64,000 bases of DNA, from positions 364 through 64,363 of the forward strand of contig CAYHAE010000001.1 of NCBI GenBank assembly GCA_964354545.1. Reading direction: 5' to 3'. This DNA comes from an uncultured Planctomycetia bacterium. GTDB taxonomy: Bacteria; Omnitrophota; Gorgyraeia; 2-01-FULL-45-10; JAHFGN01. Shown here in pieces: positions 1 to 64,000 of this stretch. The position numbers and the translations under genes are program-made. Position 1 is the first letter of the stretch. The number at the start of each line of letters is the position of its first letter. A model generated the notes under the pieces. The model saw only the letters and a program-made list of their open reading frames with translations, had not been told where the DNA came from and ran no database searches.

Positions 1-2
1 TG

Positions 3-632
3 AAGACTGTTGAGACAGAAGGCGGAGAGGCCCTCCCGTCGTTCAAGAGTACGATCGCGGAGCTCTTCGCATCCTGGCAGGGGAGGAGCATCGTCACGCT
101 TAATATAGAGGCGATCGCCCGCACCATCGCATCGAGGTATCCCGACGCGAAAGATGTTATTGTGAGACGCATGTTTCCCGACAGGTTGTCGGTATCGATT
201 CGCTTGAGGAAGCCCGCTGCCCTCGTCGGCAACGATAAGTATTATCCGGTTGACAGGGACGGCGTCATCTTCCCTCACGCAGACCCTTCTCAATGGCAGA
301 AGCTCCCCGTGATCGTGGGCGTGCACATAAAGGAATCGGACAAGGTCGGTACGAGGTGCGAGTCGGCGTCCCTGCAGATTGCCCTAAAGCTCATCGCCGA
401 AATGGAAAGGTCGAAGATCTCGTCCGACTATATCGTCACCACTATCGACGTGTCGGATCCAAAGAACGTCTCTTTCTTTTTAGAGGACGGCGTCGAGGTC
501 AAAATAGGCCATGAGAATTTCAAAGGGCGCTTAGAGAGCCTGGCCCAAACGTTAAAGAATCCCCGGCTCATTATGAGCCGCATAAAATATCTCGACCTGA
601 GGTTTAAGGACATTGTGATAGGGCAAAAATAG
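3..632 (+). CDS. ftsQ: Cell division protein FtsQ, 3' portion. The gene continues upstream of the window.
   Basis: Frame 3 is open from nt 3 with no stop until 630-632, so the track's M at 162 is internal. The sequence has the FtsQ C-terminal/POTRA-like character. The stop overlaps the GTG start of ftsA by 1 nt. Confidence 0.75.
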   Translation, partial: KTVETEGGEALPSFKSTIAELFASWQGRSIVTLNIEAIARTIASRYPDAKDVIVRRMFPDRLSVSIRLRKPAALVGNDKYYPVDRDGVIFPHADPSQWQKLPVIVGVHIKESDKVGTRCESASLQIALKLIAEMERSKISSDYIVTTIDVSDPKNVSFFLEDGVEVKIGHENFKGRLESLAQTLKNPRLIMSRIKYLDLRFKDIVIGQK

Positions 633-1717
633 TGAAAAAATCTACCGTGATTACGGGGTTGGACATAGGGTCCTCAAAGATCTGCGCCGTATCGGGCGAG
701 GTCGGTTCGGACGGGGCGTGCTCCCTCCTCGGCGTCACCACGGTCCCTTCCCGCGGGGTGGAGCGCGGTACGGTTACCGATCTCAATTCAGCTGTGGAAT
801 CGGTGTCGAGGGCGCTCGAGCGGCTTGAAGAGAGGACCGCGCGGAAGATAGAGGACATTTACGTCAATGTGAGCGGCAGGTCCATAATGGCGCAGAAGGC
901 GCGCGGCATGGTGTCCCTCTCAATGAGCGGCAGGGAGATCACGGAAGAGGATATGAGGCGATGTGTCAACGTTGCGAGCACGATGAGGCTGCCGTTCGAG
1001 AGCGAGATCGTTCATAAGATCACACATTCGTACCTCATAGACGATCAGACTGAATCAAGGAACCCCTTGGGGCTGTACGGCTCACGGCTCGCGGTTGAGA
1101 TCTACGTCATCACCGCGGGCCTCAACCACATACAGAACCTCCACAAGGTCATCAATAACTGCGGCTACGAGGTCAAAGAAGCTGTCTTTTCGGCCCTTGC
1201 GGATACATACAGCCTCTTCGATGACGAAGAGAGGGGAGCGGACGTCGCGCTGGTGGACATCGGCAGCTCCCTCACGGAGATCGCCCTGTGCGAAGAAGGT
1301 GTCGTGAGGTACGTTGAGGTCGTTCCTGCAGGTGCGTCAGACATTCAGGGCAGGCTCGACAAGTGCCCGCCTTTCGACAGTATCGTGGACCGGGTCCGGA
1401 AGGCGTTGGATGACTCCGAAGGACGAGGGCGCGGTAAAGGCTTCCGTGCGAGGTCCGTTATCGTCGCAGGCGGGGGGTCTCTTATGGATGGAGCGGTCGA
1501 GGCCTTTGAGTCGGCCCTCGGGATCCCGGCGAGACCCGGAGTCGTGAAGCACCTCCTGGGGAACGCCTCCTCCGCAGACAGCATTATCGCCACGACAGCC
1601 ATGGGCCTTGTGAGGTACGGGTTCGAGAGACAGACCCCTGGCGTAAGGATCCGGCCAAAGAACCTAGTCAAGCGCCTTTCGTCAACGGTCGTTGACATAT
1701 TCAATAACTACTTCTAG
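632..1717 (+). CDS. ftsA: Cell division protein FtsA (actin-like ATPase).
   Basis: GTG start with the N-terminal phosphate-1 motif GLDIGSSKICAV. The 361-aa length is typical. It sits immediately downstream of ftsQ. Confidence 0.9.
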   Translation: MKKSTVITGLDIGSSKICAVSGEVGSDGACSLLGVTTVPSRGVERGTVTDLNSAVESVSRALERLEERTARKIEDIYVNVSGRSIMAQKARGMVSLSMSGREITEEDMRRCVNVASTMRLPFESEIVHKITHSYLIDDQTESRNPLGLYGSRLAVEIYVITAGLNHIQNLHKVINNCGYEVKEAVFSALADTYSLFDDEERGADVALVDIGSSLTEIALCEEGVVRYVEVVPAGASDIQGRLDKCPPFDSIVDRVRKALDDSEGRGRGKGFRARSVIVAGGGSLMDGAVEAFESALGIPARPGVVKHLLGNASSADSIIATTAMGLVRYGFERQTPGVRIRPKNLVKRLSSTVVDIFNNYF

Positions 1718-1846
1718 GCCCCCGCCATATCCGCTCCCGCGCCTTCGGTCCCCACATATCCGGCACCATTCGACACGAATCAGCGGCGCACGAATGTAAT
1801 ATTATCATAGTTACGTCACAGTCTCCTAAATCCGAAATCCGAATAT

Positions 1847-1874
1847 CGTCCGCCAAAGGCGGACGGATTTTGTG
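1847..1874 (+). terminator. Rho-independent terminator after ftsA.
   Basis: Hairpin CGTCCGCC-AAA-GGCGGACG followed by GATTTTGTG. It is embedded in a larger inverted and decameric TTTCGAATTT repeat region at 1826-1916. Confidence 0.6.
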
Positions 1875-2017
1875 CTTCGGATTTGTTTCGAATTTCGGAT
1901 TTCGAGTTTCGAATTTAAACCTATAGCGGACACCGTAACGCCTCATTTCAAATGGTACGCCACCGGCGTACGAAGGCCTTGCTTTTTACATATATTTGTG
2001 ATAATCTCATAGGTCGC

Positions 2018-2695
2018 ATGATAAGGGAAAATATTGAGGCAGTGAAGGCCCGCATTGCGCGCGCATCGGCGCGGTGCGGCCGGGACCCGCACAGCGTGAA
2101 GCTCGTGTGCGTCACAAAGAATGTGCCGGTCGATGGGATAGAAGAGGTCCTTGCCCTTGGGGTGGAAGATATCGGCGAGAGCCGGGTCCAGGAGGCGGTC
2201 CTCAAACATGGGCGCATCGGGACCAGAGCGGTGTGGCATCTCATAGGGCACCTTCAGACGAACAAGGTGAGGGGTGCGCCGGCGATATTCTCTCTCATTC
2301 ATTCGCTCGATTCCGAAAGGCTCGCGAAGGCCGTGGACAGCGAGGCGCGCACGGGTGGTAAGGTGCAGGACGCATTGGTAGAAGTGAATATATCAGGCGA
2401 GAGCCAGAAATACGGCTTACGGCCTGAAGACGTTCCTGATTTTATCGATACCCTGACCTCCTTTTCCAATCTTCGTGTCGTGGGCCTCATGGGGATAGCG
2501 CCCATCGTTTCACGCCCGGAGCACGCGAGGCCGTATTTCAGGACCCTTAAAGAGATATTTGATGCGGCAGGGGCAGGGCGGATGCCGAACGTTGAGATGA
2601 AGTATCTCTCCATGGGCATGAGCCAGGATTTTGAGGTTGCGATTGAGGAAGGCGCGAACATCGTGAGGATAGGGACGGCGATATTCGGTGAATGA
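2018..2695 (+). CDS. yggS: YggS-family pyridoxal-phosphate homeostasis protein (alanine-racemase-N fold).
   Basis: The sequence MIRENIEAVKARIA...VTKNVPVDGIEEVLALGVEDIGESRVQE...HLIGHLQTNKV is a typical YggS N-terminus. The track ORF starts at 1952, and its 22 extra codons look non-native. Confidence 0.85.
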   Translation: MIRENIEAVKARIARASARCGRDPHSVKLVCVTKNVPVDGIEEVLALGVEDIGESRVQEAVLKHGRIGTRAVWHLIGHLQTNKVRGAPAIFSLIHSLDSERLAKAVDSEARTGGKVQDALVEVNISGESQKYGLRPEDVPDFIDTLTSFSNLRVVGLMGIAPIVSRPEHARPYFRTLKEIFDAAGAGRMPNVEMKYLSMGMSQDFEVAIEEGANIVRIGTAIFGE

Positions 2696-2735
2696 ATTGT
2701 GAAGACCGCTGTGCGCGGAGGTTAGCATAGTTACG

Positions 2736-3551
2736 ATGCCTGCATCAAAAATACGGCTTGGGATAATCGGGTACGGGAATATGGGGGAGGCGATCGTCCG
2801 CCGCCTGCGGGAGACAGCATCCCGGAATTTTTCGATTGCCGTGAGCGAACGAAACCCCAAAAAAAGGAAACGGGTTCAGGCAAGGTACGGGGTGCGGATT
2901 ATCCGGGATAATGCCTCCCTTGCAAGAACATGCGAGGTGATCGTCCTCGCCGTGAAACCTCATGACATCGACGGAGTGCTCCGTGAGATCTCGGGTCCGC
3001 ACCTTGCCTCAAGGCTTATCATATCGATTGCAGCAGGGGTGACTACGCGGAGGATAGAAGGCCTTCTCAAGGCCAGAGCGCCTGTCGTGAGAGGGATGCC
3101 CAACATGCCCGCGCTCGTAGGGGAAGGTATATCGGCGATGTGCGGGGGCAGGTTCGCGAAGGCCCCGCACTTAAAGATAGCGAGGGCCGTCTTCTCGTCC
3201 ATAGGCGATGTGGTGGAGATAGGCGAGGCCTCTATGGATGCGGTGACGGCGGTAAGCGGAAGCGGGCCGGCGTACTTTTTCTATCTCGTCCAGTGCATCA
3301 TCGAGGCGGCAAAGGAGATGGGCCTTCGCGAACGAGACGCGGCAGAGCTCGCGGTAAAGACCGCCCTCGGCAGTGCGCACGTCCTGGACAAGACAGGAGA
3401 ATCCCCCGAGGCCTTGCGGCGCAGGGTGGCGTCGAAGGGCGGAACGACAGAGGCGGCATTTAAGGTATTTGAGTCGAAGGGTCTCAAGGGCATCGTGAAG
3501 GCAGGGGTGAAGGCTGCCCGGGACAGGGCGAGGGAATTGAACGCGAAGTGA
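2736..3551 (+). CDS. proC: Pyrroline-5-carboxylate reductase.
   Basis: N-terminal Rossmann motif IGIIGYGNMGEAI. The 271-aa length is typical, and the gene is adjacent to yggS and yggT as in many genomes. Confidence 0.9.
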   Translation: MPASKIRLGIIGYGNMGEAIVRRLRETASRNFSIAVSERNPKKRKRVQARYGVRIIRDNASLARTCEVIVLAVKPHDIDGVLREISGPHLASRLIISIAAGVTTRRIEGLLKARAPVVRGMPNMPALVGEGISAMCGGRFAKAPHLKIARAVFSSIGDVVEIGEASMDAVTAVSGSGPAYFFYLVQCIIEAAKEMGLRERDAAELAVKTALGSAHVLDKTGESPEALRRRVASKGGTTEAAFKVFESKGLKGIVKAGVKAARDRARELNAK

Positions 3552-3572
3552 AAAAAGAGCGAAAAGCGCAAT

Positions 3573-3685
3573 TTTTAGCGTATAGCGGTTAGTAAAATGG
3601 AGCTGACGGTAGAGTGATATACCAAGGTTTTTCACTATGCGCGCTATACGCTAAACGCTATACGCTGACCGCTAAACGCTCGATA
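3573..3685. repeat. Short copy of a terminal-inverted-repeat element. The arms TAGCGTATAGCGGTTAGTA and CTATACGCTAAACGCTATACGCT are separated by about 45 bp.
   Basis: The arms are reverse complements of each other. Near-identical arms flank a 440-bp insert at 61751-62194. Confidence 0.5.
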
Positions 3686-3703
3686 ACCAACGGCAGGTGA
3701 TAC

Positions 3704-4003
3704 ATGTTCGTCCTCGGCAATTTCGTAAGCGCAGTCGCGGTGATCGTGAATTATGCGTTCATTGTGCTGAATTGGCTTATCATCATCCGGGCACTCATAA
3801 GCTGGGTCAATCCGGACCCCTATAATTTGATCGTGCAGTTCCTCTATGCGACCACGGAGCCGATATTAGAGCCATTCAGGAGGATCGTGCCGACCTATCG
3901 TATCGGCATCGATCTCTCGCCGATCCTTGCCATCGTCGTCATCTGGTTCCTCCAGCGTTTTCTTGTGAAGACATTGTTCGACATCGCGGCGAGGCTCTCG
4001 TGA
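3704..4003 (+). CDS. yggT: YggT-family membrane protein.
   Basis: A 99-aa, two-TM protein with the ISWVNPDPYN motif typical of YggT/Ycf19. Confidence 0.85.
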   Translation: MFVLGNFVSAVAVIVNYAFIVLNWLIIIRALISWVNPDPYNLIVQFLYATTEPILEPFRRIVPTYRIGIDLSPILAIVVIWFLQRFLVKTLFDIAARLS

Positions 4004-4218
4004 AGTACGCGGTGACCGTCCGACCGCGCTCCTCGCAGGATAAGGTGGTGAGAAATTCGGACGGCACGCTGAAGGTCTATGTGAGAGCGGCGCCGGTGGA
4101 CGGGAAGGCGAACGAGCGCGTCCGGGAGGTCCTCGCGGATGATTTCGGCGTGAGCAAGTCCGCGGTGAAGATCGTGAGAGGAGAGCGGTCAAAAGAGAAG
4201 GTGGTAGAAATATGGTGA
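4000..4218 (+). CDS. DUF167 (YggU-family) protein.
   Basis: A 72-aa protein with the pattern ...VRAAPVDGKANE...L..FGV.KS.V.IV.G..S..K.V.I typical of DUF167. It overlaps yggT by 4 nt. Confidence 0.8.
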   Translation: MKYAVTVRPRSSQDKVVRNSDGTLKVYVRAAPVDGKANERVREVLADDFGVSKSAVKIVRGERSKEKVVEIW

Positions 4219-5087
4219 AGGGAAAGATCGGGATCATTGGCGGGAGCGGCCTGTACGATATCGAGGGAATAGAGAACGTGAGGAGCGTGAGGGTGGAGAC
4301 CCCTTTCGGCTTCCCTTCAGATGAGTACACGATCGGGACGCTCGAGGGCAGGGACGTTGTCTTTCTGCCCCGGCATGACAAGGCCCACAGGCTGCTCCCG
4401 AGCGAGGTCAACTACAGGGCCAATATCTACGGCATGAAGAAGCTCGGCGTGGAGAGGATCATCTCCATCTCTGCGGTGGGAAGCCTGAGGAAAGAGCTGA
4501 AGCCGCTCGACATCGTGGTGCCTGACCAGTTCGTCGACAGGACGAATCAGGCGCGGCAGATGACGTTCTTCGGCGGCGGCATCGCGGCCCACATCGCCTT
4601 TGCAGAACCCGTCTGTCCCGTGCTCGCGAAGACGCTCGTCGAATGCGGGAGGTCTGTCGGGGCGACGATGCACGAGAAGGGTACCTACATCAATATGGAA
4701 GGGCCTGCGTTCTCGACAAAGGCGGAATCGTACCTCTACAAGAAGATCTGGGGGATGGACGTCATCGGCATGACGAATATGCCCGAGGCAAAGCTCTCGA
4801 GGGAGGCGGAGATATGTTATGCGACGCTCGCGTGTGTCACCGATTACGACTGCTGGCATCTGGACGAGACAGTCAAGAGCGTATCGATCGACCTCATCAT
4901 ACAGAACCTGCGCAAGAACGTCGAGGTGTCAAAGAGGATAGTAAAAGAGGCCGTCCGGAGGATCCCCGAGGGGAGGGACTGCCTCTGCGCGACGGCGCTC
5001 GAGAATGCGATCGTGACCGCACGCGACAAGATCTCGCCTCAGGTGAAGAAGCGGCTGGACATCATCATTGGACGATACGTCGACTAG
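4212..5087 (+). CDS. mtnP: S-methyl-5'-thioadenosine phosphorylase (PNP/MTAP family).
   Basis: N-terminus [15 protein letters not shown] with ...FLPRHG...[15 protein letters not shown]. This is an MTAP-like purine nucleoside phosphorylase. Confidence 0.8.
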
Positions 5088-5103
5088 AGGACTACTAAAG
5101 GCC

Positions 5104-7899
5104 ATGGACTACAAGGGTACCCTTAATCTGCCGAGAACGGACTTTCCGATGAAAGCGGACCTCCCGAACCGCGAGCCGAAGATCCTGAAGCGGTGGGAGC
5201 AGATTGACGTATACCGTCTTATCAGGCAGCGCGCAAAGGGCTCGAAGAAGTTCGTGCTGCACGACGGCCCCCCGTACGCGAACGGCGATATCCACATGGG
5301 CCACGCGCTGAACAAGATCTTGAAGGACATCGTGGTGAAATACAAGACGATGCGCGGGTTCGACTCGCCCTATGTGCCCGGCTGGGACTGCCATGGACTT
5401 CCCGTTGAGCACCAGCTCTTCAAAGAGCTGAAGATGACAAAGTACGACATCGACCAGGTCGAATTCAGAAAGAAGGCATACGATTACGCGATGAAGTACG
5501 TGGAGATACAGAAGGCCCAGTTCAAAAGGCTCGGCGTCTTCGGCGACTGGGAGAGGCCGTACCTGACCCTGTCGAAGGGCTACGAAGCGGATATCGTTCG
5601 ATCCTTCGGAAGTCTCGTCAGGGACGGGTACATCTACAGGGACCTTAAACCGGTGAACTGGTGCGCGACGTGCGAGACCGCGCTCGCAGAGGCAGAGGTC
5701 GAATACGAGGATAAGACCTCGCCGTCGATCTATGTGAGGTTCAGGCTGAAGCGCGAACATGGCGCCGGGTTGGATCCGCGGTTTGCGGAGGACCGGATCT
5801 ATTTTGTCATCTGGACCACGACGCCGTGGACGCTCCTCGCGAACGTGGCGGTCGCGGTACACCCCGCGCATGAGTACGTCGTCGTGCGTCCCCGCGCCGG
5901 GGAGCTGTATGTGGCGGCGAAGGGCCTCCTCGAAGCGACGATGGCGAAACTGGGCGTGAAAGAGTTCAAGGTCGAGAAGACGGTAAAGGGAAGGGGCCTT
6001 GACGGGCTCGAATGCATGCATCCGTTCATCGATCGGCCCTCGAAGGTCGTCCTCGCAGAGTACGTTTCCATGGAAGAGGGGACAGGGTGCGTCCACACTG
6101 CACCGGGGCACGGCCAGGAGGACTACCTTACGGGTAAGAAATACAATCTCTCCACGATCATGCCGGTCGACTCCAGAGGCAGGTTTGACTCGACATGCGG
6201 CGAGTTCAGCGGCATGCATGTTGATAAGGCTAACGGCGCCATCATCCAAAAGCTGAAGGGATCAGGCGAGCTGTTGCATGATGAAGCAGTGAGCCACTCG
6301 TATCCTCACTGTTGGAGGTGCAAAAAGCCGATCATATTTCGGGCGACGGAGCAGTACTTTATGAACGTCGACCACAGGGCCCTGAGGGGCCGGCTGCTCG
6401 ATTCTATACGCGGAGGGGTGAAATGGATCCCTTCGCAGGGCGAGGCGAGGATACGAGCGATGGTCGAATCGAGGCCCGACTGGTGCCTTTCCAGACAGAG
6501 GTACTGGGGTGTGCCTATCGTCGCGTTCCGCTGCGAGAATCCGCAGTGCAAAGAGGTGCTGCTGGACCACGACGTTATAGAGCACGTCGTAGCCATGGTC
6601 GAGCGCGAAGGTTCTGACATCTGGTTTTCGAAGACAGCCGAAGAGATGCTGCCCGAGGGTGCCCGCTGCAAGAAGTGCGGTTCAACGAAATGCGCAAAAG
6701 AGGACGACATCATCGACGTCTGGTTCGATTCAGGGGTGAGCCACCAGGCGGTGTTGAAGAGGAACGGGGACCTCGACTATCCATGCGAGCTGTATCTCGA
6801 AGGGTCCGACCAGCACCGAGGGTGGTTCCAATCCGCCCTCATCACCTCCATGGCGATCGACGGTATCCCGCCCTACAGGACCGTCCTCACTCATGGGTTC
6901 GTCGTCGACGGCGAAGGCAAGAAGATGTCGAAGTCCCTGGGGAACGTTATATCGCCCCAGGAGGTGATGAGGCGGTATGGCGCTGACATCCTGAGGCTCT
7001 GGGTCGCGTCGAGCGACTATTCCGAAGACGTGAGGCTCTCCGATGAGATACTCACGAGGCTCGCCGACGCGTATCGTAAGATCCGCAATACCTATAAATA
7101 CCTCTTGAGCAACCTCTATGATTTCGACCCTGACGCGGATGGCGTGGGCCGCGAAGACATGGTAGACCTCGACAGGTGGATGCTCTCCAGGCTCAGCCTC
7201 CTCATACGGGAGACGGCGGGATACTACGAAGAGTACGCGTTCCATAAGATTTTCAAGAGCGTCTACAGTTTTTGCATATACGAAATTTCATCGATTTATC
7301 TGGACGTCCTAAAAGATAGGATGTATACTTTCAGGGCGAACTCGAGAGAGCGGAGGTCCGGCCAGACCGCGAGCCACGCGGTGCTCGTCAACCTTCTGAA
7401 GATAATGGCCCCGATCATGCCGTTCACGTGCGACGAGGCGTGGGGCTACCTCAGGGTGAAAAATAAGGCAGAGACCATCCACGCGGAGCGATGGCCTGAC
7501 GAGAAAGAGTATTCCGCGTGGTCCGATGAGGGCCTCCTCGCAACATGGAATGTGCTGCTGGAAACGAGGGAGAAGGTCCTCAAGGCCCTTGAGGAAAAGC
7601 GCCAGGCAGGTGAGATCGGGAGCGGCCTCGAAGCGCGGATCGTCCTCTCGTCGCGCGACGGGAAGATCGCGGCCCTTTTGGAAAAGTACAGGGCGCAGCT
7701 TCCGTACCTGTTTATAGTCTCCCAATTGGAACTCGTTGCGCCGCAAGGCGCGGCGGGGAGCGGGGAGGAGAAGGTCTCTGTCCTCGTAGAGCGTGCGCAT
7801 GGCAAGAAATGCGAGAGGTGCTGGAATTGGAGCGATTCCGTGGGACACAGCGCGCGTCATCCGACGATCTGCTCGCGATGCGTGAGCGCGATAGAATAA
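5104..7899 (+). CDS. ileS: Isoleucine--tRNA ligase.
   Basis: Class I HIGH motif ([13 protein letters not shown]), KMSKS motif and a C-terminal zinc-finger CxxC...CxxC. I chose the MDYKG start at 5104. The track start at 5068 overlaps mtnP. Confidence 0.95.
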
Positions 7900-7970
7900 A
7901 CCCTTCGGCTCATCCCCGGATTTTAAGTAGGGATATTCGCTTAAGGGTTAACTGAGCGGCGCACACTTCT

Positions 7971-8003
7971 CCGTGCCCACGAAGGCACGGTTAGAAATTT
8001 TCG
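7971..8003 (+). terminator. Candidate terminator after ileS.
   Basis: Hairpin CCGTGCC-CACGAA-GGCACGG followed by a T-rich tract that is interrupted (TTAGAAATTTTCG). Confidence 0.45.
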
Positions 8004-8042
8004 AAGATAATTTCATGCGCCGTCGACGTATAAAGGAGGAAT

Positions 8043-8453
8043 ATGGGAAAGATGAAGAAGATAAAGAAGATGACCAAGCAGGAGATGAAGAAGTACAAGG
8101 AGATGCTCATCAAGGACAGAAGCAGGCTCAACGACGAGCTCTTCAATCTGAAGAAAAACAATATCGATAAATCGCAGCGCGATGCCTCCGGCGAGCTTTC
8201 GGGATACACCTACCACATGGCCGATATGGCGACCGACAATTACGATAGAGACTTTTCGATGGGGATCGCGACCGAGGAGCAGAAGAGGCTCTTCGCAATA
8301 GAGGAGGCCCTCAAACGCATAGAAGAAGGCACATATGGAAATTGCCTCGACTGCGGGAAGAAGATACTGAAGAAACGACTCGACGCAGTCCCCTGCACAG
8401 AGCTCTGCATTGAATGTCAGACGAGTCAAGAGAAGAAGAGACCCAAGAGGTAG
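8043..8453 (+). CDS. DksA/TraR-family C4 zinc-finger protein.
   Basis: Coiled-coil N-terminus and a C-terminal CLDCGKKI...CTELCIECQ four-cysteine zinc finger. A strong RBS (AAGGAGG) precedes it. Confidence 0.8.
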   Translation: MGKMKKIKKMTKQEMKKYKEMLIKDRSRLNDELFNLKKNNIDKSQRDASGELSGYTYHMADMATDNYDRDFSMGIATEEQKRLFAIEEALKRIEEGTYGNCLDCGKKILKKRLDAVPCTELCIECQTSQEKKRPKR

Positions 8454-8965
8454 CCCCACACGCGCTCGCGACGGGCGATAAGGCCGCCGGTGCGCGTCAC
8501 GTCTTCGAGAGCAAAAAAAGGACGGGTGCTCTCGCGTGCGCGACCGCCTGCGCCATCGTCATTGCTGACAGGATCACGAAAGCGGCCCTGTGCCGCGCGA
8601 TGCATGAGGGGCAGTCCATCCCCATCCTTCCCAAGATATTTCACCTCACGCTCGTGTTCAATAAAGGGATCGCATTCGGACTTTTTGGCGGCAAGGCGTT
8701 CGTATTCGTAGCCGCAGGTGCCGCGATCATCGCCGCGATGGCGGCCTACGCCGCTCGTACGAAGGCCCGCGACGCGCTCACGGGCATATCCTTTGGCCTC
8801 ATCATCGGAGGCGCTTTAGGGAACCTTGTCGACAGGATGCGGTTCGGATACGTGATAGATTTCCTCGATTTTCGCGTCTGGCCGGTGTTTAATATCGCGG
8901 ATAGCTCGATCACAATAGGTGCGATAGCGCTTGCGTGGGGCATGATTGTAAGCAGGGAAGGCTAA
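8414..8965 (+). CDS. lspA: Lipoprotein signal peptidase II.
   Basis: Motifs FNKGIAFGLF and FNIADSSITIGAIAL. It follows ileS and the dksA-like gene as in many genomes. The start is uncertain. Confidence 0.85.
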   Translation: MSDESREEETQEVAPHALATGDKAAGARHVFESKKRTGALACATACAIVIADRITKAALCRAMHEGQSIPILPKIFHLTLVFNKGIAFGLFGGKAFVFVAAGAAIIAAMAAYAARTKARDALTGISFGLIIGGALGNLVDRMRFGYVIDFLDFRVWPVFNIADSSITIGAIALAWGMIVSREG

Positions 8966-9051
8966 AGAGCCAGGGACTCGCGCGTAAGGACCCACGGTGC
9001 GGTAGTGCGCTCACGCTGTCGTTTCTGGCACATTTCCCCGGGGATATTTCT

Positions 9052-9810
9052 ATGCACCCAGTCCTCGCGAAGATAGGATCTTTCACGGTCTATTCTTACG
9101 GCGTGATGATCGCCCTCGGTTTCGGGCTCGGGATCTATCTCGCCGCGAGGCGCGCTCATATCTTCGGGGTCACACGGGAAGATCTCCTCGACCTCGCGCT
9201 CTTTATCCTGATAGGGGGTATCGCGGGCGCACGGCTCTTCCATGTGGCGCTCAATTACGATTACTTCAAGTCTCGTCCGCTCGAGGTCATCCTCCTCTCT
9301 CGGGGCGGCCTCGCATACTACGGGGCCTTCGCCGGCGGACTCGCGGCAGGGCTCGTGTTCAAGCTTTGGAAGAAGATCCCGTTTTGGAATACGGCGGACC
9401 TCCTCGCGCCCTATGTCGCATTGGGGCAGTCCATCGGAAGGATCGGCTGCTTCTTGAACGGCTGTTGTTACGGCGGGGCCGCCTCCGACGATTTTCCCCT
9501 AAGGGTCCATTTCCCCCACGACACGGTCGCGCGCCATCCCGTGCAGGCCTATTCATCTCTCATCCTCTTCGCGCTGTTCGTGGCTCTCAGATCGCTCCGG
9601 GAGCGGCGCCGTTTCGCGGGCGAGGTCTTTCTCGCCTATGCGATCGCGTATCCTTTTCAGAGGTTCTTCATAGATTTCTTAAGGGACGATACCCCCAGGG
9701 CCGTGTTCGATCTCACCGTCTCACAGCTCATGAGCGTGCCCTTATTCGCAGCAAGCGTCGTTATCTACCTGCTCCTTTATAGGCGATGGAAAAACACTCG
9801 TTCATTGTAA
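9052..9810 (+). CDS. lgt: Prolipoprotein diacylglyceryl transferase.
   Basis: A multi-TM protein with the Lgt signature region G...GR.GCF..GCC.G. I chose the MHPVLAKIG start. The track ORF begins at 8935 inside lspA. Confidence 0.85.
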   Translation: MHPVLAKIGSFTVYSYGVMIALGFGLGIYLAARRAHIFGVTREDLLDLALFILIGGIAGARLFHVALNYDYFKSRPLEVILLSRGGLAYYGAFAGGLAAGLVFKLWKKIPFWNTADLLAPYVALGQSIGRIGCFLNGCCYGGAASDDFPLRVHFPHDTVARHPVQAYSSLILFALFVALRSLRERRRFAGEVFLAYAIAYPFQRFFIDFLRDDTPRAVFDLTVSQLMSVPLFAASVVIYLLLYRRWKNTRSL

Positions 9811-10691
9811 AAGAAAGCGACGAGGGGATGCGGCTGGATAAGTTCCTTGTCCAGCATCTATCGGGCGACATATCCCGTACTTTTATACAGAGGCTCATAA
9901 AAAGGCTCCGCGTCCGCGTCGACGGGGCCCCGTCCAAGGCCCACCATACCGTCGTGGAACGCGAGGTAGTGGACGTGGAGATACCCGACCCCGAGCACTC
10001 AGCGGCGGGCCCGGAGGCGATGGGTCTCGACGTTGTCTATGAGGACGACGACCTCGTGGTGGTCGATAAGCCCCCCGGCATGGTGGTCCATCCGGCGCCC
10101 GGACATCGCTCCGGGACCCTGGTGAATGCGCTGCTCCACCATTGTAAAGGTACGCTGTCGGGCATAGGGGGGATCTTAAGGCCCGGCATTGTCCACAGGA
10201 TCGACAAGGGGACGTCCGGCCTTCTCGTGGTTGCAAAGAATGACAATGCCCACCACGACCTCGTGCGGCAGTTTAAAGCGAGGACGATCAAGAGGACATA
10301 CGTTGCCATTGTCAAGGGCGCCCTCGAGCTCGATCGGGGCACCATCGAACTGCCCATCGGCCGACACAGGCGGGACAGGAAGAAGATGGATGTTGTCTTC
10401 ACGAAATCAAAGAGCGCGGTGACGCGGTATAGGGTCTTGAGACGGTTCAAGGACAGCACCCTGCTCGAGCTTCAGCTGGGCACAGGCAGGACGCACCAGA
10501 TAAGGGTCCACATGGAGCACCTGGGCCATCCTATAGTCGGCGATGAGAAGTATGGGACCAAGGGAATGCTGGGTCGGCCTGCGCTGCACGCGAAGACGCT
10601 CGGTTTCGTCCACCCGAGGACGCACCGCGCGATGGAGTTCGATGCGCAGGTGCCGGAGGACATGCAGGATTTCATAAAAGCGAGGAGTTGA
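9786..10691 (+). CDS. rluD: RluA-family 23S rRNA pseudouridine synthase (RluD-like).
   Basis: N-terminal S4 domain (RLDKFL) followed by the catalytic HRIDKGTSGLLVVAK motif. Confidence 0.85.
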   Translation: MEKHSFIVKESDEGMRLDKFLVQHLSGDISRTFIQRLIKRLRVRVDGAPSKAHHTVVEREVVDVEIPDPEHSAAGPEAMGLDVVYEDDDLVVVDKPPGMVVHPAPGHRSGTLVNALLHHCKGTLSGIGGILRPGIVHRIDKGTSGLLVVAKNDNAHHDLVRQFKARTIKRTYVAIVKGALELDRGTIELPIGRHRRDRKKMDVVFTKSKSAVTRYRVLRRFKDSTLLELQLGTGRTHQIRVHMEHLGHPIVGDEKYGTKGMLGRPALHAKTLGFVHPRTHRAMEFDAQVPEDMQDFIKARS

Positions 10692-11974
10692 TGGCGATGG
10701 GAAGGCCGATCGAACCAAGGAGTTGCGTGAGGGGAGAAGTCGTATTGCCGGGCGATAAATCCATTTCGCACCGCGCGATCATGGTAGGCGCGATCGCGCG
10801 GGGAAAGACCGCTGTGAAGAATTTGTTGGATTGCGATGACTGTAACTTCACCATCCAGGCATTCAAGGATATGGGGGTCCGCATCACCGCGCGTTCAGAT
10901 ACCACGTCGATATACGGCGTGGGCCTAAAGGGGTTGAAAAAGCCCGCGGGGCCGATCTACCTCGGAAGCTCCGGTACGAGCATGAGGATCCTTGCCGGGA
11001 TACTTGCGGGGCAGGACTTCGAGGCCTTACTGACGGGGGACAAGGGACTGCTCGCGCGGCCGATGAGGAGGATCGTTGAGCCGCTCAAGGCGATGGGCGT
11101 GGATGTGCGGGCAGAAGATAACGAGCACCCTCCGATCTTCATCAAGGGAGGAAGACCCTTCCCTGTATGCTATACGATGGAGATCCCGAGCGCGCAGGTA
11201 AAATCCGCGCTCCTCTTCGCCTCGCTGTATGCGCAGGGCCTCACCGTGATCAGGGAGAAGGCCCGCTCGAGAGACCACACGGAGCGGATGCTCGCGTTTT
11301 TCGGAGCGGACATAGAGGTGAAGGATAAGACTATCCGCGTGAAGGGCGGCAGGGAGCTTTCCGGGAAGGGCTTCGCCATCCCGGGGGACATCTCAAGCGC
11401 CTCTTTCTTCATGGCCGCCGCGATGATCATGCCCGGTTCCCGCATCACTCTGCGGTCTGTGTCCATCAACCCGACGCGCGCAGGGATACTCGGTGTATTG
11501 AAGAAGATGGGAGCGCGGGTGAAGATCTCCGCAAAGAAAGACCTCTTTGAGCCCGTGGGAGATATCAGGGTCGAATCGTCCAAGACCCGTGGCATTGCCG
11601 TAAGCGCACATGCGATACCCAAGGTCATCGACGAGATCCCGATACTCATGGTGATCGCGTCGCTGTCGAAAGGGAAGACCGTGATACGGGGGACCGGAGA
11701 GCTGAGGGTGAAGGAGACCGATCGGGTCGAGTCGATGGTGTCGAATTTAAGGAACATGGGAGCCGACATCGGCGTAGAAGGGGATACAATGGTAATACGC
11801 GGCGTAAAAGAGCTCCACGGATCAGAGCTCAAGAGTTACGGAGACCACAGGACCGCCATGGCGATGACGGTCGCGGCGCTCGCCGCAAAGGGGGCGAGCA
11901 CGCTCGACGACCCCGAGTGCGTCTCAAAGTCGTTCCCCCAGTTCTTCGACATGCTCGAACGGCTCACGTGCTGA
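10688..11974 (+). CDS. aroA: 3-phosphoshikimate 1-carboxyvinyltransferase (EPSP synthase).
   Basis: The sequence LPGDKSISHRAIMVGAIA...LGSSGTSMR is the EPSP synthase signature. The 428-aa length is typical. Confidence 0.9.
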   Translation: MMAMGRPIEPRSCVRGEVVLPGDKSISHRAIMVGAIARGKTAVKNLLDCDDCNFTIQAFKDMGVRITARSDTTSIYGVGLKGLKKPAGPIYLGSSGTSMRILAGILAGQDFEALLTGDKGLLARPMRRIVEPLKAMGVDVRAEDNEHPPIFIKGGRPFPVCYTMEIPSAQVKSALLFASLYAQGLTVIREKARSRDHTERMLAFFGADIEVKDKTIRVKGGRELSGKGFAIPGDISSASFFMAAAMIMPGSRITLRSVSINPTRAGILGVLKKMGARVKISAKKDLFEPVGDIRVESSKTRGIAVSAHAIPKVIDEIPILMVIASLSKGKTVIRGTGELRVKETDRVESMVSNLRNMGADIGVEGDTMVIRGVKELHGSELKSYGDHRTAMAMTVAALAAKGASTLDDPECVSKSFPQFFDMLERLTC

Positions 11975-12044
11975 TGGCGAGATGTGCGGCGCTGTCCCCG
12001 GGCGGCCTCAGCAGCGGTTTCGCGCATCGGCCTCCAAGATTTAA

Positions 12045-12073
12045 TTTGACAAACCATATACGATTTGTTAATA
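12045..12073 (+). promoter_or_regulatory. Sigma-70-type promoter for mreB. Layout: TTGACA, 17-nt spacer, TAATAT.
   Basis: The match is at 12045-12073, followed by an AAGGA ribosome-binding site and the ATG at 12095. Confidence 0.5.
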
Positions 12074-12094
12074 TGACACCACAAGGAACGAATC

Positions 12095-13171
12095 ATGATA
12101 TTGAAATCCCTCTTAGGGGCCGGACATAAGCTCATCAACAACGTCCTGGGTCTTTTTGCAAATGATATGGGGATAGACCTCGGCACCGCGACGACGCTTG
12201 TCTACGTGAAGAACCAGGGCATCGTGATGTGCGAGCCGTCGGTAGTGGCGGTTCAGGCGGGGACCACGAACGTGCTCGCCGTGGGGGAAGAGGCCAAGCG
12301 CATGCTCGGCAGGACGCCGGGGAACATCGTGGCCATACGGCCGATGAGACACGGAGTGATCGCAGATTTTGAAATTACCGAATCGATGCTCCGTTATTTT
12401 ATAAGGAAGGTCAATCAGTCAAAGGCCCTCTTCATGAGGCCGCGGATCGTGATCGCGATACCTTCGGGGATCACCGAGGTCGAAAAGAGGGCGGTGAAGG
12501 ACTCGGCCCTTCACGCAGGCGCGAGAGAAGTGTATATGATAGAAGAACCGATGGCGGCGGCGATCGGGGTGGGGCTGCCGATCCAGGAGCCGTCGGGGAA
12601 CATGATAATCGATGTGGGGGGCGGGACAACGGAGATGGCGGTCATATCGCTCGCAGGTATCGTCTTTTCCAAATCCATCAGGATAGGCGGGGACGAGATG
12701 GACGAGGCGATCATCGATTATCTCAAGAAGAACTACAACCTGATGATCGGCGAGAGGACGGCCGAGGACATAAAGATAAAGATAGGGTCAGCATACCCCT
12801 TGGAGCAGGAGCTCTCCATGGAGGTGAAGGGCCGCGACCTCGTTGCGGGTCTTCCGAAGAGCGTCACGGTGACGAGCGAAGAAGTAAGGGAGGCGCTCGC
12901 GGAACCCATCGCACAGATAGTGGAGGCCGTGAGGATCACGCTGGAGCGGACGCCCGCCGAGCTCTCGGCGGATCTGATCGAGAAGGGCATCGTGATGGCC
13001 GGAGGCGGATCCCTCTTGAGGGGGCTCGATAGGCTCATATCGGAGGAGACAGGGCTTCCCGTTCACCTCGCTGAAGACCCTATGACTGCGGTTGCGCTGG
13101 GCACCGGGAAGGTATTGAGCGAGATAAAATATCTCAGGCGTGTCACTATCATGCCTAAGCTGGAACGCTAA
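12095..13171 (+). CDS. mreB: Rod shape-determining protein MreB.
   Basis: Actin-fold motifs [13 protein letters not shown] and [11 protein letters not shown]. The gene order mreB-mreC-mreD-mrdA-rodA supports the call. Confidence 0.9.
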
Positions 13172-13970
13172 CGAAACGGAAAGCCGCTCAGATGTGTACG
13201 TCCCTAGAATAAGGATACTCTCGCTTTTCATTTTGGGCCTCGTTTTTCTCCTCATCATTACAAAACCCACCATGCTCACGACGCAGAGGATCGCATTCGT
13301 TGACCTCACGCGTCCCCTGCTGAAGGCCCTGAAGGACGGCTCCTTCCATGTGAGAAGGCTCATCCCGTTCGCCTCTTACAGGGACGAGATCACACGCTTG
13401 AATTCCACAATAGATATGATGGAGCAGGAGGTCCTCCGGCTCAAGGCGATCGAGGCAGAGAACGAGCGCTTGAGGAACGTGCTCCAATTCAAAAAGCAGC
13501 TCCCGTTCGCGACCGTGCCCGCACAGGTCATCGGCAGAGACCCTTCCAACTGGTCGAATTCCGTGATCATAGATAAGGGCCGCGGGGATTCGGTGAGGCC
13601 GAATATGGCGGTCATTTCCACAAAGGGCCTCGTAGGGAGGGTGATCGAAGCGGGTAGAAGATCGAGCAAGGTCCTGCTCATCACGGATACGAATTCTAAG
13701 GTCGGGGCGATACTGGAGAAGGATAGGCAGGGCGGGATCGTTGTCGGCAGGCCTGACGGAACGTGTAAGATGATATATATCTCCCTTGATACCGACGTGA
13801 CCGTCGGAGAAAAGGTGTTCACTGCCGGCTACGGTGCGATATTCCCCAAAGGGCTCTTGATAGGAGAGGTCATAGGCTCCGGCAAGGAGCCCGGGAGGCT
13901 CTATAGGTATGCCATTGTCAAGACCTCCCAGGACCTCTCGAAGATAGAGGAGGTCCTGTGTATACGGTGA
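13140..13970 (+). CDS. mreC: Rod shape-determining protein MreC.
   Basis: N-terminal TM segment, a coiled coil and the C-terminal MreC beta domain. The real start may be the in-frame GTG near 13194, which has an upstream GGAAAG. Confidence 0.8.
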
Positions 13971-14494
13971 GCCGGCTGAAGATGTACAGCCTCATCGCTC
14001 TCGCAGCGGTCCTCCAGATCACGGTCCTCGGGCGGCTCGAGTTCCTCCACGCTGTGCCGGATATCGTCTTTTCTTTCGTCGTCTTTTTTGGGCTCTTCGG
14101 GACGAAGAAGGTCGCGCTCGAGGCGGGCATATTCGCGGGGCTCCTCAAAGACCTCTTCTCGCTCAATGTGTGCGGCCTCAACATACTTGTCCTTTCTTCC
14201 GTGAGCATTCTCATCAACAGGGTCGCCCCCCGTTTCTACAGGGAATCGAGGTTCACCCAGGGTTTTTTGACGGCCGCGTTCTACATGTTCTCCGGAAGCA
14301 TGTACTACATGCTCACCGTTTTGGCGGGCGGAGCGGGCGGAAGGTCTGTTGTCGCGAGGGATTGTCTCCCTTCGTTTCTCGACCTCCTCGCATCATCCAT
14401 CGTTCCGGGAGCTCTCTATGCGAGCCTCGCCTCGATCGTCGTGTGCGGGACCTTGATGGAGTGGCATAAGGCGAGGGAGCGGTTTCTCTTCTAA
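13958..14494 (+). CDS. mreD: Rod shape-determining protein MreD.
   Basis: A 178-aa polytopic membrane protein in the conserved position after mreC. Confidence 0.7.
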   Translation: MYTVSRLKMYSLIALAAVLQITVLGRLEFLHAVPDIVFSFVVFFGLFGTKKVALEAGIFAGLLKDLFSLNVCGLNILVLSSVSILINRVAPRFYRESRFTQGFLTAAFYMFSGSMYYMLTVLAGGAGGRSVVARDCLPSFLDLLASSIVPGALYASLASIVVCGTLMEWHKARERFLF

Positions 14495-14540
14495 CGCTGC
14501 CAGGTGTAGTCGGAATCCGAGCAGGCAAACCGAGGGACGC

Positions 14541-16301
14541 ATGAGACAGGAGGCACTCACGCTTTTCATCACCATACTGTTCGTCTTTCTTCTGCTGGGC
14601 CTCATCTATGCTCAGGTGCTGAACCACGACGCCTACTACGCTCAATCGCAAAATAATTTCATAAGGATAGTTCCCATCGACGGCCCGCGCGGGAAGATCT
14701 TTGACAGGAACGGCCGCATCATGGTGAACAACAGGCTCTCCCTCGACGTATCGTGCATCTATCAGGAGATAGGCCGCAAGGACCTGTTCATCAAGACGCT
14801 GGGTACGGTGCTTGGTACATCGCCAAGAGGCGTCATTCGGTGTCTGGAAAAGGCGAGCGAAAGGCCCTTTGCCCCCGTGACGCTGCAGGAGGATGTCGAG
14901 AAGGAGCGGGCGATAAGCCTGGAGGAACTCGAACCGGGCGTGCGGGGAGCGGTGATCGAGCCGAAATCAAAGAGGGATTACGTCTACGGATCCGCAGCGG
15001 GGCACATATGCGGATACCTTGGGGAAGTAAATGAAGAAGAGCTCGACCGGCTCAGGGGCTACGGGTACAGGATGCGGGACCTCATAGGCAGGAGCGGCCT
15101 GGAGAAATATTACAATAATTATCTCACGGGTATCGACGGGGGCGAGCAGATAGAAGTAGACGCGAGGGGGAGGCGCGTGAGCCTCCTCGGCCTCAAGGAG
15201 CCAAAGGCGGGGAAAGACCTATGGCTTACCATCGATGCCCGGCTCCAGCAGCTCGCACAGAATCTCCTCGAAGGGAAGACGGGGGCGATCGTGCTGATGG
15301 ACCCGAGGAACGGCGAGGTCCTCGCGCTCGCGAGCAGTCCCGCCTACGATCCCAACACATTTGTGAGGCCGAGAGAATTTGCGGAGCGCATGAGGCTGGT
15401 TGAGGACAGGTCCAAGCCGTTCTTGAACAGGGCGATAGGCGGTGTCTACGCGCCGGGTTCGGTATTCAAGATAGTGACCGCATGCGGAGCGCTCGAAACG
15501 AAAAAGATCTCACGGTATACCCGTTTCACCTGCACAGGAACGTATAAGCTCGGCGGCACTACGTTTCACTGTTGGAAAGAGGGCGGCCATGGGCCCCAGG
15601 ACATCATTGACGCGATCAAAAATTCCTGCAATGTGTTTTTCTATACGGCCGGCAAGAGCCTTGGCGTTGACGCGCTGGAGTCGTACGCGCTGCGGTTCGG
15701 TTTCGGCAAACCAACGGGAATAGACCTGCCTGAGGAGGCCTCCGGCCTTGTCCCCGGCAGGCTGTGGAAGATGCTCGCCAAGAAAGAGGCATGGTACGAT
15801 GGGGAGACGGTCAACTTGGCAATAGGGCAGGGATATCTCATGGTGACGCCGCTCCAGGTGCTCAGGATGACGGCGTGCATCGCGAACGGCGGGAAACTCG
15901 TCCGCCCCTTCATGGTGAAACGCATCGGCCCTGTAGAGGTGGGCAGCTCGCGGCTTCAAGACCTTGGGTTGTCGGCCGAGACCGTAAGGATCATAAAAGA
16001 AGGGATGCTCAAGGTCGTGAACGACGATTCCGGCACGGGCAGGCGCGCGAAAGTGGACGGTCTCGTAATAGGAGGGAAGACGGGAACGGCCCAGAATCCC
16101 CAGGGCGTGCCCCATGCGTGGTTCATCGGGTTTGCCCCAGCGGAAAACCCTTCGTTATCGGTCGTGGTCATGGTCGAGCACGGAGGGAGGGGCGGGTATG
16201 AACCCGCGGAGATCGCCCACGATATATTCAAGGCTGCGCGCGAGATGGGCTATCTGCCCGCTTCAGGTAAGGCAGTATCGGACGTCGCATCGCAGAGGTA
16301 A
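14541..16301 (+). CDS. mrdA: Penicillin-binding protein 2 (peptidoglycan D,D-transpeptidase MrdA).
   Basis: N-terminal TM segment, the PBP dimerisation domain, and transpeptidase motifs SVFK, SCN and KTGTA. Confidence 0.9.
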   Translation: MRQEALTLFITILFVFLLLGLIYAQVLNHDAYYAQSQNNFIRIVPIDGPRGKIFDRNGRIMVNNRLSLDVSCIYQEIGRKDLFIKTLGTVLGTSPRGVIRCLEKASERPFAPVTLQEDVEKERAISLEELEPGVRGAVIEPKSKRDYVYGSAAGHICGYLGEVNEEELDRLRGYGYRMRDLIGRSGLEKYYNNYLTGIDGGEQIEVDARGRRVSLLGLKEPKAGKDLWLTIDARLQQLAQNLLEGKTGAIVLMDPRNGEVLALASSPAYDPNTFVRPREFAERMRLVEDRSKPFLNRAIGGVYAPGSVFKIVTACGALETKKISRYTRFTCTGTYKLGGTTFHCWKEGGHGPQDIIDAIKNSCNVFFYTAGKSLGVDALESYALRFGFGKPTGIDLPEEASGLVPGRLWKMLAKKEAWYDGETVNLAIGQGYLMVTPLQVLRMTACIANGGKLVRPFMVKRIGPVEVGSSRLQDLGLSAETVRIIKEGMLKVVNDDSGTGRRAKVDGLVIGGKTGTAQNPQGVPHAWFIGFAPAENPSLSVVVMVEHGGRGGYEPAEIAHDIFKAAREMGYLPASGKAVSDVASQR

Positions 16302-16813
16302 ATAACGAGGCTCCTATCCGCCTCATGTAAAGCTGTATCGGATGTCGCATCGAAAAGGTAAATAACAAGGCTCCTATCCGCCTCATGTAAAGCTGTATCG
16401 GATGTCGCATTGCGGAGGTAACGCGCGAGGCTCCAGTCCCGACACCAGTGGAAAGCGAAGCGATCCCCGAAATCTTTCAGATTTCAGGGGAGACGTCGCA
16501 TCTCCCTCGACTTCGCTCGGGATGGTTCGTCCCTCGATATAACTCGGGATCGAATCCTGAGCCTGTCGAAGGATTCGAGGGATGGTGAGCAAAGTCGAAC
16601 CAGCAGAGGCAAAGAGCGAGGCTCCTATCCGCCTCCGGCAAAGCTCCATCGGATGTCGCATAGCAGAGGTAAATAACAAGGCTCCTATCCGCCTCATGTA
16701 AAGCTGTATCGGATGTCGCATTGCGGAGGTAACGCGCGAGGCTCCTATCCCGACCCCAGAGGAGTGGCGAAGCGGGATGTCGCATCGCAGAGGCAAAGAG
16801 CGAGGCTCCTATG
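16262..16813. repeat. Tandem array of about five or six degenerate 60-bp units. It runs from the last codons of mrdA to the rodA start codon and is interrupted by a 170-bp structured insert.
   Basis: The unit GTAAATAACGAGGCTCCTATCCGCCTCATGTAAAGCTGTATCGGATGTCGCATCG[CA/AA]GAG appears adjacent at 16300 and 16360, and again at 16610-16800. The copies are all variants of the ancestral mrdA-stop/rodA-RBS junction. Confidence 0.8.
16437..16612. repeat. Hairpin-rich insert (element A) that carries the 27-nt core CCCGAAATCTTTCAGATTTCAGGGGAG.
   Basis: It interrupts one 60-bp unit. Compare the intact unit at 16720-16790. The core at about 16466-16492 is identical to 29608-29634. Confidence 0.5.
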
Positions 16814-17908
16814 ATACGAAGGGAATTGTTGAGGGATTTCGACGCGACGTTATTGCTTGCGGCGCTCTTGATATTTATGACGGGCCTTGTCTTTCTGTCA
16901 AGCGCCACATCGACGAGGTACCAGGAGCTGAACCTCGCGTTTGTGTCACGGCAGGTCACATTTGCGATATGTGCGCTCGTCGTCATGCTCGTTGTCGTCA
17001 ACGTCAATTATCAGAGGTTCATAGATATCGCATGGGTCTTCTACCTCATCAACATCGCGGCGCTTGTTGTCTTGATGTTCGTCGGGCACTCGAGGCTCGG
17101 CGCGCAGAGGTGGTTCGAGGTCGGTTCATTCACGGTACAGCCGTCCGAGTTCATCAAGCTCACGCTCATTATCGTCCTTGCATCGTACATTAACGGAAAG
17201 AAAGGGCAGCTGGGCAGAGTGGAAAATCTGGTCATACCCTTTCTCCTCTTCCTCGTCCCGTTCGCATTGGTGGTCCTGCAGCCGGACCTCGGAACGGCAC
17301 TCCTCCTCGTCCCCATCCTCTTTGCGATGCTCTACGTCGGAGGCGCACGCGGGAAGCACCTCGCCTTCGCAGGAGGAATCGGGCTTCTCTGCATGCCCGT
17401 CTTCTGGCATTTTCTGAGGGACTACCAGAAACAGAGGCTCCTGGTCTTCATCAATCCAAATATAGATCCCCTCGGCGCGGGTTACACAATAATCCAGTCA
17501 AAGATCGCGGTGGGGTCGGGAGGGTTATTCGGAAAGGGGTGGCTTGCGGGGACGCAGAACCAGCTCAATTTCCTGCCCGAGAGGCACACGGACTTCATAT
17601 TCTCAGTCGTCGGCGAGGAGTGGGGTTTTTTCGGCAGCGCACTTCTCGTCCTTATGTACTACTTTCTCATACGGAGGATATTTCGCATTGCGTGCCTCAC
17701 GAGCGATTTGAGCGGGGCATTGATCGCATCAGGCATAGGTATCCTCCTCGCCCTTCAGGTAGCGATAAACATCGGCATGACGATCGGCCTCATGCCGGTG
17801 GTGGGGATACCGCTCGTGCTCGTGAGCTATGGCGGCTCAAGCCTACTCACGACGTTCGCGGCGATAGGGCTCGTCCTCAACGTGGGCATGAGGCGTTCGA
17901 CGTTTTGA
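16811..17908 (+). CDS. rodA: Rod shape-determining protein RodA (SEDS family).
   Basis: A 10-TM FtsW/RodA/SpoVE-family protein immediately after mrdA. Confidence 0.9.
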   Translation: MIRRELLRDFDATLLLAALLIFMTGLVFLSSATSTRYQELNLAFVSRQVTFAICALVVMLVVVNVNYQRFIDIAWVFYLINIAALVVLMFVGHSRLGAQRWFEVGSFTVQPSEFIKLTLIIVLASYINGKKGQLGRVENLVIPFLLFLVPFALVVLQPDLGTALLLVPILFAMLYVGGARGKHLAFAGGIGLLCMPVFWHFLRDYQKQRLLVFINPNIDPLGAGYTIIQSKIAVGSGGLFGKGWLAGTQNQLNFLPERHTDFIFSVVGEEWGFFGSALLVLMYYFLIRRIFRIACLTSDLSGALIASGIGILLALQVAINIGMTIGLMPVVGIPLVLVSYGGSSLLTTFAAIGLVLNVGMRRSTF

Positions 17909-18357
17909 TGCATAAGTTTTCAGCAACTCTACGGCGTTTACTTTTGTGGTCGCCTCCGCTTGCCGCTCGCTCGGATTCGGCATCCTCGCTCGCTGTGACT
18001 AAAATTTCGATGACTGAATCGCCATAAGGTATCGAAATTTTAGACAGTCGCTCCGGCGACGCACAAAAGTTCCGCCGCTGCGAGAAATGAAAGATACACG
18101 GGAGTGCATGCATGTAATAAAAGGGGCGCGATATTTATTCACCTATAATCACACGCTCAACGCGTAAAGCAGACGGGTGACCAAAAAACGATGCATCGCG
18201 TACAAAATTTTCGACCCATCTCTTGAAACAAATTTTGCACACTGCCCTATAGAGGCAGAGATCATTATCTTTACGTCGAACCCCGAGAGGGGAGATTGAG
18301 AGCGGCAGGACCCGAAAAATTTTTGTATCAGCACACGTCATATAGGTCAAAAAAGAG

Positions 18358-20124
18358 ATGAACGAGAAAATCCTTGAACTGCTACGACATGTTCAAAAGC
18401 CGGGGAGATATATCGGCGAAGAGCATAATGCGGTAAGGAAAGACTGGGCCGGGCCCTATCTTCGCGTCCTCCTGGCTTTTCCCGACATATACGAGGTGGG
18501 GATGAGCTATCTCGGTATGAGGATCCTCTATGGGCTTTTGAATGAGAGGAGCGATGTCCTCTGCGAGAGGGTATTTTCACCGTGGCCCGATATGGAGAAG
18601 CAGTTGAGGGATAACGGGCTTTCGCTTTTCAGCCTCGAATCGAAGAGGCCGATCCGGGAATTTGGGATCATCGGATTCAGTCTCGCGTATGAACTGAATT
18701 ATACCAACGTCCTGAACATCTTGGACCTGGGGCGCATCCCCATGAGATCGCTGGATAGGAGCGATGAGGACCCCCTCGTGATAGCAGGGGGTCCCTCGTG
18801 TTATAATCCGGAGCCGATGGCGGATTTCATCGATGCATTTGTAATAGGAGACGGAGAGGAAGCGATCATCGATGTCGTGGAGGCGTGCAAAGATTTTTTT
18901 GATGACGGGCTGAAGAAGATACGCAACAGGGGAGCGCTCCTGAGGAAGCTCGCGACCTTGGAAGGGGTTTACGTACCGCGCCTCTACGACGTTGGCTACA
19001 ACGGTGACGGGACGGTCCGCGTGTTCACGCCCCTCGAAGGAGCGCCGCCGAAGGTCAGAAAGAGGGCCGTGAAGGATTTAGACGCCGCCTACTATCCTGT
19101 CTCGCAGGTCGTGCCCTACATACAGATCGTACACGACAGGATCATGCTGGAGATAATGCGCGGGTGCGCCCACCTGTGCAAGTTCTGCGAGGCAGGCGCG
19201 ACGTGCCTGCCCAGGCGGGAGCGGTCCACGGAGAAGATCGTTGAGCTTGCCATGAGCGCTTACCGCAACACGGGGTACGAAGAGGTATCTCTCATTTCGC
19301 TCTCGAGCGGCGATCATTCCAGGATACGGGAGATATGCAGGGCCCTCCATGATATCTTCAAGGACAAGGGGGTATCGATCTCCATGCCGTCTCTCAGGAT
19401 CGAGGTGATGACCGAAGAGCTTCCCCAGCTCATTCGCGAGGTGAGAAAGGCAGGCATTACCCTCGCGCCGGAATCCGGAAGCGAGCGGCTGCGAAACGCG
19501 ATCGGAAAGACGATCGCCATTGAGAAATTGTCCTCGACGGTCCTCGAGGCGTACAGATTGGGTTGGGACAGGATCAAGCTCTACTTCATGATAGGACTTC
19601 CGACGGAACGCGACGAGGACCTGCTCTCGACGGTTGACCTCATGGACGAACTGTCGGACGCGCGCAGGGCCCTCGGGAAGGGCCCCGGCCAGATCATCGC
19701 TTCCATCGCGCCCTTCGTGCCAAAGCCGCACACGCCCTTTCAATGGTGGGCGATGGAACCGCAGGCGTCGCTCGATGCGCGGCAGGCTTTTTTGAGAACG
19801 CACGTCCTCCACAGGAGCCGGAACCGGAAGAAGGTGAAGCTGGACTTTCACGATCTCGAGAAGAGCATCCTGGAAGGGGTTTTTTCCAGGGGTGACAGGA
19901 GACTCGGACGGGTGATCGAGAACGCGTACGAATGCGGTGCGCGGCTCGACAGTTGGGGAGAGTTCTTCGAGATCGGCCTGTGGCGCAGGGCGTTTGAGGC
20001 GTGCGGCCTGAACCCTGAATTCTACGTCAATAGGGCGCGGCCATACGAAGAGCTGCTGCCGTGGGATTTTATCGATGTGGGCATTCCAAAGGAAGTTCTT
20101 TTGAAGCGGGCTCAGGAGCAGTGA
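18358..20124 (+). CDS. Radical SAM protein of the TIGR03960 type, with an N-terminal B12-binding-like domain.
   Basis: Radical SAM core with the CAHLCKFCEAG cluster motif (CxxxCxxC). The length and N-terminus (PDIYEVGMSYLGMRILY) match the conserved family that normally partners DUF2344. Confidence 0.85.
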   Translation: MNEKILELLRHVQKPGRYIGEEHNAVRKDWAGPYLRVLLAFPDIYEVGMSYLGMRILYGLLNERSDVLCERVFSPWPDMEKQLRDNGLSLFSLESKRPIREFGIIGFSLAYELNYTNVLNILDLGRIPMRSLDRSDEDPLVIAGGPSCYNPEPMADFIDAFVIGDGEEAIIDVVEACKDFFDDGLKKIRNRGALLRKLATLEGVYVPRLYDVGYNGDGTVRVFTPLEGAPPKVRKRAVKDLDAAYYPVSQVVPYIQIVHDRIMLEIMRGCAHLCKFCEAGATCLPRRERSTEKIVELAMSAYRNTGYEEVSLISLSSGDHSRIREICRALHDIFKDKGVSISMPSLRIEVMTEELPQLIREVRKAGITLAPESGSERLRNAIGKTIAIEKLSSTVLEAYRLGWDRIKLYFMIGLPTERDEDLLSTVDLMDELSDARRALGKGPGQIIASIAPFVPKPHTPFQWWAMEPQASLDARQAFLRTHVLHRSRNRKKVKLDFHDLEKSILEGVFSRGDRRLGRVIENAYECGARLDSWGEFFEIGLWRRAFEACGLNPEFYVNRARPYEELLPWDFIDVGIPKEVLLKRAQEQ

Positions 20125-20193
20125 TCGCCTTATGTAATGATTTGCACCTAATAACGATATAAGATATATGCAATTTCGTTCGTTCAGCGTATT

Positions 20194-20494
20194 TTAGTGA
20201 ATGGTGAATAGTGAATAGGCCACCTTATCCGCCTTCGCAGAAGACCACGGATGTCAACCCGTGGATGAATGCGACCAGATGCTTCGGCGGTCGCCACCAA
20301 GGCTTCGGCGACCGTCCGCCGACGATTCAGTGGCGGACGGATGTCACACCTGACGTGCAGGCGGATACCCCCACCGCCTAGATTTACGAAGTAAATCTGG
20401 TGGGGGTAAAGAAAGGGACCACGGGCGTAAGCCCGTGGGGTTCCATTGGCCATATCGCAAAATTATTCACTAATAACCATTCACTATTCACTAA
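20194..20494. repeat. About 300-bp element with imperfect terminal inverted repeats (left TTAGTGAATGGTGAATAGTGAATAGGCCA, right TGGCCATATCGC...CCATTCACTATTCACTAA). The interior is a string of GC-rich hairpins.
   Basis: The ends are mutual reverse complements. Internal stems include CCACGG/CCGTGG, GTCGCC/GGCGAC, CGTCCGCC/GGCGGACG, CCCCCACC/GGTGGGGG and a GTAA tetraloop hairpin CACGGGC-GTAA-GCCCGTG. Confidence 0.5.
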
Positions 20495-20524
20495 TAATCA
20501 AGGATAGCCAAATTCCAAGCTTGT

Positions 20525-20554
20525 TTGACAAATGCATGTATCTTGAGGTATACT
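20525..20554 (+). promoter_or_regulatory. Sigma-70-type promoter of the GGDEF gene. Layout: TTGACA, 18-nt spacer, TATACT.
   Basis: It sits about 40 nt upstream of the RBS (GGGAGGAG) and the ATG at 20595. It shares the block TTGACAAATG...GGTATACTT with the pilin promoter at 28519. Confidence 0.45.
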
Positions 20555-20594
20555 TAATATGTTTACAGCGGATAACGAGTACGGGAGGAGATGG

Positions 20595-22010
20595 ATGAAG
20601 GCCATTTTTAAGAGACGCTCGACCACCCCCGACGGTTTTGGATATAAATTATTGCTCGCGTTCGGCCTTATGTCGGTGATACCCCTCCTGGTCGCCGTCT
20701 ACCTTGCTATCAACTACGTATTTCCCCAATTGAACACTCTTGTCGATATAAGCGTGGTGCTCAGTCTCTCCGCCCTCATTGCGTTTCTCGGATTTATCTT
20801 TGCACGGAAGGTCATCAAGCCGGTAGTCGATATGGCGGTCATGGCGCGGACGATCGCGAGCGGTCACTACGAAAAACAGATCCACATTTCCGGCAACGAC
20901 GAGATCGCGCAATTGGGTGAATCGATAAATGCGATCACGGCGAAGGTGCGGCTCAACATCGAGGAGATGAAGAGCTACAGCCACAAGGCGCAGGAGCTCA
21001 ACGTGGAGATACACAGGAGGATGGTGGTCCTCGCGGGCCTCCTCCAGGTGAGTGACGTGATATTGAGCAGCACCATGGAATTCAAGGATATCCTCGACCT
21101 GCTTGTCTCGAAGGTCTCCCAGGCGTACGATACGGGGTTCGCGGTATTATTTCTATCGAAGGACTCGCCCGAGCTCTTCTATCCTGTCGCACTCTGCAAT
21201 GCGGAGCACGAAGGGTTCGACAAGATCGTCATACGCGAGGGGAAGGGTTTTCTGGGGAAGCTGCTCTTCTCGAGGTCTATCTTAGTGATCGACTCCACTA
21301 TGCGGGAGACGAAGGAGATTGAGGAGTTCAAGAGGGCGCACCATGTGAAAAACCTCGTTGTATTTCCGATATTCTCCGGGAAGGATACGTTCGGGATACT
21401 CTTCGCCGGCAACCGGCTCGATAATTACAAGTTCTCCTCCGATGAATTCGATATCGTGAAGATCTTCGCGAAGCAGATCGCGATCGCCGTTGAGAATAAT
21501 ATCCTCGTGAGAAAGACGAAGGAGCTCGCCCTGAAAGACGACCTCACGAACCTCTTCAACAGGAATTACATATTCCCGAGGCTCGATGAGGAGATCAAGA
21601 GGGCGCTCTTCTTTCAAAGGCCGTGCTCATTCTTAATGATCAACGTGGACGAGTACAGGAAGTTCAGGGATGACTGTGGAGAGATAGCCTCCGAGGAAGC
21701 GCTCAAGAAGATCGCCGACATCCTGAAGGGCTATGTCGAACCGTTCGGGAAAGCGGCAAGGATCGCGGGTGACGAATTTGCGCTCCTCCTGCCGGAAAAG
21801 AATAAGCGGCAGTCGCTGGAGATCGCCGAAGCGATACGGAGGAAGATCGAATCGTCGAGCTTCGCCGAATCTCAAACCAAGCCCTTGACCGTGAGCATAG
21901 GCGTGAGCGAAAACCCGATAGACGGGTCGACGCAGGAAGATATCGCAAAGAGCGCTGCGGCGTTTCTTGCGCACGCAAAAGCGCAGGGCAAGAACAGGGT
22001 CGTTGGTTGA
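20595..22010 (+). CDS. Membrane sensor diguanylate cyclase with HAMP, GAF and GGDEF domains. The active-site motif is AGDEF.
   Basis: Two TM segments, a HAMP domain, a GAF domain and a GGDEF domain (RIAGDEFALLLPE). I chose the MKAIF start with its strong RBS. Confidence 0.85.
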   Translation: MKAIFKRRSTTPDGFGYKLLLAFGLMSVIPLLVAVYLAINYVFPQLNTLVDISVVLSLSALIAFLGFIFARKVIKPVVDMAVMARTIASGHYEKQIHISGNDEIAQLGESINAITAKVRLNIEEMKSYSHKAQELNVEIHRRMVVLAGLLQVSDVILSSTMEFKDILDLLVSKVSQAYDTGFAVLFLSKDSPELFYPVALCNAEHEGFDKIVIREGKGFLGKLLFSRSILVIDSTMRETKEIEEFKRAHHVKNLVVFPIFSGKDTFGILFAGNRLDNYKFSSDEFDIVKIFAKQIAIAVENNILVRKTKELALKDDLTNLFNRNYIFPRLDEEIKRALFFQRPCSFLMINVDEYRKFRDDCGEIASEEALKKIADILKGYVEPFGKAARIAGDEFALLLPEKNKRQSLEIAEAIRRKIESSSFAESQTKPLTVSIGVSENPIDGSTQEDIAKSAAAFLAHAKAQGKNRVVG

Positions 22011-22088
22011 GGAGACCCCCGTGCGCGACGTCGCGGGAGGATAGAGCGCGGACAGGAGCTGGTCGAGCACGTTTTTTATGGAGGATAG

Positions 22089-23153
22089 ATGGCCCACGAC
22101 ATTCAGCGTCTTTTACTGCTCATGAATGAGAGAAATGCGTCTGACCTGCACATCTCCGCGAACGCGACCGTGCAGCTGAGGCTCGACGAGAAGCTCGTTC
22201 CCGTTGATGACCATGTCCTCACTCCGGAAGAGGCGAAAACCCTCACGTACAGCATACTGAATAAGGAGCAGATCGCGAAGTTCGAGAAAGACCTGGAGCT
22301 TGACCTCTCCTTGAGCGTGACGGACTTGAGCAGGTTCAGGGTAAACGTCTTTAAACAGCGGGGAGACGTAGGGTGCGCGATCAGGCTCATACCGTTCAGG
22401 ATAAGGAACTTCGAGGAATGCGGCCTGCCCGTGGACGTCGTGACGAGCCTGTGCAAGAAACCGAAGGGGCTGGTCCTGGTCACCGGCGCGACAGGAAGCG
22501 GTAAATCGACGACGCTCTCCGCGATGATAGATTGGATAAATTCAGAGCGGTACTGTCACATCATCACCATCGAGGACCCGATAGAGTTCGTCCATACCCA
22601 CAAGAAGGCGCTCATTGAGCAGCGTGAGGTCTATAGCGATACGCACTCATTCGGGGAGTCCCTCAAGCACGTCCTGAGGCAGGATCCTGACGTCATCCTC
22701 ATCGGTGAGATGCGCGATCTGGAGACGATAGAGTCGGCCCTCATCATCGCAGAGACCGGCCACCTCGTATTTGCGACACTCCACACATCTGATTGCGTCC
22801 AGACGATGAATAGGATCATAGACGTCTTCCCGGCGTACCAGCAGCAGCAGATCCGGACGCAGCTCTCCTTCGTCCTCGTAGGGATCCTGTCCCAACAGCT
22901 CATCCCGCGGCTCAAAGGGACGGGCAGGGTCCTCGCGACCGAGGTCTTGGTGGTGACACCTGCGGTGCGCAGCCTCGTCCGCGAGGCAAAGATACACCAG
23001 CTCTACTCCGTCATCCAGACGTCGCAGAAAGACGGCATGAAGACAATGAACCAGGCGCTCTTCGAGCTCTATCAGAAGAAGCTCATATCGTACGAAGATG
23101 CGTTCGCGCGCTCGACCGATACCGAAGATCTGAACAGGGTCTTCAATCGGTGA
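22089..23153 (+). CDS. pilT: Type IV pilus retraction ATPase PilT.
   Basis: Walker A GATGSGKSTT, an Asp box and a His box. The 354-aa length is PilT-like and lacks the long N-terminal domain of PilB. Confidence 0.9.
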   Translation: MAHDIQRLLLLMNERNASDLHISANATVQLRLDEKLVPVDDHVLTPEEAKTLTYSILNKEQIAKFEKDLELDLSLSVTDLSRFRVNVFKQRGDVGCAIRLIPFRIRNFEECGLPVDVVTSLCKKPKGLVLVTGATGSGKSTTLSAMIDWINSERYCHIITIEDPIEFVHTHKKALIEQREVYSDTHSFGESLKHVLRQDPDVILIGEMRDLETIESALIIAETGHLVFATLHTSDCVQTMNRIIDVFPAYQQQQIRTQLSFVLVGILSQQLIPRLKGTGRVLATEVLVVTPAVRSLVREAKIHQLYSVIQTSQKDGMKTMNQALFELYQKKLISYEDAFARSTDTEDLNRVFNR

Positions 23154-23181
23154 TCGTCTCGACCGCGGTCACGGGTACCCT

Positions 23182-23640
23182 ATGGCAGCGATTCGAAGGA
23201 TTGTTTCAAAACAATTAGGCGAGCTCCTCCTCGAGAGGAGGCTGATCGATCAATCCCAGCTCGAGTCGGCCCTCAAGCTGCAGAAAGAGAAGGGTGGGCT
23301 CATCGGTCAGATACTCGTCATGCTCGGGTACGTGAAAGAGGAGGATATTGCCCAGGCCATCACCGTCCAGTATGGTTTTCCCTTTCTCTCCCTGGAGAAT
23401 TACGAGATCAACCAGGAAGCACTACAGCTTATACCCGCGAGCGTGGCCCTCCAATACAACATCATACCCGTGGACAAGATAGGGAATATGCTTACGGTCG
23501 CGATGTCGAATCCGCTCAACCTGCAGGCGGTCGAGGACGTGGAGATGATCACCAAATGCCAGGTGCAGGTGTTCGTGAGCACCCTGACCGCCGTCACCGA
23601 AGCAATAAAGAAATATTATGGAGTTATCCCTAAGAGATAG
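23182..23640 (+). CDS. Standalone GspE-N (T2SSE_N / MshEN-like) domain protein.
   Basis: Only 152 aa. The N-terminus QLGELLLERRLIDQSQLESALKLQ matches the MshEN-type LGxxLLxx(x)LIxxxxLxxALxxQ helix pair. The rest matches the GspE-N fold (IPVDKIGNMLTVAMSNPLN). There is no ATPase domain. Confidence 0.7.
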   Translation: MAAIRRIVSKQLGELLLERRLIDQSQLESALKLQKEKGGLIGQILVMLGYVKEEDIAQAITVQYGFPFLSLENYEINQEALQLIPASVALQYNIIPVDKIGNMLTVAMSNPLNLQAVEDVEMITKCQVQVFVSTLTAVTEAIKKYYGVIPKR

Positions 23641-25354
23641 GCTTACCAAGATACTGATAGACGCGAAGCTCATCACCTACGAAGACCTCCTCAAGGCCAT
23701 CACGGTTCAAAAAGATCGCGGGGGAACGCTGGGCGAAACGCTTGTCAATCTCGGGCACATCTCTAAAGACCAGCTCATGCTCGCCATAAGCCAGGGCCTC
23801 GGGATACCCCCGATAAACCTCTCCCGCTATAAGGTAGATCCGAATATCCTAAGGCTGATACCGCCGAAGATCGCCAAGCACTACCAGATCATACCGCTCT
23901 CCAAGATAGGGAACACCCTCACGGTCGTCATGTCTGACCCGCTCAATATATTCGCGATCGACGGCATAAAGGCATTCACGGGCCTGAAGATATCCCCCCT
24001 CATCACTACCGAGCAGGACATAAAGGACGCCATCGCGCAATACTATGAGGAGGATGCGTCTTTGGTCATGGATAAGATCGTCGACGACCTGGGAGGGGGC
24101 GGCGAGATCACGGTGGTCGAAGAGAAGGGCGCTGCCGAAGGAGAGACGTCCACGGAATTGCTCAAGATGACGCAGGATGCGCCCGTAGTGAAATTTACAA
24201 ACGCCATACTCGCGGAAGGCGTTGACGTAAAGGCGAGCGACATCCTTGTGGAGCCTCTCGAGGACCAGATGAGGGTACGGTACAGGGTCGACGGCATTCT
24301 GCATGAAGGAAAGCACGCCCCAAAGGTGATGCACAAAGGCATTGTGTCGAGGCTCAAGGTAATGTCTGAGCTCAACATCGCCGAGCGCAGGCTGCCGCAA
24401 GACGGGCGGTTCAAGATACGCCTCCACAATCGGGAGATCGATTTCAGGATCTCCGTGCTCCCTTCGAAAGAAGGGGAGAAGGTGGCGCTCCGGATACTGG
24501 ATAAAGCGCAGGCGAAGCTCAACATAGAGGACCTCGGTTTTGATGAACATTCGGTCACGGAGATGAAGAAGGCCGCCGCCAAACCCCACGGCATGATACT
24601 CGTCGCCGGCCCGACAGGGTGCGGAAAGACGACGACCCTCTACTCTATCTTAAAGCATGTCGATTCACCCACGCTCAACCTCGTGACAGTGGAGGACCCT
24701 GTCGAGTACCTGTTGGATGGCATCAACCAGGTCACCGCGCGGCCCGACCTCGGTCTGACGTTCGCATCTGCGCTGAGGTCTATCTTGCGGCAGGACCCCG
24801 ACGTCGTGATGATAGGCGAGATAAGGGATTTTGAGACGGTCGATATCGCGATCAAGTCTGCGCTCACAGGGCATCTCGTGTTGAGCACGCTCCATACGAC
24901 GACCGCGCCCGGTTCGGTGATCCGCCTTGTGGATATGGGGGTCGAACCCTTTCTCCTCACGTCCTCCCTCATCCTGGTCGTGGCGCAGCGGTTGGTGAGG
25001 AAAATCTGTATGGTGTGCAAAGAACCGGTGAAATTAGACGACGCGATCGCGGAAAAGCTCAGGCTTGACGCGAATGAGGTGAAGGGCACGTTGTACCGGG
25101 GGAGGGGCTGCGACACGTGTTTAAAGACGGGCTATAAAGGCCGCGTGGGCATTGTGGAGGTGCTGTCCCTTACGCCAAAGGTAAAAGAGCTCATCCTCAA
25201 GGGTGTCCAGGAGTATGAGATACGGGATGAGGCGAGGAAAGAAGGGATGCTGAGCCTGCGCGAGAACGGGATAAAGAAGGTGTTAGAAGGGGCCACGACG
25301 CTTGACGAGGTCTTCCGTGTCACCGTGGGGAACCAGGATCTGGAGCTGAAATAA
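23618..25354 (+). CDS. pilB: Type IV pilus assembly ATPase PilB (GspE family), paralog 1.
   Basis: Tandem GspE-N domains at the N-terminus, Walker A GPTGCGKTTT and the tetracysteine motif CMVCK...CDTC. Confidence 0.9.
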   Translation: MELSLRDRLTKILIDAKLITYEDLLKAITVQKDRGGTLGETLVNLGHISKDQLMLAISQGLGIPPINLSRYKVDPNILRLIPPKIAKHYQIIPLSKIGNTLTVVMSDPLNIFAIDGIKAFTGLKISPLITTEQDIKDAIAQYYEEDASLVMDKIVDDLGGGGEITVVEEKGAAEGETSTELLKMTQDAPVVKFTNAILAEGVDVKASDILVEPLEDQMRVRYRVDGILHEGKHAPKVMHKGIVSRLKVMSELNIAERRLPQDGRFKIRLHNREIDFRISVLPSKEGEKVALRILDKAQAKLNIEDLGFDEHSVTEMKKAAAKPHGMILVAGPTGCGKTTTLYSILKHVDSPTLNLVTVEDPVEYLLDGINQVTARPDLGLTFASALRSILRQDPDVVMIGEIRDFETVDIAIKSALTGHLVLSTLHTTTAPGSVIRLVDMGVEPFLLTSSLILVVAQRLVRKICMVCKEPVKLDDAIAEKLRLDANEVKGTLYRGRGCDTCLKTGYKGRVGIVEVLSLTPKVKELILKGVQEYEIRDEARKEGMLSLRENGIKKVLEGATTLDEVFRVTVGNQDLELK

Positions 25355-27063
25355 TGGAGGCCCTCAAGGATAGGATCCTCAGGGTGCTCATCGATACGCA
25401 ACGCGTGAAGCCGAGCGAGCTCAAGAGGGTCCTCGAAAAGCAGAAGGACAGCCGGACGAGCATGAGCAAGGTCCTGGTCCAGGAGGGTCTCATCTCAGAG
25501 AAGGACCTCATGCTGATCTTGAGCCAGGAACTGAACATCCCTCCCATAAGCCTTTCGAAATATAAGATCGACCAGGCCACCGTACGCCTCATTCCGGAAA
25601 AGATCGCCCGTCAGTTCTTTCTCATTCCGCTTTCGAAGATCGGAAAGGTGCTCACCGTTGCAATGTCCGACCCGCTCAACATCATCGCCATCGACGAGGT
25701 GAAGCTGCTCACGAACTATAAGATAGACCTCGTCATCGCAACAGAGAACGACATCAAAGAGGCGCTCGATGCCTACTATGGTACCGCGACCCTCGAGACA
25801 CAGGAGGCGCTGGATACGCGCGCTGTCGGCGAGGAGCTCGAGATCGTTGAGGGAGAGGAGTTCGATGTCGACAGCATCTCCCAAGAGAGCCAGAAGGCTC
25901 CCATCGTGAAGATGGTGGACGTGATCTTGAACGATGCGCTGAGGAGGCGTTCGAGCGACATACACATTGAGTCGTGCGAGAAGATGCTGCGGATACGGTA
26001 CAGGATCGACGGAGACCTTCAGGAGGTCTTTAAACTCCCGAAGAAGAACCAGAATGCCATCATCGCACGATTTAAGATCATGTCCAAGCTCGACATCACG
26101 GAGACGCGTCTCCCGCAGGACGGGAGGTTCAGGATAAACTTCGAAGGGAAGGAGATAGACTTCAGGGTCTCGGTGCTTCCCATTGCGTTCGGGCCGAAGA
26201 TCGTCTTGAGGGCGCTCGATAAATCGAACTTGAGCGTGGGGCTCGACAAGCTCGGCTTCCTTCCGTATTCCCTCAATGTCTTCAAGGAGGCGCTCAAGCG
26301 TCCGTACGGCATGATACTCGTCACAGGGCCGACGGGGAGCGGGAAGTCGACCACCCTGTATTCCATCATCAATCAACTCAACACGCCCGAGAGGAATATC
26401 GTGACGCTCGAGGAGCCTGTGGAGTACGAGTTGCAGGGCATCACGCAGGTCGAGGTGAGGTCGGATATCGGCCTCACCTTTGCGAACGGGCTCCGGTCCA
26501 TCTTGCGGCAGAGCCCCGATGTGATCATGGTCGGAGAGATCAGGGATTTCGAGACGGCGGATATCGCGATAAAGGCCTCGCTCACAGGGCAGCTCATCCT
26601 GAGCACGCTCCACACGAACGACTCGGTCGGAGCTATTACGAGGCTCGTCGATATGAAGGTGGAACCATTTCTGTTATCATCGAGCCTCATCATGGCATGC
26701 GCCCAGAGGCTCCTCAGGAGGACCTGCCCCCATTGCAGGGCCGAGGTGGACGTGCCCAAAGGTGTCTTGGAGGAATTCGGCATCGATCCGCTTGACGAGC
26801 ACAAGAAGAAGAGGGTCTTCTATGAGGGGAAAGGGTGCGAGAAGTGCAACAGCTCCGGTTACTATGGAAGGTCCGGGATACTTGAGGCGTTCCTCATCGA
26901 TGACACGATGCGCGATATGATCATCAGGAGGGCATCGAGCGACGAACTGAAGGCGCATGCCATGAAAAAAGGGATGAGGACGCTGAGGCAAGAAGCGCTG
27001 GAAAATTTCGTCAACGGTGTCACGACCCTGGAAGAGGTCTTGAGGGTGACCGCGGAGGGGTAA
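25354..27063 (+). CDS. Second GspE-family assembly ATPase (PilB paralog 2).
   Basis: Same architecture as paralog 1: Walker A GPTGSGKSTT and CPHCR...CEKC. Its start overlaps the paralog-1 stop in a TAATG arrangement. Confidence 0.85.
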   Translation: MEALKDRILRVLIDTQRVKPSELKRVLEKQKDSRTSMSKVLVQEGLISEKDLMLILSQELNIPPISLSKYKIDQATVRLIPEKIARQFFLIPLSKIGKVLTVAMSDPLNIIAIDEVKLLTNYKIDLVIATENDIKEALDAYYGTATLETQEALDTRAVGEELEIVEGEEFDVDSISQESQKAPIVKMVDVILNDALRRRSSDIHIESCEKMLRIRYRIDGDLQEVFKLPKKNQNAIIARFKIMSKLDITETRLPQDGRFRINFEGKEIDFRVSVLPIAFGPKIVLRALDKSNLSVGLDKLGFLPYSLNVFKEALKRPYGMILVTGPTGSGKSTTLYSIINQLNTPERNIVTLEEPVEYELQGITQVEVRSDIGLTFANGLRSILRQSPDVIMVGEIRDFETADIAIKASLTGQLILSTLHTNDSVGAITRLVDMKVEPFLLSSSLIMACAQRLLRRTCPHCRAEVDVPKGVLEEFGIDPLDEHKKKRVFYEGKGCEKCNSSGYYGRSGILEAFLIDDTMRDMIIRRASSDELKAHAMKKGMRTLRQEALENFVNGVTTLEEVLRVTAEG

Positions 27064-27119
27064 AGGAGCAAGAGGGGACCGTGAGTCCCTTGAGCGCGAC
27101 ACGGAGCGGAGGACGTGCC

Positions 27120-28334
27120 ATGCCACACTTTCGATATACCGCAAAAGACAGCAAGGGGAATTCGCTCAAAGGCGTGTTAGAGGCCGCCACGAGGCAGGAA
27201 GCGGTGGCCGCCCTCCATAAGCAGGGCGTGTTGATCATATCGCTCGGCGAGGTGAAGGCAAAGCAGGCGGGGCGTTCGGCCGGCCACTTTGCAAAGAAGG
27301 TGAAGATGGACGAGCTTGTCATCTTCTCCCGGCAGCTCGCGACGATGGTCGATGCGGGGATACCTCTCGTAGGCGCTCTCGACATCCTTGGGCAGCAGAT
27401 AGAGACAAAGTCGTTCAAAAACGTGGTGCAGGGGATCCGCGAACGGGTGGAGGCAGGGGAGAGCCTTTCTGACGCCATGTCAAAACACAGGACGATCTTC
27501 TCAGAGCTTTTCGTCAATATGGTGAAGGCGGGGGAGGCGAGCGGCATGCTCGATGAGATACTCGAAAAGGTCGCAGAATATCTTGAAAAGACGAGTGCGC
27601 TGCAGAGGAAAGTTCAGTCCGCACTCATCTATCCGGCGGTAGTGACCTCGATGGCGATCGGCATTACGCTCGTCCTTCTGATCAAGGTGATCCCGGTCTT
27701 CAAAGATATATACTCAGGCTTTGGGGCAGCGCTTCCCAGGCCGACGCAAATCCTCATCTTCGTGAGCGATGCCCTCGGAAAGTATTTCCTCGTGACTACG
27801 ATTGTCCTCGTGCTCGTCTTCATTGCCCTCGGTCGATATCTCCGTACGGAGCGCGGCAGATTTATGTTCGATAGTTTCCTTCTCAGCGTTCCCGTATTCG
27901 GGGTCCTGTTCAAAAAGGTAGCAGTGAGCAAATTCACAAGGACGCTTTCTACGCTCGTGAAGAGCGGCGTCCCCATACTCACCTCACTTGAGATAGTGAG
28001 CAGGACATCGGGCAATAAGGCGGTAGAAGCGGCATTAGAAGTGGTCCGCAAGAATGTGCGCGAAGGCGAGAGGATCGCGGACCCTCTTGCGAAATCGAAG
28101 ATATTTCCTCCGATGGTGGTGAGGATGGTTGCTGTGGGTGAACAGGCCGGACAACTTGAGAAGATGCTCACCAAGATAGCAGATTTTTATGAAACCCAGG
28201 TGGACGCTGCGGTAAGCGGCCTCACGAGCCTTATCGAACCCCTCATTATTCTATTTCTTGGCATCGTCATAGGAACCATTGTCATCTGTATGTTCCTGCC
28301 CATATTCAGGCTCACCTCTGTATTGGGTGGGTAA
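27120..28334 (+). CDS. pilC: Type IV pilus platform protein PilC (GspF family).
   Basis: Two T2SSF repeats separated by TM segments. I chose the MPHFRY start. The track ORF begins 13 codons upstream. Confidence 0.9.
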   Translation: MPHFRYTAKDSKGNSLKGVLEAATRQEAVAALHKQGVLIISLGEVKAKQAGRSAGHFAKKVKMDELVIFSRQLATMVDAGIPLVGALDILGQQIETKSFKNVVQGIRERVEAGESLSDAMSKHRTIFSELFVNMVKAGEASGMLDEILEKVAEYLEKTSALQRKVQSALIYPAVVTSMAIGITLVLLIKVIPVFKDIYSGFGAALPRPTQILIFVSDALGKYFLVTTIVLVLVFIALGRYLRTERGRFMFDSFLLSVPVFGVLFKKVAVSKFTRTLSTLVKSGVPILTSLEIVSRTSGNKAVEAALEVVRKNVREGERIADPLAKSKIFPPMVVRMVAVGEQAGQLEKMLTKIADFYETQVDAAVSGLTSLIEPLIILFLGIVIGTIVICMFLPIFRLTSVLGG

Positions 28335-28518
28335 TGGCAGGATCGTTTGTAAAAAATGAAAAAGCCGGTTAATGCTTTCGTAAACTGCCCGCGCGATGGA
28401 AAGGCCTCCGGGTCCGCTGCGAAAATGCGACTTGTTTCCGACGAGAGATCTGAGGCAATATTTTAACTTATTCGGCGGCTATAAAGCGCCTTTTATGCAT
28501 GTATTCTGCGTGCAGACC

Positions 28519-28546
28519 TTGACAAATGTGCGGCATAAGGTATACT
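28519..28546 (+). promoter_or_regulatory. Sigma-70-type promoter for pilin 1. Layout: TTGACA, 16-nt spacer, TATACT.
   Basis: It lies about 100 nt upstream of pilin copy 1 and shares the TTGACAAATG...GGTATACTT block with the GGDEF promoter. Confidence 0.5.
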
Positions 28547-28648
28547 TTATAATGGAACCCAGTATCTGTTAAAGAGAGGGGGTGGAAAGGGGATAATTTA
28601 AAGACTTTTTTTATCGGACCCATTTTTGGGAAAAAGGAGGGATGAGAC

Positions 28649-28984
28649 ATGGTCAGAAGACATAAAAAGGGATTCACGCTTGTTGAAATCATGATAGTCG
28701 TCGCAATTATAGGTCTATTGGCTGCCATCGCTATCCCGAACTTTGTGAGGGCGAGAGAGACGGCAGAAAGAAATGCGTGTATCGCAAACCTGAAGCAGAT
28801 ACAGGGTGCAGTTCAGGTGTGGGCGATCGACACGAGTGCGGGGTCCACTTCAACGCCAACCGCGACATCAGATCTCGCGAACTACATAAAGACATGGCCG
28901 AAGTGCAAAACAACTACGTATGCGATACCCGCAGTCAGTGCAAACCCCGCGTGTCCAACCACCGGCACTGGACACAACCTCTAA
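28649..28984 (+). CDS. Type IV pilin (prepilin N-terminal cleavage/methylation domain), copy 1.
   Basis: Class III signal MVRRHKKG|FTLVEIMIVVAIIGLLAAIAIP with a Cys pair in the C-terminal region. An RBS (AGGAGG) precedes it. Confidence 0.85.
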   Translation: MVRRHKKGFTLVEIMIVVAIIGLLAAIAIPNFVRARETAERNACIANLKQIQGAVQVWAIDTSAGSTSTPTATSDLANYIKTWPKCKTTTYAIPAVSANPACPTTGTGHNL

Positions 28985-29019
28985 TCTTAAGGGGTAATCC
29001 ATTTTTCGTGCGAGGTGCG

Positions 29020-29057
29020 AAAAGGACGGCTATCGTATTATTGCCGTCCTTTTTGCT
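29020..29057 (+). terminator. Rho-independent terminator after pilin copy 1.
   Basis: AAGGACGGC-loop-GCCGTCCTT followed by TTTTT. Confidence 0.6.
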
Positions 29058-29180
29058 TTGGGTATTTCGAAAATTATTTAATTATTATCAGAGCACAACA
29101 GCTGTAAATGAAAGGGGGTGAGGACCGGCCTAAAGACTTTTTTTATCGGACCCATTTTTGGGAAAAAGGAGGGATGAGAC

Positions 29181-29516
29181 ATGGTCAGAAGACATAAAAA
29201 GGGATTCACGCTTGTTGAAATCATGATAGTCGTCGCAATTATAGGTCTATTGGCTGCCATCGCTATCCCGAACTTTGTGAGGGCGAGAGAGACGGCAGAA
29301 AGAAATGCGTGTATCGCAAACCTGAAGCAGATACAGGGTGCAGTTCAGGTGTGGGCGATCGACACGAGTGCGGGGTCCACTTCAACGCCAACCGCGACAT
29401 CAGATCTCGCGAACTACATAAAGTCATGGCCGAAGTGCAAAACAACGACGTATGCGATACCCGCAGTCAGTGCAAACCCCACGTGTCCAACCACCGGCAC
29501 TGGACACAACCTTTAA
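29181..29516 (+). CDS. Type IV pilin, copy 2.
   Basis: The protein differs from copy 1 at 2 of 111 residues (T to S and A to T). The upstream leader and RBS are also duplicated. Confidence 0.85.
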   Translation: MVRRHKKGFTLVEIMIVVAIIGLLAAIAIPNFVRARETAERNACIANLKQIQGAVQVWAIDTSAGSTSTPTATSDLANYIKSWPKCKTTTYAIPAVSANPTCPTTGTGHNL

Positions 29517-29518
29517 TC

Positions 29519-29715
29519 CTGTTATCAGAGTTCCACGAGCTACGCCCGTGGGTTGCACCCGCGGACGTAGACCGCGGGTGCATGGCGGAGCGGTCCGGGA
29601 TTTAATTCCCGAAATCTTTCAGATTTCAGGGGAGCGGTTGCCGCACAAGGAGAGTATTCAGTGCGGGTACCGCGGGCTGCGTGCCAACGGCAGGCGTACC
29701 CGTGGGGCTCCAGGC
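29519..29715. mobile_element. Structured insert of about 197 bp (element B) in the 3' UTR of pilin copy 2. It carries the same 27-nt core as element A.
   Basis: Copy 1 reads TAATC|TTAAGGGG. Copy 2 reads TAATC[197 bp]TTAAGGGG. The insert is hairpin-dense (TGCACCCGCGG/CCGCGGGTGCA, CCACG/CGTGG, GCCGCAC/GTGCGG) and has the core at 29608-29634. Confidence 0.5.
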
Positions 29716-29749
29716 TTAAGGGGTAATCCATTTTTCGTGCGAGGTGCGG

Positions 29750-29790
29750 AAAGGACGGCTATCATATTATTGCCGCCCTTTTCTTTTTAG
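29750..29790 (+). terminator. Terminator after pilin copy 2 (slightly degraded duplicate of the copy-1 terminator).
   Basis: AAAGGACGGC-loop-GCCGCCCTTTTCTTTTT. Confidence 0.5.
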
Positions 29791-29905
29791 GACAGCGCGA
29801 TAAACGTTTTTCATAATGCAATCGTGATATCGGGGCCACGTATCTGTTGAAGAGTAAGGCGCTTTTTGACTTCACCCGATCCTAGGAGGGAAGGGGGGAT
29901 GAGAC

Positions 29906-30241
29906 ATGGTCAGAAGACATAAAAAGGGATTCACGCTTGTTGAAGTCATGATAGTCGTTGCAATCATAGGTCTATTGGCTGCCATCGCCATCCCCAACTT
30001 TGTAAGGGCGAGAGAGACGGCAGAAAAGAGCGCGTGTATATCAAACCTGAAGCAGATACAGGGTGCGGTCGAAATGTGGGTACTCGATACGAGCGCGGCA
30101 TCTTCGTCAACGGCGTCTGGAACATCAGACCTTGTGAATTACATAAAGGTATGGCCAAAGTGTAAGGCGAGCACATATGCGATACCTGCGGCAGACGGAA
30201 CGCCCGTGTGTCCGAACAGCATAGGCGGACACAACCTCTAA
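29906..30241 (+). CDS. Type IV pilin, divergent third paralog.
   Basis: Same N-terminal domain as copies 1 and 2. The variable C-terminal half is divergent but the Cys pair is conserved. Confidence 0.85.
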   Translation: MVRRHKKGFTLVEVMIVVAIIGLLAAIAIPNFVRARETAEKSACISNLKQIQGAVEMWVLDTSAASSSTASGTSDLVNYIKVWPKCKASTYAIPAADGTPVCPNSIGGHNL

Positions 30242-30275
30242 ACCTACAGCGGGGATCCTTTTCACTTTGGGTACC

Positions 30276-30313
30276 TTGACAATCTCCGATATTTATGATA
30301 GATTTGATATAAT
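30276..30313 (+). promoter_or_regulatory. Promoter candidates downstream of pilin 3. Layout: TTGACA, 17-nt spacer, TAGATT, then an extended -10 TGATATAAT.
   Basis: Consensus-like hexamers at 30276-30281 and 30299-30313 in an AT-rich patch. Confidence 0.45.
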
Positions 30314-30424
30314 ATTATAATATTAGGTATGTACCCTTTATGAGATGGTTTGACTAATTGGAGGAAGATGCGGTTTAGAAGGCAAGGTATCATTTTGACC
30401 GGATGCCTGTTTATAACGGTATGT

Positions 30425-30463
30425 AAAGCACCCTTCTCATTTGTGCGCGGGGTGCTTTTTTCA
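30425..30463 (+). terminator. Intrinsic terminator between that promoter and pilM.
   Basis: AAGCACCC-loop-GGGTGCTT followed by TTTTTC. Confidence 0.55.
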
Positions 30464-30555
30464 TGTCTCGTCCGGCGCGTATGTATGAGCCCTGCGCCTC
30501 ATTTCGATACTTTTAACCCAGAAGACCTGCCTTACGCTCTACCGAGAGGGATAAT

Positions 30556-31563
30556 ATGCCGAAAGCAAGGGTAGAGAAAAAACTGGGTATCGATATCGGA
30601 AGCTACGCCATAAAGTTGGTCGAACTTCACTTGTCCAAGGATGAGAACAGGGTCGCCAGCATTGGAATTAAAAGGATCGAGAACAGCTCCCCGGAAGCCC
30701 TAGCAGGAAAGGTGAGGGAGCTCTGCGAGGAATCAAAAGTGAAGACGAGGGACGTGAGCCTGTCTGTCTCCGGCCCGCAGGTTATCACGCGGCTCATTAC
30801 AATGCCGACAATGTCCGACTCGGAAATGAAGAATGCGCTCGTGTTCGAAGTCGAGAAGACCATCCCCTTTAGTCCCGAAGAGGTTATCTACGATTACCAG
30901 GTGCTCGAGCGAGGGAAAGAGAAGAAGATGGACGTCCTGCTCACGGCGGTCAAGAGAGATTACGTGCAAAAGTACATCCAGATCGCCCAGTCGAGCGACC
31001 TGAGCCTTCGCGTCGTGGACGTGGACTCCCTTGCGCTCGCAAATGCGTTCGTGAAAAACTCCGAAGGCTCCCTCGACCAGAATAAGACGGTCGCGCTTCT
31101 CAATATCGGCGACAGATATACGAACCTCGACATATTGCGCGGAGGGGTCTTGAGCTTCTCCAGGGATATACAGATAGGAGGGCGCGATGTCAATGAGTCC
31201 ATTGCGCGGATACTGAACGTCGACAGCAAGGGCGCGGAAAAGCTGAAGTTCGACCCCAAGGAGCGCGCGGACGAAATAGGCCTTCCCATTAGAATGGTGT
31301 TGGCCAATCTGGCTGACGAGCTGAGGCTGTCATTTGGGTATTTCGAGAATAGATTCGGGAGGAACGTCGATGACCTGTATCTCTCCGGAGGGTCATGCGG
31401 CCTGCTCGGCGTGACCGAATACCTCGAGGAGAACCTTGGGCTCAAGGCGAAGGTGTGGGACCCCCTCAAGGCGTTTAGCATAGATCAGGAAAACGTAGGA
31501 AAAGCACTCTCGAACGAGATGAGGCGCAGCCTCGCGGTGAGCGTGGGGCTTGCCCTGAGATAA
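30556..31563 (+). CDS. pilM: Type IV pilus assembly protein PilM (actin-like).
   Basis: The N-terminus LGIDIGSYAIKLVEL has the actin/HSP70 fold. It is followed by pilN, pilO, pilP and pilQ. Confidence 0.85.
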   Translation: MPKARVEKKLGIDIGSYAIKLVELHLSKDENRVASIGIKRIENSSPEALAGKVRELCEESKVKTRDVSLSVSGPQVITRLITMPTMSDSEMKNALVFEVEKTIPFSPEEVIYDYQVLERGKEKKMDVLLTAVKRDYVQKYIQIAQSSDLSLRVVDVDSLALANAFVKNSEGSLDQNKTVALLNIGDRYTNLDILRGGVLSFSRDIQIGGRDVNESIARILNVDSKGAEKLKFDPKERADEIGLPIRMVLANLADELRLSFGYFENRFGRNVDDLYLSGGSCGLLGVTEYLEENLGLKAKVWDPLKAFSIDQENVGKALSNEMRRSLAVSVGLALR

Positions 31564-31566
31564 CGT

Positions 31567-32289
31567 ATGAACCTAGAGATCAACCTTCTACCGAAAGAGT
31601 TAAGGCCGCGCAAGAAGATACAGCTCCCGCCGATTGCGTTAAAGATCTTCGGCATCTCCAACGTCCGGCCGATCGTCTTGGTGGCGTGGCTCATCGCGAT
31701 CCTTTTTACGCTGCAGATGCTGTTCTCTGCGCTTCAGGTGGTCCAGAGGTCACGCCTCGGCGCCTTGCAGAACAGGTTCTCGAAGCTCAGCCGCGAGAAG
31801 GGCGAGGTGGACGCGATAAAAAAGCAGATCGCGAGCATCACCCAAAAGGTCGCCTCTGTCGGCGAAGGGATACAAAGGCCCTTCAGCCTCGCCGAGAAGC
31901 TCAACGCGATAAGCGATGCCGTCGTGTCGGGGATGTGGCTGACGCAGCTCGCATACGACGAGAAGACTGCCGAGGTGGAGGTTGCGCCGAGCACAGCGGG
32001 CGGGGCAGGCATGAAAAGAGCGCCCGGCGCCAAGGCGGCGCCCGCTAAGCCAACCATAAAACGAGTGACCACGCGGACACTCTCTCTTTCAGGCTATGTC
32101 TACAGCGCGGGCGAGGACTCGACCGCATACCTCAATAGATTTATCGACAACCTGAAAAAGAACGAGGGCTTTTATTTTGATTTCAACAATATAGCGGTGG
32201 TGGAGAACAGGGTCGAGTTTCTCCAATTGGAGAAAGGGGAAGGGCAGGAAGTCACCGCGTTCAGTATCGTCTGCCAGTTCAGGCAATAA
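31567..32289 (+). CDS. pilN: PilN-like bitopic pilus assembly protein.
   Basis: N-terminal INLLPKE motif, a single TM segment and a coiled coil. At 240 aa it is longer than usual. Confidence 0.75.
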   Translation: MNLEINLLPKELRPRKKIQLPPIALKIFGISNVRPIVLVAWLIAILFTLQMLFSALQVVQRSRLGALQNRFSKLSREKGEVDAIKKQIASITQKVASVGEGIQRPFSLAEKLNAISDAVVSGMWLTQLAYDEKTAEVEVAPSTAGGAGMKRAPGAKAAPAKPTIKRVTTRTLSLSGYVYSAGEDSTAYLNRFIDNLKKNEGFYFDFNNIAVVENRVEFLQLEKGEGQEVTAFSIVCQFRQ

Positions 32290-32334
32290 CAGGGCAGGCG
32301 CTGTCCGTCATACGAAAGGCGCAGTCCCGCCCTT

Positions 32335-33012
32335 TTGGGATGCAGGGTTAATACATTATCCAAAAGGGTGGGACGTCCTGCAAGAGGCTATAGAGCAAAG
32401 GACAGCACATCGGTGAACATACCGTTTCTTGAAGAACTTCTGAAAGATAACGAAAAGAGGGCGATCCTCGTGCTCGCGGTCCTCGCTGCGGTGCTCATCG
32501 CGTATCTTTTGTTCGTAGCGGTACCCCAATTGAGAGACCTGATACTCGTGTCGAGCGAGTTCGTCACGCTGGAAAAGGAGATGCGCTCCACCGAACAAGA
32601 GATACAGAAGACGGCATATTACCAGAAGACGTTGAATGAATTGAAAGAAAAGTTTTCTCAATATCAGACGTACCTTTTGGGGCACGAGGGAGAAATACCG
32701 GTTCTCATGGAGAAGGTCTCTCGCATGGCGCGGGAATCGGGAGTGAAGATATTGGGTATCAAACCCGTGAACGTACAGGAAGGGCCTGCGGAGGCGAGGG
32801 GAGCGCTTTGCAGGGAGATCTCGATACTTACGGTCGCGCGGTCGGGATATCATGAGCTCGGCACATTCGTGAACCACATTGAGAGCGCGGATATTTTTTT
32901 GAGGGTTGCGGACCTCAGGTTAAGGTTCAATAAGACTTCCCCTAAGAAACACGACGTGAGCCTCTCGATCGTTTCCTATTTGTTCATGGGGGGAAAGGGT
33001 GGTCTTGAGTAA
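32335..33012 (+). CDS. pilO: PilO-like pilus assembly protein.
   Basis: TM segment followed by a coiled coil and the periplasmic PilO fold, in the conserved position. The start is uncertain. An in-frame GTG near 32412 with an upstream AAGGA is possible. Confidence 0.65.
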   Translation: MGCRVNTLSKRVGRPARGYRAKDSTSVNIPFLEELLKDNEKRAILVLAVLAAVLIAYLLFVAVPQLRDLILVSSEFVTLEKEMRSTEQEIQKTAYYQKTLNELKEKFSQYQTYLLGHEGEIPVLMEKVSRMARESGVKILGIKPVNVQEGPAEARGALCREISILTVARSGYHELGTFVNHIESADIFLRVADLRLRFNKTSPKKHDVSLSIVSYLFMGGKGGLE

Positions 33013-33370
33013 GATCATTGCCGCAGGGTGCGTAGTCCTTCTCGTGGTATGTGTTGCGTATGGAGATGCGCGTGGAGAGGGTACCTTTGCGTACAATTCG
33101 AAGGGGAAGAGAGATCCGTTCATGCCCTTGTTAGGGCATGAACGTCAGGCGGGATCTCCGGAAGACATATCCACGATCGACGATGTGAAGTTGGAAGGCA
33201 TAGCGGTACAGTCGGAAGGTAAGCGGATCGCGATCATAAACGGTATCGTCGCGAAAGAGGGAGACAAGATCGGCGCCCTGCAGGTGAATAAGATTTCGCC
33301 GAAGAAAGTACAGGTCGTCATAGACGGACGTGACTATGAATTGGCCCTGGCAGAGAAAGAGGCTAGGTAG
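32999..33370 (+). CDS. pilP: PilP-like lipoprotein-type pilus assembly protein.
   Basis: RDPFMP motif and a C-terminal beta domain (GIAVQSEGKRIAIINGIVAKEGDKIG). Confidence 0.7.
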   Translation: MVLSKIIAAGCVVLLVVCVAYGDARGEGTFAYNSKGKRDPFMPLLGHERQAGSPEDISTIDDVKLEGIAVQSEGKRIAIINGIVAKEGDKIGALQVNKISPKKVQVVIDGRDYELALAEKEAR

Positions 33371-33383
33371 GAGGTGGAATGCG

Positions 33384-35129
33384 GTGAATAGAAAAAATTT
33401 CGTCAAGTACATCGTGGCAATCTGTCTTGTATGTTCGATGTCGAGCCTATCGGCACAGGAGGCGGCCGTTAAAGAGCAGAGGAAGGCCGAACCTCCGGGT
33501 CAGCCGGTCGAGGGCTCGAAGCTAGGCGTTGCGCCGTCTCAGCCTGGCGGCCCGGCGAGCGCAGCGGGTACAGCGGGCACGGCGAGCACGACAGCCATCC
33601 AGGACACGGGTCAGGCGGGCGAAGCGGGCGAGGAACCGAAAGAGGAGGTAGCCCCGCTTGAACCCGGGAATATCACGGTAAATTTCAAAGGTGCCGACAT
33701 GAGGACGGTATTGAACTATATCGCAGAGGTCGCGGGGATCGATATAGTTCCGGCTCCTGACGTGAAGGGGCCCGTGGACGTACGACTCACCAATAAGCCC
33801 TGGAAGGTAGCGCTCGATATAATCCTGAGGAATTACGGATACGCGTACGAAGAGACCAGCGGCATCATACGCGTTGACACCATCTCTCGGTTGAGAGAGC
33901 AGGAGCCCATCACCCAGACCTATAGCCTCGATTACGCAAGCGCAAAAACGATCGCGGGCGGAATGAAAGACGACAAGAACCTCCCCATCCCGGGCGCGAT
34001 AAAGGACATCCTGAGCGAGAAGGGGAAGATCGCTTTTGACGATAGGACGAACATACTGGTGGTGACCGACGTCCCCTCGAAGATCGATAAGATAAATCAG
34101 GTCATTAAAGACCTCGACGCCGAGACGCCGCAGGTGTTGATCGAGGCCAAGGTCATCGAGACGCAGCTCGAGAAGAACGAGACGATGGGGATCGATTGGA
34201 CCATAAGCGCAACCGTGGCGGGAGCCCAAAGGCCGACGACGATACCTTTCTTAAGCTGGCAAAATCCGCTCGCGCCGCTTGGCGTGAAATTTGACGAGAA
34301 GACGTGGCTGCCTCAGGGAGGTCCCGCCGCCAACTCTGCGAGCACGACACTCCTCTTTCCATCGGGCCCCAGAGACGGCTCTTTTGGATTTCCCTACGCG
34401 TTGCCGGCGGACTTTACGTATGGGACGCTCGACTTTACCTCATTCCAGGCCGTGTTGCAGATGCTGAAGAACAGGACCCGGACAGAGGTCATCTCTGATC
34501 CAAGGGTGGCGACTCTCAACAATAAGCCGGCGTACATAAACGTCGGTGAGACGTTCAACTTTCCGCTGTATGAGCGGAATATGGCGACAGGCAGGATGGA
34601 GATCATCGGATATAGAGCGGAAGACCACGGCATAAAATTGAACGTCACGCCGCACATCAATACGAAAAACGAGATCTGGGTCGAGCTGGCGCCCGAGATA
34701 AGCGAGTTCAAGCGATACGATACGCTCGATGCGGCAAGCGGGATCAAGGCGCCCGTCTTCTCAAAGAGAAAGGCGACGACCCAGGTGCTGGTCAGGGACG
34801 GCGATACGATATTCATCGGAGGCATCATCAAGGAGAACAACACATTCTTTAAGAGCAAGATGCCTATCCTCGGGGACCTCTTCGGAGACATTCCCTACAT
34901 AGGCGGTCTCTTTTCGCAAAAGGCTGACGTCGTGACAAAGGTGGAGCTCATCTTCTTCATAACAGTTCGCGTGTTGGCGCATGACAAAACGCTCAAGGGG
35001 GTGCCGGACAACGCGAGAGCGTATTCGCCTACCTTTTCACTCTATGAGAACTATCACGATCAGGATAGACAAAAGGATAAGAATAATAATAATAAGAATA
35101 ACAATAAGAAGAAGAAAAGGCAAAAATAG
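33384..35129 (+). CDS. pilQ: Type IV pilus secretin PilQ.
   Basis: Signal peptide, N0/secretin-N domains (ILVVTDVPSKIDKINQVIKDLD) and a C-terminal secretin domain (VLVRDGDTIFIGGII...PILGDLFGDIPYIGGLF). I chose a GTG start with AGGAGGTGG upstream. The protein ends in a K/N-rich tail. Confidence 0.85.
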   Translation: MNRKNFVKYIVAICLVCSMSSLSAQEAAVKEQRKAEPPGQPVEGSKLGVAPSQPGGPASAAGTAGTASTTAIQDTGQAGEAGEEPKEEVAPLEPGNITVNFKGADMRTVLNYIAEVAGIDIVPAPDVKGPVDVRLTNKPWKVALDIILRNYGYAYEETSGIIRVDTISRLREQEPITQTYSLDYASAKTIAGGMKDDKNLPIPGAIKDILSEKGKIAFDDRTNILVVTDVPSKIDKINQVIKDLDAETPQVLIEAKVIETQLEKNETMGIDWTISATVAGAQRPTTIPFLSWQNPLAPLGVKFDEKTWLPQGGPAANSASTTLLFPSGPRDGSFGFPYALPADFTYGTLDFTSFQAVLQMLKNRTRTEVISDPRVATLNNKPAYINVGETFNFPLYERNMATGRMEIIGYRAEDHGIKLNVTPHINTKNEIWVELAPEISEFKRYDTLDAASGIKAPVFSKRKATTQVLVRDGDTIFIGGIIKENNTFFKSKMPILGDLFGDIPYIGGLFSQKADVVTKVELIFFITVRVLAHDKTLKGVPDNARAYSPTFSLYENYHDQDRQKDKNNNNKNNNKKKKRQK

Positions 35130-35131
35130 GA

Positions 35132-35434
35132 GTGGGTAGAAGGCTCGGGGCGACGTTCTCGAAAAAAGGCGCGATGGTCTTTATCTCCCACCTCGATCTC
35201 ATGAGATTGTTTGCGCGCGCATCGAGGAGGGCCGGGCTACCTGTAAGTCTCACCAAGGGCTACAATCCCCATCCGAGGATAAGCATCACAAAGGCGCTCA
35301 AGCTTGGAGTCGAGAGCGATTCGCTCGAAGTTGTTTTTTATCTGGATTCAGAGATCGACGCCGCTGAATTCAGGAAGAGGATGAACGCGGAGCTGCCGGG
35401 CGGGGTGGAGATCAAAGATGTCGTCGAATCGTGA
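35132..35434 (+). CDS. DUF2344 (TIGR03936, radical-SAM-linked) protein. It is short: 100 aa against a usual length of about 220.
   Basis: GTG start. The sequence RLGATFSKKGAMVFISHLDLMRLFARASRRAGLPV...GYNPHPRIS is the family N-terminus. The ORF terminates at 35434. Confidence 0.65.
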   Translation: MGRRLGATFSKKGAMVFISHLDLMRLFARASRRAGLPVSLTKGYNPHPRISITKALKLGVESDSLEVVFYLDSEIDAAEFRKRMNAELPGGVEIKDVVES

Positions 35435-35585
35435 AAGAGGCTGCTGAATTACACTGTGCTGATGTTGATGCGCAGATGCTCTTAAGATATGTGATCATCT
35501 GTGAAGGCACTCGCATGCACGGGATCAGCGCAGAACTGTGCACCGCAATGTGAGCATAATTTCATAAACCATCCGAAAGAGGCCC

Positions 35586-37094
35586 ATGAAGAAAGAGATA
35601 TGCATAAACGCAGATTTATTGGAAACAAGGGTGGCGGTTGTTGAAGAGAAGAAACTGGAGGAGTTCTACGTCGAGAGGCATGACGCAGATCGCCTCGTCG
35701 GAAGTTTCTATAAGGGCGTGGTAGAGAGCGTCCTCCCCGGGATGGGGGCGGCATTTGTCGAGCTGGGGCTCGATAAGAACGGTTTTCTCTACGTCTCGGA
35801 TGTCGTGAACTCTGCGGCGGGCCTCGAGGGGCTCTTGGAGCCTCTCGACGAGGATGCGGTCCAGGCGTCTCATAGAGACAGGTCCATGCCGTCGATCGCC
35901 AATCTCCTCAAGAAGGGCGATGAGGTTTTCGTCCAGATCGTAAAGGAGCCCATCGGAACGAAGGGGTCGCGGCTCACCACCCACCTGAGCCTGCCGGGCC
36001 ACTTTCTGGTCCTGATGCCCTTATCGCCGCACATAGGCGTCTCGAAGCGGATAGAGGACCCGAAGGAGCGCGACCGGATCCGGACGATACTCGAGGAGCT
36101 CAAGCTGCCGAAGAATATCGGCATCGTGGCGCGGACCGTGAGCGGGGGTGCGGACAAGTCCGAGCTTGTGCGGGAGGCGAGATACCTCCAGAGGCTCTGG
36201 CACGGCATTCAGGCGAGGGCGAGGAGGGCGAAAGCGCCGAGCGTGGTGTATGAAGAGTATGAACTCATCCTGAGGGTCGCGCGGGACATGATGACGAACG
36301 ACGTCACCCATGTCGAGATCGACGCGAAGTCCGAGTATCGCAAGTTCGTGAAGTTCTTCAACTCCTTCTCCCCGCAAATGAGGTCGAAGGTAAGGCTCTA
36401 CCGGGGGAATGTCCCGCTTTTCGAGAAATACGGGATCGAAGGCCAGATCGGCACGCTCTACGACAGGATCGTCCCGCTGAAGTCGGGGGGCTCCATCATC
36501 ATAGAGCAGACGGAGAGCCTCGTCGCGATCGATGTGAACTCGGGGAGGTTCGTGGGGAGGAAGAATTTAGAGGATACCGCGTTCAGGACGAACGTCGAGG
36601 CGACAGCCGAGATCGCGAGGCAGCTGCGCCTGCGGGATATGGGAGGCATCATCATCATCGATTTTATCGATATGGAGCAGGGGGAGCACAGGCACAGGGT
36701 CTTTAAGGCGCTCGAAGCGGCGCTCGAGAGGGACAAGGCGAAGATGAACATCCTGAAGGTCTCGAGCCTGGGCCTCGTTGAGATGACGAGGCAGCGCATG
36801 AGGAAGAGCATCGAAAGCTCCAATTACGAAAAATGTCCCTACTGCGACGGCCGGGGGATGATAAAATCAGCGTCGACCGTCTCCGTCGAAGCCGCGCGCA
36901 GGCTGGAAAGATTTCTCGCCGGCACAAAGGCGAGGGAGGTCATCGTCTCCCTCCATCCCAATGCCGCCACATACATCTCAGACCCCAAAAAGCGCATCAT
37001 CAATTCCTTGGAGAGGAGGTACAGGGTAAGGATCAGGATCGCTGAAGATCGAAACCTCCACGTAGAAGACGTAAAGATAGATGTGGCGCGCTGA
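35586..37094 (+). CDS. rng: Ribonuclease G/E family endoribonuclease.
   Basis: S1 domain, the DNase-I-like catalytic core and a zinc link (CPYCDGRG). At 502 aa it is RNase G-sized. Confidence 0.85.
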   Translation: MKKEICINADLLETRVAVVEEKKLEEFYVERHDADRLVGSFYKGVVESVLPGMGAAFVELGLDKNGFLYVSDVVNSAAGLEGLLEPLDEDAVQASHRDRSMPSIANLLKKGDEVFVQIVKEPIGTKGSRLTTHLSLPGHFLVLMPLSPHIGVSKRIEDPKERDRIRTILEELKLPKNIGIVARTVSGGADKSELVREARYLQRLWHGIQARARRAKAPSVVYEEYELILRVARDMMTNDVTHVEIDAKSEYRKFVKFFNSFSPQMRSKVRLYRGNVPLFEKYGIEGQIGTLYDRIVPLKSGGSIIIEQTESLVAIDVNSGRFVGRKNLEDTAFRTNVEATAEIARQLRLRDMGGIIIIDFIDMEQGEHRHRVFKALEAALERDKAKMNILKVSSLGLVEMTRQRMRKSIESSNYEKCPYCDGRGMIKSASTVSVEAARRLERFLAGTKAREVIVSLHPNAATYISDPKKRIINSLERRYRVRIRIAEDRNLHVEDVKIDVAR

Positions 37095-37222
37095 CATTAT
37101 GGAAAAGGACTTCCTGCACAGATGATCGCTGATCGAGCGTGAACATGAATGTGACATACGATCCGCGACGATCCGTGTGTCGGATAATCATGGCACGCGC
37201 CGGCGAGATCCGCCGCAAGGCC

Positions 37223-37252
37223 TTGACACAGCGTCATGGGCTGTGGTATAGT
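37223..37252 (+). promoter_or_regulatory. Sigma-70-type promoter for the rplU operon. Layout: TTGACA, 18-nt spacer, TATAGT.
   Basis: It is followed by a 5' UTR of about 120 nt with a GGCAC/GTGCC hairpin before rplU. Confidence 0.5.
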
Positions 37253-37367
37253 ACTTCCCCTGGCACCGCATCACCTGTTCTTGGATATATATCAACACCA
37301 TGAGTGCCGCTGTCAGCAGTAACAATCCTTCTTATGGTTTATGCTTTAGGTTTCCTCAGCATCGTAT

Positions 37368-37697
37368 GTGGAGGTGAATGTGTACGCGATTGTAGTGACG
37401 GGTTCCAAGCAGTATAAGGTTGAGAAAGGCGACATCATCCGCGTGGAGATGCTCGATGCGAAAAAGGGCGATGAGGTGAAATTGGACAAGGTGCTTCTCG
37501 CGAAAGAGGGCAATTCAGTCCGCGTAGGGGACCCTTATGTGAAGGAGGCGTGTGTCGTGTGCGAAGCCCTGGGGTCCGAAAAGCAGCCCAAGGTCATCAT
37601 GTACATGTATAAGAGGCGAAAGAGCGAGAAGAAGAAGATAGGCCATAGGCAGGAGCTCATCAAATTGAAGGTGAAGTCCATAGAGATAGGCGGGTGA
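37368..37697 (+). CDS. rplU: 50S ribosomal protein L21.
   Basis: MYAIVVTGSKQYKVEKGD... The real start is probably the GTG at about 37380, which is preceded by GGAGGTG. Confidence 0.9.
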   Translation: MEVNVYAIVVTGSKQYKVEKGDIIRVEMLDAKKGDEVKLDKVLLAKEGNSVRVGDPYVKEACVVCEALGSEKQPKVIMYMYKRRKSEKKKIGHRQELIKLKVKSIEIGG

Positions 37698-37706
37698 TAA
37701 TACGAT

Positions 37707-38003
37707 ATGGGAAAAGGTTCATCGAGCGGCAAAAATAACAGGGAATCCTGTGCGCAGCGCCTGGGAGTGAAGCGCTATGGCGGCACGCTGGTCAAGGTCG
37801 GACAGATCATAGTGAGGCAGCGGGGCGCACATTTCAAACCCGGCAGGGGAGTCGCCCGCGCAAAAGACGACACGTTGTTTGCACTCATCGAAGGCGCGGT
37901 CACTTTCAGTCACAGAAAGACAGTGAGCATCGCACCGCAGCCTGCCCCTGCCTGCCGCACCGCCGGAGATGGCAGGGCAGGCAAGGATCCATTACGTGCG
38001 TAG
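37707..38003 (+). CDS. rpmA: 50S ribosomal protein L27, with a C-terminal extension of about 12 aa.
   Basis: The sequence [11 protein letters not shown]...IIVRQRG..F.PG is the L27 core. Confidence 0.9.
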
Positions 38004-38060
38004 GCTGCGCGCGCGAGAGCTGTTTTCGCGCTCCGTGGCCCCCGTATCCCGAAGGCACCA

Positions 38061-39035
38061 ATGTTCATAGACCAGGTCAAAATCTATGTGAAAGCGGGAG
38101 ACGGCGGAGACGGCTGCGCGAGTCTTCACAAAGATCGATTCCACCGGTATCCGGTGCCGGACGGCGGTCCTGGCGGCAAGGGCGGGGACGTCATCATCAG
38201 GACTGACGAGAACGTCTCGACCCTCCTGGACCTTCATTTTCAGCAGCACCCCACCGCCGAACGGGGCGGACACGGAAGCTCAAATAACAAGAAGGGTCGC
38301 AGCGGAAAAGATCTGATCGTCCATGTGCCCCGCGGGACGGTTGTGCGCGATGCGCGCGACGGGTCCCCGCTGAGAGACCTTGTGGACAATGACGATGAGG
38401 CGGTTGTCGCGAGGGGCGGAGAGGGCGGGAGAGGTAACACCGGGGGAAAGGAAGCGACAGAAGGCGAAAAGGGAGAATCGAGAGAGATCCTCTTAGAGCT
38501 CAAGCTTATCGCCGACGTTGGAATAGTAGGGTATCCGAACGCGGGCAAATCGACCCTTCTCAGCACGATATCGAGCGCGCGGCCCAAGATCGCGGACTAT
38601 CCCTTTACGACGAAAGAGCCCGTGCTTGGCGTGGTGAGGGTCTACGAAGATAGCCCTCCCATTGTCGTTGCCGATATCCCCGGCCTCATCGAAGGCGCCC
38701 ACGCAGGGAAAGGGTTAGGCGACACCTTTTTGCGGCACATAGAGAGGACCCGCCTCCTCGTACACCTCGTTGATATATCCGGCAGAGAGGGCAGAGACCC
38801 CTATTCTGATTTCTCGAAAGTCAACAGGGAACTTACGCTCTATTCGAAGGAGCTCGCGAAGAGGACGCAGGTTGTCGCCCTCAACAAGATAGACCTCCTC
38901 CCCTCGGAGGAGCGCATCAGGGAGTTCCGCGCGAAGTCGAGGAAAAAGGTTTTTCCCGTCTCGGCGCAGACCGGAGAGGGCATCGAGCGGTTGCTGCGCG
39001 CGGTATATAAAAAATTGACGCACATCACGCGATGA
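38061..39035 (+). CDS. obg: GTPase Obg. No C-terminal Obg-CT/TGS domain.
   Basis: The glycine-rich Obg fold (GGDGG, GGPGGKGG) and a G domain with GYPNAGKST, DIPGLIEGA and NKID. Confidence 0.9.
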   Translation: MFIDQVKIYVKAGDGGDGCASLHKDRFHRYPVPDGGPGGKGGDVIIRTDENVSTLLDLHFQQHPTAERGGHGSSNNKKGRSGKDLIVHVPRGTVVRDARDGSPLRDLVDNDDEAVVARGGEGGRGNTGGKEATEGEKGESREILLELKLIADVGIVGYPNAGKSTLLSTISSARPKIADYPFTTKEPVLGVVRVYEDSPPIVVADIPGLIEGAHAGKGLGDTFLRHIERTRLLVHLVDISGREGRDPYSDFSKVNRELTLYSKELAKRTQVVALNKIDLLPSEERIREFRAKSRKKVFPVSAQTGEGIERLLRAVYKKLTHITR

Positions 39036-40138
39036 GCAAGGCGATAAAAAGGGTTGTGGTAAAGGTCGGGACGAGGACGCTTACGTCCGGCGAGAACGCG
39101 CTCGACAAGCGCGCCATGGAAGAGATCGTCCGCCAGCTCTGCGAGCTTTTCGCAAGAGATATCGAGGCGATCCTTGTCACCTCAGCTGCGATCGCGAGCG
39201 GCATGGGCCTCCTCGGAATAAAGAAAAGGCCCCTCAAGCTCGCGACGCTCCAGGCGATGGCCGCTATAGGCCAAAGCCACCTCATGGATATCTACAGCGA
39301 ACTCTTCAATGCGCGGGGCCGCATCACCGCCCAGATGCTCCTCACCCAGGAGGATTTTAACGACCGCGCGAGGTACTTGAATATCAAGTATACCCTGAAC
39401 GAGCTCCTTGGCCACCGCACGGTCCCCATCATCAACGAAAATGATACGGTGTCGACGGAAGAGATCCGGTGCGGCGACAACGACCGCCTCTCCAGCCTCG
39501 TCGCGGATCTCGCGGACGCCGATATGCTCATCATCGTGACGGACGTCGACGGCCTCTACGGCGAAGACGGGAAGGTCGTGAGCGTGGTCGAGGAGGTCGA
39601 TGAGGCGGTGCTCAAGCTCGTGAAGGCATCCCGCTGCGACGTCTCGCGGGGAGGCATGGCTACGAAGCTCGAGGCGGCGAGGCGCGTCACGCAGGCGGGG
39701 ATAGACTGCGTCGTGGTAAATGGGCGGACGAAGGACGCGATCGTGAAGGCAGCGACCGCTGCGAGCGGAGCGAGCGGGAGCGCGGGCACTTTTTTTAAGG
39801 CACGGAAGTCCCGGCACCTTGCGCGGGAGAGGTGGATCGCCTTCTCTTCAAGGCCGAAAGGCGCACTCGTCGTAGACGCGGGAGCGAAGGACGTGCTCAT
39901 GAAGATGAACAAGAGCCTTCTGCCGTCGGGCATCATCGGCGTCGAGGGAAAGTTTGATTCGAAAGATACGGTGAGCATCGTCGATAGGTCGCTCAAGGAA
40001 TTCGCGCGGGGCATTGTGAATTATTCATCTGAGGAAGTGGAGAGGATCAGGGGAAAGAAGTCGCAGGAGATCTCCAGGACACTGGGCTATAAGGCCCGGG
40101 ACGAGGTCGTCCATAAGGATAACCTTGTCATATTATAG
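39032..40138 (+). CDS. proB: Glutamate 5-kinase with a C-terminal PUA domain.
   Basis: Amino-acid-kinase fold (VVKVGTRTLT) plus a PUA domain. It is adjacent to proA. Confidence 0.9.
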   Translation: MSKAIKRVVVKVGTRTLTSGENALDKRAMEEIVRQLCELFARDIEAILVTSAAIASGMGLLGIKKRPLKLATLQAMAAIGQSHLMDIYSELFNARGRITAQMLLTQEDFNDRARYLNIKYTLNELLGHRTVPIINENDTVSTEEIRCGDNDRLSSLVADLADADMLIIVTDVDGLYGEDGKVVSVVEEVDEAVLKLVKASRCDVSRGGMATKLEAARRVTQAGIDCVVVNGRTKDAIVKAATAASGASGSAGTFFKARKSRHLARERWIAFSSRPKGALVVDAGAKDVLMKMNKSLLPSGIIGVEGKFDSKDTVSIVDRSLKEFARGIVNYSSEEVERIRGKKSQEISRTLGYKARDEVVHKDNLVIL

Positions 40139-41408
40139 AGGAGAGCGATCCGTGAAAGGACAGGGAGAGATCGTCGCGATGTGTCGAAAGGCCAAGGCTG
40201 CCTCGGGCCTGCTCGCGCGTGCGGATACGAAGACAAAGAACGCCGTGCTTGAAGAGATGTCCCGCGCCCTCATCGACGAGAAGGGGTACATACTGCGGGA
40301 AAATGCGAAGGACCTCGCACGCGCAAAGGCGCTCTCGCTTTCGCGCGCGATGATCGATCGACTCCGTCTCGACGACGCGAGGATTGCATCGATGGCAGAA
40401 TCCGCGGCCCAGATCGCCCTGCGGGAGGACCCTGTGGGCGAGATCACGGAACTTCGGAAGAGGCCCAACGGGTTGCTCATAGGCAAGATGCGCGTGCCCA
40501 TCGGTGTTATTTTGATCATCTACGAGTCGAGGCCGAATGTAACGAGCGACTGCGTTGCCCTGTGTCTGAAGTCGGGCAACAGCGTCATACTGCGGGGCGG
40601 GAGCGAGGCGATCAATTCGAATAGAGCGATCTACCGCGTGCTCTACAAAGCGGCCCGCAGGCTCGGCGAAGGAGCGGTCTCCCTGGTCACCGATCCTGAT
40701 AAGAGAATTGTGAAGACCCTCCTCCACCAGTCCGCATCTATAGACCTCGTGATACCGCGCGGAGGTGAGTCGCTCATCGAGGAGGTCGCCCGCGAGTCCC
40801 GGATACCCGTCATCAAGCACTATAAAGGGGTGTGCCATACGTATGTCGATGAGCGGTGCGGCTTAGATATGGCCGAGAAGATCTGCATGAACGCCAAGGT
40901 CCAGAGGCCCGGGGTGTGCAACGCAATGGAGACCATGCTTGTCCACCGCGCGATCGCGAAGAAATTCTTGCCGAAGATCGCGAAACGGCTCAAGGGTGCC
41001 GGCGTCCAGATACGCGGATGTGCGGCGACGAGGGGCATACTTAAAGGCAGGGGTATCAGGGCCGCCACCGAAGACGATTGGTATGCGGAGTATCTGGACC
41101 TCATCCTCGCGGTGCGGGTGGTCGACAGCCTCGATGAGGCCATTTCCCACATCGCCCGTTATGGCTCTCAGCACTCCGACGCGATCGTGACGGAAGACTA
41201 TGGGAATGCGTTGAGATTTCTGAAAGAGGTCGATTCCGCGTGCGTGTACGTCAATGCCTCCACGCGGTTCACGGACGGCAATCAGTTCGGAAAAGGAGCG
41301 GAGATAGGCATTTCCACCGACAAGCTCCATGCGCGCGGCCCGATGGGCCTCGAGGAGCTCACGAGCTACAAGTACGTCGTATTCGGGAACGGACAGATCA
41401 GGGAGTAA
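40125..41408 (+). CDS. proA: Gamma-glutamyl phosphate reductase.
   Basis: ALDH-family member with the catalytic Cys region (NASTRFTDG). The obg-proB-proA-nadD-rsfS order supports the call. Confidence 0.9.
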   Translation: MSYYRGERSVKGQGEIVAMCRKAKAASGLLARADTKTKNAVLEEMSRALIDEKGYILRENAKDLARAKALSLSRAMIDRLRLDDARIASMAESAAQIALREDPVGEITELRKRPNGLLIGKMRVPIGVILIIYESRPNVTSDCVALCLKSGNSVILRGGSEAINSNRAIYRVLYKAARRLGEGAVSLVTDPDKRIVKTLLHQSASIDLVIPRGGESLIEEVARESRIPVIKHYKGVCHTYVDERCGLDMAEKICMNAKVQRPGVCNAMETMLVHRAIAKKFLPKIAKRLKGAGVQIRGCAATRGILKGRGIRAATEDDWYAEYLDLILAVRVVDSLDEAISHIARYGSQHSDAIVTEDYGNALRFLKEVDSACVYVNASTRFTDGNQFGKGAEIGISTDKLHARGPMGLEELTSYKYVVFGNGQIRE

Positions 41409-41420
41409 CGGCAAATAACG

Positions 41421-41452
41421 TTCCGCCGGAGGCGGATCCGCCTTCGGCGGAA
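41421..41452. repeat. Perfect 32-bp palindrome TTCCGCCGGAGGCGGATCCGCCTTCGGCGGAA (REP-like). Copy 1 of 2.
   Basis: Self-complementary. A second copy is at 53810-53841. Both are followed by AAAGTGCAA. Confidence 0.7.
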
Positions 41453-41668
41453 AAGTGCAAAGCGTCCGCTACTAAATCATCAGCGGACGCCCGCCAAAGT
41501 TCGCTACTAATGCTTCAGCGAACCCGCTGATGCATTAATGGCGGGCTTTGTGGCGGGCGAAAAACGAAAAACTGTGGTGTCCCTCCGGGACCTAAATGTA
41601 AAGGTCGCGGGAGCGACTCCACCGTTTTGCGTTTTGCGCTTTTAGTTTTTCGCTGGTATGCGCATATC

Positions 41669-42238
41669 ATGAGAATAGGTATACTCGGAGGAACATTCAA
41701 TCCGATTCACATAGGCCATCTTATCCTGGCAGAGGATGCGATCGGAAAGCTCATGCTTGACAGGGTGATCTTCGTGCCCGCCTATCTGCCGCCCCACAAA
41801 GAGATCGAGGACGGGCCCCGTGCGGCGGACAGGCTCGCGATGGTGAGGCTTGCGATCGAAGGCAATCCCCGTTTTGAGGTCTCCTCCATTGAGATCGACG
41901 CGCGGAAGAAGTCCTACTCGATAGACACGCTCAAGATCTTCAAGGGCATGTACGGCGACGGGGCGAAGCTCTTCTTCCTCACCGGCTCCGACTCCCTGAA
42001 GGACCTCTTCTCGTGGAAGGACGTGGAAGAGATCTTTAAGATATCGAAATTCGTGGTCGCACACAGGCCCGGCTATCCGGTCGAGAACGTTCCGAAGGAG
42101 GTCGAGACCGTTGTGATCACGCCCATCGAGGTCTCGTCGATGGACATCAGGCGGCGCCTCAATGAAAAGAGGTCCATCCGGTACCTGGTCCCCGAACCAG
42201 TGAGGCAGTATATCATCGAGAAGCGGTTGTACAGTTGA
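41669..42238 (+). CDS. nadD: Nicotinate-nucleotide adenylyltransferase.
   Basis: The sequence MRIGILGGTFNPIHIGHL has the (H/T)xGH nucleotidyltransferase motif. The track ORF starts 14 codons upstream. Confidence 0.85.
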   Translation: MRIGILGGTFNPIHIGHLILAEDAIGKLMLDRVIFVPAYLPPHKEIEDGPRAADRLAMVRLAIEGNPRFEVSSIEIDARKKSYSIDTLKIFKGMYGDGAKLFFLTGSDSLKDLFSWKDVEEIFKISKFVVAHRPGYPVENVPKEVETVVITPIEVSSMDIRRRLNEKRSIRYLVPEPVRQYIIEKRLYS

Positions 42239-42359
42239 CTACGTCTTTCGGATATGCTATAATTACGTCACTACATCAGAATACAAACGGAGCGAAGGAG
42301 CGAAAGGCTATCGATGGCCATATGCCCGCATTAACAAAATACGCAAGGAGGTGAGTTGA

Positions 42360-42503
42360 ATGGCAGAGACAGGGTATTGTGTGAAGTGTAAGTCGAAGAA
42401 AGAGATGAAAGACACATCAAAGGTTACGATGAAGAATAAGCGAGAGGCGATGAAAGGCAAGTGCGTAACGTGCGGCACCGGAATGTTCAGGATAATGAAG
42501 TAA
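42360..42503 (+). CDS. DUF5679-type 47-aa zinc-ribbon mini-protein. It is absent from the ORF track because it is shorter than 60 aa.
   Basis: MAETGYCVKCKSKKEMKDTSKVTMKNKREAMKGKCVTCGTGMFRIMK. Two CxxC pairs. RBS AGGAGGTGAG, 8 nt upstream of the ATG. Confidence 0.6.
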   Translation: MAETGYCVKCKSKKEMKDTSKVTMKNKREAMKGKCVTCGTGMFRIMK

Positions 42504-42578
42504 AGGTAGTGCGCATTCTTTGGACGAAGGCGCACCGCCGATAAGAGGTGAGAGCCTATAGAAACCAGCGAAAAACTT

Positions 42579-42965
42579 TTGGCAATAGCCAAAGCCGCCT
42601 CGGAGAAGAAGGCCGTCGATATTGCCATCATAGATATGAGAAAGATGTCCTCGCTCGGAGATTATTTTCTCATCGCGAGCGGGGCATCTGCACCTCAGGT
42701 CAGGGCGATATGCGAAAATATCATTGAGAAGCTGAAGGGTCTCGGCATCAGGCCGTGGCATGTTGAGGGAGATCTAAGAAAACCAACATGGATAGTGCTC
42801 GATTATGGTGATGCGGTAGTCCATATATTTCACGAGGAGACTCGTACGTTTTATAACTTAGAACGCCTTTGGGGAGATGCGCCTCAAAGGCGTTTTAAGC
42901 CTCGGGCGAAGAAGAAGGGCTCGGATGCGAGAAAAAAAGGTTCCGCGCGAAAGGCACGCGCGTAG
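42579..42965 (+). CDS. rsfS: Ribosome silencing factor RsfS (Iojap family).
   Basis: AVDIAIIDMRKMSSLGDYFLIASGASAPQVRAI...DYGDAVVHIF. TTG start in the track. The start is uncertain. The basic C-terminal tail overlaps the next gene. Confidence 0.8.
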   Translation: MAIAKAASEKKAVDIAIIDMRKMSSLGDYFLIASGASAPQVRAICENIIEKLKGLGIRPWHVEGDLRKPTWIVLDYGDAVVHIFHEETRTFYNLERLWGDAPQRRFKPRAKKKGSDARKKGSARKARA

Positions 42966-44058
42966 GTTCAGCCTGGAGAAGTCCCTCAAGACGAAGATCG
43001 AAGAGATCACCGCGCTCTACGAGGTATCCAAGACCATTACCTCTTCGATGAACCTGCGGAAGATGCTCAACCTCATCGTTCGGCAGGTATCGCGCATCAT
43101 GCACTGCACGATATGTATGATACATCTTGCGAAGGGCGGGCGGCTCACCGTGAAGGCCTCGCATGGGCTCACGAAGGGGTATTCGGAGTTGCGGAAAGAC
43201 CTCACGATAAGAAGATCTTTCCTGGGCCTCGCGGTCTCCGAAAAGAGGTCCTACATTGTCAAAGACCTGAGGCCGTATCCCGATGAGGCGTTTTCGCGTA
43301 CCGCGAAGGCGGGGCTGGTCCGGTCGCTCCTCGTCGTTCCGCTCATCGAAAAGGGCATCGTCCTGGGAACCCTGAGCGTATTCGACCACAGCGTCAACGC
43401 ATTCTCTAAGGATGACGAGGAAGAGCTCCAGCTCTTCGCGAGCCAGGTGGCTGTTGCGATAGAGAACGCGAAGCTCCTCGAAGACATGAAGCAGAATTAC
43501 CTTAACGTCATGAACCTGCTCGCGAGCGTGATAGATGCCAAGGACAGCTATACGGAGGACCACTCGGAGAGGGTCATGCGGTTCTCATTGGGTATCGCGG
43601 GTGAACTGGGCATCAACGGCCAGCTCAAGGATAACATAAAGTATGCGAGTTTCCTTCACGACATAGGGAAGATCAACATCGACGCGAGCATCCTGCAAAA
43701 ACCGGGGCCGCTCACAAAAGAAGAGTGGACGAAGATGAGGGAGCATCCGAAGACGGCATCAAAGATAATATCAAAAGCCGGATTCCTCAACGAACTCATC
43801 CCTATCATACTCTACCACCACGTCCGGTATGGGGGAGGGGGATACCCCTCCTGCGCGAAGAGCGGAGATGAGATACCGATCGGATCGAGGATCCTTGCGG
43901 TCGCCGACGCATATGAGGCCATGACGAGCGATCGACCGTACAGGCGCGGCCTCTCAAGGCGAGAGGCGATACAAGAGCTGAGGCGGTGCGCGGGCACACA
44001 GTTCGATCCGAAGGTGGTACATGCATTTACAAGATTCCTCATCCACAAGAAGAAGTAA
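42925..44058 (+). CDS. GAF-domain HD-GYP phosphodiesterase (c-di-GMP hydrolysis family).
   Basis: GAF domain followed by an HD domain with HDIGK and the HHVRYGGGGYP (HD-GYP) signature. The start is placed at MREKK and is uncertain. Confidence 0.8.
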   Translation: MREKKVPRERHARRFSLEKSLKTKIEEITALYEVSKTITSSMNLRKMLNLIVRQVSRIMHCTICMIHLAKGGRLTVKASHGLTKGYSELRKDLTIRRSFLGLAVSEKRSYIVKDLRPYPDEAFSRTAKAGLVRSLLVVPLIEKGIVLGTLSVFDHSVNAFSKDDEEELQLFASQVAVAIENAKLLEDMKQNYLNVMNLLASVIDAKDSYTEDHSERVMRFSLGIAGELGINGQLKDNIKYASFLHDIGKINIDASILQKPGPLTKEEWTKMREHPKTASKIISKAGFLNELIPIILYHHVRYGGGGYPSCAKSGDEIPIGSRILAVADAYEAMTSDRPYRRGLSRREAIQELRRCAGTQFDPKVVHAFTRFLIHKKK

Positions 44059-44059
44059 C

Positions 44060-45733
44060 ATGTTCTCTGGACGGATAGAAAATTCACTCACTGCGCTCAT
44101 TGGCGCGGCCGTTGCGAGCCTCGCGAAAACTTCAGGGCTCGCAGGGTTGTCGCACCTCGATATAGTGCTTGAGATCCCCAAAGACCGCTCCCACGGCGAC
44201 CTCGCGACCAACGTCGCCTTCAGGCTCGCGCCGCACCTCCGTACGAACCCTCTCGAGTGCGCCCGACTTATCGCCGATTCCATCGCGGTGAGCCTTAAAT
44301 CGTCCGAGCTTACAGGAGCCATAGACAGGGTCGAGGTCAAGGAGCCCGGTTTCATAAATTATTTCCTGAGCAGGGAGTATCTCTACAGGGTCATCCTTGA
44401 CATCAAGAGGGAAAAGGCCGGATACGGCAGTTCCGGCATAGGCAGGAAAGAGAAGGTGCAACTTGAATTTGTGAGTGCGAATCCGACGGGGCCGCTCACC
44501 ATCGCACACGCGCGCCAGGCGGCGGTCGGCAACGCCCTCGCGACCATACTGGAGTTCTCCGGCCATAAGGTCACGCGGGAGTACTACATCAACGATGAGG
44601 GGACGCAGATGGACATCCTCGGGAAGTCTATCAGGGCGCGATACCGCACCTTGTGCGGCGTCCAAGAGGAGTTCCCGGAGGACGGGTATAAGGGGACGTA
44701 CATCATGGACATCGCGAAAGACCTGAAAAGACAGTATGGCACCAGGCACTCGACAACGGAAGACCTGCGGCCTTTCGTCCGGTTCGGCTACCGATGGATC
44801 ATGAAGGACATCAGGAAAGACCTGAGAGATTTCGGGGTGAAGTTCAACGTGTGGTACAGTCAGGCGGAACTGAGAAGCGGCGGAAAGGTGAATAGGGCGC
44901 TCGGGCTGCTCAAGGAGAAAGGGTACATAGTCGAGCAGGACGGGGCGACGTGGTTCACGTCAACTCGCTTCGGGGACGACAAGGACAGGGTTGTGATAAA
45001 GTCTGACGGGAGCCTCACGTATCTGGCGACGGACATCGCGTACCACCTCGATAAATATAAGCGGCGGTTCAGGAGGGTGATAGACATCTGGGGGCCGGAT
45101 CACCACGGCTACATCCCGCGGATGAAGGCTGCGGTGAGGGCGCTCGGGTATGACTCTGCCGCGCTCGATGTCTTGATCGTGCAGCTCGCGACGCTCATAC
45201 GGGAAGGTAAGCAGGTATCCATGTCGACGAGGGCAGGGGAGTTTGTGACGCAAAGAGAGGTCATCGACGAGATAGGAGGGGATGTCGCAAAATTCATTTT
45301 CCTGTCGCGAAAGCTCGACAGCCACCTCGACTTCGATCTGGATTGCGCGAAGAAAGAGTCATTAGAAAATCCCGTCTACTATATTCAGTACGCCCACGCG
45401 CGGATCTGCAGCATACAGCGATACGCAAAGTCCATAAAACGGGAGACCTTTAATTCGAAGCTCCTCGTGGAGCCTGATGAGCTTGAGCTCGTGAGGCTCC
45501 TGAGACAGTTTCCCATGGTGGTGCACCAGAGCGCCAAGAATCTGGAGCCGAACGGCATCACCGTGTATCTTCAGAACCTCGCCGCATGTTTTCACAATTT
45601 CTATAACAAGGTGAGGGTGGTGAGCGACGACAAAACGCTCACGATGGCGAGGCTCGTGTTAGTGGATTGCGTGAGGATAGTCCTTGCCAACGGTCTCAGG
45701 TTGTTGGGGGTATCGCTGCCGAAGAAGATGTAG
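44060..45733 (+). CDS. argS: Arginine--tRNA ligase.
   Basis: SANPTGPLTIAHAR (HIGH-type) motif and the DALR anticodon-binding domain. I chose the MFSGRIE start. Confidence 0.95.
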   Translation: MFSGRIENSLTALIGAAVASLAKTSGLAGLSHLDIVLEIPKDRSHGDLATNVAFRLAPHLRTNPLECARLIADSIAVSLKSSELTGAIDRVEVKEPGFINYFLSREYLYRVILDIKREKAGYGSSGIGRKEKVQLEFVSANPTGPLTIAHARQAAVGNALATILEFSGHKVTREYYINDEGTQMDILGKSIRARYRTLCGVQEEFPEDGYKGTYIMDIAKDLKRQYGTRHSTTEDLRPFVRFGYRWIMKDIRKDLRDFGVKFNVWYSQAELRSGGKVNRALGLLKEKGYIVEQDGATWFTSTRFGDDKDRVVIKSDGSLTYLATDIAYHLDKYKRRFRRVIDIWGPDHHGYIPRMKAAVRALGYDSAALDVLIVQLATLIREGKQVSMSTRAGEFVTQREVIDEIGGDVAKFIFLSRKLDSHLDFDLDCAKKESLENPVYYIQYAHARICSIQRYAKSIKRETFNSKLLVEPDELELVRLLRQFPMVVHQSAKNLEPNGITVYLQNLAACFHNFYNKVRVVSDDKTLTMARLVLVDCVRIVLANGLRLLGVSLPKKM

Positions 45734-45825
45734 CGTTCGCCCTCGAAAGACAGCGAATCCTTCGCATCACACCAGTGTCCATCCGTCTCACGCCATAGGT
45801 CTCGCTGCCGCGCCTGGGGCCGCGC

Positions 45826-47859
45826 GTGCCCAAAGGTCAGTGTGGCCTCCCCCGCGCATTCTGTCCCAGCTCCTGTCCGTATAACGGCGGAAGGAACGTC
45901 ACGGCCTCCGGCGCATGCAGTATCGGTTCGGTCGGACATCCTCATGGGGTTCATATGTTTGAGGCGATAAAGATCTACATAAACGTTGAGATCGACCTTG
46001 AGAAGCTCTCTCGGCAGCTCGTCGAGTATGGATACAGGGCATGTAAACGCGTGACCGAGGAGGGTGATTTCTCGCGGCTCGGCGATACGATCACCGTCTA
46101 TCCCGTCACGTTCCAATATCCCGTGAGGATCGGCCTCTCTGTGAACCGGGTCGAGTCCGTTTGCTCTTTGGACCCGGCCACCAATGACATACTCGATTCA
46201 CACAATGTCGCTATCATCCTTCCCCTCAAGGGGATGGCAGGTCATCTGCCCCCGAAAAAAGCCTACCCTTTCGAGTCGGGGGAGTCCCCCATCGATAATT
46301 TCGTCGATATAGACCCCGGCGACTACGTAGTGCACGTAGACCACGGGATCGCTGTCTACAAAGGGATGAAGCCGCTCAGGGCGGGTGCCCGATATGTCGA
46401 CCATCTCGTCCTCGAATACGCCGACGGCGACACCCTCTATGTCCCTTATGCCGAGATCAATAAGATCCAGAAGTACATAGGTCTCGACAGGCGCCGGCCG
46501 AAGATCTACCGGCTCGGGTCAAAGCTCTGGAAGAGGGCAAAGGAGCGCGCGTCGAGGGGCGTCGCGCGTGTTGCCCTGGAACTCCTGGAGCTCCAGGCGA
46601 AACGCTCGAGCGAGTCGGGATTCGCATTCTCAGCCGATACGGAGTGGCAGGCGGAACTTGAGCGCTCATTCCCTTATCAGGAGACGAGGGACCAGGCGAA
46701 CGCGACGCTCGAGGCGAAGAAGGATATGGAGTCCCCGAGGCCGATGGACCGTTTGCTCTGCGGGGATGTGGGCTATGGCAAGACGGAAGTCGCGCTGAGG
46801 GCAGCGTTTAAGGCAGTGATGGACAATAAGCAGGTCGCCATCCTCGTCCCTACGACGATACTCGCGGAACAGCATCTCACGACGTTCAGGGCACGGATGA
46901 AGAAGTACCCCGTTACCATAGAGATGCTCTCCAGGTTTCGCACGGAACATGAGCAGAAGGCCATCCTCGAGGGCATCACGATCGGCGCAGTCGATATCGT
47001 GATAGGGACGCACAGGCTCCTCTCTCCGGACGTGCGCTTCAAGGAGCTCGGGCTCGTCGTGATAGATGAGGAGCAGCGGTTCGGCGTGCGGCACAAGGAG
47101 AAGCTGAAGCGTTTGAGGCTCATCGTCGACGTGCTCACGCTCACCGCAACCCCCATACCGCGGACCCTGTATCTCGCGCTCATGGGCGGCAGGGACATCT
47201 CCACCATCAACACGCCTCCCTTGAACAGGCTGCCGGTAGAGACCCGCGTCGGCGAGTATGACGAGACCGTCATACGGGACGCGATCGTGCGCGAACTAAA
47301 GCGCGAAGGCCAGGCCTATTTCGTCAATCACCGGATCGCCGGCATAGAGAAGATCCGTGACCGCCTTGCAAAGATGGTTCCCGATGCGAGGATCGACGTT
47401 GCGCACGGCCGGATGCCGGAGAAGCTCCTCGAAAGGACGATGCTGAGATTCATTAAGGGCGAGATCGACGTGCTCGTATCGACGACCATCATAGAATCCG
47501 GCATCGACATACCGAATGCGAATACCCTGATCGTGAACAGGGCAGACATGTTCGGCCTCGCAGACCTCTATCAGCTCAGGGGCCGTGTAGGACGATTCGA
47601 CAGAAACGCCTTCGCGTACTTTTTGGTGCCAAAATCCTTTGTGCTCCCGGGCGATGCCCAGCGCAGGCTCGGGGCGATCAAGAAACACCAGGACCTTGGA
47701 TCCGGTTTCAAGATAGCGATGGAGGACCTCCAGATAAGGGGTGCGGGTAATTTGCTCGGGGTCGAACAGCATGGTTTCGTACAATCCGTAGGGTTTGACC
47801 TCTATTGCAGGCTCCTGAAAGAAGCCGTCGCCGCGTGTAGAGGAGCCGCGTCTCGCTAA
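45826..47859 (+). CDS. mfd: Transcription-repair coupling factor Mfd. It is truncated at both ends: no D1a/D2 UvrA-binding module and no C-terminal D7.
   Basis: RNAP-interacting domain (GDYVVHVDHGIAVYKGM...LEYADGDTLYVPYAEI) and SF2 translocase motifs (GDVGYGKTEVA, DEEQRFG, QLRGRVGR). It is only 677 aa. The start may be MFEAIK at about 45955. Confidence 0.8.
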   Translation: MPKGQCGLPRAFCPSSCPYNGGRNVTASGACSIGSVGHPHGVHMFEAIKIYINVEIDLEKLSRQLVEYGYRACKRVTEEGDFSRLGDTITVYPVTFQYPVRIGLSVNRVESVCSLDPATNDILDSHNVAIILPLKGMAGHLPPKKAYPFESGESPIDNFVDIDPGDYVVHVDHGIAVYKGMKPLRAGARYVDHLVLEYADGDTLYVPYAEINKIQKYIGLDRRRPKIYRLGSKLWKRAKERASRGVARVALELLELQAKRSSESGFAFSADTEWQAELERSFPYQETRDQANATLEAKKDMESPRPMDRLLCGDVGYGKTEVALRAAFKAVMDNKQVAILVPTTILAEQHLTTFRARMKKYPVTIEMLSRFRTEHEQKAILEGITIGAVDIVIGTHRLLSPDVRFKELGLVVIDEEQRFGVRHKEKLKRLRLIVDVLTLTATPIPRTLYLALMGGRDISTINTPPLNRLPVETRVGEYDETVIRDAIVRELKREGQAYFVNHRIAGIEKIRDRLAKMVPDARIDVAHGRMPEKLLERTMLRFIKGEIDVLVSTTIIESGIDIPNANTLIVNRADMFGLADLYQLRGRVGRFDRNAFAYFLVPKSFVLPGDAQRRLGAIKKHQDLGSGFKIAMEDLQIRGAGNLLGVEQHGFVQSVGFDLYCRLLKEAVAACRGAASR

Positions 47860-47947
47860 CGCCCCGCATTTTGCCTAAGGGCAAAAAATGCCGGGCTTGC
47901 AATTATATACTTAAAATGCTATAATGCCAAGGAAATATGGAGAAAAT

Positions 47948-48847
47948 ATGAGGAAAATCAGACCGTATATAATGCTCTACGGCGCGGTTGCTCTCATCAC
48001 ATCGGTCTCAGGGTGCGCAAAGAAAGATGATACAGCCGTCCTCGCCATGGTAGGGGACAGGGTCATATCGTCGAGGGAATTCACGAGCAGGATCGCGAAA
48101 CTGCCTTCCTACTATCAGACGGTAGTAGCGAGGAACAGGGAGAAGTTCCTGGATGACCTCATCGTCGAGGAGATATTCTATGAAGAGGCGGTTCGGACGG
48201 GCCTCACGAGGGATAGAGAGACCCAGGATGTGATAAAAGAGGCAAAGAAGAAGATACTCATCGCGCGGTTGTTAAAGAAAGAGGTCGAGGATAAGATACG
48301 GATCGACGAGAGCGAAGCGAGGAAATATTACGAGGAGCACAAGGATGAGTTCAAGTCTCCCGAGATGTGGCGCGCATCGCACATCCTTGTAGCGACGGAG
48401 GCCGAGGCGCAGGAGATACAGAACGGCATCGCTGCCCTGGGGTGGGATTTTGAGGAGATGGCGAAGGCCCGCTCGAGGGATGCGACGGCGAAGAGGGGCG
48501 GGGATATAGGCATGTTCACGAAGGGGCAGCTCGTCCCCGAGTTTGAGGAGGCGTGCATGAAACTCGAGGTCGGAAGCCCCTGCGAGATCGTGAAGACGCA
48601 ATTCGGATACCATGTCATCAAAGTGACCGAGAAGGTTCCCACAATGGCGGAAGAGTTCGGAAAGGTGAGGAGTTCCATCGAAGATCAGCTCAGGCGCGCG
48701 AGGAGAAAGATCCTCTTCAATGAGCTCATCGCGAACCTGAAGAAGAAATATAACGTAAAGGTTGAGACGGACGCGCTGAAGGAGATGGCAGAAAAGTCAA
48801 AGCCGGCAAAGGAAAAGGCGCCTCCCGGGAACACGACGGCGCCTTGA
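47948..48847 (+). CDS. Parvulin-type peptidyl-prolyl isomerase (PrsA/SurA-like), probably a lipoprotein.
   Basis: Lipobox-like LITSVSGC, a SurA-N-like chaperone region and a PpiC domain (ASHILV...GGDIGMFTKGQLVPEFE). Confidence 0.75.
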   Translation: MRKIRPYIMLYGAVALITSVSGCAKKDDTAVLAMVGDRVISSREFTSRIAKLPSYYQTVVARNREKFLDDLIVEEIFYEEAVRTGLTRDRETQDVIKEAKKKILIARLLKKEVEDKIRIDESEARKYYEEHKDEFKSPEMWRASHILVATEAEAQEIQNGIAALGWDFEEMAKARSRDATAKRGGDIGMFTKGQLVPEFEEACMKLEVGSPCEIVKTQFGYHVIKVTEKVPTMAEEFGKVRSSIEDQLRRARRKILFNELIANLKKKYNVKVETDALKEMAEKSKPAKEKAPPGNTTAP

Positions 48848-48854
48848 GTGACTG

Positions 48855-49835
48855 GTGAGGTGTAAGGGTATGGTTCGAAGGCACAGCACATGGTGCATGG
48901 CCGCTCTTTTCGGCGTCCTTATGATGGGCGCGGGGACAGGAGCCGCCGAGGTGGTCGATAAGGTCGTCGTTGTCGTGAACGATGAGGTGATCACGCTCTC
49001 AGAGGTCGACCAAAGGCTCGGCCCTCTATACCAGGAGTATCAGAACATTTACAGAGGCGCGGACCTCGCGAAGAAGGTGGAAGAGGCGCGGCAGAAGGTC
49101 ATCGATGAGCTCATCGACCAGAAGCTTCTCCTGGGAGCCGCGAAGAAGGAGGCCATAGAGGTGAAGGATAAGGAGGTCGAAGAGCGGCTCGAGGAGCTGA
49201 GGAAGAAATTCGGCTCGCGGGAGGATTTGGAGAGGGCGCTGATACGCGAGAATACCACGGTAGGGGAGATAAGGAAGAGGCTTAAAGAACAGATCGCGGT
49301 GAAAAAATTTATAAATAATAGGATCATCTCGAAAATAACAGTCTCCCCTGTTGAAGTGCGCGATTACTATGAGGCGCACCGCCATGAGTTCGGGGAACCG
49401 GAGAAGGTCAAGATGAGGGATATCCTCATCAAGATAAAGGACGGGGGAGGGTCAAACGAAAACCCTGCCGTGCTTGCCGCAGAGGTCGCGAGGAGGTTGA
49501 GAGAGGGGGGCGACTTCGCGGGGCTGGCGAAGGCCTACTCCGAAGGGCCCGGCGCGGATGAAGGCGGCTCTATGGGGTATGTGAAGAAAGGCGACCTGAA
49601 GAAAGAGATAGAGGATGTCGTCTTTGCGCTGAAGCCGGGAGAGTGTTCGAATGTCATCCGGACAGATCTGGGCTGCTACATATTTAAAGTCGAGGAAAAG
49701 GTCCCCGCCAGGGTACGGGAGCTCTCCGAGGTTCGCGTTGATATCGAAAACTTTTTGTTCAACAACAAGGCGGGAAGAAGCCTCAGAGAGGTTGCGAAAG
49801 ACCTCAGGAAGAATGCGTACATCGAGTTCAAATGA
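48855..49835 (+). CDS. surA: SurA-like periplasmic chaperone/PPIase.
   Basis: Signal peptide, SurA N-terminal domain and a parvulin domain (MRDILIK...GGSMGYVKKGDL). It is followed by pdxA and rsmA as in the E. coli surA-pdxA-ksgA operon. Confidence 0.75.
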   Translation: MRCKGMVRRHSTWCMAALFGVLMMGAGTGAAEVVDKVVVVVNDEVITLSEVDQRLGPLYQEYQNIYRGADLAKKVEEARQKVIDELIDQKLLLGAAKKEAIEVKDKEVEERLEELRKKFGSREDLERALIRENTTVGEIRKRLKEQIAVKKFINNRIISKITVSPVEVRDYYEAHRHEFGEPEKVKMRDILIKIKDGGGSNENPAVLAAEVARRLREGGDFAGLAKAYSEGPGADEGGSMGYVKKGDLKKEIEDVVFALKPGECSNVIRTDLGCYIFKVEEKVPARVRELSEVRVDIENFLFNNKAGRSLREVAKDLRKNAYIEFK

Positions 49836-50865
49836 GGACCGGCCTGTCCTCGTGACCATGGGTGACCCGTCCGGAATAGGCCCGGAGGTCATCGTGAAGG
49901 CGTTCGCGGAGGCGAGAGGGCGCGCGTTAAGATCATTTTTGCTCCTCGGCGATGCCTTTGTCATCTCCAAAACGCTCTCCGCAACAAAGACGCAGCTCCC
50001 TCTCAACCCCCTGCGAAGGTCTTCTCGGCTCATGCTGCGAAATAACGCGGTAAACCTGATCGACTTCGAGAATGTCCCCCGGAAGGGATTTGAATTCGGA
50101 CGGGAGGACAGTCGATACGGAAAGGCCTCCCTCGAGTACATCGATGAGGCCCTCAGGCTCCTCGCGGATGGAACGGGGGCCTCTCTTGTGACGGGACCCG
50201 TGAATAAAGCATCGATCGCGGGCTCCGGTGTTCCGTTCGTGGGACACACGGAGCACATGGCGGAGAGGACGGGGACGAAGCGCTATGCGATGATGCTTCT
50301 AGGCGGGACGCTCAGGGTCGTTCTCGTCACGAGGCACATTGCGCTCAAGGACGTCGCGCGCCTGCTCTCCGTTGATTCGATATGCTCCGCGATCGGGTTG
50401 ACGTACGAAGCGCTCACGAAGTATTTCAGACTGAAGGCCCCGCGGATCGGCGTGGCGGGCCTGAACCCGCACGCGGGCGATTCGAGCCTCTTCGGAAAAG
50501 AGGAAGAAGAGATCATAAGGCCCGCGATAGAGAGGGCTTCGCGCACGGTCCCTCACATCGTCGGCCCAAGGCCTCCTGACGTGATATTCTATGAGGCCTA
50601 TCGCAATAGATACGATGCGGTCGTTGCCATGTATCACGACCAGGGGCTCATCCCGCTCAAGATGCTCTATTTCGACGAAGGCGTAAACCTTACCCTCGGC
50701 CTCCCCTTCGTACGGACGTCGCCGGACCACGGAAGCGCGTTCGATATCGCCGGGCAGGGCATCGCGCACCCGCGCTCGATGCAGGAGGCGATGAAACTGG
50801 CCGTCACACTTTCCCATGCGCGACAGATAACGGGATCGCGCATGTCAATGTTCTTGCGCACATGA
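49813..50865 (+). CDS. pdxA: 4-hydroxythreonine-4-phosphate dehydrogenase.
   Basis: The sequence VLVTMGDPSGIGPEV matches the N-terminus of the PdxA family. The track ORF starts at 49651 inside surA. I chose the MRTSSS start. Confidence 0.85.
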   Translation: MRTSSSNEDRPVLVTMGDPSGIGPEVIVKAFAEARGRALRSFLLLGDAFVISKTLSATKTQLPLNPLRRSSRLMLRNNAVNLIDFENVPRKGFEFGREDSRYGKASLEYIDEALRLLADGTGASLVTGPVNKASIAGSGVPFVGHTEHMAERTGTKRYAMMLLGGTLRVVLVTRHIALKDVARLLSVDSICSAIGLTYEALTKYFRLKAPRIGVAGLNPHAGDSSLFGKEEEEIIRPAIERASRTVPHIVGPRPPDVIFYEAYRNRYDAVVAMYHDQGLIPLKMLYFDEGVNLTLGLPFVRTSPDHGSAFDIAGQGIAHPRSMQEAMKLAVTLSHARQITGSRMSMFLRT

Positions 50866-51007
50866 GTCAGAGATGCCGTGCATCAGCGATCATCTGCGAA
50901 GCCGCGCATGTGCGCGCGATAAGTGTTCATCTGAAACACCGGCGTACATGGATCTGCGCCGATCTATGAAATTAAAGCCGCATAATTCCTGACATAAGCA
51001 CCTGCAT

Positions 51008-51853
51008 ATGCACTCCAAAAAGGAACTCCTGGGGCTCTTCTCGAAGTACCGTATAAGACCCCTCAGGCGATTAGGGCAGAATTTCCTCATCGACCGTACC
51101 GCGAAGGACAGGATCATCGAGTCCGCTGCGCTGGCGAAGGACGACGTCGTCCTCGAGATAGGGCCCGGTTTCGGCGCGCTTACCTTCGATCTTGCCGCGC
51201 GCGCGAAGAGCGTGATCGCCGTTGAAAAAGATAAGTCGCTCTGCCGGTTCCTTGAGGAAGAGGCCCGCCGCAGGGCCGCAGACGTGCGCGTGGTACAAGG
51301 TGACATAGTGGACTTCGACATCTCCGCGGTGGCGCCTTCGAGAAAGATCAAGGTTATCGGCAACCTTCCTTACTATGTGACGACACCGATACTCACGCAC
51401 CTGGTCGAGGGCCGTCGATCCATTGAGTGCGCGGTGATCACAGTACAGAAGGAGGTCGCCGAGAGGCTCACGGCGCTGCCCGGAGGCAAGACATACGGCG
51501 CCCTTACCTGTTTCGTCCAGTACCATGCGGAGGTGCGCCCTCTCTGCCGCATCGATCGAACCTCGTTCTATCCCGAACCGGAAGTCGATTCCAGCCTTAT
51601 CCGCCTCGACGTACGCGGGTCACCGCCGGTTGACGTACGCGACGAAGAGCTGTTCTTTCGCGTGATACGGAAGGCGTTCAATCAGAGGAGGAAGACCATA
51701 CTGAACTCGCTCACGTCCAAGGCGCTCGGTGATATCGGTTCACGGGAGGCCGTCTCAGAAACGCTGTCGAAGGTTTCCATCGATACGCGCGTGCGGCCCG
51801 AGATGCTCAGCCTGCAGGATTTTGCGAATATCGCGAACGCGCTCACGCCGTAG
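51008..51853 (+). CDS. rsmA: 16S rRNA (adenine1518/1519-N6)-dimethyltransferase.
   Basis: LGQNFLID motif with a SAM-binding fold (VLEIGPGFGALT). Confidence 0.9.
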   Translation: MHSKKELLGLFSKYRIRPLRRLGQNFLIDRTAKDRIIESAALAKDDVVLEIGPGFGALTFDLAARAKSVIAVEKDKSLCRFLEEEARRRAADVRVVQGDIVDFDISAVAPSRKIKVIGNLPYYVTTPILTHLVEGRRSIECAVITVQKEVAERLTALPGGKTYGALTCFVQYHAEVRPLCRIDRTSFYPEPEVDSSLIRLDVRGSPPVDVRDEELFFRVIRKAFNQRRKTILNSLTSKALGDIGSREAVSETLSKVSIDTRVRPEMLSLQDFANIANALTP

Positions 51854-51931
51854 TTTATACCGTTTGAGAATCGCATCGGCAACGTGTTCCCGAGTTGAGA
51901 TCCCACCTGCTCCCAACGACCGCACTACGCC

Positions 51932-51966
51932 ATACGCAATACGCGATACGCAATACGCAATACGAA
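51932..51966. repeat. Five tandem heptamers ATACGCA / ATACGCG / ATACGAA.
   Basis: Direct reading. It lies in the rsmA-gatC spacer. The motif resembles the CGCTATACGC repeat arms seen elsewhere in the window. Confidence 0.6.
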
Positions 51967-52036
51967 TTATGCTGCACCACTGAGTCGAGCCGAAGGGTTG
52001 ACTTTTCAATGGGTATATGGTAATTTATTTAATATT

Positions 52037-52330
52037 ATGATAGATAAAAAGACCGTAGAGCGTGTGGCACTCCTCTCCAGGCTCAGGCTCAACGAAGACG
52101 AGCTCGAGCTCTACAGCCGGCAGTTGGCATCCATCGTATCGTATATCAGTAAATTGAATGAGCTGGATACGAAGGATACGCTTCCGACAAGCCATGCCCT
52201 GTCGACCCTTAAGAATGTCTTCAGAAGCGATCGCGGGAGGGCATCGCTTCCCATCGAGGAAGTCTTGAGCAATGCGCCGGCCAGAGAAGGGGACTTCTTC
52301 AAGATCCCAAAAGTGATAGAGGGGAAATAG
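52037..52330 (+). CDS. gatC: Glutamyl/aspartyl-tRNA amidotransferase subunit C.
   Basis: MIDKKTVERVALLSRLRL..DELE. The 97-aa length is typical and gatA and gatB follow. Confidence 0.85.
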   Translation: MIDKKTVERVALLSRLRLNEDELELYSRQLASIVSYISKLNELDTKDTLPTSHALSTLKNVFRSDRGRASLPIEEVLSNAPAREGDFFKIPKVIEGK

Positions 52331-52336
52331 TCTTCA

Positions 52337-53791
52337 ATGGAAGCGCTCTACAACCTCACCGCTCACCGCTTACGCGATAGGCTGCGCCGAAAAGAGATCA
52401 GGCCTTCCGACATCGTCTCGGACGTCGTTGCGAGGATCGCGGGCGTGGAGGAAAAGGTCCACAGCTATGCTGCGCTCAACGAGTCGGGCGCCCGAAAGGC
52501 CGCACATGCGCTGGACGCGACTGCTGCCGGGGGGGCCCTCTACGGCATCCCGGTCCTCGTGAAAGATAACATATGCGTCAAGGGCGAAGAGACGACGTGC
52601 TCGTCGAGGATATTGAAGGGATTTGCCCCTCCGTACGATGCGACGGTGGTAAGGAAATTGAAGGAGGCGCACGCAGTGCTTTTGGGCAAGGCGAATATGG
52701 ATGAGTTCGCCTTCGGCTCTTCGTGTGAAACGTCATGTTATGGGCCGACGCGCAATCCCTGGGACCTCGAGAGGATCCCCGGCGGATCGAGCGGCGGTTC
52801 GGCCGCGGCGGTCGCGTCGGGAGAAGCGACCCTGGCGCTCGGTTCAGACACGGGCGGTTCTATACGGCAGCCTGCGGCAATGTGCGGGGTCGTCGGGATG
52901 AAGCCGACCTACGGAAGGGTTTCAAGGTACGGGCTCATCGCGTTCGCCTCAAGCCTCGACCAGATCGGCCCGATCGCGAGGGACGTCGAAGACGCGGCGC
53001 TCCTCCTGAACGTGATCGCGGGCTACGACGAGATGGACTCCACCTCGGTCGATATCCCCGTTCCTGATTACGGGAAATCGCTCGTCGACGACGTCAGGGG
53101 CATCACGATAGGGGTCCCGCGAGAGTACGTCGGTAAAGGCGGGATAGACGCGGGCGTCTTGAAGGCGGTGAGGGAGGCGATAGACGAGCTGAAGGGCCGC
53201 GGCGCGGGCGTGAAAGAGATCTCACTTCCGCACACGGACTACGCGGTGAGCGTATACTATATCATCGCGCCCGCAGAAGCGAGCTCCAACCTCGCGAGGT
53301 TCGACGGCGTCCAATACGGCTTCAGGGCTGAAGACGCAAGAGATCTCATCGATATGTATATCGAGACCCGGTCCAGGGCGTTCGGAAATGAGGCGAAGAG
53401 GAGGATACTGCTCGGGACGTATGTCCTTTCAAGCGGCTACTATGAGGCGTACTACCTGAAGGCGCAAAAGGTGAGGACAAAGATAAAGGAGGATTTCGAT
53501 AATGCCTTCAAGGTCGTCGACTGCATTATTACCCCCACCGCACCGACGGCAGCCTTTAAGATAGGGGAAAAGACGGCAGACCCCTTAAGCATGTACCTCT
53601 CCGATATATTCACGATACCGGCTAACCTCGCCGGTATTCCCGGGCTGTCTCTCCCGTGCGGATTTACACAGGCGGGACTTCCGATAGGGATGCAGCTCCT
53701 GGGGAAGCCGTTTGGCGAAGAGATGCTTTTCAGGGTCGCGTACACGTACGAACAGCACACGGACTGGCACACGAGACGGCCGGCGTTGTGA
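52337..53791 (+). CDS. gatA: Glutamyl/aspartyl-tRNA amidotransferase subunit A.
   Basis: Amidase signature with [12 protein letters not shown] and the catalytic Ser-cisSer-Lys context. Confidence 0.95.
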
Positions 53792-53809
53792 CGGCAAATG
53801 CAGGAAGTG

Positions 53810-53841
53810 TTCCGCCGAAGGCGGATCCGCCTTCGGCGGAA
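53810..53841. repeat. Second copy of the REP-like palindrome TTCCGCCGAAGGCGGATCCGCCTTCGGCGGAA.
   Basis: Matches 41421-41452 at 31 of 32 positions. Confidence 0.7.
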
Positions 53842-53879
53842 AAGTGCAATGTGTAAAGTGTAAGATGTGATCAGATACC

Positions 53880-55310
53880 ATGGAATATGAACCTGTCATA
53901 GGACTAGAGGTCCACCTCCAGCTCTCGACCGAGACGAAGGCGTTCTGCGGCTGCTCGACGCGTTTCGGGCAGAGGCCGAACTCTCAAACATGCCCTGTCT
54001 GTCTTGGTTTTCCCGGGGCACTGCCCGTCTTCAACGAGAGGGCATTTCGCTATTCGCTCAAAGTGGCCCTTGCCTTGCGCTGCGATATCCAGAAGTATGT
54101 GAAATTTGACAGGAAGAACTACTACTATCCTGATTTGCCGAAGAATTACCAGATATCGCAATTCGACAAGCCGCTTGCCTATAACGGCACGGTGGGGATC
54201 GCCTCCGAAGGCTCCCCCAAAGAGATCCGCGTCAGGAGGGTGCATATCGAAGAAGATGCGGGCAAGCTCATCCACGAGACGCACGGTAACTTCAGCGTCG
54301 CGGATTACAACAGGGCAGGTATCCCCCTGCTCGAGATCGTGACGGAACCGGACCTCAATTCTCCTGAAGAGGCATATGAGTACCTTGTGAGGCTCAAATC
54401 GATCTTGGAGTATTTGGACGTCTCTGACTGCGATATGGAGAAGGGGAGCCTGCGCTGCGATGCGAACATATCCGTGCGGCCTAAAGGGGAGGCCTCTCTC
54501 GGCACAAAGGTTGAGTTGAAGAATATGAACACCTTCAAAGGCGTGAGAAGTGCGCTCGCGTATGAAGTGGACAGGCAGCTCGAGGCGGCCTCATCAGGAG
54601 AGGCGCTCGTCCAGGAGACGCGCCTGTGGGATGCCGGGAAGGGCGTGACGGCCTCAATGAGGTCAAAGGAAGAGGCCCATGATTACAGGTATTTCCCCGA
54701 ACCCGACCTCGTCCCGTTCGTCGTGGCAGAGGCATTGATCGGCGAGATCCGGAAGGAGCTGCCCGAACTTCCGGACCGGAGGGCACGGCGGTTCACAGAG
54801 ACCCTCTCGCTCTCCGAGTACGACGCCCGCGTCCTGACGAGCGATAGGAGGCTGGCAGATTACTTCGAGGAGTGCATCGGCCTCTACAATAAGCCGAAGG
54901 CGCTCGCGAACTGGATAATGGGCGATATGCTGAGCCAGATGAACGAGAGAAAGGTCGATATCGCGGGGCTCGCGCTCAGGCCCCGTGATCTCATCGGCCT
55001 CATGCAGATGATAGACTCGGGCGAGATAAGCGGGAAGATCGCGAAAGAGATATTCATCGAGATGGTAGAGACCAAGAAGGCGCCGCAGGACATTGTGAGA
55101 TCCAAGGGGATGTTCCAGATCCGGAGCGCCGAAGAAGTGGACCGCGCGGTGAGGGCCGTGGTGGAGAAGAACAGAAAATCGGTGGAAGACTATAAGGCGG
55201 GGAAGAGAAATGCGTTCACGTATCTCGTCGGCCAGGTGATGAAGGAGACGAAGGGGAGGGCGAACCCCGCGCTTGCGAATGAGATATTGAAAAAGATCTT
55301 GGGAGAATAA
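53880..55310 (+). CDS. gatB: Glutamyl/aspartyl-tRNA amidotransferase subunit B.
   Basis: MEYEPVIGLEVHLQL..TKAFCGCS. The 476-aa length is typical. Confidence 0.95.
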   Translation: MEYEPVIGLEVHLQLSTETKAFCGCSTRFGQRPNSQTCPVCLGFPGALPVFNERAFRYSLKVALALRCDIQKYVKFDRKNYYYPDLPKNYQISQFDKPLAYNGTVGIASEGSPKEIRVRRVHIEEDAGKLIHETHGNFSVADYNRAGIPLLEIVTEPDLNSPEEAYEYLVRLKSILEYLDVSDCDMEKGSLRCDANISVRPKGEASLGTKVELKNMNTFKGVRSALAYEVDRQLEAASSGEALVQETRLWDAGKGVTASMRSKEEAHDYRYFPEPDLVPFVVAEALIGEIRKELPELPDRRARRFTETLSLSEYDARVLTSDRRLADYFEECIGLYNKPKALANWIMGDMLSQMNERKVDIAGLALRPRDLIGLMQMIDSGEISGKIAKEIFIEMVETKKAPQDIVRSKGMFQIRSAEEVDRAVRAVVEKNRKSVEDYKAGKRNAFTYLVGQVMKETKGRANPALANEILKKILGE

Positions 55311-55311
55311 T

Positions 55312-56619
55312 ATGAAGACAGGAAGGATCCGTTCATTGTTCATGGCGGTGGTTCTCATCGCGGCGGCGGGATTTGTGGTGAAAGGCATATGCGGACAGGA
55401 GGCCTTACACGGGCCCCAGACAAAGGCGGTCAAGCCCAAAGAGGACCTCTACGTCCAGATGGAGCTTTTCGCCGATTCGTTGAGCGTGATACAGTCCGAC
55501 TATGTGGTTGACGTAGATACGAAGAAACTCATTTACGGCGCGCTCAAAGGCATGCTCGCCTCCCTCGACGACTACAGCCAGTTCATGGAACCCAGCGAGT
55601 ATAACGAGATAAAAGTGGAGTCGAAGGGCGAATTCGGCGGCATCGGGATCGAGATGAACCTCAAGGACGGCATCCTCACCGTTATCTCTCCGATATCGGG
55701 TTCCCCTGCGGACAAGGCCGGCGTCATGGCGGGGGACAGGATCATAAAGGTGAACGGGAAGATCACCAAGAAAATGACGATGGACGACGCGGTGAAGGAA
55801 TTGCGGGGAGAACCGGGGACCATGGTGGGCCTCACGCTCTGGCGCGAGAAGGAAGAAAGAATAGTGGACGTCTCGATCAAGAGGGACATCATAAAGATCG
55901 AGAGCATAAATGAGGCAGATCTCCTCGAGGACAAGATCGGGTATATACGGCTCATTGAATTCCAGGAGAATACGCCCCGCGATCTCGAGGAAGCGGTCGC
56001 GCGGCTGAAGAAGGAAGGGATGGATTCCCTTATCTTCGATCTGCGGAACAATCCCGGCGGCCTCCTCGACGTCGCCATCGCGGTCTCGGAGAAATTCCTG
56101 CAGAAGGGCAGCCTCATCGTGTCAACGAAGTCGAGGGTCGCTTCCCAGAATGTCGAGTTCAGGGCGAAAAATGAGAAGCCCTACACCGATTTTCCCATGG
56201 TCATTCTCGTGAACGAGGGTTCGGCGAGCGCCTCGGAGATCGCCGCAGGGGCGATCCAGGATAATCGACGCGGTATCGTGGCGGGGACAAAGACGTACGG
56301 GAAGGGTTCCGTCCAGACCGTGATGCCGCTCAAGGATGGCTCCGCGCTCCGGCTCACGACCGCCTCGTACCTTACTCCGAGCGGAAGGTCTATCAGCGGT
56401 GAGGGGATCATCCCGGATGTCTTTGTAGAGCAGGTGCAGTATCAGGAAGAGCCAAAGGCCAAGAAGGAAGACATCTTTAAGAAACTGGAGACAAAGAGCG
56501 AGGAGAAGAAAGAGGGGAAAGAGCCCCGGGTGAAGAAGGAGAAGGTGCGGGACTATCAGTTGGAACGCGCGATCGACATCATAAAAGGGATAAAGGCCTA
56601 TAAGAAGATAACGGCGTGA
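55312..56619 (+). CDS. S41-family carboxyl-terminal processing protease.
   Basis: Signal/TM segment, a PDZ domain and the S41 core (LIFDLRNNPGGLL, GSASASEI). Confidence 0.85.
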   Translation: MKTGRIRSLFMAVVLIAAAGFVVKGICGQEALHGPQTKAVKPKEDLYVQMELFADSLSVIQSDYVVDVDTKKLIYGALKGMLASLDDYSQFMEPSEYNEIKVESKGEFGGIGIEMNLKDGILTVISPISGSPADKAGVMAGDRIIKVNGKITKKMTMDDAVKELRGEPGTMVGLTLWREKEERIVDVSIKRDIIKIESINEADLLEDKIGYIRLIEFQENTPRDLEEAVARLKKEGMDSLIFDLRNNPGGLLDVAIAVSEKFLQKGSLIVSTKSRVASQNVEFRAKNEKPYTDFPMVILVNEGSASASEIAAGAIQDNRRGIVAGTKTYGKGSVQTVMPLKDGSALRLTTASYLTPSGRSISGEGIIPDVFVEQVQYQEEPKAKKEDIFKKLETKSEEKKEGKEPRVKKEKVRDYQLERAIDIIKGIKAYKKITA

Positions 56620-56656
56620 GACGCATCTCCTCACGCAGCGGGGCTTCTAAAGGGGA

Positions 56657-57766
56657 GTGGACCGTATGAGACCAAAAACGCTTGTGATCGGCGCGATCGT
56701 AATCGCCGCGTTCATCGGCTCCGTTCTCTTTCTCAGGAGCGCGGTGACCGTGCTCGACAAGTCCGAGGAACTGGACCGCGCGCTGTCACCGGTATTCTCA
56801 AAATTCGATATCTCCGGGACGAACATGGCGAAGGAAGCCCGCGCGGAGGCCCGGCGAGGCATACGGCGGTACGTCCACGTGCACAGGGACTACGAGACGA
56901 GGGGCGTCAATTTCAGGAATTTCACAAAGGCGCTTGAGGCAGGGCTCAAAAAGAGGGGTTTCGCGGTCTCGAAGAGCGATTACTCGGCGGCACAGGGTGT
57001 CGAGGAGGCCTCTTACGCCGTTACGTTCAGGGGGCTCGACGTCATGTCGATAAGGCTCTCGCAGAGGCGCGCCGCGAAGCGGCCGGCGATCAAGAAGGTC
57101 TACCCGAACCCGAGGGTCGCCATTGTCCTCGATGATTTCGGATATAACAATGAGAACCTCGCGGCCCTCTTTGAAATGGGCATCCCGGTCACCTTTTCCG
57201 TATTGCCAAACTTGAAATATTCCTCTACGATCTCACGCGCGGCGCGCTCGAAGGGATACGAAGTCATCCTCCACCTCCCTCTCGAACCGCACAGGAAGAA
57301 CGTGAAGGAGGAGGTCAATACGATAAATTCGAGGCTCCCCGAGAGCGAGATCCTTGCGCGGCTCGACAGTGACATCAAGAGCGTCCCCGGCCTGGTCGGC
57401 GTATCAAACCATATGGGTTCTCAGTCGACCGAGGACCCGAAGCTCATGGGCATCATATTGCGGGCGCTTGAGGCGCGAAGGCTTTTCTTTCTCGACAGCA
57501 TGACGGCGAGCAAATCGGTCTGCGAAGAGGCCGCAAAGGAAGCCGGCGTGAAGTTCGCCAAGCGGAGCGTCTTTCTTGACAATACGCCCGGCGCGGACAA
57601 GATCAGGGATCAGATATATCTCCTGGAGCAGCGCGCCTTCGCCACCGGAGCGGCGATCGCGATAGGCCACGACAAAAAGGTCACGGTGAAGGTCTTGAGC
57701 GAGGAGCTGCCCGCGCTCGCACGCGAAGGGGTTCGTTTTGTGACGGTGGCGGAGCTCGTGAAGTGA
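56657..57766 (+). CDS. Divergent polysaccharide deacetylase-family protein (YibQ-like).
   Basis: N-terminal TM segment. The sequence VAIVLDDFGYN...PVTFSVLP...ILHLPLEP...VSNHMGS matches the YibQ/DUF610 family. Confidence 0.75.
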   Translation: MDRMRPKTLVIGAIVIAAFIGSVLFLRSAVTVLDKSEELDRALSPVFSKFDISGTNMAKEARAEARRGIRRYVHVHRDYETRGVNFRNFTKALEAGLKKRGFAVSKSDYSAAQGVEEASYAVTFRGLDVMSIRLSQRRAAKRPAIKKVYPNPRVAIVLDDFGYNNENLAALFEMGIPVTFSVLPNLKYSSTISRAARSKGYEVILHLPLEPHRKNVKEEVNTINSRLPESEILARLDSDIKSVPGLVGVSNHMGSQSTEDPKLMGIILRALEARRLFFLDSMTASKSVCEEAAKEAGVKFAKRSVFLDNTPGADKIRDQIYLLEQRAFATGAAIAIGHDKKVTVKVLSEELPALAREGVRFVTVAELVK

Positions 57767-57971
57767 TGGCGGTAATGTATGCAGCATGCGCAGATGACCA
57801 CAGACTTCACGTGCATCGGCATATTCACTGATGATCACAGATGCCGCGGATCAGTGATGATCAGTGAACCCGTGAGTCTTTCATGCGATCCGTGATCATC
57901 TGCGGAAGATCAACGGTGTGCGCGATTTCGCATGAGCCGAGTTTAAAAAATGTCTGTTATAAAGGCCTAAC

Positions 57972-59018
57972 GTGATCACGCTCGGTATAGAGACCTCGTG
58001 TGACGAGACGGCCATCGCGGTGACGGATGGGAGGCGGGTCCTTTCAAACTGTGTGACGTCGAGCGTCCACCTCCACTCCCGATACGGAGGTGTGGTCCCG
58101 GAGATCGCGACGAGGCACCATGTTGAGTACATCAGCCAGGTCCTCTCGTGCGCGCTGCGGCACGCCGGCAAGAAGGCTAAGGATATCGAGCTCGTCTCGG
58201 TGACGAGGGGGCCGGGGCTCGTCGGGGCGCTTCTCATAGGGGTCTCGATGGCGAAGGCGATGAGCTACGCGCTCGGGATCCCGCTCGTGGGGGTCAACCA
58301 CGTCCTCGCCCACATGTACAGCGTATTCTTTACCGAGAAGGCCCCTCCCAGGTTTCCGTTCGTGGGCCTCGTGGTCTCCGGGGGCCACACGAGCCTCTAC
58401 CTGTGCAGGGATTTCCTGCGCACGGAGCTCTTGGGCCAGACGCAGGACGATGCGCTCGGTGAGGCCTATGACAAGGTCGCGAAGATATTGGCCCTGGGTT
58501 TTCCGGGAGGGCCGGTCATCGAGAGGGCCGCAAGGCTTTCGAAGGGTGAGCACCGGGTCAGGTTTCCTCGAAGTTACCTGAGCGAAGATTCTTTAGATTT
58601 TAGTTTCAGCGGAGTGAAAACTGCGGTATTATATTATATCAGGCCCCCCGCGCATGCCCGCGCGCGGAGCATACATGTCCGGGGGAGGCCGCGGCAGCGG
58701 ATGGACCGCGGCGCGATAAACGATATATGCCACGCGTTTCAGGAGGCGGTCCTCGATGTCGTCGTCGAGAAGACGGTACGCGCGTGTGAGCAGAAAGGCG
58801 TCAGGGCGGCGGTTGTCGGCGGCGGGGTCAGTGCAAACGGCCGTCTGAGGGAGAATCTTACATGTGCCGCTGCCTCTCGGGGCATACGGGTATATTTCCC
58901 GACAATGGAGTTCTGCACTGACAACGGCGCGATGATCGGCGTGCTGGGCGAAGGGCTTTACAGGCGGGGCTTTGAGTCGGACCTTTCTATGACCGCGGAC
59001 CCGAACCTGACACTGTGA
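57972..59018 (+). CDS. tsaD: tRNA N6-adenosine threonylcarbamoyltransferase TsaD.
   Basis: LGIETSCDETAIAV and the Kae1/TsaD metal-binding His pair. It contains a GC-rich insertion of about 25 aa (RPPAHARARSIHVRGRPRQRMDRGA). GTG start. Confidence 0.9.
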   Translation: MITLGIETSCDETAIAVTDGRRVLSNCVTSSVHLHSRYGGVVPEIATRHHVEYISQVLSCALRHAGKKAKDIELVSVTRGPGLVGALLIGVSMAKAMSYALGIPLVGVNHVLAHMYSVFFTEKAPPRFPFVGLVVSGGHTSLYLCRDFLRTELLGQTQDDALGEAYDKVAKILALGFPGGPVIERAARLSKGEHRVRFPRSYLSEDSLDFSFSGVKTAVLYYIRPPAHARARSIHVRGRPRQRMDRGAINDICHAFQEAVLDVVVEKTVRACEQKGVRAAVVGGGVSANGRLRENLTCAAASRGIRVYFPTMEFCTDNGAMIGVLGEGLYRRGFESDLSMTADPNLTL

Positions 59019-59104
59019 GGAAAGACACCGGTTGCACAGATATTCTTTCTGTCATTGCAATGACACGGGTTCACACTTAAAAGAAACGATGAGGAGAGAT
59101 ACGA

Positions 59105-59776
59105 ATGATCACTGATTGGCAGATCTTCTTTCGCTTAATACTGGCAGGAATTTTGAGCGGTCTGGTGGGGTTTGAAAGGGAGTACCACGGCAGGGCTGCC
59201 GGTCTCAGGACGCATATATTAGTATGCCTCGGTTCGACCCTCGTGATGCTCACGTCGCTCCACATGTGCGATATGTCGGTGGGTAAGTTTCCGTCCGATC
59301 CCGGCAGGATCGCGGCAGGGGTGGTGACAGGCATTGGATTTTTAGGCGCAGGTACGATAATGCAGTTCAAGGCCTCTGTGAGAGGGCTCACCACCGCCGC
59401 AAGCCTATGGGTCGCCGCGGGGTTAGGCCTTGCAGTGGGGTCGGGATTGTACTTCGCCGCGATCCTTACCACCATAATCACATTGGTCGCGCTCCTCTTC
59501 TTCTCCCGCATAGAGCACGCCCTTATACGGAAGGACTGGTATAAAGTGCTGGCGATCGAATCGGCCGCGGAGGTGGATAACCTCATCCAGATACGGGAGG
59601 CGCTCGCAAATTATGAAGTGGAGGTAAAGGATTTTGACATGACGAAGATGAAGGACGGCACAGCCGTGACCTGGCGCCTGAGCCTGAGGCTTGGCACTTC
59701 GAGCAACGACGCGAACATTATTTCCGATATAGGGCAGATACAAGGGGTGAAGAAGGCGCGCTGGGAGGTGAGCTAG
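59105..59776 (+). CDS. MgtC/SapB-family membrane protein.
   Basis: MgtC N-terminal membrane domain (ILAGILSGLVGFERE..GR.AGLRTH) and a C-terminal ACT-like domain. Confidence 0.8.
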   Translation: MITDWQIFFRLILAGILSGLVGFEREYHGRAAGLRTHILVCLGSTLVMLTSLHMCDMSVGKFPSDPGRIAAGVVTGIGFLGAGTIMQFKASVRGLTTAASLWVAAGLGLAVGSGLYFAAILTTIITLVALLFFSRIEHALIRKDWYKVLAIESAAEVDNLIQIREALANYEVEVKDFDMTKMKDGTAVTWRLSLRLGTSSNDANIISDIGQIQGVKKARWEVS

Positions 59777-59875
59777 ATCGCCTTGCGGGGTATGAAAGGT
59801 CACATGCTTGGCAGAACACGGTAACGTTCCGCGCGAAATAAGGCACGGTGCGGACGAGACGGGGAGGGGGCGCAT

Positions 59876-60421
59876 ATGAAGCTGCGGAAGGAGAAAAGAG
59901 AGGCTGAAGAGAAGGTCCTCGATGTCGATGCGACGATGCAGGGGACGCTCACGTTCAAGGACGCGGTAAACTTGAGGATAAACGGCGGGTTCGAGGGCAA
60001 CCTCAACACGAAGGGCAACCTCATGATAGGCGAGCACGCCACTGTCAATGCCGACGTCATAGGTGAGACGATAATCGTCGCGGGAAAGGTCAACGGGACA
60101 CTCATCGCGGTGAAGGAGCTGAAGCTCGTAGCTCCGGCGGTCGTCGTCGGTGAAATACGGACGCCGCGTCTGAGCATTGCGGAGGGTGCGATATTCGAGG
60201 GTACCTGCCACATGCTGAAGGCGGGGAGGGCCGAGGAGACGAATTCCCCGGTATCGACGCTCATGTCGCTCGATGAGCTCGCGAAATATCTGGAGCTGGA
60301 AGCATCTCTCGTGAGAGAGTGGGCGAGTTCCGGGAAATTGCCCGGCGTAAGGGCGGGCGAGTCGTGGACGTTCGACCGTACCAAGGTTGACGAGTGGGTC
60401 GCGGCGGGGAAGATAAAGTAA
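59876..60421 (+). CDS. Bactofilin domain fused to a C-terminal excisionase-type (HTH_17) DNA-binding domain.
   Basis: The N-terminal 120 aa match the bactofilin/DUF583 beta-helix (GEHATVNADVIGETIIVAGKVNGTL...LSIAEGAIFEGTCHM). The C-terminal 50 aa are a winged HTH of the excisionase/MerR-like type (MSLDELAKYLELEASLVREWASSGKLPGVRAGESWTFDRTKVDEWV). Confidence 0.75.
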   Translation: MKLRKEKREAEEKVLDVDATMQGTLTFKDAVNLRINGGFEGNLNTKGNLMIGEHATVNADVIGETIIVAGKVNGTLIAVKELKLVAPAVVVGEIRTPRLSIAEGAIFEGTCHMLKAGRAEETNSPVSTLMSLDELAKYLELEASLVREWASSGKLPGVRAGESWTFDRTKVDEWVAAGKIK

Positions 60422-60423
60422 GA

Positions 60424-60524
60424 GGTTACATAAGGTTCCATCAGGTTACATAACGTTACATAAGGTTACGAAAGTGGGCAACCTTATGGAACATGAGGGA
60501 ACCTTACGTAACATTATGGAACGT
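60424..60524. promoter_or_regulatory. Periodic array of 13-bp sites with core GTTACATAAGGTT: three direct copies and two or three inverted copies at 10- and 20-bp spacing.
   Basis: Direct sites start at 60424, 60444 and 60454. Inverted sites AACCTTATGGAAC and AACCTTACGTAAC start at 60480 and 60500, with one more at 60514. The array fills the spacer between the two HTH_17 genes. Confidence 0.6.
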
Positions 60525-60532
60525 TTAAAACT

Positions 60533-60934
60533 ATGCCCGAAAGCCTGCTCACAATAAAGGACGTAGCCCGGTATCTCGGTCTGCCCGAGGAAGAGGTGAA
60601 GCGCCTCGTTGATGAAGGGGAGATCCCCGCCTATAAGATCGGGGGGACGTTCCTGCGGTTCAGGAAGGAGCAGATCGAGGCGATAAAAAATGAGATCCGC
60701 ACCCTGGAAGAGAAGGAACCGGAACGCGCGAAGGCCCACCTTGACTCGAAAGGCCGCCCCTCCCGTCCCTACACCGACCTTGAGCGAGAGATAAAGAGAA
60801 GAGAGCCCATGACCCGGCAGTACGACTACACCTTTCCGGAGAGGATCAAGGATTTTTGGTACTTCTGTAATTTCTATGTCCTCTCCACGCTCTTCATTGT
60901 GCTCATCCTGTACATCATTATCCTGCAGACATGA
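60533..60934 (+). CDS. Excisionase-type HTH (HTH_17) protein with a C-terminal transmembrane anchor.
   Basis: N-terminus LLTIKDVARYLGLPEEEVKRLVDEGEIPAYKIGGTFLRFRKEQIEA, then a charged linker, then the hydrophobic FWYFCNFYVLSTLFIVLILYIIIL. Confidence 0.65.
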   Translation: MPESLLTIKDVARYLGLPEEEVKRLVDEGEIPAYKIGGTFLRFRKEQIEAIKNEIRTLEEKEPERAKAHLDSKGRPSRPYTDLEREIKRREPMTRQYDYTFPERIKDFWYFCNFYVLSTLFIVLILYIIILQT

Positions 60935-61014
60935 TGCTGCCTTCGTCCCGGCGAGAAAATGGTGTTTTGAAAAGGAAGCGTGCGAGAGTCTTTGCGCGAA
61001 TTCGGGAATAATCG

Positions 61015-61750
<736 letters not shown>

Positions 61751-61755
<5 letters not shown>

Positions 61756-62194
61756 CGTATAGCGGCTAGTACACTAACATCGCTTATAATATCCATAGTC
61801 CACAGACCACAGACAATAGACCATAGACTGTGAAACGCGGACCATATGCTAAACACCAAAATATCCAGTCACGCATCAGTTTTACGTGTTGAGTGTGTGG
61901 TACGATGAAGGGGTGGACGGATCCAGGGCATAAAAGCGCCCGGGGCCCCCGAGGGGCGGCATTGAGCGGGACGTAAAAATCGCGAGCGGGCACGGATCCC
62001 GAGCCCGCTAAAAGATGTATGCGAGGGAGAGCGAGCGATTTTTCTCGAGTGCAATTTTCCTCGCCGGGGAAAATTGCACGTTCCCGCGAAATGACGACCC
62101 GAGAGGGGGCAAGAGCTTGCAATGAAGGAGGTGGGTGGCATGCTGTATAGGATGCTCAATCCTATACGCTAAACGCTATCCGCTATACGCTATT
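61751..62194. repeat. About 440-bp element flanked by TAGCGTATAGCGGCTAGTA and CTATACGCTAAACGCTATCCGCTATACGCT. It is the long version of the 3573-3685 element.
   Basis: The arms are nearly identical to those at 3573 and 3650. The interior holds a 12-bp-stem hairpin GTGCAATTTTCC/GGAAAATTGCAC. It separates larB from larC. Confidence 0.5.
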
Positions 62195-63367
62195 ATGAAG
62201 ATCGCCTACTTCGACTGTTTTTCAGGCATCAGCGGTGACATGGTCCTCGGGGCTTTTCTGGACGCAGGGCTCGATATCAAGATCTTGCGGAAGGGCCTCG
62301 CGCGGCTGAAGTTGACGGGGTATGAGATCAAGGCAAAGCGGGTGAAGCGCTCGAGCCTCGTGGGAACGAAATTCACGTGCGCCGTGAAAAAGGGCCGGGG
62401 CAACGGCCATTCGCACTCCACCCTCAGCTCCATTCTGGATCTCATCGGGAAAAGCAGCCTTCCCAAGGGCGTCAGGGACCTCTCGAGTCAGATATTCCTC
62501 ACGATCGGCAACGCGGAGGCGAAGGTCCACGGTGAGAGATTGGAAGACGTCCGTTTTCACGAAGTAGGGAACATCGATTCGATCGTCGACGTCGTCGGAT
62601 GCGCGCTCGCGATCGACGCAATGGGGATCGAGAAGTTCTATTCATCCGACGTCGTCCTGGGGAAGGGGTATGTCTACACCCAGATAGGGACCCTGCCTGT
62701 CCCGAGCCCGGCGACGGCGGTCCTCATGAAAGGGGTACCCGTGCGGATGTCGAGGGTAGAGGCGGAGCTCGTGACCCCGACAGGCGCAGGTATTTTGCGG
62801 GGCGTACACGCCCATTTCGCACCCATGCCCGGCATGCGCATGGAGAGGATCGGCTATGGAGCGGGGACCGCGGATTTTGCCGGAACGCCCAACATGCTCA
62901 GGGTTATTGTGGGAGAATCAGGCGACGCTTACGAGCGGGACAGCGTGTACGTCGTCGAAACGAATATTGACGATATGAGCCCGCAGGTCTTCGATTACCT
63001 TTTTGAACGGCTCTTCAAGGTAGGCGCTCTCGACGTCTACGTCACTCCCATCCAGATGAAGAAATCCCGGCCGGCGTTCCAGTTGAGCGTGCTCGCGGAA
63101 GAGCCCTTGTTGGATAAGATCGGCGCAGCGATATTCGAGGAGACGACCTCGATCGGATTAAGGTGCTATAGGGTTGACAGGGTCAAGCTCTCGAGAAAGA
63201 TCGTGAGCGTCCGTACAAAATACGGCAGGATCAAAGTGAAGATCGGCCTCGGCCCCGGACGCATAAGGATCGTCTCTCCCGAATACGAGGACTGCGTGGC
63301 CATCGCGAAGAAGATGAAGGTGCCGCTCAAGGTCGTGTACGACGAGGCGAAGAGGGTTTTGAGATGA
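62195..63367 (+). CDS. larC: LarC (DUF111 nickel insertion protein).
   Basis: MKIAYFDCFSGISGDM and the DUF111 core. I chose the MKIAYF start, which abuts the right arm of the repeat. Confidence 0.85.
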   Translation: MKIAYFDCFSGISGDMVLGAFLDAGLDIKILRKGLARLKLTGYEIKAKRVKRSSLVGTKFTCAVKKGRGNGHSHSTLSSILDLIGKSSLPKGVRDLSSQIFLTIGNAEAKVHGERLEDVRFHEVGNIDSIVDVVGCALAIDAMGIEKFYSSDVVLGKGYVYTQIGTLPVPSPATAVLMKGVPVRMSRVEAELVTPTGAGILRGVHAHFAPMPGMRMERIGYGAGTADFAGTPNMLRVIVGESGDAYERDSVYVVETNIDDMSPQVFDYLFERLFKVGALDVYVTPIQMKKSRPAFQLSVLAEEPLLDKIGAAIFEETTSIGLRCYRVDRVKLSRKIVSVRTKYGRIKVKIGLGPGRIRIVSPEYEDCVAIAKKMKVPLKVVYDEAKRVLR

Positions 63368-63483
63368 TAAATGACGGTCATTGTGAGGGGTCCCGAAGTT
63401 TCGGACGCGACGAAGCGATCTATCCGCAGCAGCGCTTTAGATTAAGATTGAGATTAAGATTGAGAAATACACGAAGCAGGGGA

Positions 63484-64000
63484 TGAACCTAGAGATGACA
63501 CCAGCCTTACGCAAGACATTTCGCCCGTCGGTCTATGGTCTATGGTCTTTAGTCTTTAGTCTTGCGTCGCTAGTCGTTGGTCTATGGTCCATAGTCTTTA
63601 GTCTTTTTCTGGCCTTCGGTCTCTCCACCGCACGCGCCGACACCGTCATAAAGCGAGACGGCCGCGAGCTGAAGGGGATCATCGTCGAGGATTACTACGA
63701 CAGGATCGTCCTCTCAACGCCTGACGGCGAGGTCCAGGTCCTGAAGTCCGATGTTCGGGAATTATCGTACGACTCTGAAGAAGACAATCTGATAAAACTC
63801 GGAGACCTCGCAAAAGAGAGGAGCAATTACGAAGCCGCCTACTCATACTATGAAAAAGCATTCAACATGAATCCCAATTCGAAACCCGCAAAAGACGGAA
63901 TGATGTACCTCAAGGGGTTCCTCTTCCGAAAAGAAGAGGCGAAGAAGGAAGAGGACATTAAGCGCCGCACAGAGTTCGAACGATACCAGGTTGCCGGGAT
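63484..64000 (+). CDS. 5' part of a secreted or membrane protein (hydrophobic leader, then a possible TPR-like region). It runs off the window end.
   Basis: ATG at 63484. The leader LWSLVFSLASLVVGLWSIVFSLFLAFGLSTARA precedes a soluble region. The frame is still open at 64000. Confidence 0.45.

Follow-up and report, generated by a model that had tools for sequence, protein, structure and literature searches.

The pilus motor cassette and its neighbours

The window, a stretch of 64,000 nucleotides, comes from a member of the Omnitrophota, an uncultured phylum of ultra-small, putatively host-dependent bacteria. The section studied here is the motor part of a type IV pilus gene cluster. The genes named there by the initial annotation (one PilT, a 152-aa protein, and two full-length PilB paralogs with a TAATG overlap) are all present and, like the rest of its set, lie on the + strand. 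They form one operon-like cassette that encodes a HAMP-GAF-GGDEF membrane protein, PilT, the 152-aa protein (hereafter N152), the paralogs PilB1 and PilB2, and a single PilC. PilB1 ends in a TAA whose last base is also the first of the PilB2 ATG (TAATG; 'AAATAATGGAG'). Of 60 species-level Omnitrophota genome loci, about 55 have the order rSAM-GGDEF-(PilT)-N152-PilB1-PilB2-PilC, and this arrangement is therefore more than chance. Median intergenic gaps in the cassette are at most 18 nt, with the exception of the 55 nt from rSAM to the GGDEF gene. PilT lies within the cassette in variants A and C, and the variant B cassette is devoid of it.

The other components of the machine are readily recognized. 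PilT, the retraction ATPase (22089..23153, + strand, 354 aa), matches TIGR01420 at 469.4 bits (cut-off 319 bits) over model positions 2-342 of 343, and has its Walker A, Asp box, Walker B and TGH...TLH His box. The platform protein PilC (27081..28334, + strand), the only one encoded in the cluster, shows two T2SSF stretches (215 bits) and scores 407-421 bits with the PilC and GspF models. Its translation probably begins with the ATG at 27120 (MPHFRY...), because orthologs, of 397-421 aa, align only from about residue 14. Several pilin and minor-pilin genes lie downstream of the motor genes. Among them are three tandem 111-aa type IV pilin genes with the N_methyl motif (28649-28984, 29181-29516 and 29906-30241, + strand), which form a 300-nt repeat whose copies are 100%, 100% and 80% identical; two of the three are a very recent duplicate. 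PilM, PilN, PilO, a PilP-like protein and the secretin PilQ follow (30556..35129, + strand; Pfam PilM_2, PilN, PilO, T2SSB-like and Secretin).

The membrane-anchored HAMP-GAF-GGDEF protein (20559..22010, + strand, 483 aa; Pfam HAMP, GAF and GGDEF) starts at 20559, the previously given start at 20595 being the second in-frame Met. A transmembrane scan gives two segments with almost no periplasmic loop. The GGDEF domain (PF00990, 105.9 bits) has the signature AGDEF, is without an RxxD I-site in the motif table, and keeps the residues aligned with N335, D327 and R366 of PleD. An AGDEF signature can be catalytically active, as in VCA0965 (PMC3974145). The membrane GGDEF sensor noted upstream of the motor proved to be a conserved neighbour, immediately ahead of the motor genes in 41 of the 47 loci with this side covered. 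Since its signature is degenerate in a sub-clade lacking PilT (GDDEF, GDNEF, ANNEF, REDVY and others), the conserved role of this protein cannot be simply synthesis.

Genes with HD-GYP domains also occur in the cassette: a REC-HD-GYP gene lies between PilB2 and PilC in one sub-clade (12 fully covered loci), and 7 other loci have it immediately downstream of PilB2 or at another place in the cassette. The window itself has a GAF-HD-GYP phosphodiesterase candidate outside the cluster (42877..44058, + strand; HD_5, PF13487, 121 bits, plus GAF), with HD at residue 261 and GYP present, and with HHVRYGGGGYP in place of HHExxDGxGYP, i.e., Val instead of Glu. This gene had been placed 8 kb downstream; it begins 14.5 kb past the end of PilC. 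The interval contains PilMNOPQ, DUF2344, RNase G, L21, L27, Obg, ProB, ProA and NadD, with nine housekeeping genes between PilQ and the phosphodiesterase candidate. The candidate is not locally linked to the pilus cluster. The idea of a local c-di-GMP circuit thus keeps the GGDEF neighbour and the REC-HD-GYP gene of a related variant, and loses the distant, unclustered GAF-HD-GYP gene. A connection of c-di-GMP to this pilus motor is plausible.

The PilB1 and PilB2 ATPases

PilB1 (23618..25354, + strand, 578 aa) is a PilB-type extension ATPase and PilB2 (25354..27063, + strand, 569 aa) a second one, each matching T2SSE at 445 bits. Pfam finds a single MshEN stretch in each, and so neither has the GspE-N repeats previously described; the region has three MshEN domains, not four. 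PilB1 contains GPTGCGKT, EDPVEY, GEIRD, TGHLVLSTLHT and CxxC...CxxC, and PilB2 contains GPTGSGKS, EEPVEY, GEIRD, TGQLILSTLHT and the tetra-Cys motif. Both clades conserve Walker A, the Asp-box Glu, Walker B with the catalytic Glu, both arginine fingers and the tetra-Cys zinc motif. The sole deviation in a catalytic motif is the clade-wide change from TGH to TGQ in the His box of PilB2, which retains the second, gamma-phosphate-contacting His; with this His and Walker B kept, PilB2 is not the degenerate ATPase that had been considered for the second paralog. TGQ is a signature of the PilB2 clade, and HTTTA one of PilB1. The two form separate clades, about 46% identical, with PilB2 monophyletic. 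The pair stems from an ancient duplication, and both members look active.

The PilB profile (TIGR02538) gives 636.1 bits for PilB1 and 647.4 bits for PilB2 over the full model length, both just below the trusted cut-off of 675.65; the GspE model TIGR02533 gives less (591 and 594 bits). By these scores the two proteins are PilB-like, not certified TIGR02538 equivalogs. An identity with TfpB was rejected, as NF053534 yields only 440.6 and 442.3 bits for a cut-off of 850. The suggestion that one paralog might be Tad- or T2SS-like also fails: by these profiles neither is.

Could the two ATPases be functionally separate motors, serving different pilins or filaments, or with one of a priming or retraction type? 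There are reasons to think so: the two extension ATPases of A. baylyi, PilB and TfpB, differ in what they do on one machine (PMC11656802), the motor genes are followed by several genes for pilins and minor pilins, variant B is without PilT, and the TGQ and HTTTA signatures are paralog-specific. Yet, no cluster has more than one PilC and one PilMNOPQ set, the two PilBs are invariably neighbours in the same order whether one or three major-pilin copies follow, two of the pilins of the window are a very recent duplicate, and neither PilB matches TfpB (about 441 bits each, for a cut-off of 850). We regard such a division of labour as unlikely, and its initial version, a specialization for different pilins, is not supported. 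The pair resembles that of A. baylyi in that two extension-type ATPases belong to one type IV pilus machine, but the Omnitrophota paralogs are both PilB-type, adjacent, in fixed order and phylum-wide.

MshEN domains of N152 and the two PilBs

N152 (23182..23640, + strand) is a predicted c-di-GMP receptor on the grounds of Pfam, NF053729 and its modelled fold. Its sole Pfam domain is MshEN (PF05157). NF053729, a curated NCBIfam c-di-GMP motif model of 53 positions with a cut-off of 38 bits, matches it at 60.1 bits, with residues 11-63 covering model positions 1-53. The bipartite motif occupies these residues (23212..23370, + strand), as QLGELLLERRLIDQSQLESALKLQ-KEKGG-LIGQILVMLGYVKEEDIAQAITVQ, i.e., two 24-residue motifs and a 5-residue spacer. 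G13, Q34 and Q63 are invariant in 57/57 orthologs and G42 in 56/57. Homologs are numerous (1690 at E<=1e-5), and the best 120 of these 1690 are mostly about 149 aa long.

We scored 22 key motif positions, including Gly3 and Gln24 of both motifs and the hydrophobic positions 2, 6, 7, 11, 12, 17 and 21. N152 of the window has 20 of the 22 (family median 21), within the range of proven binders: GSPII-B of PilF has 21, M. xanthus PilB 20, GSPII-C 19, and the non-binder GSPII-A 18. Position 1 of motif II is Leu in 56 of 57 orthologs, which fits the extended consensus (R/K/L)LGxx..., where this position is R, K or L (PMC11731258). PilF GSPII-B, with a Kd of 6 nM, has Lys and Leu, not Arg, at position 1, and the Leu is likewise that of motif II (PMC11731258). 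For motif I, 51 of 57 orthologs have Gln at position 1, outside the published set, with a near-invariant Lys just before. The N152 of the window also has Arg, not Gly, at position 10 of motif I, and N152 has Asn where GSPII-B has the MshEN_C Asp that contacts guanine (D266). These departures count against N152 as a receptor.

The AF2 model (pLDDT 87.8) has helices at 12-18, 24-37, 41-47 and 53-64 followed by a beta-alpha subdomain, i.e., a predicted four-helix N-terminal bundle and a C-terminal alpha/beta N1 subdomain. Its top Foldseek match is 5HTL, V. cholerae MshE with c-di-GMP (TM 0.76/0.82, rmsd 2.4 Å), followed by PilF GSPII-A and GSPII-B. Among sequences with solved structures, the best match is T. 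thermophilus PilF (E 3e-49 over three domains).

The PilB N-terminal domains have diverged from this pattern. Gly3 of motif I is missing in 45/45 PilB1 orthologs (mostly Thr) and 44/44 PilB2 orthologs, Gly3 of motif II in 42/45 and 30/44, respectively, and Gln24 of motif II is lost in 45/45 PilB1 orthologs. The motif-I Gly is the residue changed in V. cholerae MshEN G11L, for which no binding could be detected, and G40I weakens binding 72-fold (Wang 2016, Supplementary Table 1). Both N-domains have 16-17 of the 22 key positions, fewer than the non-binder GSPII-A, and the motif of PilB2 is the most degenerate of the three in the window. The motif regions are also the least conserved parts of both PilBs: in the same 41 genomes, conservation is 68% in N152, versus 50% in PilB1 and 40% in PilB2, with 64-67% in the ATPase cores. 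These substitutions make the N-domains of PilB1 and PilB2 look impaired in c-di-GMP binding. The expectation that the GspE-N domains carry the binding motif was thus borne out for one domain, the orphan N152, and failed for the two without the motif-I Gly.

The first model of this locus took the PilBs themselves for c-di-GMP receptors through their own MshEN domains, with N152 as one of three. All three N-domains do belong to PF05157, variant-A PilB2 orthologs retain a good motif II (SLGKILV..G..L..Q), and NF053729 near its cut-off accepts 46/46 N152, 44/45 PilB1 and 33/44 PilB2 domains, and hence does not separate the three families. Because PilB1 of the window passes this model (44.7 bits), its N-domain may still bind; PilB2, at 27.4 bits, falls below the cut-off. 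The complete absence of the motif-I Gly, the loss of Gln24 in PilB1, the low key-position scores and the weak conservation of these regions argue against this model, which we find improbable.

Least probable of all is an N152 that senses no c-di-GMP and is instead an adaptor or decoy N1 domain with no need of a ligand, docking or sequestering the PilBs at PilM/PilC with conserved residues that serve only the four-helix fold: many MshEN domains are non-binding (e.g., XpsE and PilF GSPII-A), the motif-I Gln is unorthodox, and MshEN_C/N1 is a known protein-protein interface, as for GspE N1 with GspL (4PHT and 2BH1 are weak fold matches), but the invariant residues of N152 are ligand contacts (both Gly3, both Gln24 and the Leu triads), the homologous PilB helices hold the fold having lost these contacts, and c-di-GMP turnover genes are recurrently embedded beside N152.

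N152 as a candidate detached sensor

The explanation that we favour, and to which we give an even chance, is that N152 is a detached c-di-GMP-sensing module for the twin-PilB motor of the Omnitrophota type IVa pilus. As the receptor of the cassette, N152 would be an N-terminal regulatory module detached from the PilB1/PilB2 extension motor that it would control, with PilB1 as its most direct target. Through N152, extension of the pilus on the one PilC/PilMNOPQ platform would depend on the c-di-GMP level, and PilT would retract the pilus. In the window, the adjacent AGDEF cyclase probably makes the c-di-GMP, under its cytoplasmic GAF sensor. The PilB N-domains would have lost ligand binding and would serve as structural N1 domains, and both PilBs might work on the same machine, either together in a mixed hexamer or in homohexamers that alternate. 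In one metagenomic contig (L064), a single protein of 765 aa combines an N152-like domain with a PilB1-like ATPase across a linker of 45 aa; the genes that follow encode a PilB2-like protein, with TGQ in its His box, and PilC. This fusion argues for a functional linkage of N152 and PilB1, not for any particular mechanism.

Elements of this scheme exist in known systems. V. cholerae MshE, M. xanthus PilB and C. perfringens PilB2 bind c-di-GMP by their own N-terminal MshEN (PMC5013675, PMC11656802). They share the MshEN fold and the bipartite 53-residue motif with the Omnitrophota, and in them c-di-GMP promotes or controls pilus extension via the extension ATPase, the logic proposed here. However, the intact motif of the Omnitrophota is on a separate 152-aa polypeptide, the MshEN domains of the ATPases lack the motif-I Gly, and there are two ATPases, not one. 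T. thermophilus PilF has three consecutive GSPII/MshEN domains and one ATPase, with GSPII-B binding at 6 nM, GSPII-C at 460 nM and GSPII-A not binding (PMC11731258). It also has several MshEN domains per motor of which only part bind, but all in one chain, whereas the distal, apparently binding-competent domain of the Omnitrophota is encoded by a separate gene (fused in L064) and a second ATPase paralog follows.

Regulation in trans has precedents in FimX-PilZ-PilB of Xanthomonas citri and FimX-PilB of P. aeruginosa, where the receptor acts on the PilB N-domain (PMC8389850, PMC5595344). There too, the MshEN-like domain of PilB binds no ligand and a separate c-di-GMP receptor intervenes. That receptor is a degenerate EAL protein, with a PilZ adaptor in Xanthomonas, whereas the candidate here is an MshEN domain, paralogous to the PilB domain it would regulate. 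A small MshEN-type protein lacking an ATPase domain is also known: P. aeruginosa PA3740, with MshEN_N, a divergent N1 domain and an LxxxLxxQ motif (Wang 2016), is among the experimentally characterised c-di-GMP binders and has a role in swarming (Wang 2016 text, Supplementary Tables 3-4). It differs from N152, a canonical full MshEN, in having a highly divergent C-terminal subdomain. PA3740 is not known to be encoded in a pilus motor operon, and we found no statement that it is. Nor did we find a description of a stand-alone MshEN sensor protein beside two anciently duplicated extension ATPases.

A broader scenario, which we put forward tentatively and expect to be wrong in at least some part, joins these elements: a near-universal Omnitrophota type IVa pilus would be driven by an obligate two-paralog PilB motor, whose only c-di-GMP sensor would be a detached MshEN protein, born by fission of an (MshEN)2-PilB and binding PilB1 in trans. 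If true, the Omnitrophota would hold a natural split version of an ATPase regulatory domain, and the MshEN/N1 module could, as a subunit of its own, control a secretion ATPase.

Gene content and setting of the pilus cluster

In our ORF call, every large ORF between 16.8 and 47.9 kb lies on the + strand. Assignment with Pfam and NCBIfam gives RodA/FtsW (16811-17908), a radical SAM (rSAM) protein with a Radical_SAM_N2 head (18358-20124), a HAMP-GAF-GGDEF protein (20559-22010), PilT (22089-23153; TIGR01420 469 bits, cut-off 319), N152, a 152-aa protein with MshEN as its sole domain (23182-23640), the PilB-type extension ATPases PilB1 (578 aa, 23618-25354) and PilB2 (569 aa, 25354-27063), PilC (27081-28334), three 111-aa pilins (28649-30241), and PilM, PilN, PilO, a PilP-like protein and a secretin (30556-35129). 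Beyond 35129 lie DUF2344, RNase G, L21, L27, Obg, ProB, ProA and NadD genes and a GAF-HD-GYP gene (42877-44058), with ArgS and Mfd beyond 44058. The PilB1 stop and PilB2 start codons have one base in common (AAATAATGG). The initial annotation had the gene set of the pilus motor region largely right, but it read GspE-N repeats into the PilBs; Pfam places a single MshEN stretch in each, so the region has three MshEN domains and no repeats. It also took the GAF-HD-GYP gene as locally wired to the motor genes, which is ruled out by gene context, since the gene lies 14.5 kb beyond PilC among housekeeping genes.

[quoted passage not shown] The rSAM and DUF2344 parts are as a rule adjacent or fused, and the cluster therefore looks like an insertion into this pair. 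The rSAM-cassette junction is kept across Omnitrophota loci. No c-di-GMP riboswitch was found near the pilin or motor genes, with no Rfam match at gathering score over the whole window and none at E<=1 over 20000-31000.

The pilin genes (region 28599-30241) are themselves repetitive. Copies 1 and 2 have an identical stretch of 300 nt (100%), 50 nt of which lie upstream, and their products differ in two residues close to the C-terminus; over this repeat copy 3 has 80% identity. Behind copy 1 comes a second repeat of 84 nt, with a hairpin that resembles a terminator, and it recurs about 190 nt past copy 2. The ORF at 29452-29790, overlapping the end of copy 2, is probably spurious.

A motor cassette conserved in Omnitrophota

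An exact-sequence look-up of N152 gave no match, and a homology search gave 1690 homologs at E<=1e-5. The best 120 of these are nearly all about 149 aa long and mostly 67-78% identical to N152, and all the named ones are from Omnitrophota or Omnitrophica. Scanning one genome per GTDB species yielded 60 loci, of which 57 belong to Omnitrophota-type MAGs; ORFs were called in these loci and assigned by BLAST against the proteins of the window. One gene order, RodA-rSAM-GGDEF-(PilT)-N152-PilB1-PilB2-PilC-pilins-PilM, recurs throughout. Among the 30 loci with coverage on both sides, 14 have the arrangement of the window (variant A, rSAM-GGDEF-PilT-N152-PilB1-PilB2-PilC), 13 lack PilT and have an additional gene between PilB2 and PilC, or after PilC in one locus (variant B), and three lack the GGDEF gene (variant C). 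The invariant core is N152-PilB1-PilB2. Intergenic gaps have medians of at most 18 nt, except for the 55 nt between the rSAM and GGDEF genes. N152 is not a frameshifted 5' end of PilB1, since in 57/57 orthologs it is an independent ORF that ends in a stop codon of its own, at gaps of -23 to +342 nt.

The additional gene of variant B encodes a 356-aa receiver domain fused to HD-GYP (HHEHYDGTGYP) and is present within the cassette at 19 loci (e.g., L027:14192-15262 and L043:14002-15072). With this gene in variant B and a GGDEF neighbour, c-di-GMP turnover genes were therefore kept in, or recruited into, the cassette more than once. Within the cassette, the REC-HD-GYP gene and PilT are mutually exclusive. 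The distant GAF-HD-GYP protein of the window has HHVRYGGGGYP (residues 313-323, 43813-43845) where the cassette-embedded orthologs have HHEHYDGTGYP, and its catalytic competence is uncertain.

The signature of the GGDEF protein is GGDEF or AGDEF in the sub-clade of the window; V. cholerae VCA0965 is an example of an active AGDEF protein (PMC3974145). In the sub-clade that lacks PilT, the signatures of the upstream HAMP-GAF-GGDEF protein are degenerate (GDDEF, GDNEF, ANNEF, REDVY, EERIF and others; L020-L045), so the conserved role of the protein may not necessarily be synthesis; the sequences suggest a receptor or scaffold, rather than a cyclase, in that sub-clade. The protein of the window has two hydrophobic segments only about five residues apart, and hence no periplasmic sensor.

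The best-preserved c-di-GMP motif is in N152

The MshEN motif consists of two 24-residue halves, RLGxx(L/V/I)(L/V/I)xxG(L/V/I)(L/V/I)xxxxLxxxLxxQ, separated by five residues (PMC5013675), and work on PilF widens position 1 to R/K/L (PMC11731258). In V. cholerae MshEN, binding is undetectable in G11L and falls 72-fold in G40I, 9-fold in Q32A and 12-fold in Q61A (Wang 2016 Supplementary Table 1). When the motif was aligned to the domains of the region, one of them, N152, proved to conserve its key residues: the two glycines and two glutamines are kept in 56-57/57 orthologs. Position 1 of motif II is Leu in 56/57 orthologs, and that of motif I is Gln preceded by a near-invariant Lys. In PilF, c-di-GMP is bound at 6 nM by GSPII-B, which has K and L at position 1, and at 460 nM by GSPII-C; GSPII-A, whose motif II is degenerate, is a non-binder (PMC11731258). 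PilB1 has lost the motif-I glycine (mostly to Thr) and the motif-II glutamine in 45/45 orthologs, and PilB2 the motif-I glycine in 44/44. By a simple count over 22 key positions, the N152 family has a median of 21 (20 for the copy in the window), PilF GSPII-B 21, M. xanthus PilB 20, GSPII-C 19, the non-binder GSPII-A 18, PilB1 a median of 17 and PilB2 a median of 16.

Conservation and predicted structure were assessed as well. Over one common set of 41 genomes, the motif region of N152 has a mean identity of 68%, close to that of PilT (66%) and of the ATPase cores (64-67%); for the corresponding helices the figure is 50% in PilB1 and 40% in PilB2. The AF2 model of N152 (pLDDT 87.8) has a four-helix plus alpha/beta architecture, and its best solved match is c-di-GMP-bound MshE (5HTL, TM 0.76-0.82), followed by the PilF GSPII domains. 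An invariant Ser-Asn-Pro in the N152 family (S109-N110, 23506-23511) is Ser-Asp-Pro in PilB1, PilB2 and PilF GSPII-B, where the equivalent Asp (D266) hydrogen-bonds to the guanine amino group.

NF053729, the curated NCBIfam profile of the motif, scores N152 at 60.1, PilB1 at 44.7 and PilB2 at 27.4 bits in the window (cut-off 38). At about this cut-off it accepts 46/46 N152, 44/45 PilB1 and 33/44 PilB2 N-domains. As it fails to discriminate at the family level, our argument rests on single residues with mutational data, and the loss of c-di-GMP binding in PilB1, most of whose N-domains pass, is a residue-level prediction, not a certainty. The initial annotation's tie between c-di-GMP and pilus extension stands in spirit; its placement of the sensor in the PilBs does not, the best-preserved motif being in N152, and the distant HD-GYP gene was over-read.

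In one natural fusion an N152-like domain is joined to a PilB1-like ATPase. This protein, P0135 (765 aa), comes from a library of 50%-identity representatives; its residues 1-150 are 46% identical to N152, and the part behind a 45-residue Gly/Lys-rich linker matches the whole length of PilB1 at 50% identity. The fusion indicates that N152 and PilB1 form one functional unit, N152 being the counterpart of the distal MshEN in a PilB with two such domains. Next on the contig come PilC and, before it, a gene of the PilB2 type (49% identity, His box TGQ). The locus (L064:8001-13263, JGI 3300009514, contig Ga0129284_10000161) has a GC content of 62%, with glycosyltransferase, deacetylase and large glycoside-hydrolase genes upstream of the fusion. 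Other architectures (P0161, P0169, P0121-P0124) include N152-like MshEN fused to a DnaA-type ATPase domain or to PilZ plus DUF7305, two to three tandem MshEN domains without ATPase, and four MshEN domains preceding a PilB core that ends in a double zinc ribbon.

Twin PilB paralogs and a model of pilus control

A neighbour-joining tree was built from 45 PilB1 orthologs, 44 PilB2 orthologs and five outgroup PilBs; in it PilB1 and PilB2 are both monophyletic (26/30 and 29/30 bootstraps, respectively). Members of one clade share about 60% identity, PilB1 and PilB2 share 46%, and both are about 42% identical to the outgroups; the duplication is thus older than the sampled radiation. It had been suggested that one paralog might belong to a Tad- or T2SS-like clade. 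Reciprocal monophyly and the NCBIfam scores rule this out, and a TfpB-like paralog too: TIGR02538 (PilB) is the top-scoring model for both (636 bits for PilB1, 647 for PilB2, just below the 675.65 cut-off), GspE scores lower, and TfpB gives about 441 bits against a cut-off of 850.

Nor is PilB2 a dead ATPase. Both clades keep Walker A, EDPVEY, GEIRD, the DGR/FR arginine fingers, the second His-box histidine and the tetra-cysteine motif. The disrupted Walker B or His box considered for the second paralog comes down to one change, TGQ where PilB1, GspE and M. xanthus PilB have TGH. Of the two histidines in the PilB of G. metallireducens, H413 comes first and packs against T411, and the gamma-phosphate is contacted by the second, H420 (PMC5424180); since the latter is kept, PilB2 is unusual, not degenerate. 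PilB1 has a signature of its own, HTTTA where HTNDA is usual. The reciprocal signatures (TGH...TLHTTTA in PilB1, 24875-24889; TGQ...TLHTNDA in PilB2, TGQ at 26605-26613) could mark complementary subunit interfaces.

What the analysis shows is the gene content and its conservation, the motif states, the fold and the fusion; on this basis we propose a model in which N152 would bind c-di-GMP and act in trans on PilB1 and PilB2, whose own N-domains would be structural. In variant A, the adjacent AGDEF protein may be the local c-di-GMP source. Both PilBs would drive extension on a single PilC platform, and PilT retraction. Every element taken singly has a precedent: MshE, M. xanthus PilB and C. perfringens PilB2 are under cis control by MshEN; PilF has several MshEN domains that bind unequally; in the FimX and PilZ systems, c-di-GMP receptors act on PilB in trans; PilB/TfpB combines two extension ATPases in one machine; and PA3740 is an MshEN protein without ATPase. 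In vitro, c-di-GMP binding leaves the ATPase rate of C. perfringens PilB2 unchanged, and mutants for MshEN/N1 control of PilB-type ATPases behave inconsistently across species (PMC11656802). The plain stand-alone MshEN architecture is absent from Wang 2016 Supplementary Table 4, and we found no literature description of the whole combination of split MshEN and twin PilB cassette.

This would be a phylum-wide and apparently new variant of c-di-GMP control over type IV pili. A ligand-binding MshEN in a separate small protein would permit titrating sensor and motor apart, and the fused counterpart in another lineage (L064) offers a comparison with the split sensor. The intact PilB pair on one platform across the phylum is a clean case for the question of heteromeric extension motors. 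Type IVa pili are reported to be near-universal in Omnitrophota, with a proposed role in host attachment (PMC10066038); PilB, c-di-GMP and MshE are unmentioned there and in a 2026 complete-genome preprint on the phylum. The cassette suggests that these pili are gated by c-di-GMP.

Follow-up and report, generated by a model that had tools for sequence, protein, structure and literature searches.

The 64,000-nucleotide stretch of DNA analysed here (the window) contains, on its forward strand, a type IVa pilus operon in which pilT on one side and a tandem pair of pilB genes on the other flank a small open reading frame, mshEN (23182..23640). A promoter-like site with 11/12 matches, found by a consensus scan only, lies at 20525..20554 ahead of a gene encoding a HAMP-GAF-GGDEF membrane protein (20559..22010; Pfam HAMP, GAF and GGDEF) and may mark the start of the operon. 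Signature analysis showed that this membrane protein carries an AGDEF signature and no RxxD I-site; it could be a local source of c-di-GMP or a scaffold. Next on the same strand are the genes for the retraction ATPase PilT (354 aa, 22089..23153; TIGR01420, 469 bits), the mshEN product, the assembly ATPase PilB1 (578 aa, 23618..25354; T2SSE, 445 bits), which has an MshEN domain of its own (82 bits), its paralogue PilB2 (569 aa, 25354..27063; T2SSE, 445 bits; about 50% identical to PilB1) and the platform protein PilC (27081..28334; T2SSF, 215 bits). Downstream of the GGDEF gene, the successive gaps are 78, 28, -23, -1 and 17 nt, with mshEN starting 28 nt past the pilT stop and overlapping the pilB1 start by 23 nt at its end. 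The rest of the cluster (28649..35129, forward strand) encodes three pilins, PilM, a likely PilN, PilO, a T2SSB-like protein and the secretin PilQ (Pfam N_methyl, PilM_2, PilO and Secretin).

The mshEN ORF starts with ATG and encodes a 152-aa, 17-kDa protein (PF05157, NF053729), which a profile search showed to be a complete MshEN/GSPII domain with both subdomains and no further domain. The NCBIfam model NF053729 'c-di-GMP_motif' matched residues 11-63 with 60.1 bits (cut-off 38), delimiting an MshEN_N subdomain (23212..23370, forward strand) with the predicted c-di-GMP site, whereas Pfam MshEN (PF05157) matched residues 64-147 with 76.3 bits (cut-off 23.1), corresponding to a T2SSE_N1-type MshEN_C subdomain (23371..23622, forward strand), presumed to be the protein-docking part. 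Both scores exceed their cut-offs and a chance match is therefore excluded. The initial annotation had described the ORF as the N-terminal domain of GspE-type ATPases without the ATPase core, and this description holds: Pfam returned MshEN only, with no match to the T2SSE ATPase (PF00437), PilZ or a GGDEF-EAL receptor, the protein stops at residue 152, and TIGR02538 aligned over profile positions 2-137 of 564 only, with 83.9 bits against a cut-off of 675. The structure prediction proposed at that time also bears out the MshEN assignment. The AF2 model (pLDDT 87.2) comprises helices at residues 3-18, 24-37, 41-47 and 53-64, forming the four-helix MshEN_N bundle, followed by a C-terminal subdomain of three beta-strands and flanking helices. 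In Foldseek comparisons, the best fold match was GSPII-A of Thermus thermophilus PilF (9g1w; TM 0.85), followed by the N-terminal domain of Vibrio cholerae MshE with c-di-GMP (5HTL; TM 0.69-0.75), which has the same two-subdomain fold, and c-di-GMP-bound PilF GSPII-B (8pdk and mutants; TM about 0.62-0.68), while MshEN_C weakly resembled the EpsE/GspE N1 domain as seen in GspL complexes (2bh1, 4pht). The suggestion that such proteins are rarely annotated stands as regards their names, the source databases listing them as 'hypothetical protein' or 'PilB', but not as regards their number, since free-standing MshEN proteins are abundant (40 of the best 150 cluster representatives are of ≤200 aa). 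The JGI name 'PilB' for family members is a misnomer, as the 152-aa protein has no ATPase core, and both database names need correcting.

MshEN domains bind c-di-GMP through two 24-residue copies of the motif (R/K/L)LGxx(LVI)(LVI)xxG(LVIF)(LVI)xxxxLxxxLxxQ joined by 5 residues. In the 152-aa protein, motif I is QLGELLLERRLIDQSQLESALKLQ (residues 11-34), the very peptide whose resemblance to the MshEN motif had been pointed out beforehand; it is separated by a spacer of canonical length, KEKGG (35-39), from motif II, LIGQILVMLGYVKEEDIAQAITVQ (40-63). Motif II was absent from the initial description. The protein matches 20/22 key motif positions and shares with MshE and the c-di-GMP-binding PilB proteins of Myxococcus, Clostridium and Chloracidobacterium the tandem motifs, the 5-residue spacer, the essential Gly, Gln and hydrophobic triads, and the pilus context. 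Unlike these proteins, in which the domain is fused to an ATPase and motif position 1 is Arg in both copies, the window protein ends after the domain and has Gln and Leu at these positions. Across 82 orthologues, position 3 is Gly in 98% (motif I) and 100% (motif II), and position 24 is Gln in 96% and 100%, respectively. At position 1, motif II has Leu in 100% of the stand-alone family, as does PilF GSPII-B, a 6 nM binder, whereas the Gln of motif I, found in 92% of the family, falls outside the tested R/K/L set. The window copy further has Ile in place of Leu in motif II and Arg at motif I position 10 (R20), where 81% of the family has Gly and only about 1% of orthologues share the Arg; its affinity for c-di-GMP may therefore be lower. 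Mutational data are available for several of these positions. In MshE, G11I/L and G40I abolish c-di-GMP binding (PMC5013675). In PilF GSPII-A constructs, Gly to Ala causes a 10-fold loss and Ser at motif II position 1 abolishes binding, whereas Leu to Ile is tolerated (PMC12002112), and PilF GSPII-B has nanomolar affinity with Leu or Lys at motif position 1 (PMC11731258). PilF GSPII-A shows that motif conservation is by itself insufficient to predict c-di-GMP binding.

The initial annotation had also raised the possibility of a gene-fission remnant or of a pseudogenised pilB. In that case the ORF would be a relic, namely the 5' end of a former third pilB or a functionless by-product of the fission. 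Its domain content does equal the first 150 residues of a PilB, and transcribed pilB stubs are known, such as the 60-aa fragment of the Paenibacillus thiaminolyticus reference strain (PMC9765702). Against this, not one of the 82 orthologues is disrupted and their length is fixed (145-158 aa), their pairwise dN/dS is about 0.09 (median 0.089; 0.01-0.09 for close pairs), and the stand-alone protein is as conserved as the ATPase cores, with a mean evolutionary distance of 0.41 compared to 0.39-0.42 for the PilB cores, 0.67 for the PilB1 N-terminus and 0.82 for the PilB2 N-terminus. The MshEN_C subdomain has a mean column conservation of 0.76-0.86 across the same 82 orthologues. Moreover, there is no ATPase-like sequence 3' of the ORF, pilB1 beginning within its last 23 nt, and pilB1 carries a full MshEN domain. 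The relic interpretation is thus refuted by the comparative data. Two variants of it were also discarded. The ORF is not the split-off head of pilB1, since the latter has a complete MshEN domain, and a programmed frameshift or read-through fusing mshEN to pilB1, considered because the two genes overlap in different frames, was ruled out by the variation of spacing and frame among orthologues (-82 to +740 nt, median 6; 0 nt in locus L001 and 55 nt in L002). The gene is under purifying selection and its synteny is fixed, and comparative sequence evidence indicates that mshEN is a functional part of the type IVa pilus operon of Omnitrophota, conserved throughout the phylum.

Relatives of the 152-aa protein are encoded in 334 species genomes. 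The best 80 loci, all from Omnitrophota MAGs, share the gene order rSAM, HAMP-GAF-GGDEF, pilT, mshEN, pilB1, pilB2 and pilC, in which pilT is optional and the median gaps flanking mshEN are 4-9 nt. Among the 79 loci with a recognised upstream gene, the gene directly preceding mshEN encodes the GGDEF protein in 46, at a median gap of 4 nt and with no pilT in between, and PilT in the other 33, where the GGDEF gene precedes the pilT-mshEN pair. In related loci, pilB2 is then followed by pilC; an apparent loss of pilB in three of them (L025, L060, L072) was traced to N-runs that interrupt the contigs. The same motif pattern recurs in a second family, 41-47% identical, which heads mshEN-pilB-pilB-pilC-pilS-pilR clusters; in its loci L084 and L086, neither GGDEF nor pilT adjoins mshEN, and the order mshEN-pilB-pilB-pilC is kept. 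With pilT missing from more than half of the loci and the second family devoid of both upstream genes, this leaves the pilB pair and pilC as the sole constant neighbours of mshEN. In most relatives without pilT, the GGDEF signature is degenerate (GDNEF, GDDEF, DDDEF), and a local cyclase cannot be the general rule. There are also proteins in which a T2SSE ATPase carries 2-4 fused MshEN domains (P0121, P0127, P0135).

The three MshEN domains of the operon were compared at individual residues for which mutational data have been published. PilB1 of the window has RLT in motif I and a motif II Gln out of register; among 66 PilB1 orthologues, motif I position 3 is Thr in 71% and Gly in 0%, while motif II has Ser at position 3 in 96% and lacks the final Gln. 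PilB2 of the window has degenerate motifs (RIL, SMS) and scores 27.4 bits against NF053729, under the cut-off of 38; in 59 PilB2 orthologues, motif I position 3 is Ile, Val, Leu or Thr and never Gly, and motif II position 3 is Arg in 49% and Gly in 40%. By this comparison, the stand-alone domain is the only one of the three that keeps the Gly and Gln known from experiment to be essential. NF053729 itself did not discriminate binders from non-binders, matching at E ≤ 1e-9 in 81/81 stand-alone proteins, 65/66 PilB1 and 54/59 PilB2; since it recognises the three groups almost equally, the proposed division of labour rests on a few key residues only.

Together, these data suggest that the stand-alone MshEN protein most likely senses c-di-GMP on behalf of the PilB1/PilB2 extension motor, as a receptor acting in trans, a reading in which we place moderate confidence. 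The adaptor role put forward in the initial annotation thereby becomes the best-supported reading, and the comparative data strengthen it because in about 80 genomes mshEN has a fixed place next to the pilB pair and a GGDEF gene and because the essential Gly and Gln of the operon are kept in this domain only. It is rather unlikely that the protein is instead an accessory subunit independent of c-di-GMP, namely a structural or docking module that, for instance, completes an N-terminal GSPII ring with PilB1/PilB2 or forms a bridge to PilM. The first GSPII domain of PilF, which works without nucleotide binding, provides a model for such a subunit, and the Gln at motif I position 1 would agree with it; however, the near-invariance of Gly3 and Gln24 in both motifs and of the Leu/Ile triads is difficult to account for unless a ligand binds, given that the sister domains of PilB1 and PilB2 have lost these ligand-contacting residues yet kept the fold, and the linkage to the GGDEF gene is conserved. 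In addition, the N-cap that blocks the site in GSPII-A (Thr and Asp at -7 and -4 from the Gly) is absent, Arg6 and Ser9 being found instead.

As to the partner, PilB is likelier than PilT on the genomic evidence, because pilT is the immediate upstream neighbour in only 33/79 loci. That the protein is a c-di-GMP receptor directed mainly at a target other than PilB appears less probable still than a nucleotide-independent subunit. Such a receptor might act in a two-protein module with the HAMP-GAF-GGDEF protein or in control of retraction through PilT, and its output would differ, for example by switching retraction or by signalling to further processes. The tight coupling to the GGDEF gene in 46 loci and the position of pilT directly upstream in 33, the window included, are consistent with this, as are the many non-ATPase partners of MshEN domains (Wang 2016 Suppl. 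Table 4) and the direct contact of Escherichia coli DgcJ with the MshEN protein NfrB, a precedent for local c-di-GMP signalling (PMC8669469). Nevertheless, more than half of the loci lack pilT at that position, and the invariance of the two pilB genes and pilC, which persists in the second family, argues against it. The Omnitrophota genes resemble the NfrB/DgcJ pair in associating a GGDEF protein with an MshEN receptor; in NfrB, however, the domain is fused to a glycosyltransferase, and the often degenerate Omnitrophota signature indicates that the GGDEF partner, unlike DgcJ, may be a scaffold rather than a cyclase. A mirror-tree analysis did not single out PilB as co-evolving partner: the pairwise distances of the small protein correlated with those of each neighbour at 0.82-0.89, and the partial correlations, of 0.52-0.65 with the maximum at the PilB1 N-terminus, did not discriminate between neighbours.

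If the stand-alone protein is indeed the receptor of the extension motor, its N-terminal bundle would bind one c-di-GMP via the two tandem 24-residue motifs, and the loaded protein would dock, probably by its N1-type subdomain, on PilB1/PilB2 or on their docking site on PilM/PilC, thereby tuning pilus extension. Given the decay of these motifs in PilB1 and PilB2, it is proposed that sensing was handed to the small protein; the HAMP-GAF-GGDEF neighbour may supply c-di-GMP locally in lineages with an intact active site. What we infer is that the protein binds c-di-GMP, that PilB is its partner and that it has a regulatory effect, which may be either activating or inhibiting.

By analogy, the stand-alone protein together with PilB1 and PilB2 most likely represents a split version of multi-GSPII ATPases such as Thermus PilF, in which three GSPII domains (A, B and C), all of them matched with 169.7 bits in total, precede one ATPase. 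Both systems have more than one MshEN domain per motor. In PilF, the extra domains are fused to the ATPase in cis, and c-di-GMP is bound by two of the three, whereas in Omnitrophota the extra domain is a separate polypeptide and degeneracy affects the domains that PilB1 and PilB2 carry in cis. The PilZ-FimX adaptors of Xanthomonas and Pseudomonas PilB follow the same adaptor logic, a resemblance that is functional only, since their folds (PilZ; a GGDEF-EAL receptor) are unrelated to MshEN; the Omnitrophota adaptor would instead be a paralogue of the domain that it serves. Pseudomonas aeruginosa PA3740, here compared by its description only (MshEN followed by a divergent T2SSE_N1; Wang 2016 Suppl. 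Table 4), is likewise ATPase-less. [quoted passage not shown] It is the only ATPase-less protein of the MshEN plus T2SSE_N1 type found described in the accessible literature, in which searches brought up no other characterised free-standing MshEN adaptor; no link to a pilB operon is reported in the parts of that literature covered here, and Suppl. Table 4 of Wang 2016 includes no plain MshEN-only architecture.

The role of the N-terminal MshEN/N1 region of pilus assembly ATPases, and how c-di-GMP binding is relayed to the motor, is poorly understood (PMC11656802), partly because the domain is flexible and fused to the ATPase. A separate 17-kDa putative sensing domain beside two motors with probably ligand-blind copies would reduce this problem to three soluble proteins and one ligand, and would allow one to test whether c-di-GMP alters the docking of N1 domains. 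More tentatively, Omnitrophota may possess a naturally split pilus motor, in which a free c-di-GMP-sensing GSPII domain assembles in trans with PilB1 and PilB2 carrying ligand-blind docking GSPII domains, and in which c-di-GMP, made in some lineages by the adjacent HAMP-GAF-GGDEF protein, would decide whether, or which, PilB engages the platform. Such a motor, if true, would be the first in which a diffusible MshEN domain serves its own paralogues as an adaptor, and would provide a clean system for the role of the N1 domain of PilB. The mshEN gene is a hallmark of the Omnitrophota pilus operon. Omnitrophota are uncultured, ultra-small bacteria that probably depend on hosts; nearly all of them have type IVa pili, which are believed to mediate host attachment (PMC10066038); if this attachment is gated by c-di-GMP through the stand-alone MshEN protein, the finding would bear on the lifestyle of the phylum.

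The 152-codon mshEN ORF (23182..23640, + strand, ATG start) begins 28 nt past the pilT stop, and its final 23 nt overlap the start of pilB1 in another frame. The only Pfam domain in its product is MshEN (PF05157, 76.3 bits against a cut-off of 23.1 bits, residues 64-147), while the 53-residue NCBIfam model NF053729 'c-di-GMP_motif' matches residues 11-63 (60.1 bits, cut-off 38 bits), a stretch composed of motif I (residues 11-34), the canonical 5-residue spacer KEKGG and motif II (residues 40-63). The Pfam and NCBIfam profile search gave no T2SSE ATPase match, and alignment to the PilB equivalog TIGR02538 was confined to the first 137 profile positions; since it is without an ATPase core, the protein is not a PilB. 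The initial annotation, which described the ORF as consisting of the N-terminal domain of GspE-type ATPases only, is therefore confirmed far beyond chance by the above-cut-off profile matches and both canonical motifs, and the peptide it had likened to an MshEN motif corresponds to motif I, with motif II also present. The structural comparison it had proposed likewise returned an MshEN-type fold: the AlphaFold2 model (25 sequences; pLDDT 87.2, pTM 0.77) has a bundle of four helices with an alpha/beta subdomain C-terminal to it, and Foldseek searches against the PDB matched it to PilF GSPII-A (9g1w, TM 0.85), MshE with c-di-GMP (5htl, TM 0.69-0.75), PilF GSPII-B with c-di-GMP (TM ~0.62-0.68), the Xanthomonas PilB N-domain in its PilZ complex, and XpsE-N. 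Its C-terminal half also weakly resembles the EpsE/GspE N1 domain seen in GspL complexes. At the sequence level the protein matches each of the three PilF GSPII domains as well as PilB N-termini from Geobacter and Myxococcus, and its score against the adjacent PilB1 (95 bits) does not exceed that against Geobacter PilB (97 bits). Profile, fold and motif together place it firmly in the MshEN/GSPII family, and ligand binding is predicted for it.

The gene lies within a complete type IVa pilus cluster on the + strand, comprising a HAMP-GAF-GGDEF protein gene (20559..22010), pilT (22089..23153; TIGR01420, 469 bits), mshEN, a full-length pilB1 (23618..25354, 578 aa), pilB2 (25354..27063, 569 aa), pilC (27081..28334), three tandem pilin genes of 111 aa each (28649..30241) and, 3' of the pilins up to 35129, pilM, a likely pilN, pilO, a T2SSB-like gene and the secretin gene pilQ. 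Intergenic gaps from the GGDEF gene to pilC are 78, 28, -23, -1 and 17 nt, and a promoter-like site, by consensus match only (11/12), occurs immediately 5' of the GGDEF gene. Within 28599-30241, pilin copies 1 and 2 encode proteins 98% identical and agree at 100% over a 300-nt stretch that takes in 50 nt of upstream sequence, and each is followed by an 84-nt terminator-like repeat (28979-29062 and 29708-29791); the third copy is 77% identical. The translations of PilB1 and PilB2 both retain Walker A, Walker B, the His box and the tetracysteine, so both look like active ATPases. The two are ~50% identical, with degenerate c-di-GMP motifs in each; conservation of the pair in all related loci suggests a two-ATPase extension motor, possibly hetero-oligomeric.

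Searching 5.8 billion proteins with mshEN yielded 1690 matches, the best 120 of which are almost all 144-154 aa long with 67-78% identity, and are named 'hypothetical protein [Candidatus Omnitrophota]' (NCBI) or 'PilB' (JGI). With each GTDB species represented by a single genome, relatives were encoded in 334 genomes; the best 80 loci of that search all belong to Omnitrophota MAGs, of which a few bear an automatically assigned 'Planctomycetia' label. Several loci (L004, L010, L014, L026, L030 and others) are titled 'uncultured Planctomycetia' or 'Planctomycetales', with operon proteins 61-77% identical; these titles probably reflect automatic taxonomy labels and not true occurrence outside Omnitrophota. 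ORFs called in 83 related loci and classified against the window proteins revealed in every locus the order radical-SAM gene, HAMP-GAF-GGDEF, [pilT], mshEN, pilB1, pilB2, pilC and pilins, with median gaps of 4 nt (GGDEF-mshEN), 9 nt (pilT-mshEN) and 6 nt (both mshEN-pilB1 and pilB1-pilB2). Three apparent exceptions proved to be N-runs in contigs, not real gene loss. The radical-SAM gene (Radical_SAM_N2 + Radical_SAM; 18358-20124 in the window) is present in 74 related loci and lies directly upstream of the GGDEF gene in the window and 71 of them.

It had also been considered that the ORF might be a remnant of gene fission or the 5' fragment of a pseudogenised pilB. This is refuted: copies are intact in 82/82 cases (145-158 aa), the median Nei-Gojobori dN/dS is 0.089 (50 pairs whose dS is unsaturated; 0.01-0.09 in close pairs), and the mean evolutionary distance over 43 genomes (0.41) matches that of the PilB ATPase cores (0.39-0.42), leaving a remnant with a vanishingly small probability. 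[quoted passage not shown] Nor can mshEN be a detached head of pilB1, since both PilBs carry their own N-terminal MshEN domain.

MshEN_N binds one c-di-GMP. The 53-residue motif window was taken from the stand-alone protein (n=82), PilB1 (n=66) and PilB2 (n=59). At motif I position 3, Gly occupies 98% of stand-alone copies, whereas it is absent (0%) from PilB1 (Thr 71%) and PilB2 (Ile/Val/Leu/Thr); at motif II position 3, Gly (100%) is replaced by Ser in PilB1 (96%) and by Arg (49%) or retained (Gly 40%) in PilB2. Gln at motif I position 24 is common to all three (96%, 98% and 96%, respectively), whereas at motif II position 24 it is found in 100% of stand-alone copies, 1% of PilB1 (Gly or Glu instead) and 67% of PilB2. 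Motif II position 1 is Leu in every stand-alone copy (100%), Arg (37%), Ser (28%) or Lys (27%) in PilB1, and Ser (45%) or Pro (40%) in PilB2, and position 10 of motifs I/II is Gly (81%/100%) in the stand-alone protein, Lys (69%/45%) in PilB1, and Lys (62%)/Gly (79%) in PilB2. All triad positions of the stand-alone protein are occupied by Leu or Ile, whereas its motif I position 1 is mostly Gln (92%), a residue outside the R/K/L set covered by experiments. In MshE, G11I/L and G40I each abolish c-di-GMP binding, and the failure of XpsE to bind has been attributed to G11V, G40L, Q61V and similar changes (PMC5013675). In PilF GSPII-A constructs, replacing the motif II Gly with Ala caused a 10-fold loss and Ser at motif II position 1 abolished binding, whereas Leu to Ile cost only 2.4-fold (PMC12002112); PilF GSPII-B has a native Leu at motif II position 1, and Lys or Leu at motif I position 1 gave 2-6 nM affinity, better than Arg (PMC11731258). 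Because it keeps the key residues, which these published mutants show to matter, only the small protein among the operon's three MshEN domains is predicted to bind c-di-GMP canonically. The NF053729 HMM does not separate the groups (stand-alone 81/81, PilB1 65/66 and PilB2 54/59 at E <= 1e-9); of the window copies, PilB1 passes its cut-off (44.7 bits) and PilB2 fails (27.4 bits).

PilF GSPII-A shows that a conserved motif does not guarantee binding: its site is blocked by a capped extra helical turn and inter-subdomain contacts (PMC12002112); at the sequence level, the ideal N-cap is not found in mshEN, where Arg6 and Ser9 replace Thr and Asp. At residue 20 the window copy carries Arg, found in ~1% of orthologues, in place of the family's Gly; because MshE Gly18 forms the turn between helices 1 and 2, this copy may bind more weakly than its relatives. 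That the small protein is a ligand-independent accessory subunit is unlikely but deserves consideration. A conserved free MshEN domain is fixed beside two PilB ATPases, and the ligand-contacting residues are preserved only in this free copy.

The window HAMP-GAF-GGDEF protein has an AGDEF signature preceded by DDLTNLFNR, and no RxxD I-site was found in it; VCA0965 of Vibrio cholerae, an AGDEF cyclase, is reportedly active. A local cyclase feeding the mshEN receptor is plausible in the window genome, with a precedent in E. coli, where DgcJ is paired with the MshEN protein NfrB (PMC8669469). pilT separates the GGDEF gene from mshEN in 33 loci and does not occur at that position in 46. Relatives without pilT have GDNEF, GDDEF or DDDEF, which are very likely inactive, so a local cyclase cannot apply generally. 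In pilT-keeping relatives, GGDEF is the commonest single type (13/30), besides AGDEF, SGDEF, GADEF and non-canonical variants such as SGFEF and SGKEF. The degenerate gene still abuts mshEN (median gap 4 nt), and its product may be a scaffold or sensor in those lineages. A second free-standing family (175-181 aa, 41-47% identical to the window protein, one member named Candidatus Omnitrophica) heads mshEN-pilB-pilB-pilC-pilS-pilR-pilin clusters (L084 8001-16000; L086 5908-14450) with a canonical motif in the small protein and degenerate motifs in both PilBs; no GGDEF or pilT gene adjoins these clusters, so pilC and the pair of pilB genes are the invariant partners. It is accordingly quite improbable that the small protein is a receptor acting chiefly on the GGDEF protein or on PilT.

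Free-standing MshEN proteins are plentiful among known sequences: at E <= 1e-3 the search gave 22,949 cluster representatives, and of the top-scoring 150, 40 do not exceed 200 aa. Not all are pilus-linked, since a 209-aa MshEN-only protein of a Nitrospirota MAG (L085 8001-8630) is encoded outside any pilus cluster; its gene adjoins one for a small TPR protein, and 4.5 kb upstream lies a PilZ gene. Unusual architectures among the representatives (P0161/P0169) include a 454-aa fusion of MshEN with a DnaA-type ATPase domain and a 723-aa MshEN-PilZ-DUF7305 protein; the latter would combine c-di-GMP receptor domains of two kinds in one chain. It is common for ATPases to carry two to four MshEN domains in cis, as seen in PilF, in P0121 (four), P0127 (three) and P0135 (two), and in Wang 2016 Suppl. 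Table 4. By gene-fusion logic, such proteins predict that an extra MshEN domain and PilB cooperate physically.

In GspE/PilB, it is the N1-type subdomain that docks on platform proteins of the GspL/PilM type. We lean, with moderate confidence, towards the small protein being a c-di-GMP receptor acting on PilB1/PilB2 or their docking site, and the adaptor role suggested in the initial annotation appears the best-supported reading. The protein would bind c-di-GMP, then associate with either target and so tune pilus extension, by activation (as a licensing subunit) or inhibition (as a decoy for the PilM site). PilBs with a degenerate MshEN rely on the separate adaptors PilZ and FimX (PMC11656802), which are alike in logic to the proposed adaptor but unrelated as proteins. 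In the accessible literature, no characterised protein made up solely of a canonical MshEN domain was found, nor any proposed as a PilB cofactor; the closest one there is P. aeruginosa PA3740 (MshEN + diverged N1). The pilus-related passages of the Omnitrophota survey, which stress near-universal type IVa pili in the phylum, show no sign of the gene (PMC10066038). Neither the domain nor the ligand is new; the novelty lies in the split architecture, conserved across the phylum, with cis copies that motifs predict to be ligand-blind. Although the organisms are uncultured and the finding fits within what is already established for c-di-GMP, MshEN domains and pili, the system is open to direct testing with three soluble proteins, and the putative division of labour between free and cis MshEN domains would be notable to specialists.

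Follow-up and report, generated by a model that had tools for sequence, protein, structure and literature searches.

A homogenized tandem pilin family and a candidate transposase-less mobile element behind one of its copies

Two nearly identical type IV pilin genes stand in tandem in the DNA analyzed here, a 64-kb stretch that we refer to as the window, and only the second is followed by a hairpin-rich insert, which raises the questions of whether the pair arose by recent duplication and what kind of sequence settled behind one copy. The array comprises three open reading frames of 111 aa each on the + strand (copy 1, 28649–28984; copy 2, 29181–29516; copy 3, 29906–30241). All three gave a Pfam N_methyl match (E = 1e-10) and carry KKG|FTLVE (G-1, F+1, E+5), as in the prepilin leader MVRRHKKG|FTLVE of copy 1, which identifies them as type IV pilins or pseudopilins. 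The array is flanked by pilB (T2SSE) and pilC (T2SSF) on one side and by pilM, pilO and a secretin-type operon on the other, and the syntenic locus L017 likewise has tandem pilins. Exact-protein look-ups in protein databases returned no match for copies 1–3 or for the genes flanking E2a, an element described below, and pilM retrieved a 1.3-kb contig and nothing else.

Comparison of the three genes revealed that copy 3 shares 80% nucleotide and 76.6% amino acid identity with copy 2, in keeping with the more divergent third paralog noted in the first-pass annotation, and that copies 1 and 2 are spaced 532 nt from start to start, close to the duplicated unit of about 530 bp proposed there. The proteins of copies 1 and 2 are 98.2% identical. 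Their coding sequences differ at four nucleotides, two of them nonsynonymous at codons 82 (T/S) and 101 (A/T), matching the two differing codons originally reported, and two silent at codons 89 and 111; the bases peculiar to copy 2 are 29424 T, 29447 G, 29481 A and 29513 T. Identity of leaders, RBS and terminators had also been claimed; this holds for the RBS and for the leader, the latter only from 28599/29131 onwards, and fails for the terminators, as the terminator-like hairpin with T-run of copy 1 (29020–29056, +) deviates from that of copy 2 (29749–29788, +) at 29020, 29035, 29047 and 29054–29056, the last cluster of substitutions running on to 29060. Upstream of the common leader the promoter regions differ: copy 1 is preceded by a sigma-70-like promoter match (TTGACA-16-TATACT, 11/12; 28519–28546, +), for which a scan of the region upstream of copy 2 revealed no counterpart.

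Counted from 28599 and 29131, the two copies are 100% identical across 300 nt; the tract with no differences was delimited at 293 nt (28599–28891 = 29131–29423, +), covering the 5' leader with the RBS and 243 nt from the start of the coding sequence, and is followed by 11 differences within 171 nt (Fisher p = 1.4e-5). We read this tract as the probable product of recent gene conversion between copies 1 and 2, a pattern that agrees with the ongoing conversion between tandem paralogs suggested at first pass. The accompanying proposal of a recent duplication did not withstand the sharp edge of the identical tract and the comparison with locus L016, an independent ENA assembly from a related strain, whose pilin gene is the positional ortholog of copy 2. 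This gene is 96.1% identical to copy 2, compared with 98.8% for the paralogous copy 1, and differs from both copies at nine sites, at seven of which it carries the copy 3 base. Since the copy 1–copy 2 spacer, the gene and the insert are all already present in L016, and since that gene has diverged more than copy 1 has, duplication and insert appear to be older than the split of the two strains, and the near-identity of copies 1 and 2 is best ascribed to later gene conversion. The tempting reading is hereby corrected: the copies would be alike through conversion, not through recent duplication. Overall, we favor, with a probability of roughly 0.6, an interpretation in which three pilin genes form an old tandem family within a type IV pilus cluster, recent conversion over 293 nt has homogenized the first two of them, and the insert, hereafter E1, belongs to the non-autonomous mobile elements of the single-strand, HUH/Y1-transposase type.

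E1 is exactly 197 nt long (29519–29715, +) and lies in the 3' UTR of copy 2 between TAATC and TTAAGG, with a 1-nt C ambiguity at the boundary and its first nucleotide 2 nt past the stop codon; because it intervenes, the terminator of copy 2 stands 233 nt past the stop. Copy 1 keeps the empty site, an uninterrupted TAATC|TTAAGG at 28982–28992 (+; stop codon TAA at 28982–28984) within a weak local hairpin (ACCTCT-AATCTTA-AGGGGT), as expected from the earlier description of a 197-bp hairpin-rich insert in copy 2 only. Copy 3 and two more distant pilin loci, L017 and L018, lack E1 as well; in L016 it occupies the same place with 93% identity. The first-pass dating of the insert to after the duplication is uncertain: E1 is already present in the related strain, and as excision of the proposed element type is scarless (PMC10055086), the copy 1 site may have been vacated or may never have been occupied. 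E1 itself is known from one locus only, in two strains, and the case for mobility draws on the empty copy 1 site together with kinship to a second element, E2.

The element is rich in hairpins, given here on the + strand. A left sub-terminal hairpin (29533–29551; CCACGAGC-TAC-GCCCGTGG), 14 nt from the left end, is followed by hairpin A (29555–29581; GCACCCGCGG-ACGTAGA-CCGCGGGTGC), which in L016 has an inverted loop (ACGTAG vs CTACGT) and one G-C pair changed to G-T/U. Then come a 5'-truncated, REP-like hairpin doublet (29595–29634), bracketed by the 8-nt direct repeat GGAGCGGT at 29587–29594 and 29631–29638, and hairpin B (29641–29666; CCGCAC...GTGCGG), whose loop contains the Shine-Dalgarno-like AAGGAGAG. 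The right sub-terminal hairpin CCGCGGGC...CCCGTGG (29670–29705) and a 10-nt tip, GGCTCCAGGC, complete the right end (29670–29715), which is homologous to that of E2. Folded as RNA, E1 reaches −115.4 kcal/mol (z = −6.9 against shuffles), the sense strand being 17 kcal/mol better than the antisense, which would also fit an RNA function; the fold bears out the earlier notion of a structured element, and the empty site and the kinship with E2 support that of a mobile one. When folded as single-stranded DNA, the two strands are equally stable (−53.4 vs −50.6 kcal/mol), so that no active strand is evident.

Four copies of E2 were found, each at a different locus. Their contexts are unrelated (a 5' leader, the region upstream of fabG and a radical-SAM/GGDEF spacer), and they have conserved ends and variable interiors that differ through whole-module insertions and swaps. 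The copy in the window, E2a (20230–20446, +; 217 nt), has a radical-SAM gene on one side and a GGDEF gene on the other and stands directly 3' of TTATC (20225–20229), where a 93-nt palindrome has its apex. The sub-terminal hairpins of E2a are at 20245–20264 and 20419–20438, and its right end reads GCCCGTGGGGTTCCAT. In L016, the copy E2b is inserted directly 3' of TTATC in the pilin leader and splits TTTTTTTATC|GGACCC, a sequence left uninterrupted in the window, so that TTATC in the leader of copy 2 (29143–29147, +) represents the empty E2b site; the same motif is present in the leader of copy 1 (28611–28615). The left junction is TTATC|CGCCTTCGCA in all three cases in which it is visible (window 20225–20239, L016 and L022). 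The four right flanks, TGGCC, CGGAC, GATAC and TATTT, are mutually unrelated, and E2 has no terminal inverted repeat.

With TTATC| at E2 and TAATC| at E1, both elements have T(T/A)ATC as left flank, and neither of the two empty sites, that of E1 behind copy 1 and that of E2b in the window leader, reveals a target duplication beyond the 1-nt ambiguity; insertion at a fixed motif without target duplication is what characterizes PATEs, the transposase-less derivatives of IS200/IS605. The kinship of the two shows at their ends. Within the window, the 14-mer CCCGTGGGGYTCCA is unique to the right ends of E1 and E2a (chance expectation 0.04), and hairpins of the form CCRCGRG...CCCGTGG are confined to both ends of E1, the right end of E2a and one match within a coding region. 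A related CCACGG...CCGTGG hairpin marks the left end of E2a, as read both from its sequence and from the consensus structure of E2. In E1 and E2, the sub-terminal hairpins lie 14–15 nt from the left and 8–10 nt from the right ends. A metagenome scan with the E2 right-end pattern yielded eight matches, of which six were chance matches in coding regions. Both E1 and E2a are oriented on the + strand, which bears all genes and along its full length shows a GC skew of +0.09; in these two cases the orientation is consistent with a lagging-strand-template bias (PMC6006769). The idea that the elements always enter hairpin loops was discarded, as the E2a site alone lies in a significant hairpin (z = −7.3) and the three other empty sites fold no better than shuffles, and a c-di-GMP riboswitch was rejected for the leader insert of L016, which is negative in Rfam and is itself a copy of E2.

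Judging from its core, E1 appears to be a composite that encloses, mid-element, part of another hairpin doublet, this one REP-like. Positions 77–116 of E1 match locus L004 at 39 of 40 positions, and its hairpin H2 (29608–29632) belongs to a stretch of 27-nt identity with 16466–16492 of the window, where a solo H2 hairpin (CCCCGAAATCTTTCAGATTTCAGGGG; 16465–16490, +) occupies the mrdA–rodA spacer; these two solo or truncated copies are all that the window holds of the family. At the MAG loci, the doublets consist of H1, the 7-nt linker AYTWAGT and H2 in inverted orientation with mirrored bulges, with two to three per MAG contig, all intergenic. The family shows strong covariation and is common to several MAGs, the H2 25-mer being identical at 12 loci from nine MAGs labelled as several PVC-group phyla; the same 25-mer had no match in viral contigs. 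Short imperfect palindromes in inverted, intergenic pairs are the hallmark of REP/REPIN sequences, and the GTAG-type foot of the latter was not found in the family. The open reading frames adjoining the doublets are housekeeping genes, and the seven put through Pfam included no transposase. At L008, one HNH_3-AP2 open reading frame lies between two doublets.

An Rfam 15 scan of the window and 12 loci, including IS605-orfB/omega-RNA-type and HEARO models, gave no match at the gathering score; at E <= 10 nothing overlapped E1 in the window or in L016, with the pilin region, the E2a region and L004 scanned as well, and the few far-sub-threshold overlaps (E > 4) with E2a and the L004 doublet region concerned unrelated families and were taken as chance. 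The left-end 20-mer of E1 had no match in metagenome contigs and none in viral contigs, a scan for the hairpin A palindrome found an unrelated phage hairpin as its sole match, no plasmid sequence matched E1 or E2a in blastn, and a protein database search with translations of both, which sought spurious ORFs in other copies, had no match either. Neither the hairpin sequence nor REP elements in Omnitrophota turned up in a literature search. Among the ORFs of the 64-kb window put through Pfam, no Y1 TnpA, RAYT or TnpB was detected. A hammerhead or other small ribozyme was rejected for E1 (core motifs absent, Rfam negative), as were an integron attC site (no GTTRRRY/RYYYAAC cores) and a retron or DGR (no reverse transcriptase nearby).

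IS200/IS605 elements insert next to a TAM without duplication, excise without a scar and include gene-less PATEs (PMC10055086). On this model, a transposase encoded elsewhere in the genome would recognize the sub-terminal CCRCGRG...CCCGTGG hairpins and peel one strand out as a circle, with a predicted E1 circle junction of GGCTCCAGGC|CTGTTATCAG, and the circle would be pasted directly 3' of T(T/A)ATC with no duplication of the target. A cognate IS, if present, would be bounded by TTATC|CGCC...GGTTCCAT. E1 reads in the same direction as copy 2 and precedes its terminator, so that the transcript should contain it as a highly stable 3' UTR fold, which would begin 12 nt past the stop codon and may alter mRNA decay or translation termination in copy 2 alone. 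As a block of non-homology, E1 would in addition limit conversion tracts.

Among the alternatives, the one that fares best, though we consider it doubtful, is that E1 is a dedicated cis-acting RNA (a 3' UTR stabilizer, a processing site or a 3'-derived small RNA) selected to tune copy 2, its resemblance to repeats being incidental. The strength and sense-strand preference of the RNA fold, the start so close behind the stop codon and the retention of E1 at the same position in a second strain speak for it, as does the finding that five of 12 inter-strain substitutions fall at paired positions, which make up 72% of all positions (p = 0.026), with two of these five keeping the pair via G-U. However, one predicted helix is broken in L016, compensatory double changes are absent from the two sequences compared, and E1 has no counterpart in Rfam even with the threshold relaxed to E <= 10. 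The absence of E1 from copies 1 and 3 and from L017 and L018 also argues against such a role, and so do its right end and hairpins, common to E2 in unrelated contexts, and its core, a repeat of many unrelated intergenic regions.

Somewhat less probable still is an origin or arrival of E1 without any dedicated transposase, through template switching or palindrome expansion during replication, or through illegitimate recombination or conversion from another locus with the same sequence. The mosaic of palindromic modules in its interior would suit such an origin, as would the direct repeat GGAGCGGT around the nested piece, the modular variation among E2 copies and the inverted loop of hairpin A, a signature of intrastrand template switching. 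Random replication error would nevertheless hardly reuse T(T/A)ATC as left flank and leave clean empty sites at two independent insertions; the conserved ends common to E1 and E2 suggest that a protein recognizes them, and the 64-kb window contains no donor sequence elsewhere.

Of slightly lower standing again, we regard as speculative that E1, E2 and the hairpin doublets may together form an undescribed hairpin-seeking single-strand system across Omnitrophota/Planctomycetota-type genomes, hinted at by doublets in the loops of other hairpins and by the identical 25-mer in MAGs labelled as different phyla, or alternatively that E1 may be a PATE bearing a guide RNA. In the latter case, the right end of E1 would be co-transcribed with the flank TTAAGGGGTAATCC, and this RNA, together with a TnpB-like nuclease encoded elsewhere, would target the identical empty site behind copy 1 with TAATC as the TAM; homing would then be driven, and gene conversion between the pilin copies would be its by-product.

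We consider it improbable that E1 is a conventional TIR MITE moved by a DDE transposase or a miniature IS110/IS1111-type bridge-RNA element. Shifting its ends by 1 nt allows them to be read as CCTG...CAGG with an imperfect inverted repeat, GAGYYCCACGRG(C)TACGCC, behind it, and IS1111-type elements have sub-terminal inverted repeats and hairpins as targets. DDE MITEs, however, generate a target-site duplication, which is absent at both documented insertions, and E2 lacks a terminal inverted repeat; bridge-RNA recombinases read both sides of their target, whereas only the left flank of E2 is conserved. An assembly artefact, a concern as the window stems from a MAG contig and near-identical repeats are prone to error in short-read assembly, is very improbable for the duplication or the insert, as the independent L016 assembly, which breaks exactly at the repeat borders, spans the copy 1–copy 2 spacer, copy 2 and E1, the 3' parts of copies 1 and 2 differ at 11 positions, and tandem pilins recur at L017.

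Returning to E1 as a probable transposase-less mobile element, the locus offers a worked example of small, scar-free mobile elements settling in untranslated regions of a gene for a highly expressed surface protein, from a phylum known almost only from metagenomes. The same pilin gene has received two different insertions in two strains, one in the 3' UTR (E1) and one in the 5' leader (E2b in L016), so that such elements may be a common source of expression differences between paralogs and strains. Should the transposase be found, the ends of E1 and E2 together with T(T/A)ATC would define a new IS200/IS605-type subgroup and target rule.

Among known systems, Neisseria pilE/pilS, with its 3' Sma/Cla repeat, resembles the present locus in its clustered pilin paralogs, mosaic shared variants and a non-coding repeat just 3' of one copy. 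Unlike there, all three copies are full-length with their own RBS and none is a silent cassette, the visible conversion homogenizes and does not diversify, and we found no evidence that E1 takes part in recombination. The nested hairpin and the MAG doublets recall the REP/BIME/REPIN sequences mobilized with RAYT in Enterobacteria and Pseudomonas: they are short, bulged, imperfect palindromes inverted around a 7-nt linker, intergenic, several per contig, often co-transcribed at gene ends and in mosaic with other palindromic modules. They differ from these in lacking a GTAG-type foot and a visible RAYT, in stems that vary widely between copies yet stay paired, in an identical 25-mer across MAGs labelled as different phyla and in doublets nested within the loops of other hairpins. 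The closest parallel is with the PATEs of IS608, ISDra2 and ISGst, moved in trans by the Y1 HUH TnpA. E1 and E2 depart from these in that no cognate TnpA, TnpB or omega-RNA was found in the 64-kb window, in the Omnitrophota-like host group, from which no members of this kind have been described, in the end hairpins of E1, which can also be read as inverted repeats atypical of IS200/IS605, and in the further repeat nested in E1. The guide-to-TAM pairing that defines site recognition by TnpA is not demonstrable either: AGAAG/AAAAG 5' of the left hairpin of E2 could pair, by eye, with TTATC in three of four copies, with nothing comparable in E1, and in each of the four copies an internal GGCGGATA complements TATC|CGCC, the left junction of E2, from a position not canonical for a guide. 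E1 looks like a PATE, related to REP/REPIN and of a kind not yet described for this host group. The sub-terminal hairpins near both ends would fit PATEs, as would the sense or leading-strand orientation of E1 and E2a. Like PATEs, E1 and E2 are small (~200 nt) and gene-less, combine conserved ends with variable interiors, and stand directly 3' of a fixed 5-nt motif with no target duplication and clean empty sites.

The three tandem type IV pilin genes each comprise a 111-aa ORF with the prepilin N-methylation motif KKG|FTLVE (copy 1, 28649-28984; copy 2, 29181-29516; copy 3, 29906-30241) and are bordered by pilB (25354-27063) and pilC (27081-28334) on one side and by pilM (30556-31563) and pilO on the other. 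The interval from copy 3 to pilM contains, at 30369-30470, a short ORF (MRFR..G..L..CL) followed by a terminator-like stem (AGCACCC...GGGTGCTTTTTT), an arrangement conserved in a distant relative (L018 776-880). Copies 1 and 2 share an identical stretch of 300 nt starting at 28599 and 29131 (spacing 532), and their coding sequences differ at four positions, two of which alter the protein (T82S, A101T), matching the two codon differences noted in the first-pass annotation; identity of copy 3 amounts to 80% at the nucleotide and 76.6% at the amino acid level. That description is correct except for the terminators, which were taken to be identical and differ by three substitutions in the hairpin and further ones in the tail, and for the promoters, as the promoter region of copy 1 contains a near-consensus sigma-70 match and that of copy 2 none.

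A protein search revealed a pilin with 95% identity on L016 (ERZ27247591), an ENA contig of 859 bp that runs from the unique spacer between copies 1 and 2 through the gene and the same insert to repeated sequence past the insert and thus, by position, carries the orthologue of copy 2 from a related strain. As this contig comes from an independent assembly, the earlier concern about an assembly artefact is removed, and both the duplicated pilins and the insert behind copy 2 are real. The similarity of copies 1 and 2 is tract-like, with 0 differences in 293 nt (28599-28891) against 11 in the adjoining 171 nt downstream (Fisher p = 1.4e-5), and collapses upstream of 28599 and past about 29062. 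Moreover, identity to copy 2 reaches just 96.1% for L016 but 98.8% for the paralogous copy 1, and L016 carries the copy 3 base at seven of the nine sites where it departs from both window copies 1 and 2. These comparisons are most simply read as a tandem arrangement and an insert that are both older than the divergence of the two strains, with copies 1 and 2 probably homogenised afterwards by gene conversion in the window lineage. Gene conversion, one of the explanations originally offered, would hence account better for the near-identity than the recent duplication proposed alongside it. Pilin copy number varies in the group, as a syntenic Logan contig (L017) holds two dissimilar tandem pilins and the JGI contig L018 a single one.

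The 197-nt insert (E1, 29519-29715) is present, as first described, behind copy 2 only, with TAATC, containing the stop codon, on its left and TTAAGG on its right, and the empty site is indeed uninterrupted behind copy 1 at 28982-28992. E1 consists of a 14-nt left tip, a left hairpin CCACGAGC-TAC-GCCCGTGG (29533-29551), a perfect 10-bp hairpin A (29555-29581), a nested 40-nt piece (29595-29634), hairpin B (29641-29666), a right hairpin CCGCGGGC...CCCGTGG (29670-29705) with a small hairpin nested in its loop, and the 10-nt right tip GGCTCCAGGC. It is known from one locus only, and no Rfam family matches it. Both strands, as RNA and as DNA, fold far better than shuffles (RNA: sense -115.4 kcal/mol, z = -6.9, antisense -98.4; DNA: -53.4 and -50.6 for the two strands). 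Comparison with L016 showed 93% identity, with 12 substitutions and one indel; five substitutions fall at paired positions, which make up 72% of E1 (p = 0.026), two of them preserving the pair via G-U, and a single short helix is disrupted. Between the strains, hairpin A (29555-29581; L016 682-708) carries an inverted loop, ACGTAG in the window versus CTACGT in L016, which looks like a hairpin-mediated template-switch event. An internal TTATC at 29522-29526, identical to the E2 target motif described below and 3 nt from the left end, reads TTAGTC in L016. The loop of hairpin B (window 29641-29718) exposes AAGGAGAG 6 nt upstream of a GTG opening a 21-codon frame that ends at a TAA past E1; L016 preserves this frame with two changes, one silent and the other a replacement, and it is probably due to chance.

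L016 carries a second insert of 177 nt (E2b, 97-273) in the 5' leader of the copy 2 orthologue, 37 nt upstream of the start codon, where it interrupts TTTTTTTATC|GGACCC, a site that is intact in the window at 29141-29153. With E1 also present, this gene has been hit in both untranslated regions. E2b is homologous to a 217-nt window element (E2a, 20230-20446; RNA fold -115.4 kcal/mol, z = -6.6) located between a radical-SAM gene and a GGDEF gene; the latter (20559-22010) encodes a HAMP-GAF-GGDEF diguanylate cyclase and immediately precedes the pilT/pilB-like ATPase genes belonging to the pilus cluster. When metagenomes were scanned with the right end of E2, two further copies emerged, one directly upstream of a fabG-like gene (L022) and one truncated by the contig end (L024), the remaining six hits being chance matches within coding regions. 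All four copies have their ends in common, differ internally by whole hairpin modules, and show the left junction TTATC|CGCCTTCGCA wherever it is visible (3/3), next to unrelated right flanks. E1 similarly sits directly 3' of TAATC with no duplication, and it terminates on the right in ACCCGTGGGGCTCCA, which corresponds to the terminal GCCCGTGGGGTTCCA of E2; the shared 14-mer occurs at only these two places in the window (chance expectation 0.04). Hairpins of the form CCRCGRG...CCCGTGG, with no other intergenic occurrence, are found in both elements at a distance of 14-15 nt from the left end and 8-10 nt from the right end. Judged by these junctions and termini, E1 is built on the same plan as E2. 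Insertion always into hairpin loops was considered and discarded, as among the four sites only that of E2a (z = -7.3) clearly fits.

The middle of E1 contains a 27-nt sequence, CCCGAAATCTTTCAGATTTCAGGGGAG, with an exact second copy at 16466-16492 in the mrdA-rodA spacer. The 25-mer of this hairpin (H2) was found at 12 loci from nine MAGs in a scan of one genome per species, their records bearing the labels Omnitrophota, Planctomycetia, Sedimentisphaerales and Ratteibacteria. In those MAGs H2 forms the second half of a doublet (H1, the 7-nt linker AYTWAGT, H2) with mirrored one-base bulges, which occurs several times per contig; the stems vary between copies yet remain paired, and all copies are intergenic with ordinary genes on either side. 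Positions 77-116 of E1 correspond to the 3' part of one such doublet (L004) at 39/40 positions and are flanked by the direct repeat GGAGCGGT, from which we infer a composite, with a REP/REPIN-like fragment inside a larger element. At L007 26-150, L009 about 2120-2250 and L011 3185-3310, a doublet lies within the loop of another H2-like hairpin (outer stems CCTTGGAAT/ATTCCTAAGG, CCCGGAAATC/GATTTCTCGGG and CCTGCACAATCT/AGATTGTGCAAGG, respectively), which suggests self-targeting of hairpin loops. The only doublet neighbour other than housekeeping genes is a 211-aa, homing-endonuclease-like ORF with HNH_3 and AP2 domains (L008 3818-4661), with a doublet on each side.

Further repeats were observed in the window. 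In the mrdA-rodA spacer (16232-16812), 60-nt tandem repeats form two blocks (16258-16421 and 16602-16812) that reiterate the rodA RBS and start context (GAGGCTCCTATG) and partly coincide with the mrdA ORF at its end; the 180 nt separating the blocks contain the solo H2 hairpin along with several further palindromes. A palindromic repeat of 46 nt, GTTCCGCCGGAGGCGGATCCGCCTTCGGCGGAAAAGTGCAA, is located directly past a gene end at both 41420-41465 and 53809-53854 (93% identity); its module GCGGATCCGCC...GGCGGAAA is also found in L004 and L024 and may represent another REP-like or bidirectional-terminator family. Heptamer arrays (CGCTAAA, CGCAATA, CTATACG, GTCTTTA) occupy intergenic regions at 3642-3680, 51921-51964, 62162-62193 and 63531-63606, some being related to one another and to inverted copies at 61797-61828.

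Since E1 separates the stop codon of copy 2 from the terminator and has the sense orientation, with its first strong stem 12 nt past the stop, and since its sequence contains no terminator-like site, the copy-2 mRNA would be expected to include it. In E. coli, REP elements in such a 3' position can stabilise the upstream mRNA, and REP-type structures very near a stop codon can interfere with translation termination; by analogy, an altered expression of copy 2 is plausible. It is also possible that E1 is a dedicated 3' UTR RNA, given the better fold of its sense strand and its retention in two strains, but its ends are shared with E2, which occupies unrelated contexts, and it is absent from the paralogues and from more distant orthologues. 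The missing duplication and the left-only target motif make E1 an unlikely DDE-type MITE or bridge-RNA element.

Based on sequence features, E1 fits best among the transposase-less mobile elements of the single-strand type, a known kind; it carries a nested REP-like hairpin and comes from a lineage that has received little study. An exact insertion point 3' of a short fixed motif, the missing target duplication, empty sites that are clean, sub-terminal hairpins resembling one another and the lack of genes together form the signature of IS200/IS605-type transposition, on which grounds a Y1 HUH transposase encoded outside the window would move E1 and E2 in trans; no transposase was found within the 64-kb window. 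E1 and E2a share the + strand, where GC skew is positive all along the window and every gene is encoded, a consistent but weak indication of single-strand transposition. As such elements excise scarlessly, the empty site behind copy 1 gives no date for the insertion relative to the duplication, and the earlier proposal that E1 arrived after it no longer follows. Besides the lack of a transposase, the single known locus of E1 counts against this assignment, as do its ends, which also admit a reading as imperfect inverted repeats, and the guide pairing that defines TnpA target choice, which was not demonstrable. A guide-RNA-bearing PATE (a transposase-less derivative of IS200/IS605) acting on the paralogous empty site is a possibility, and only this or the cross-MAG hairpin doublet family could lead to a more surprising outcome. 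Among known systems, the traits of E1 and E2 match the 'peel-out, paste-in' single-strand transposition of the IS200/IS605 type and its gene-less PATEs (PMC10055086), which they resemble in motif-adjacent insertion, absent duplication, sub-terminal hairpins and lack of a gene. The related RAYT/REPIN systems (PMC3116915, PMC6006769) rely on the same enzyme class.
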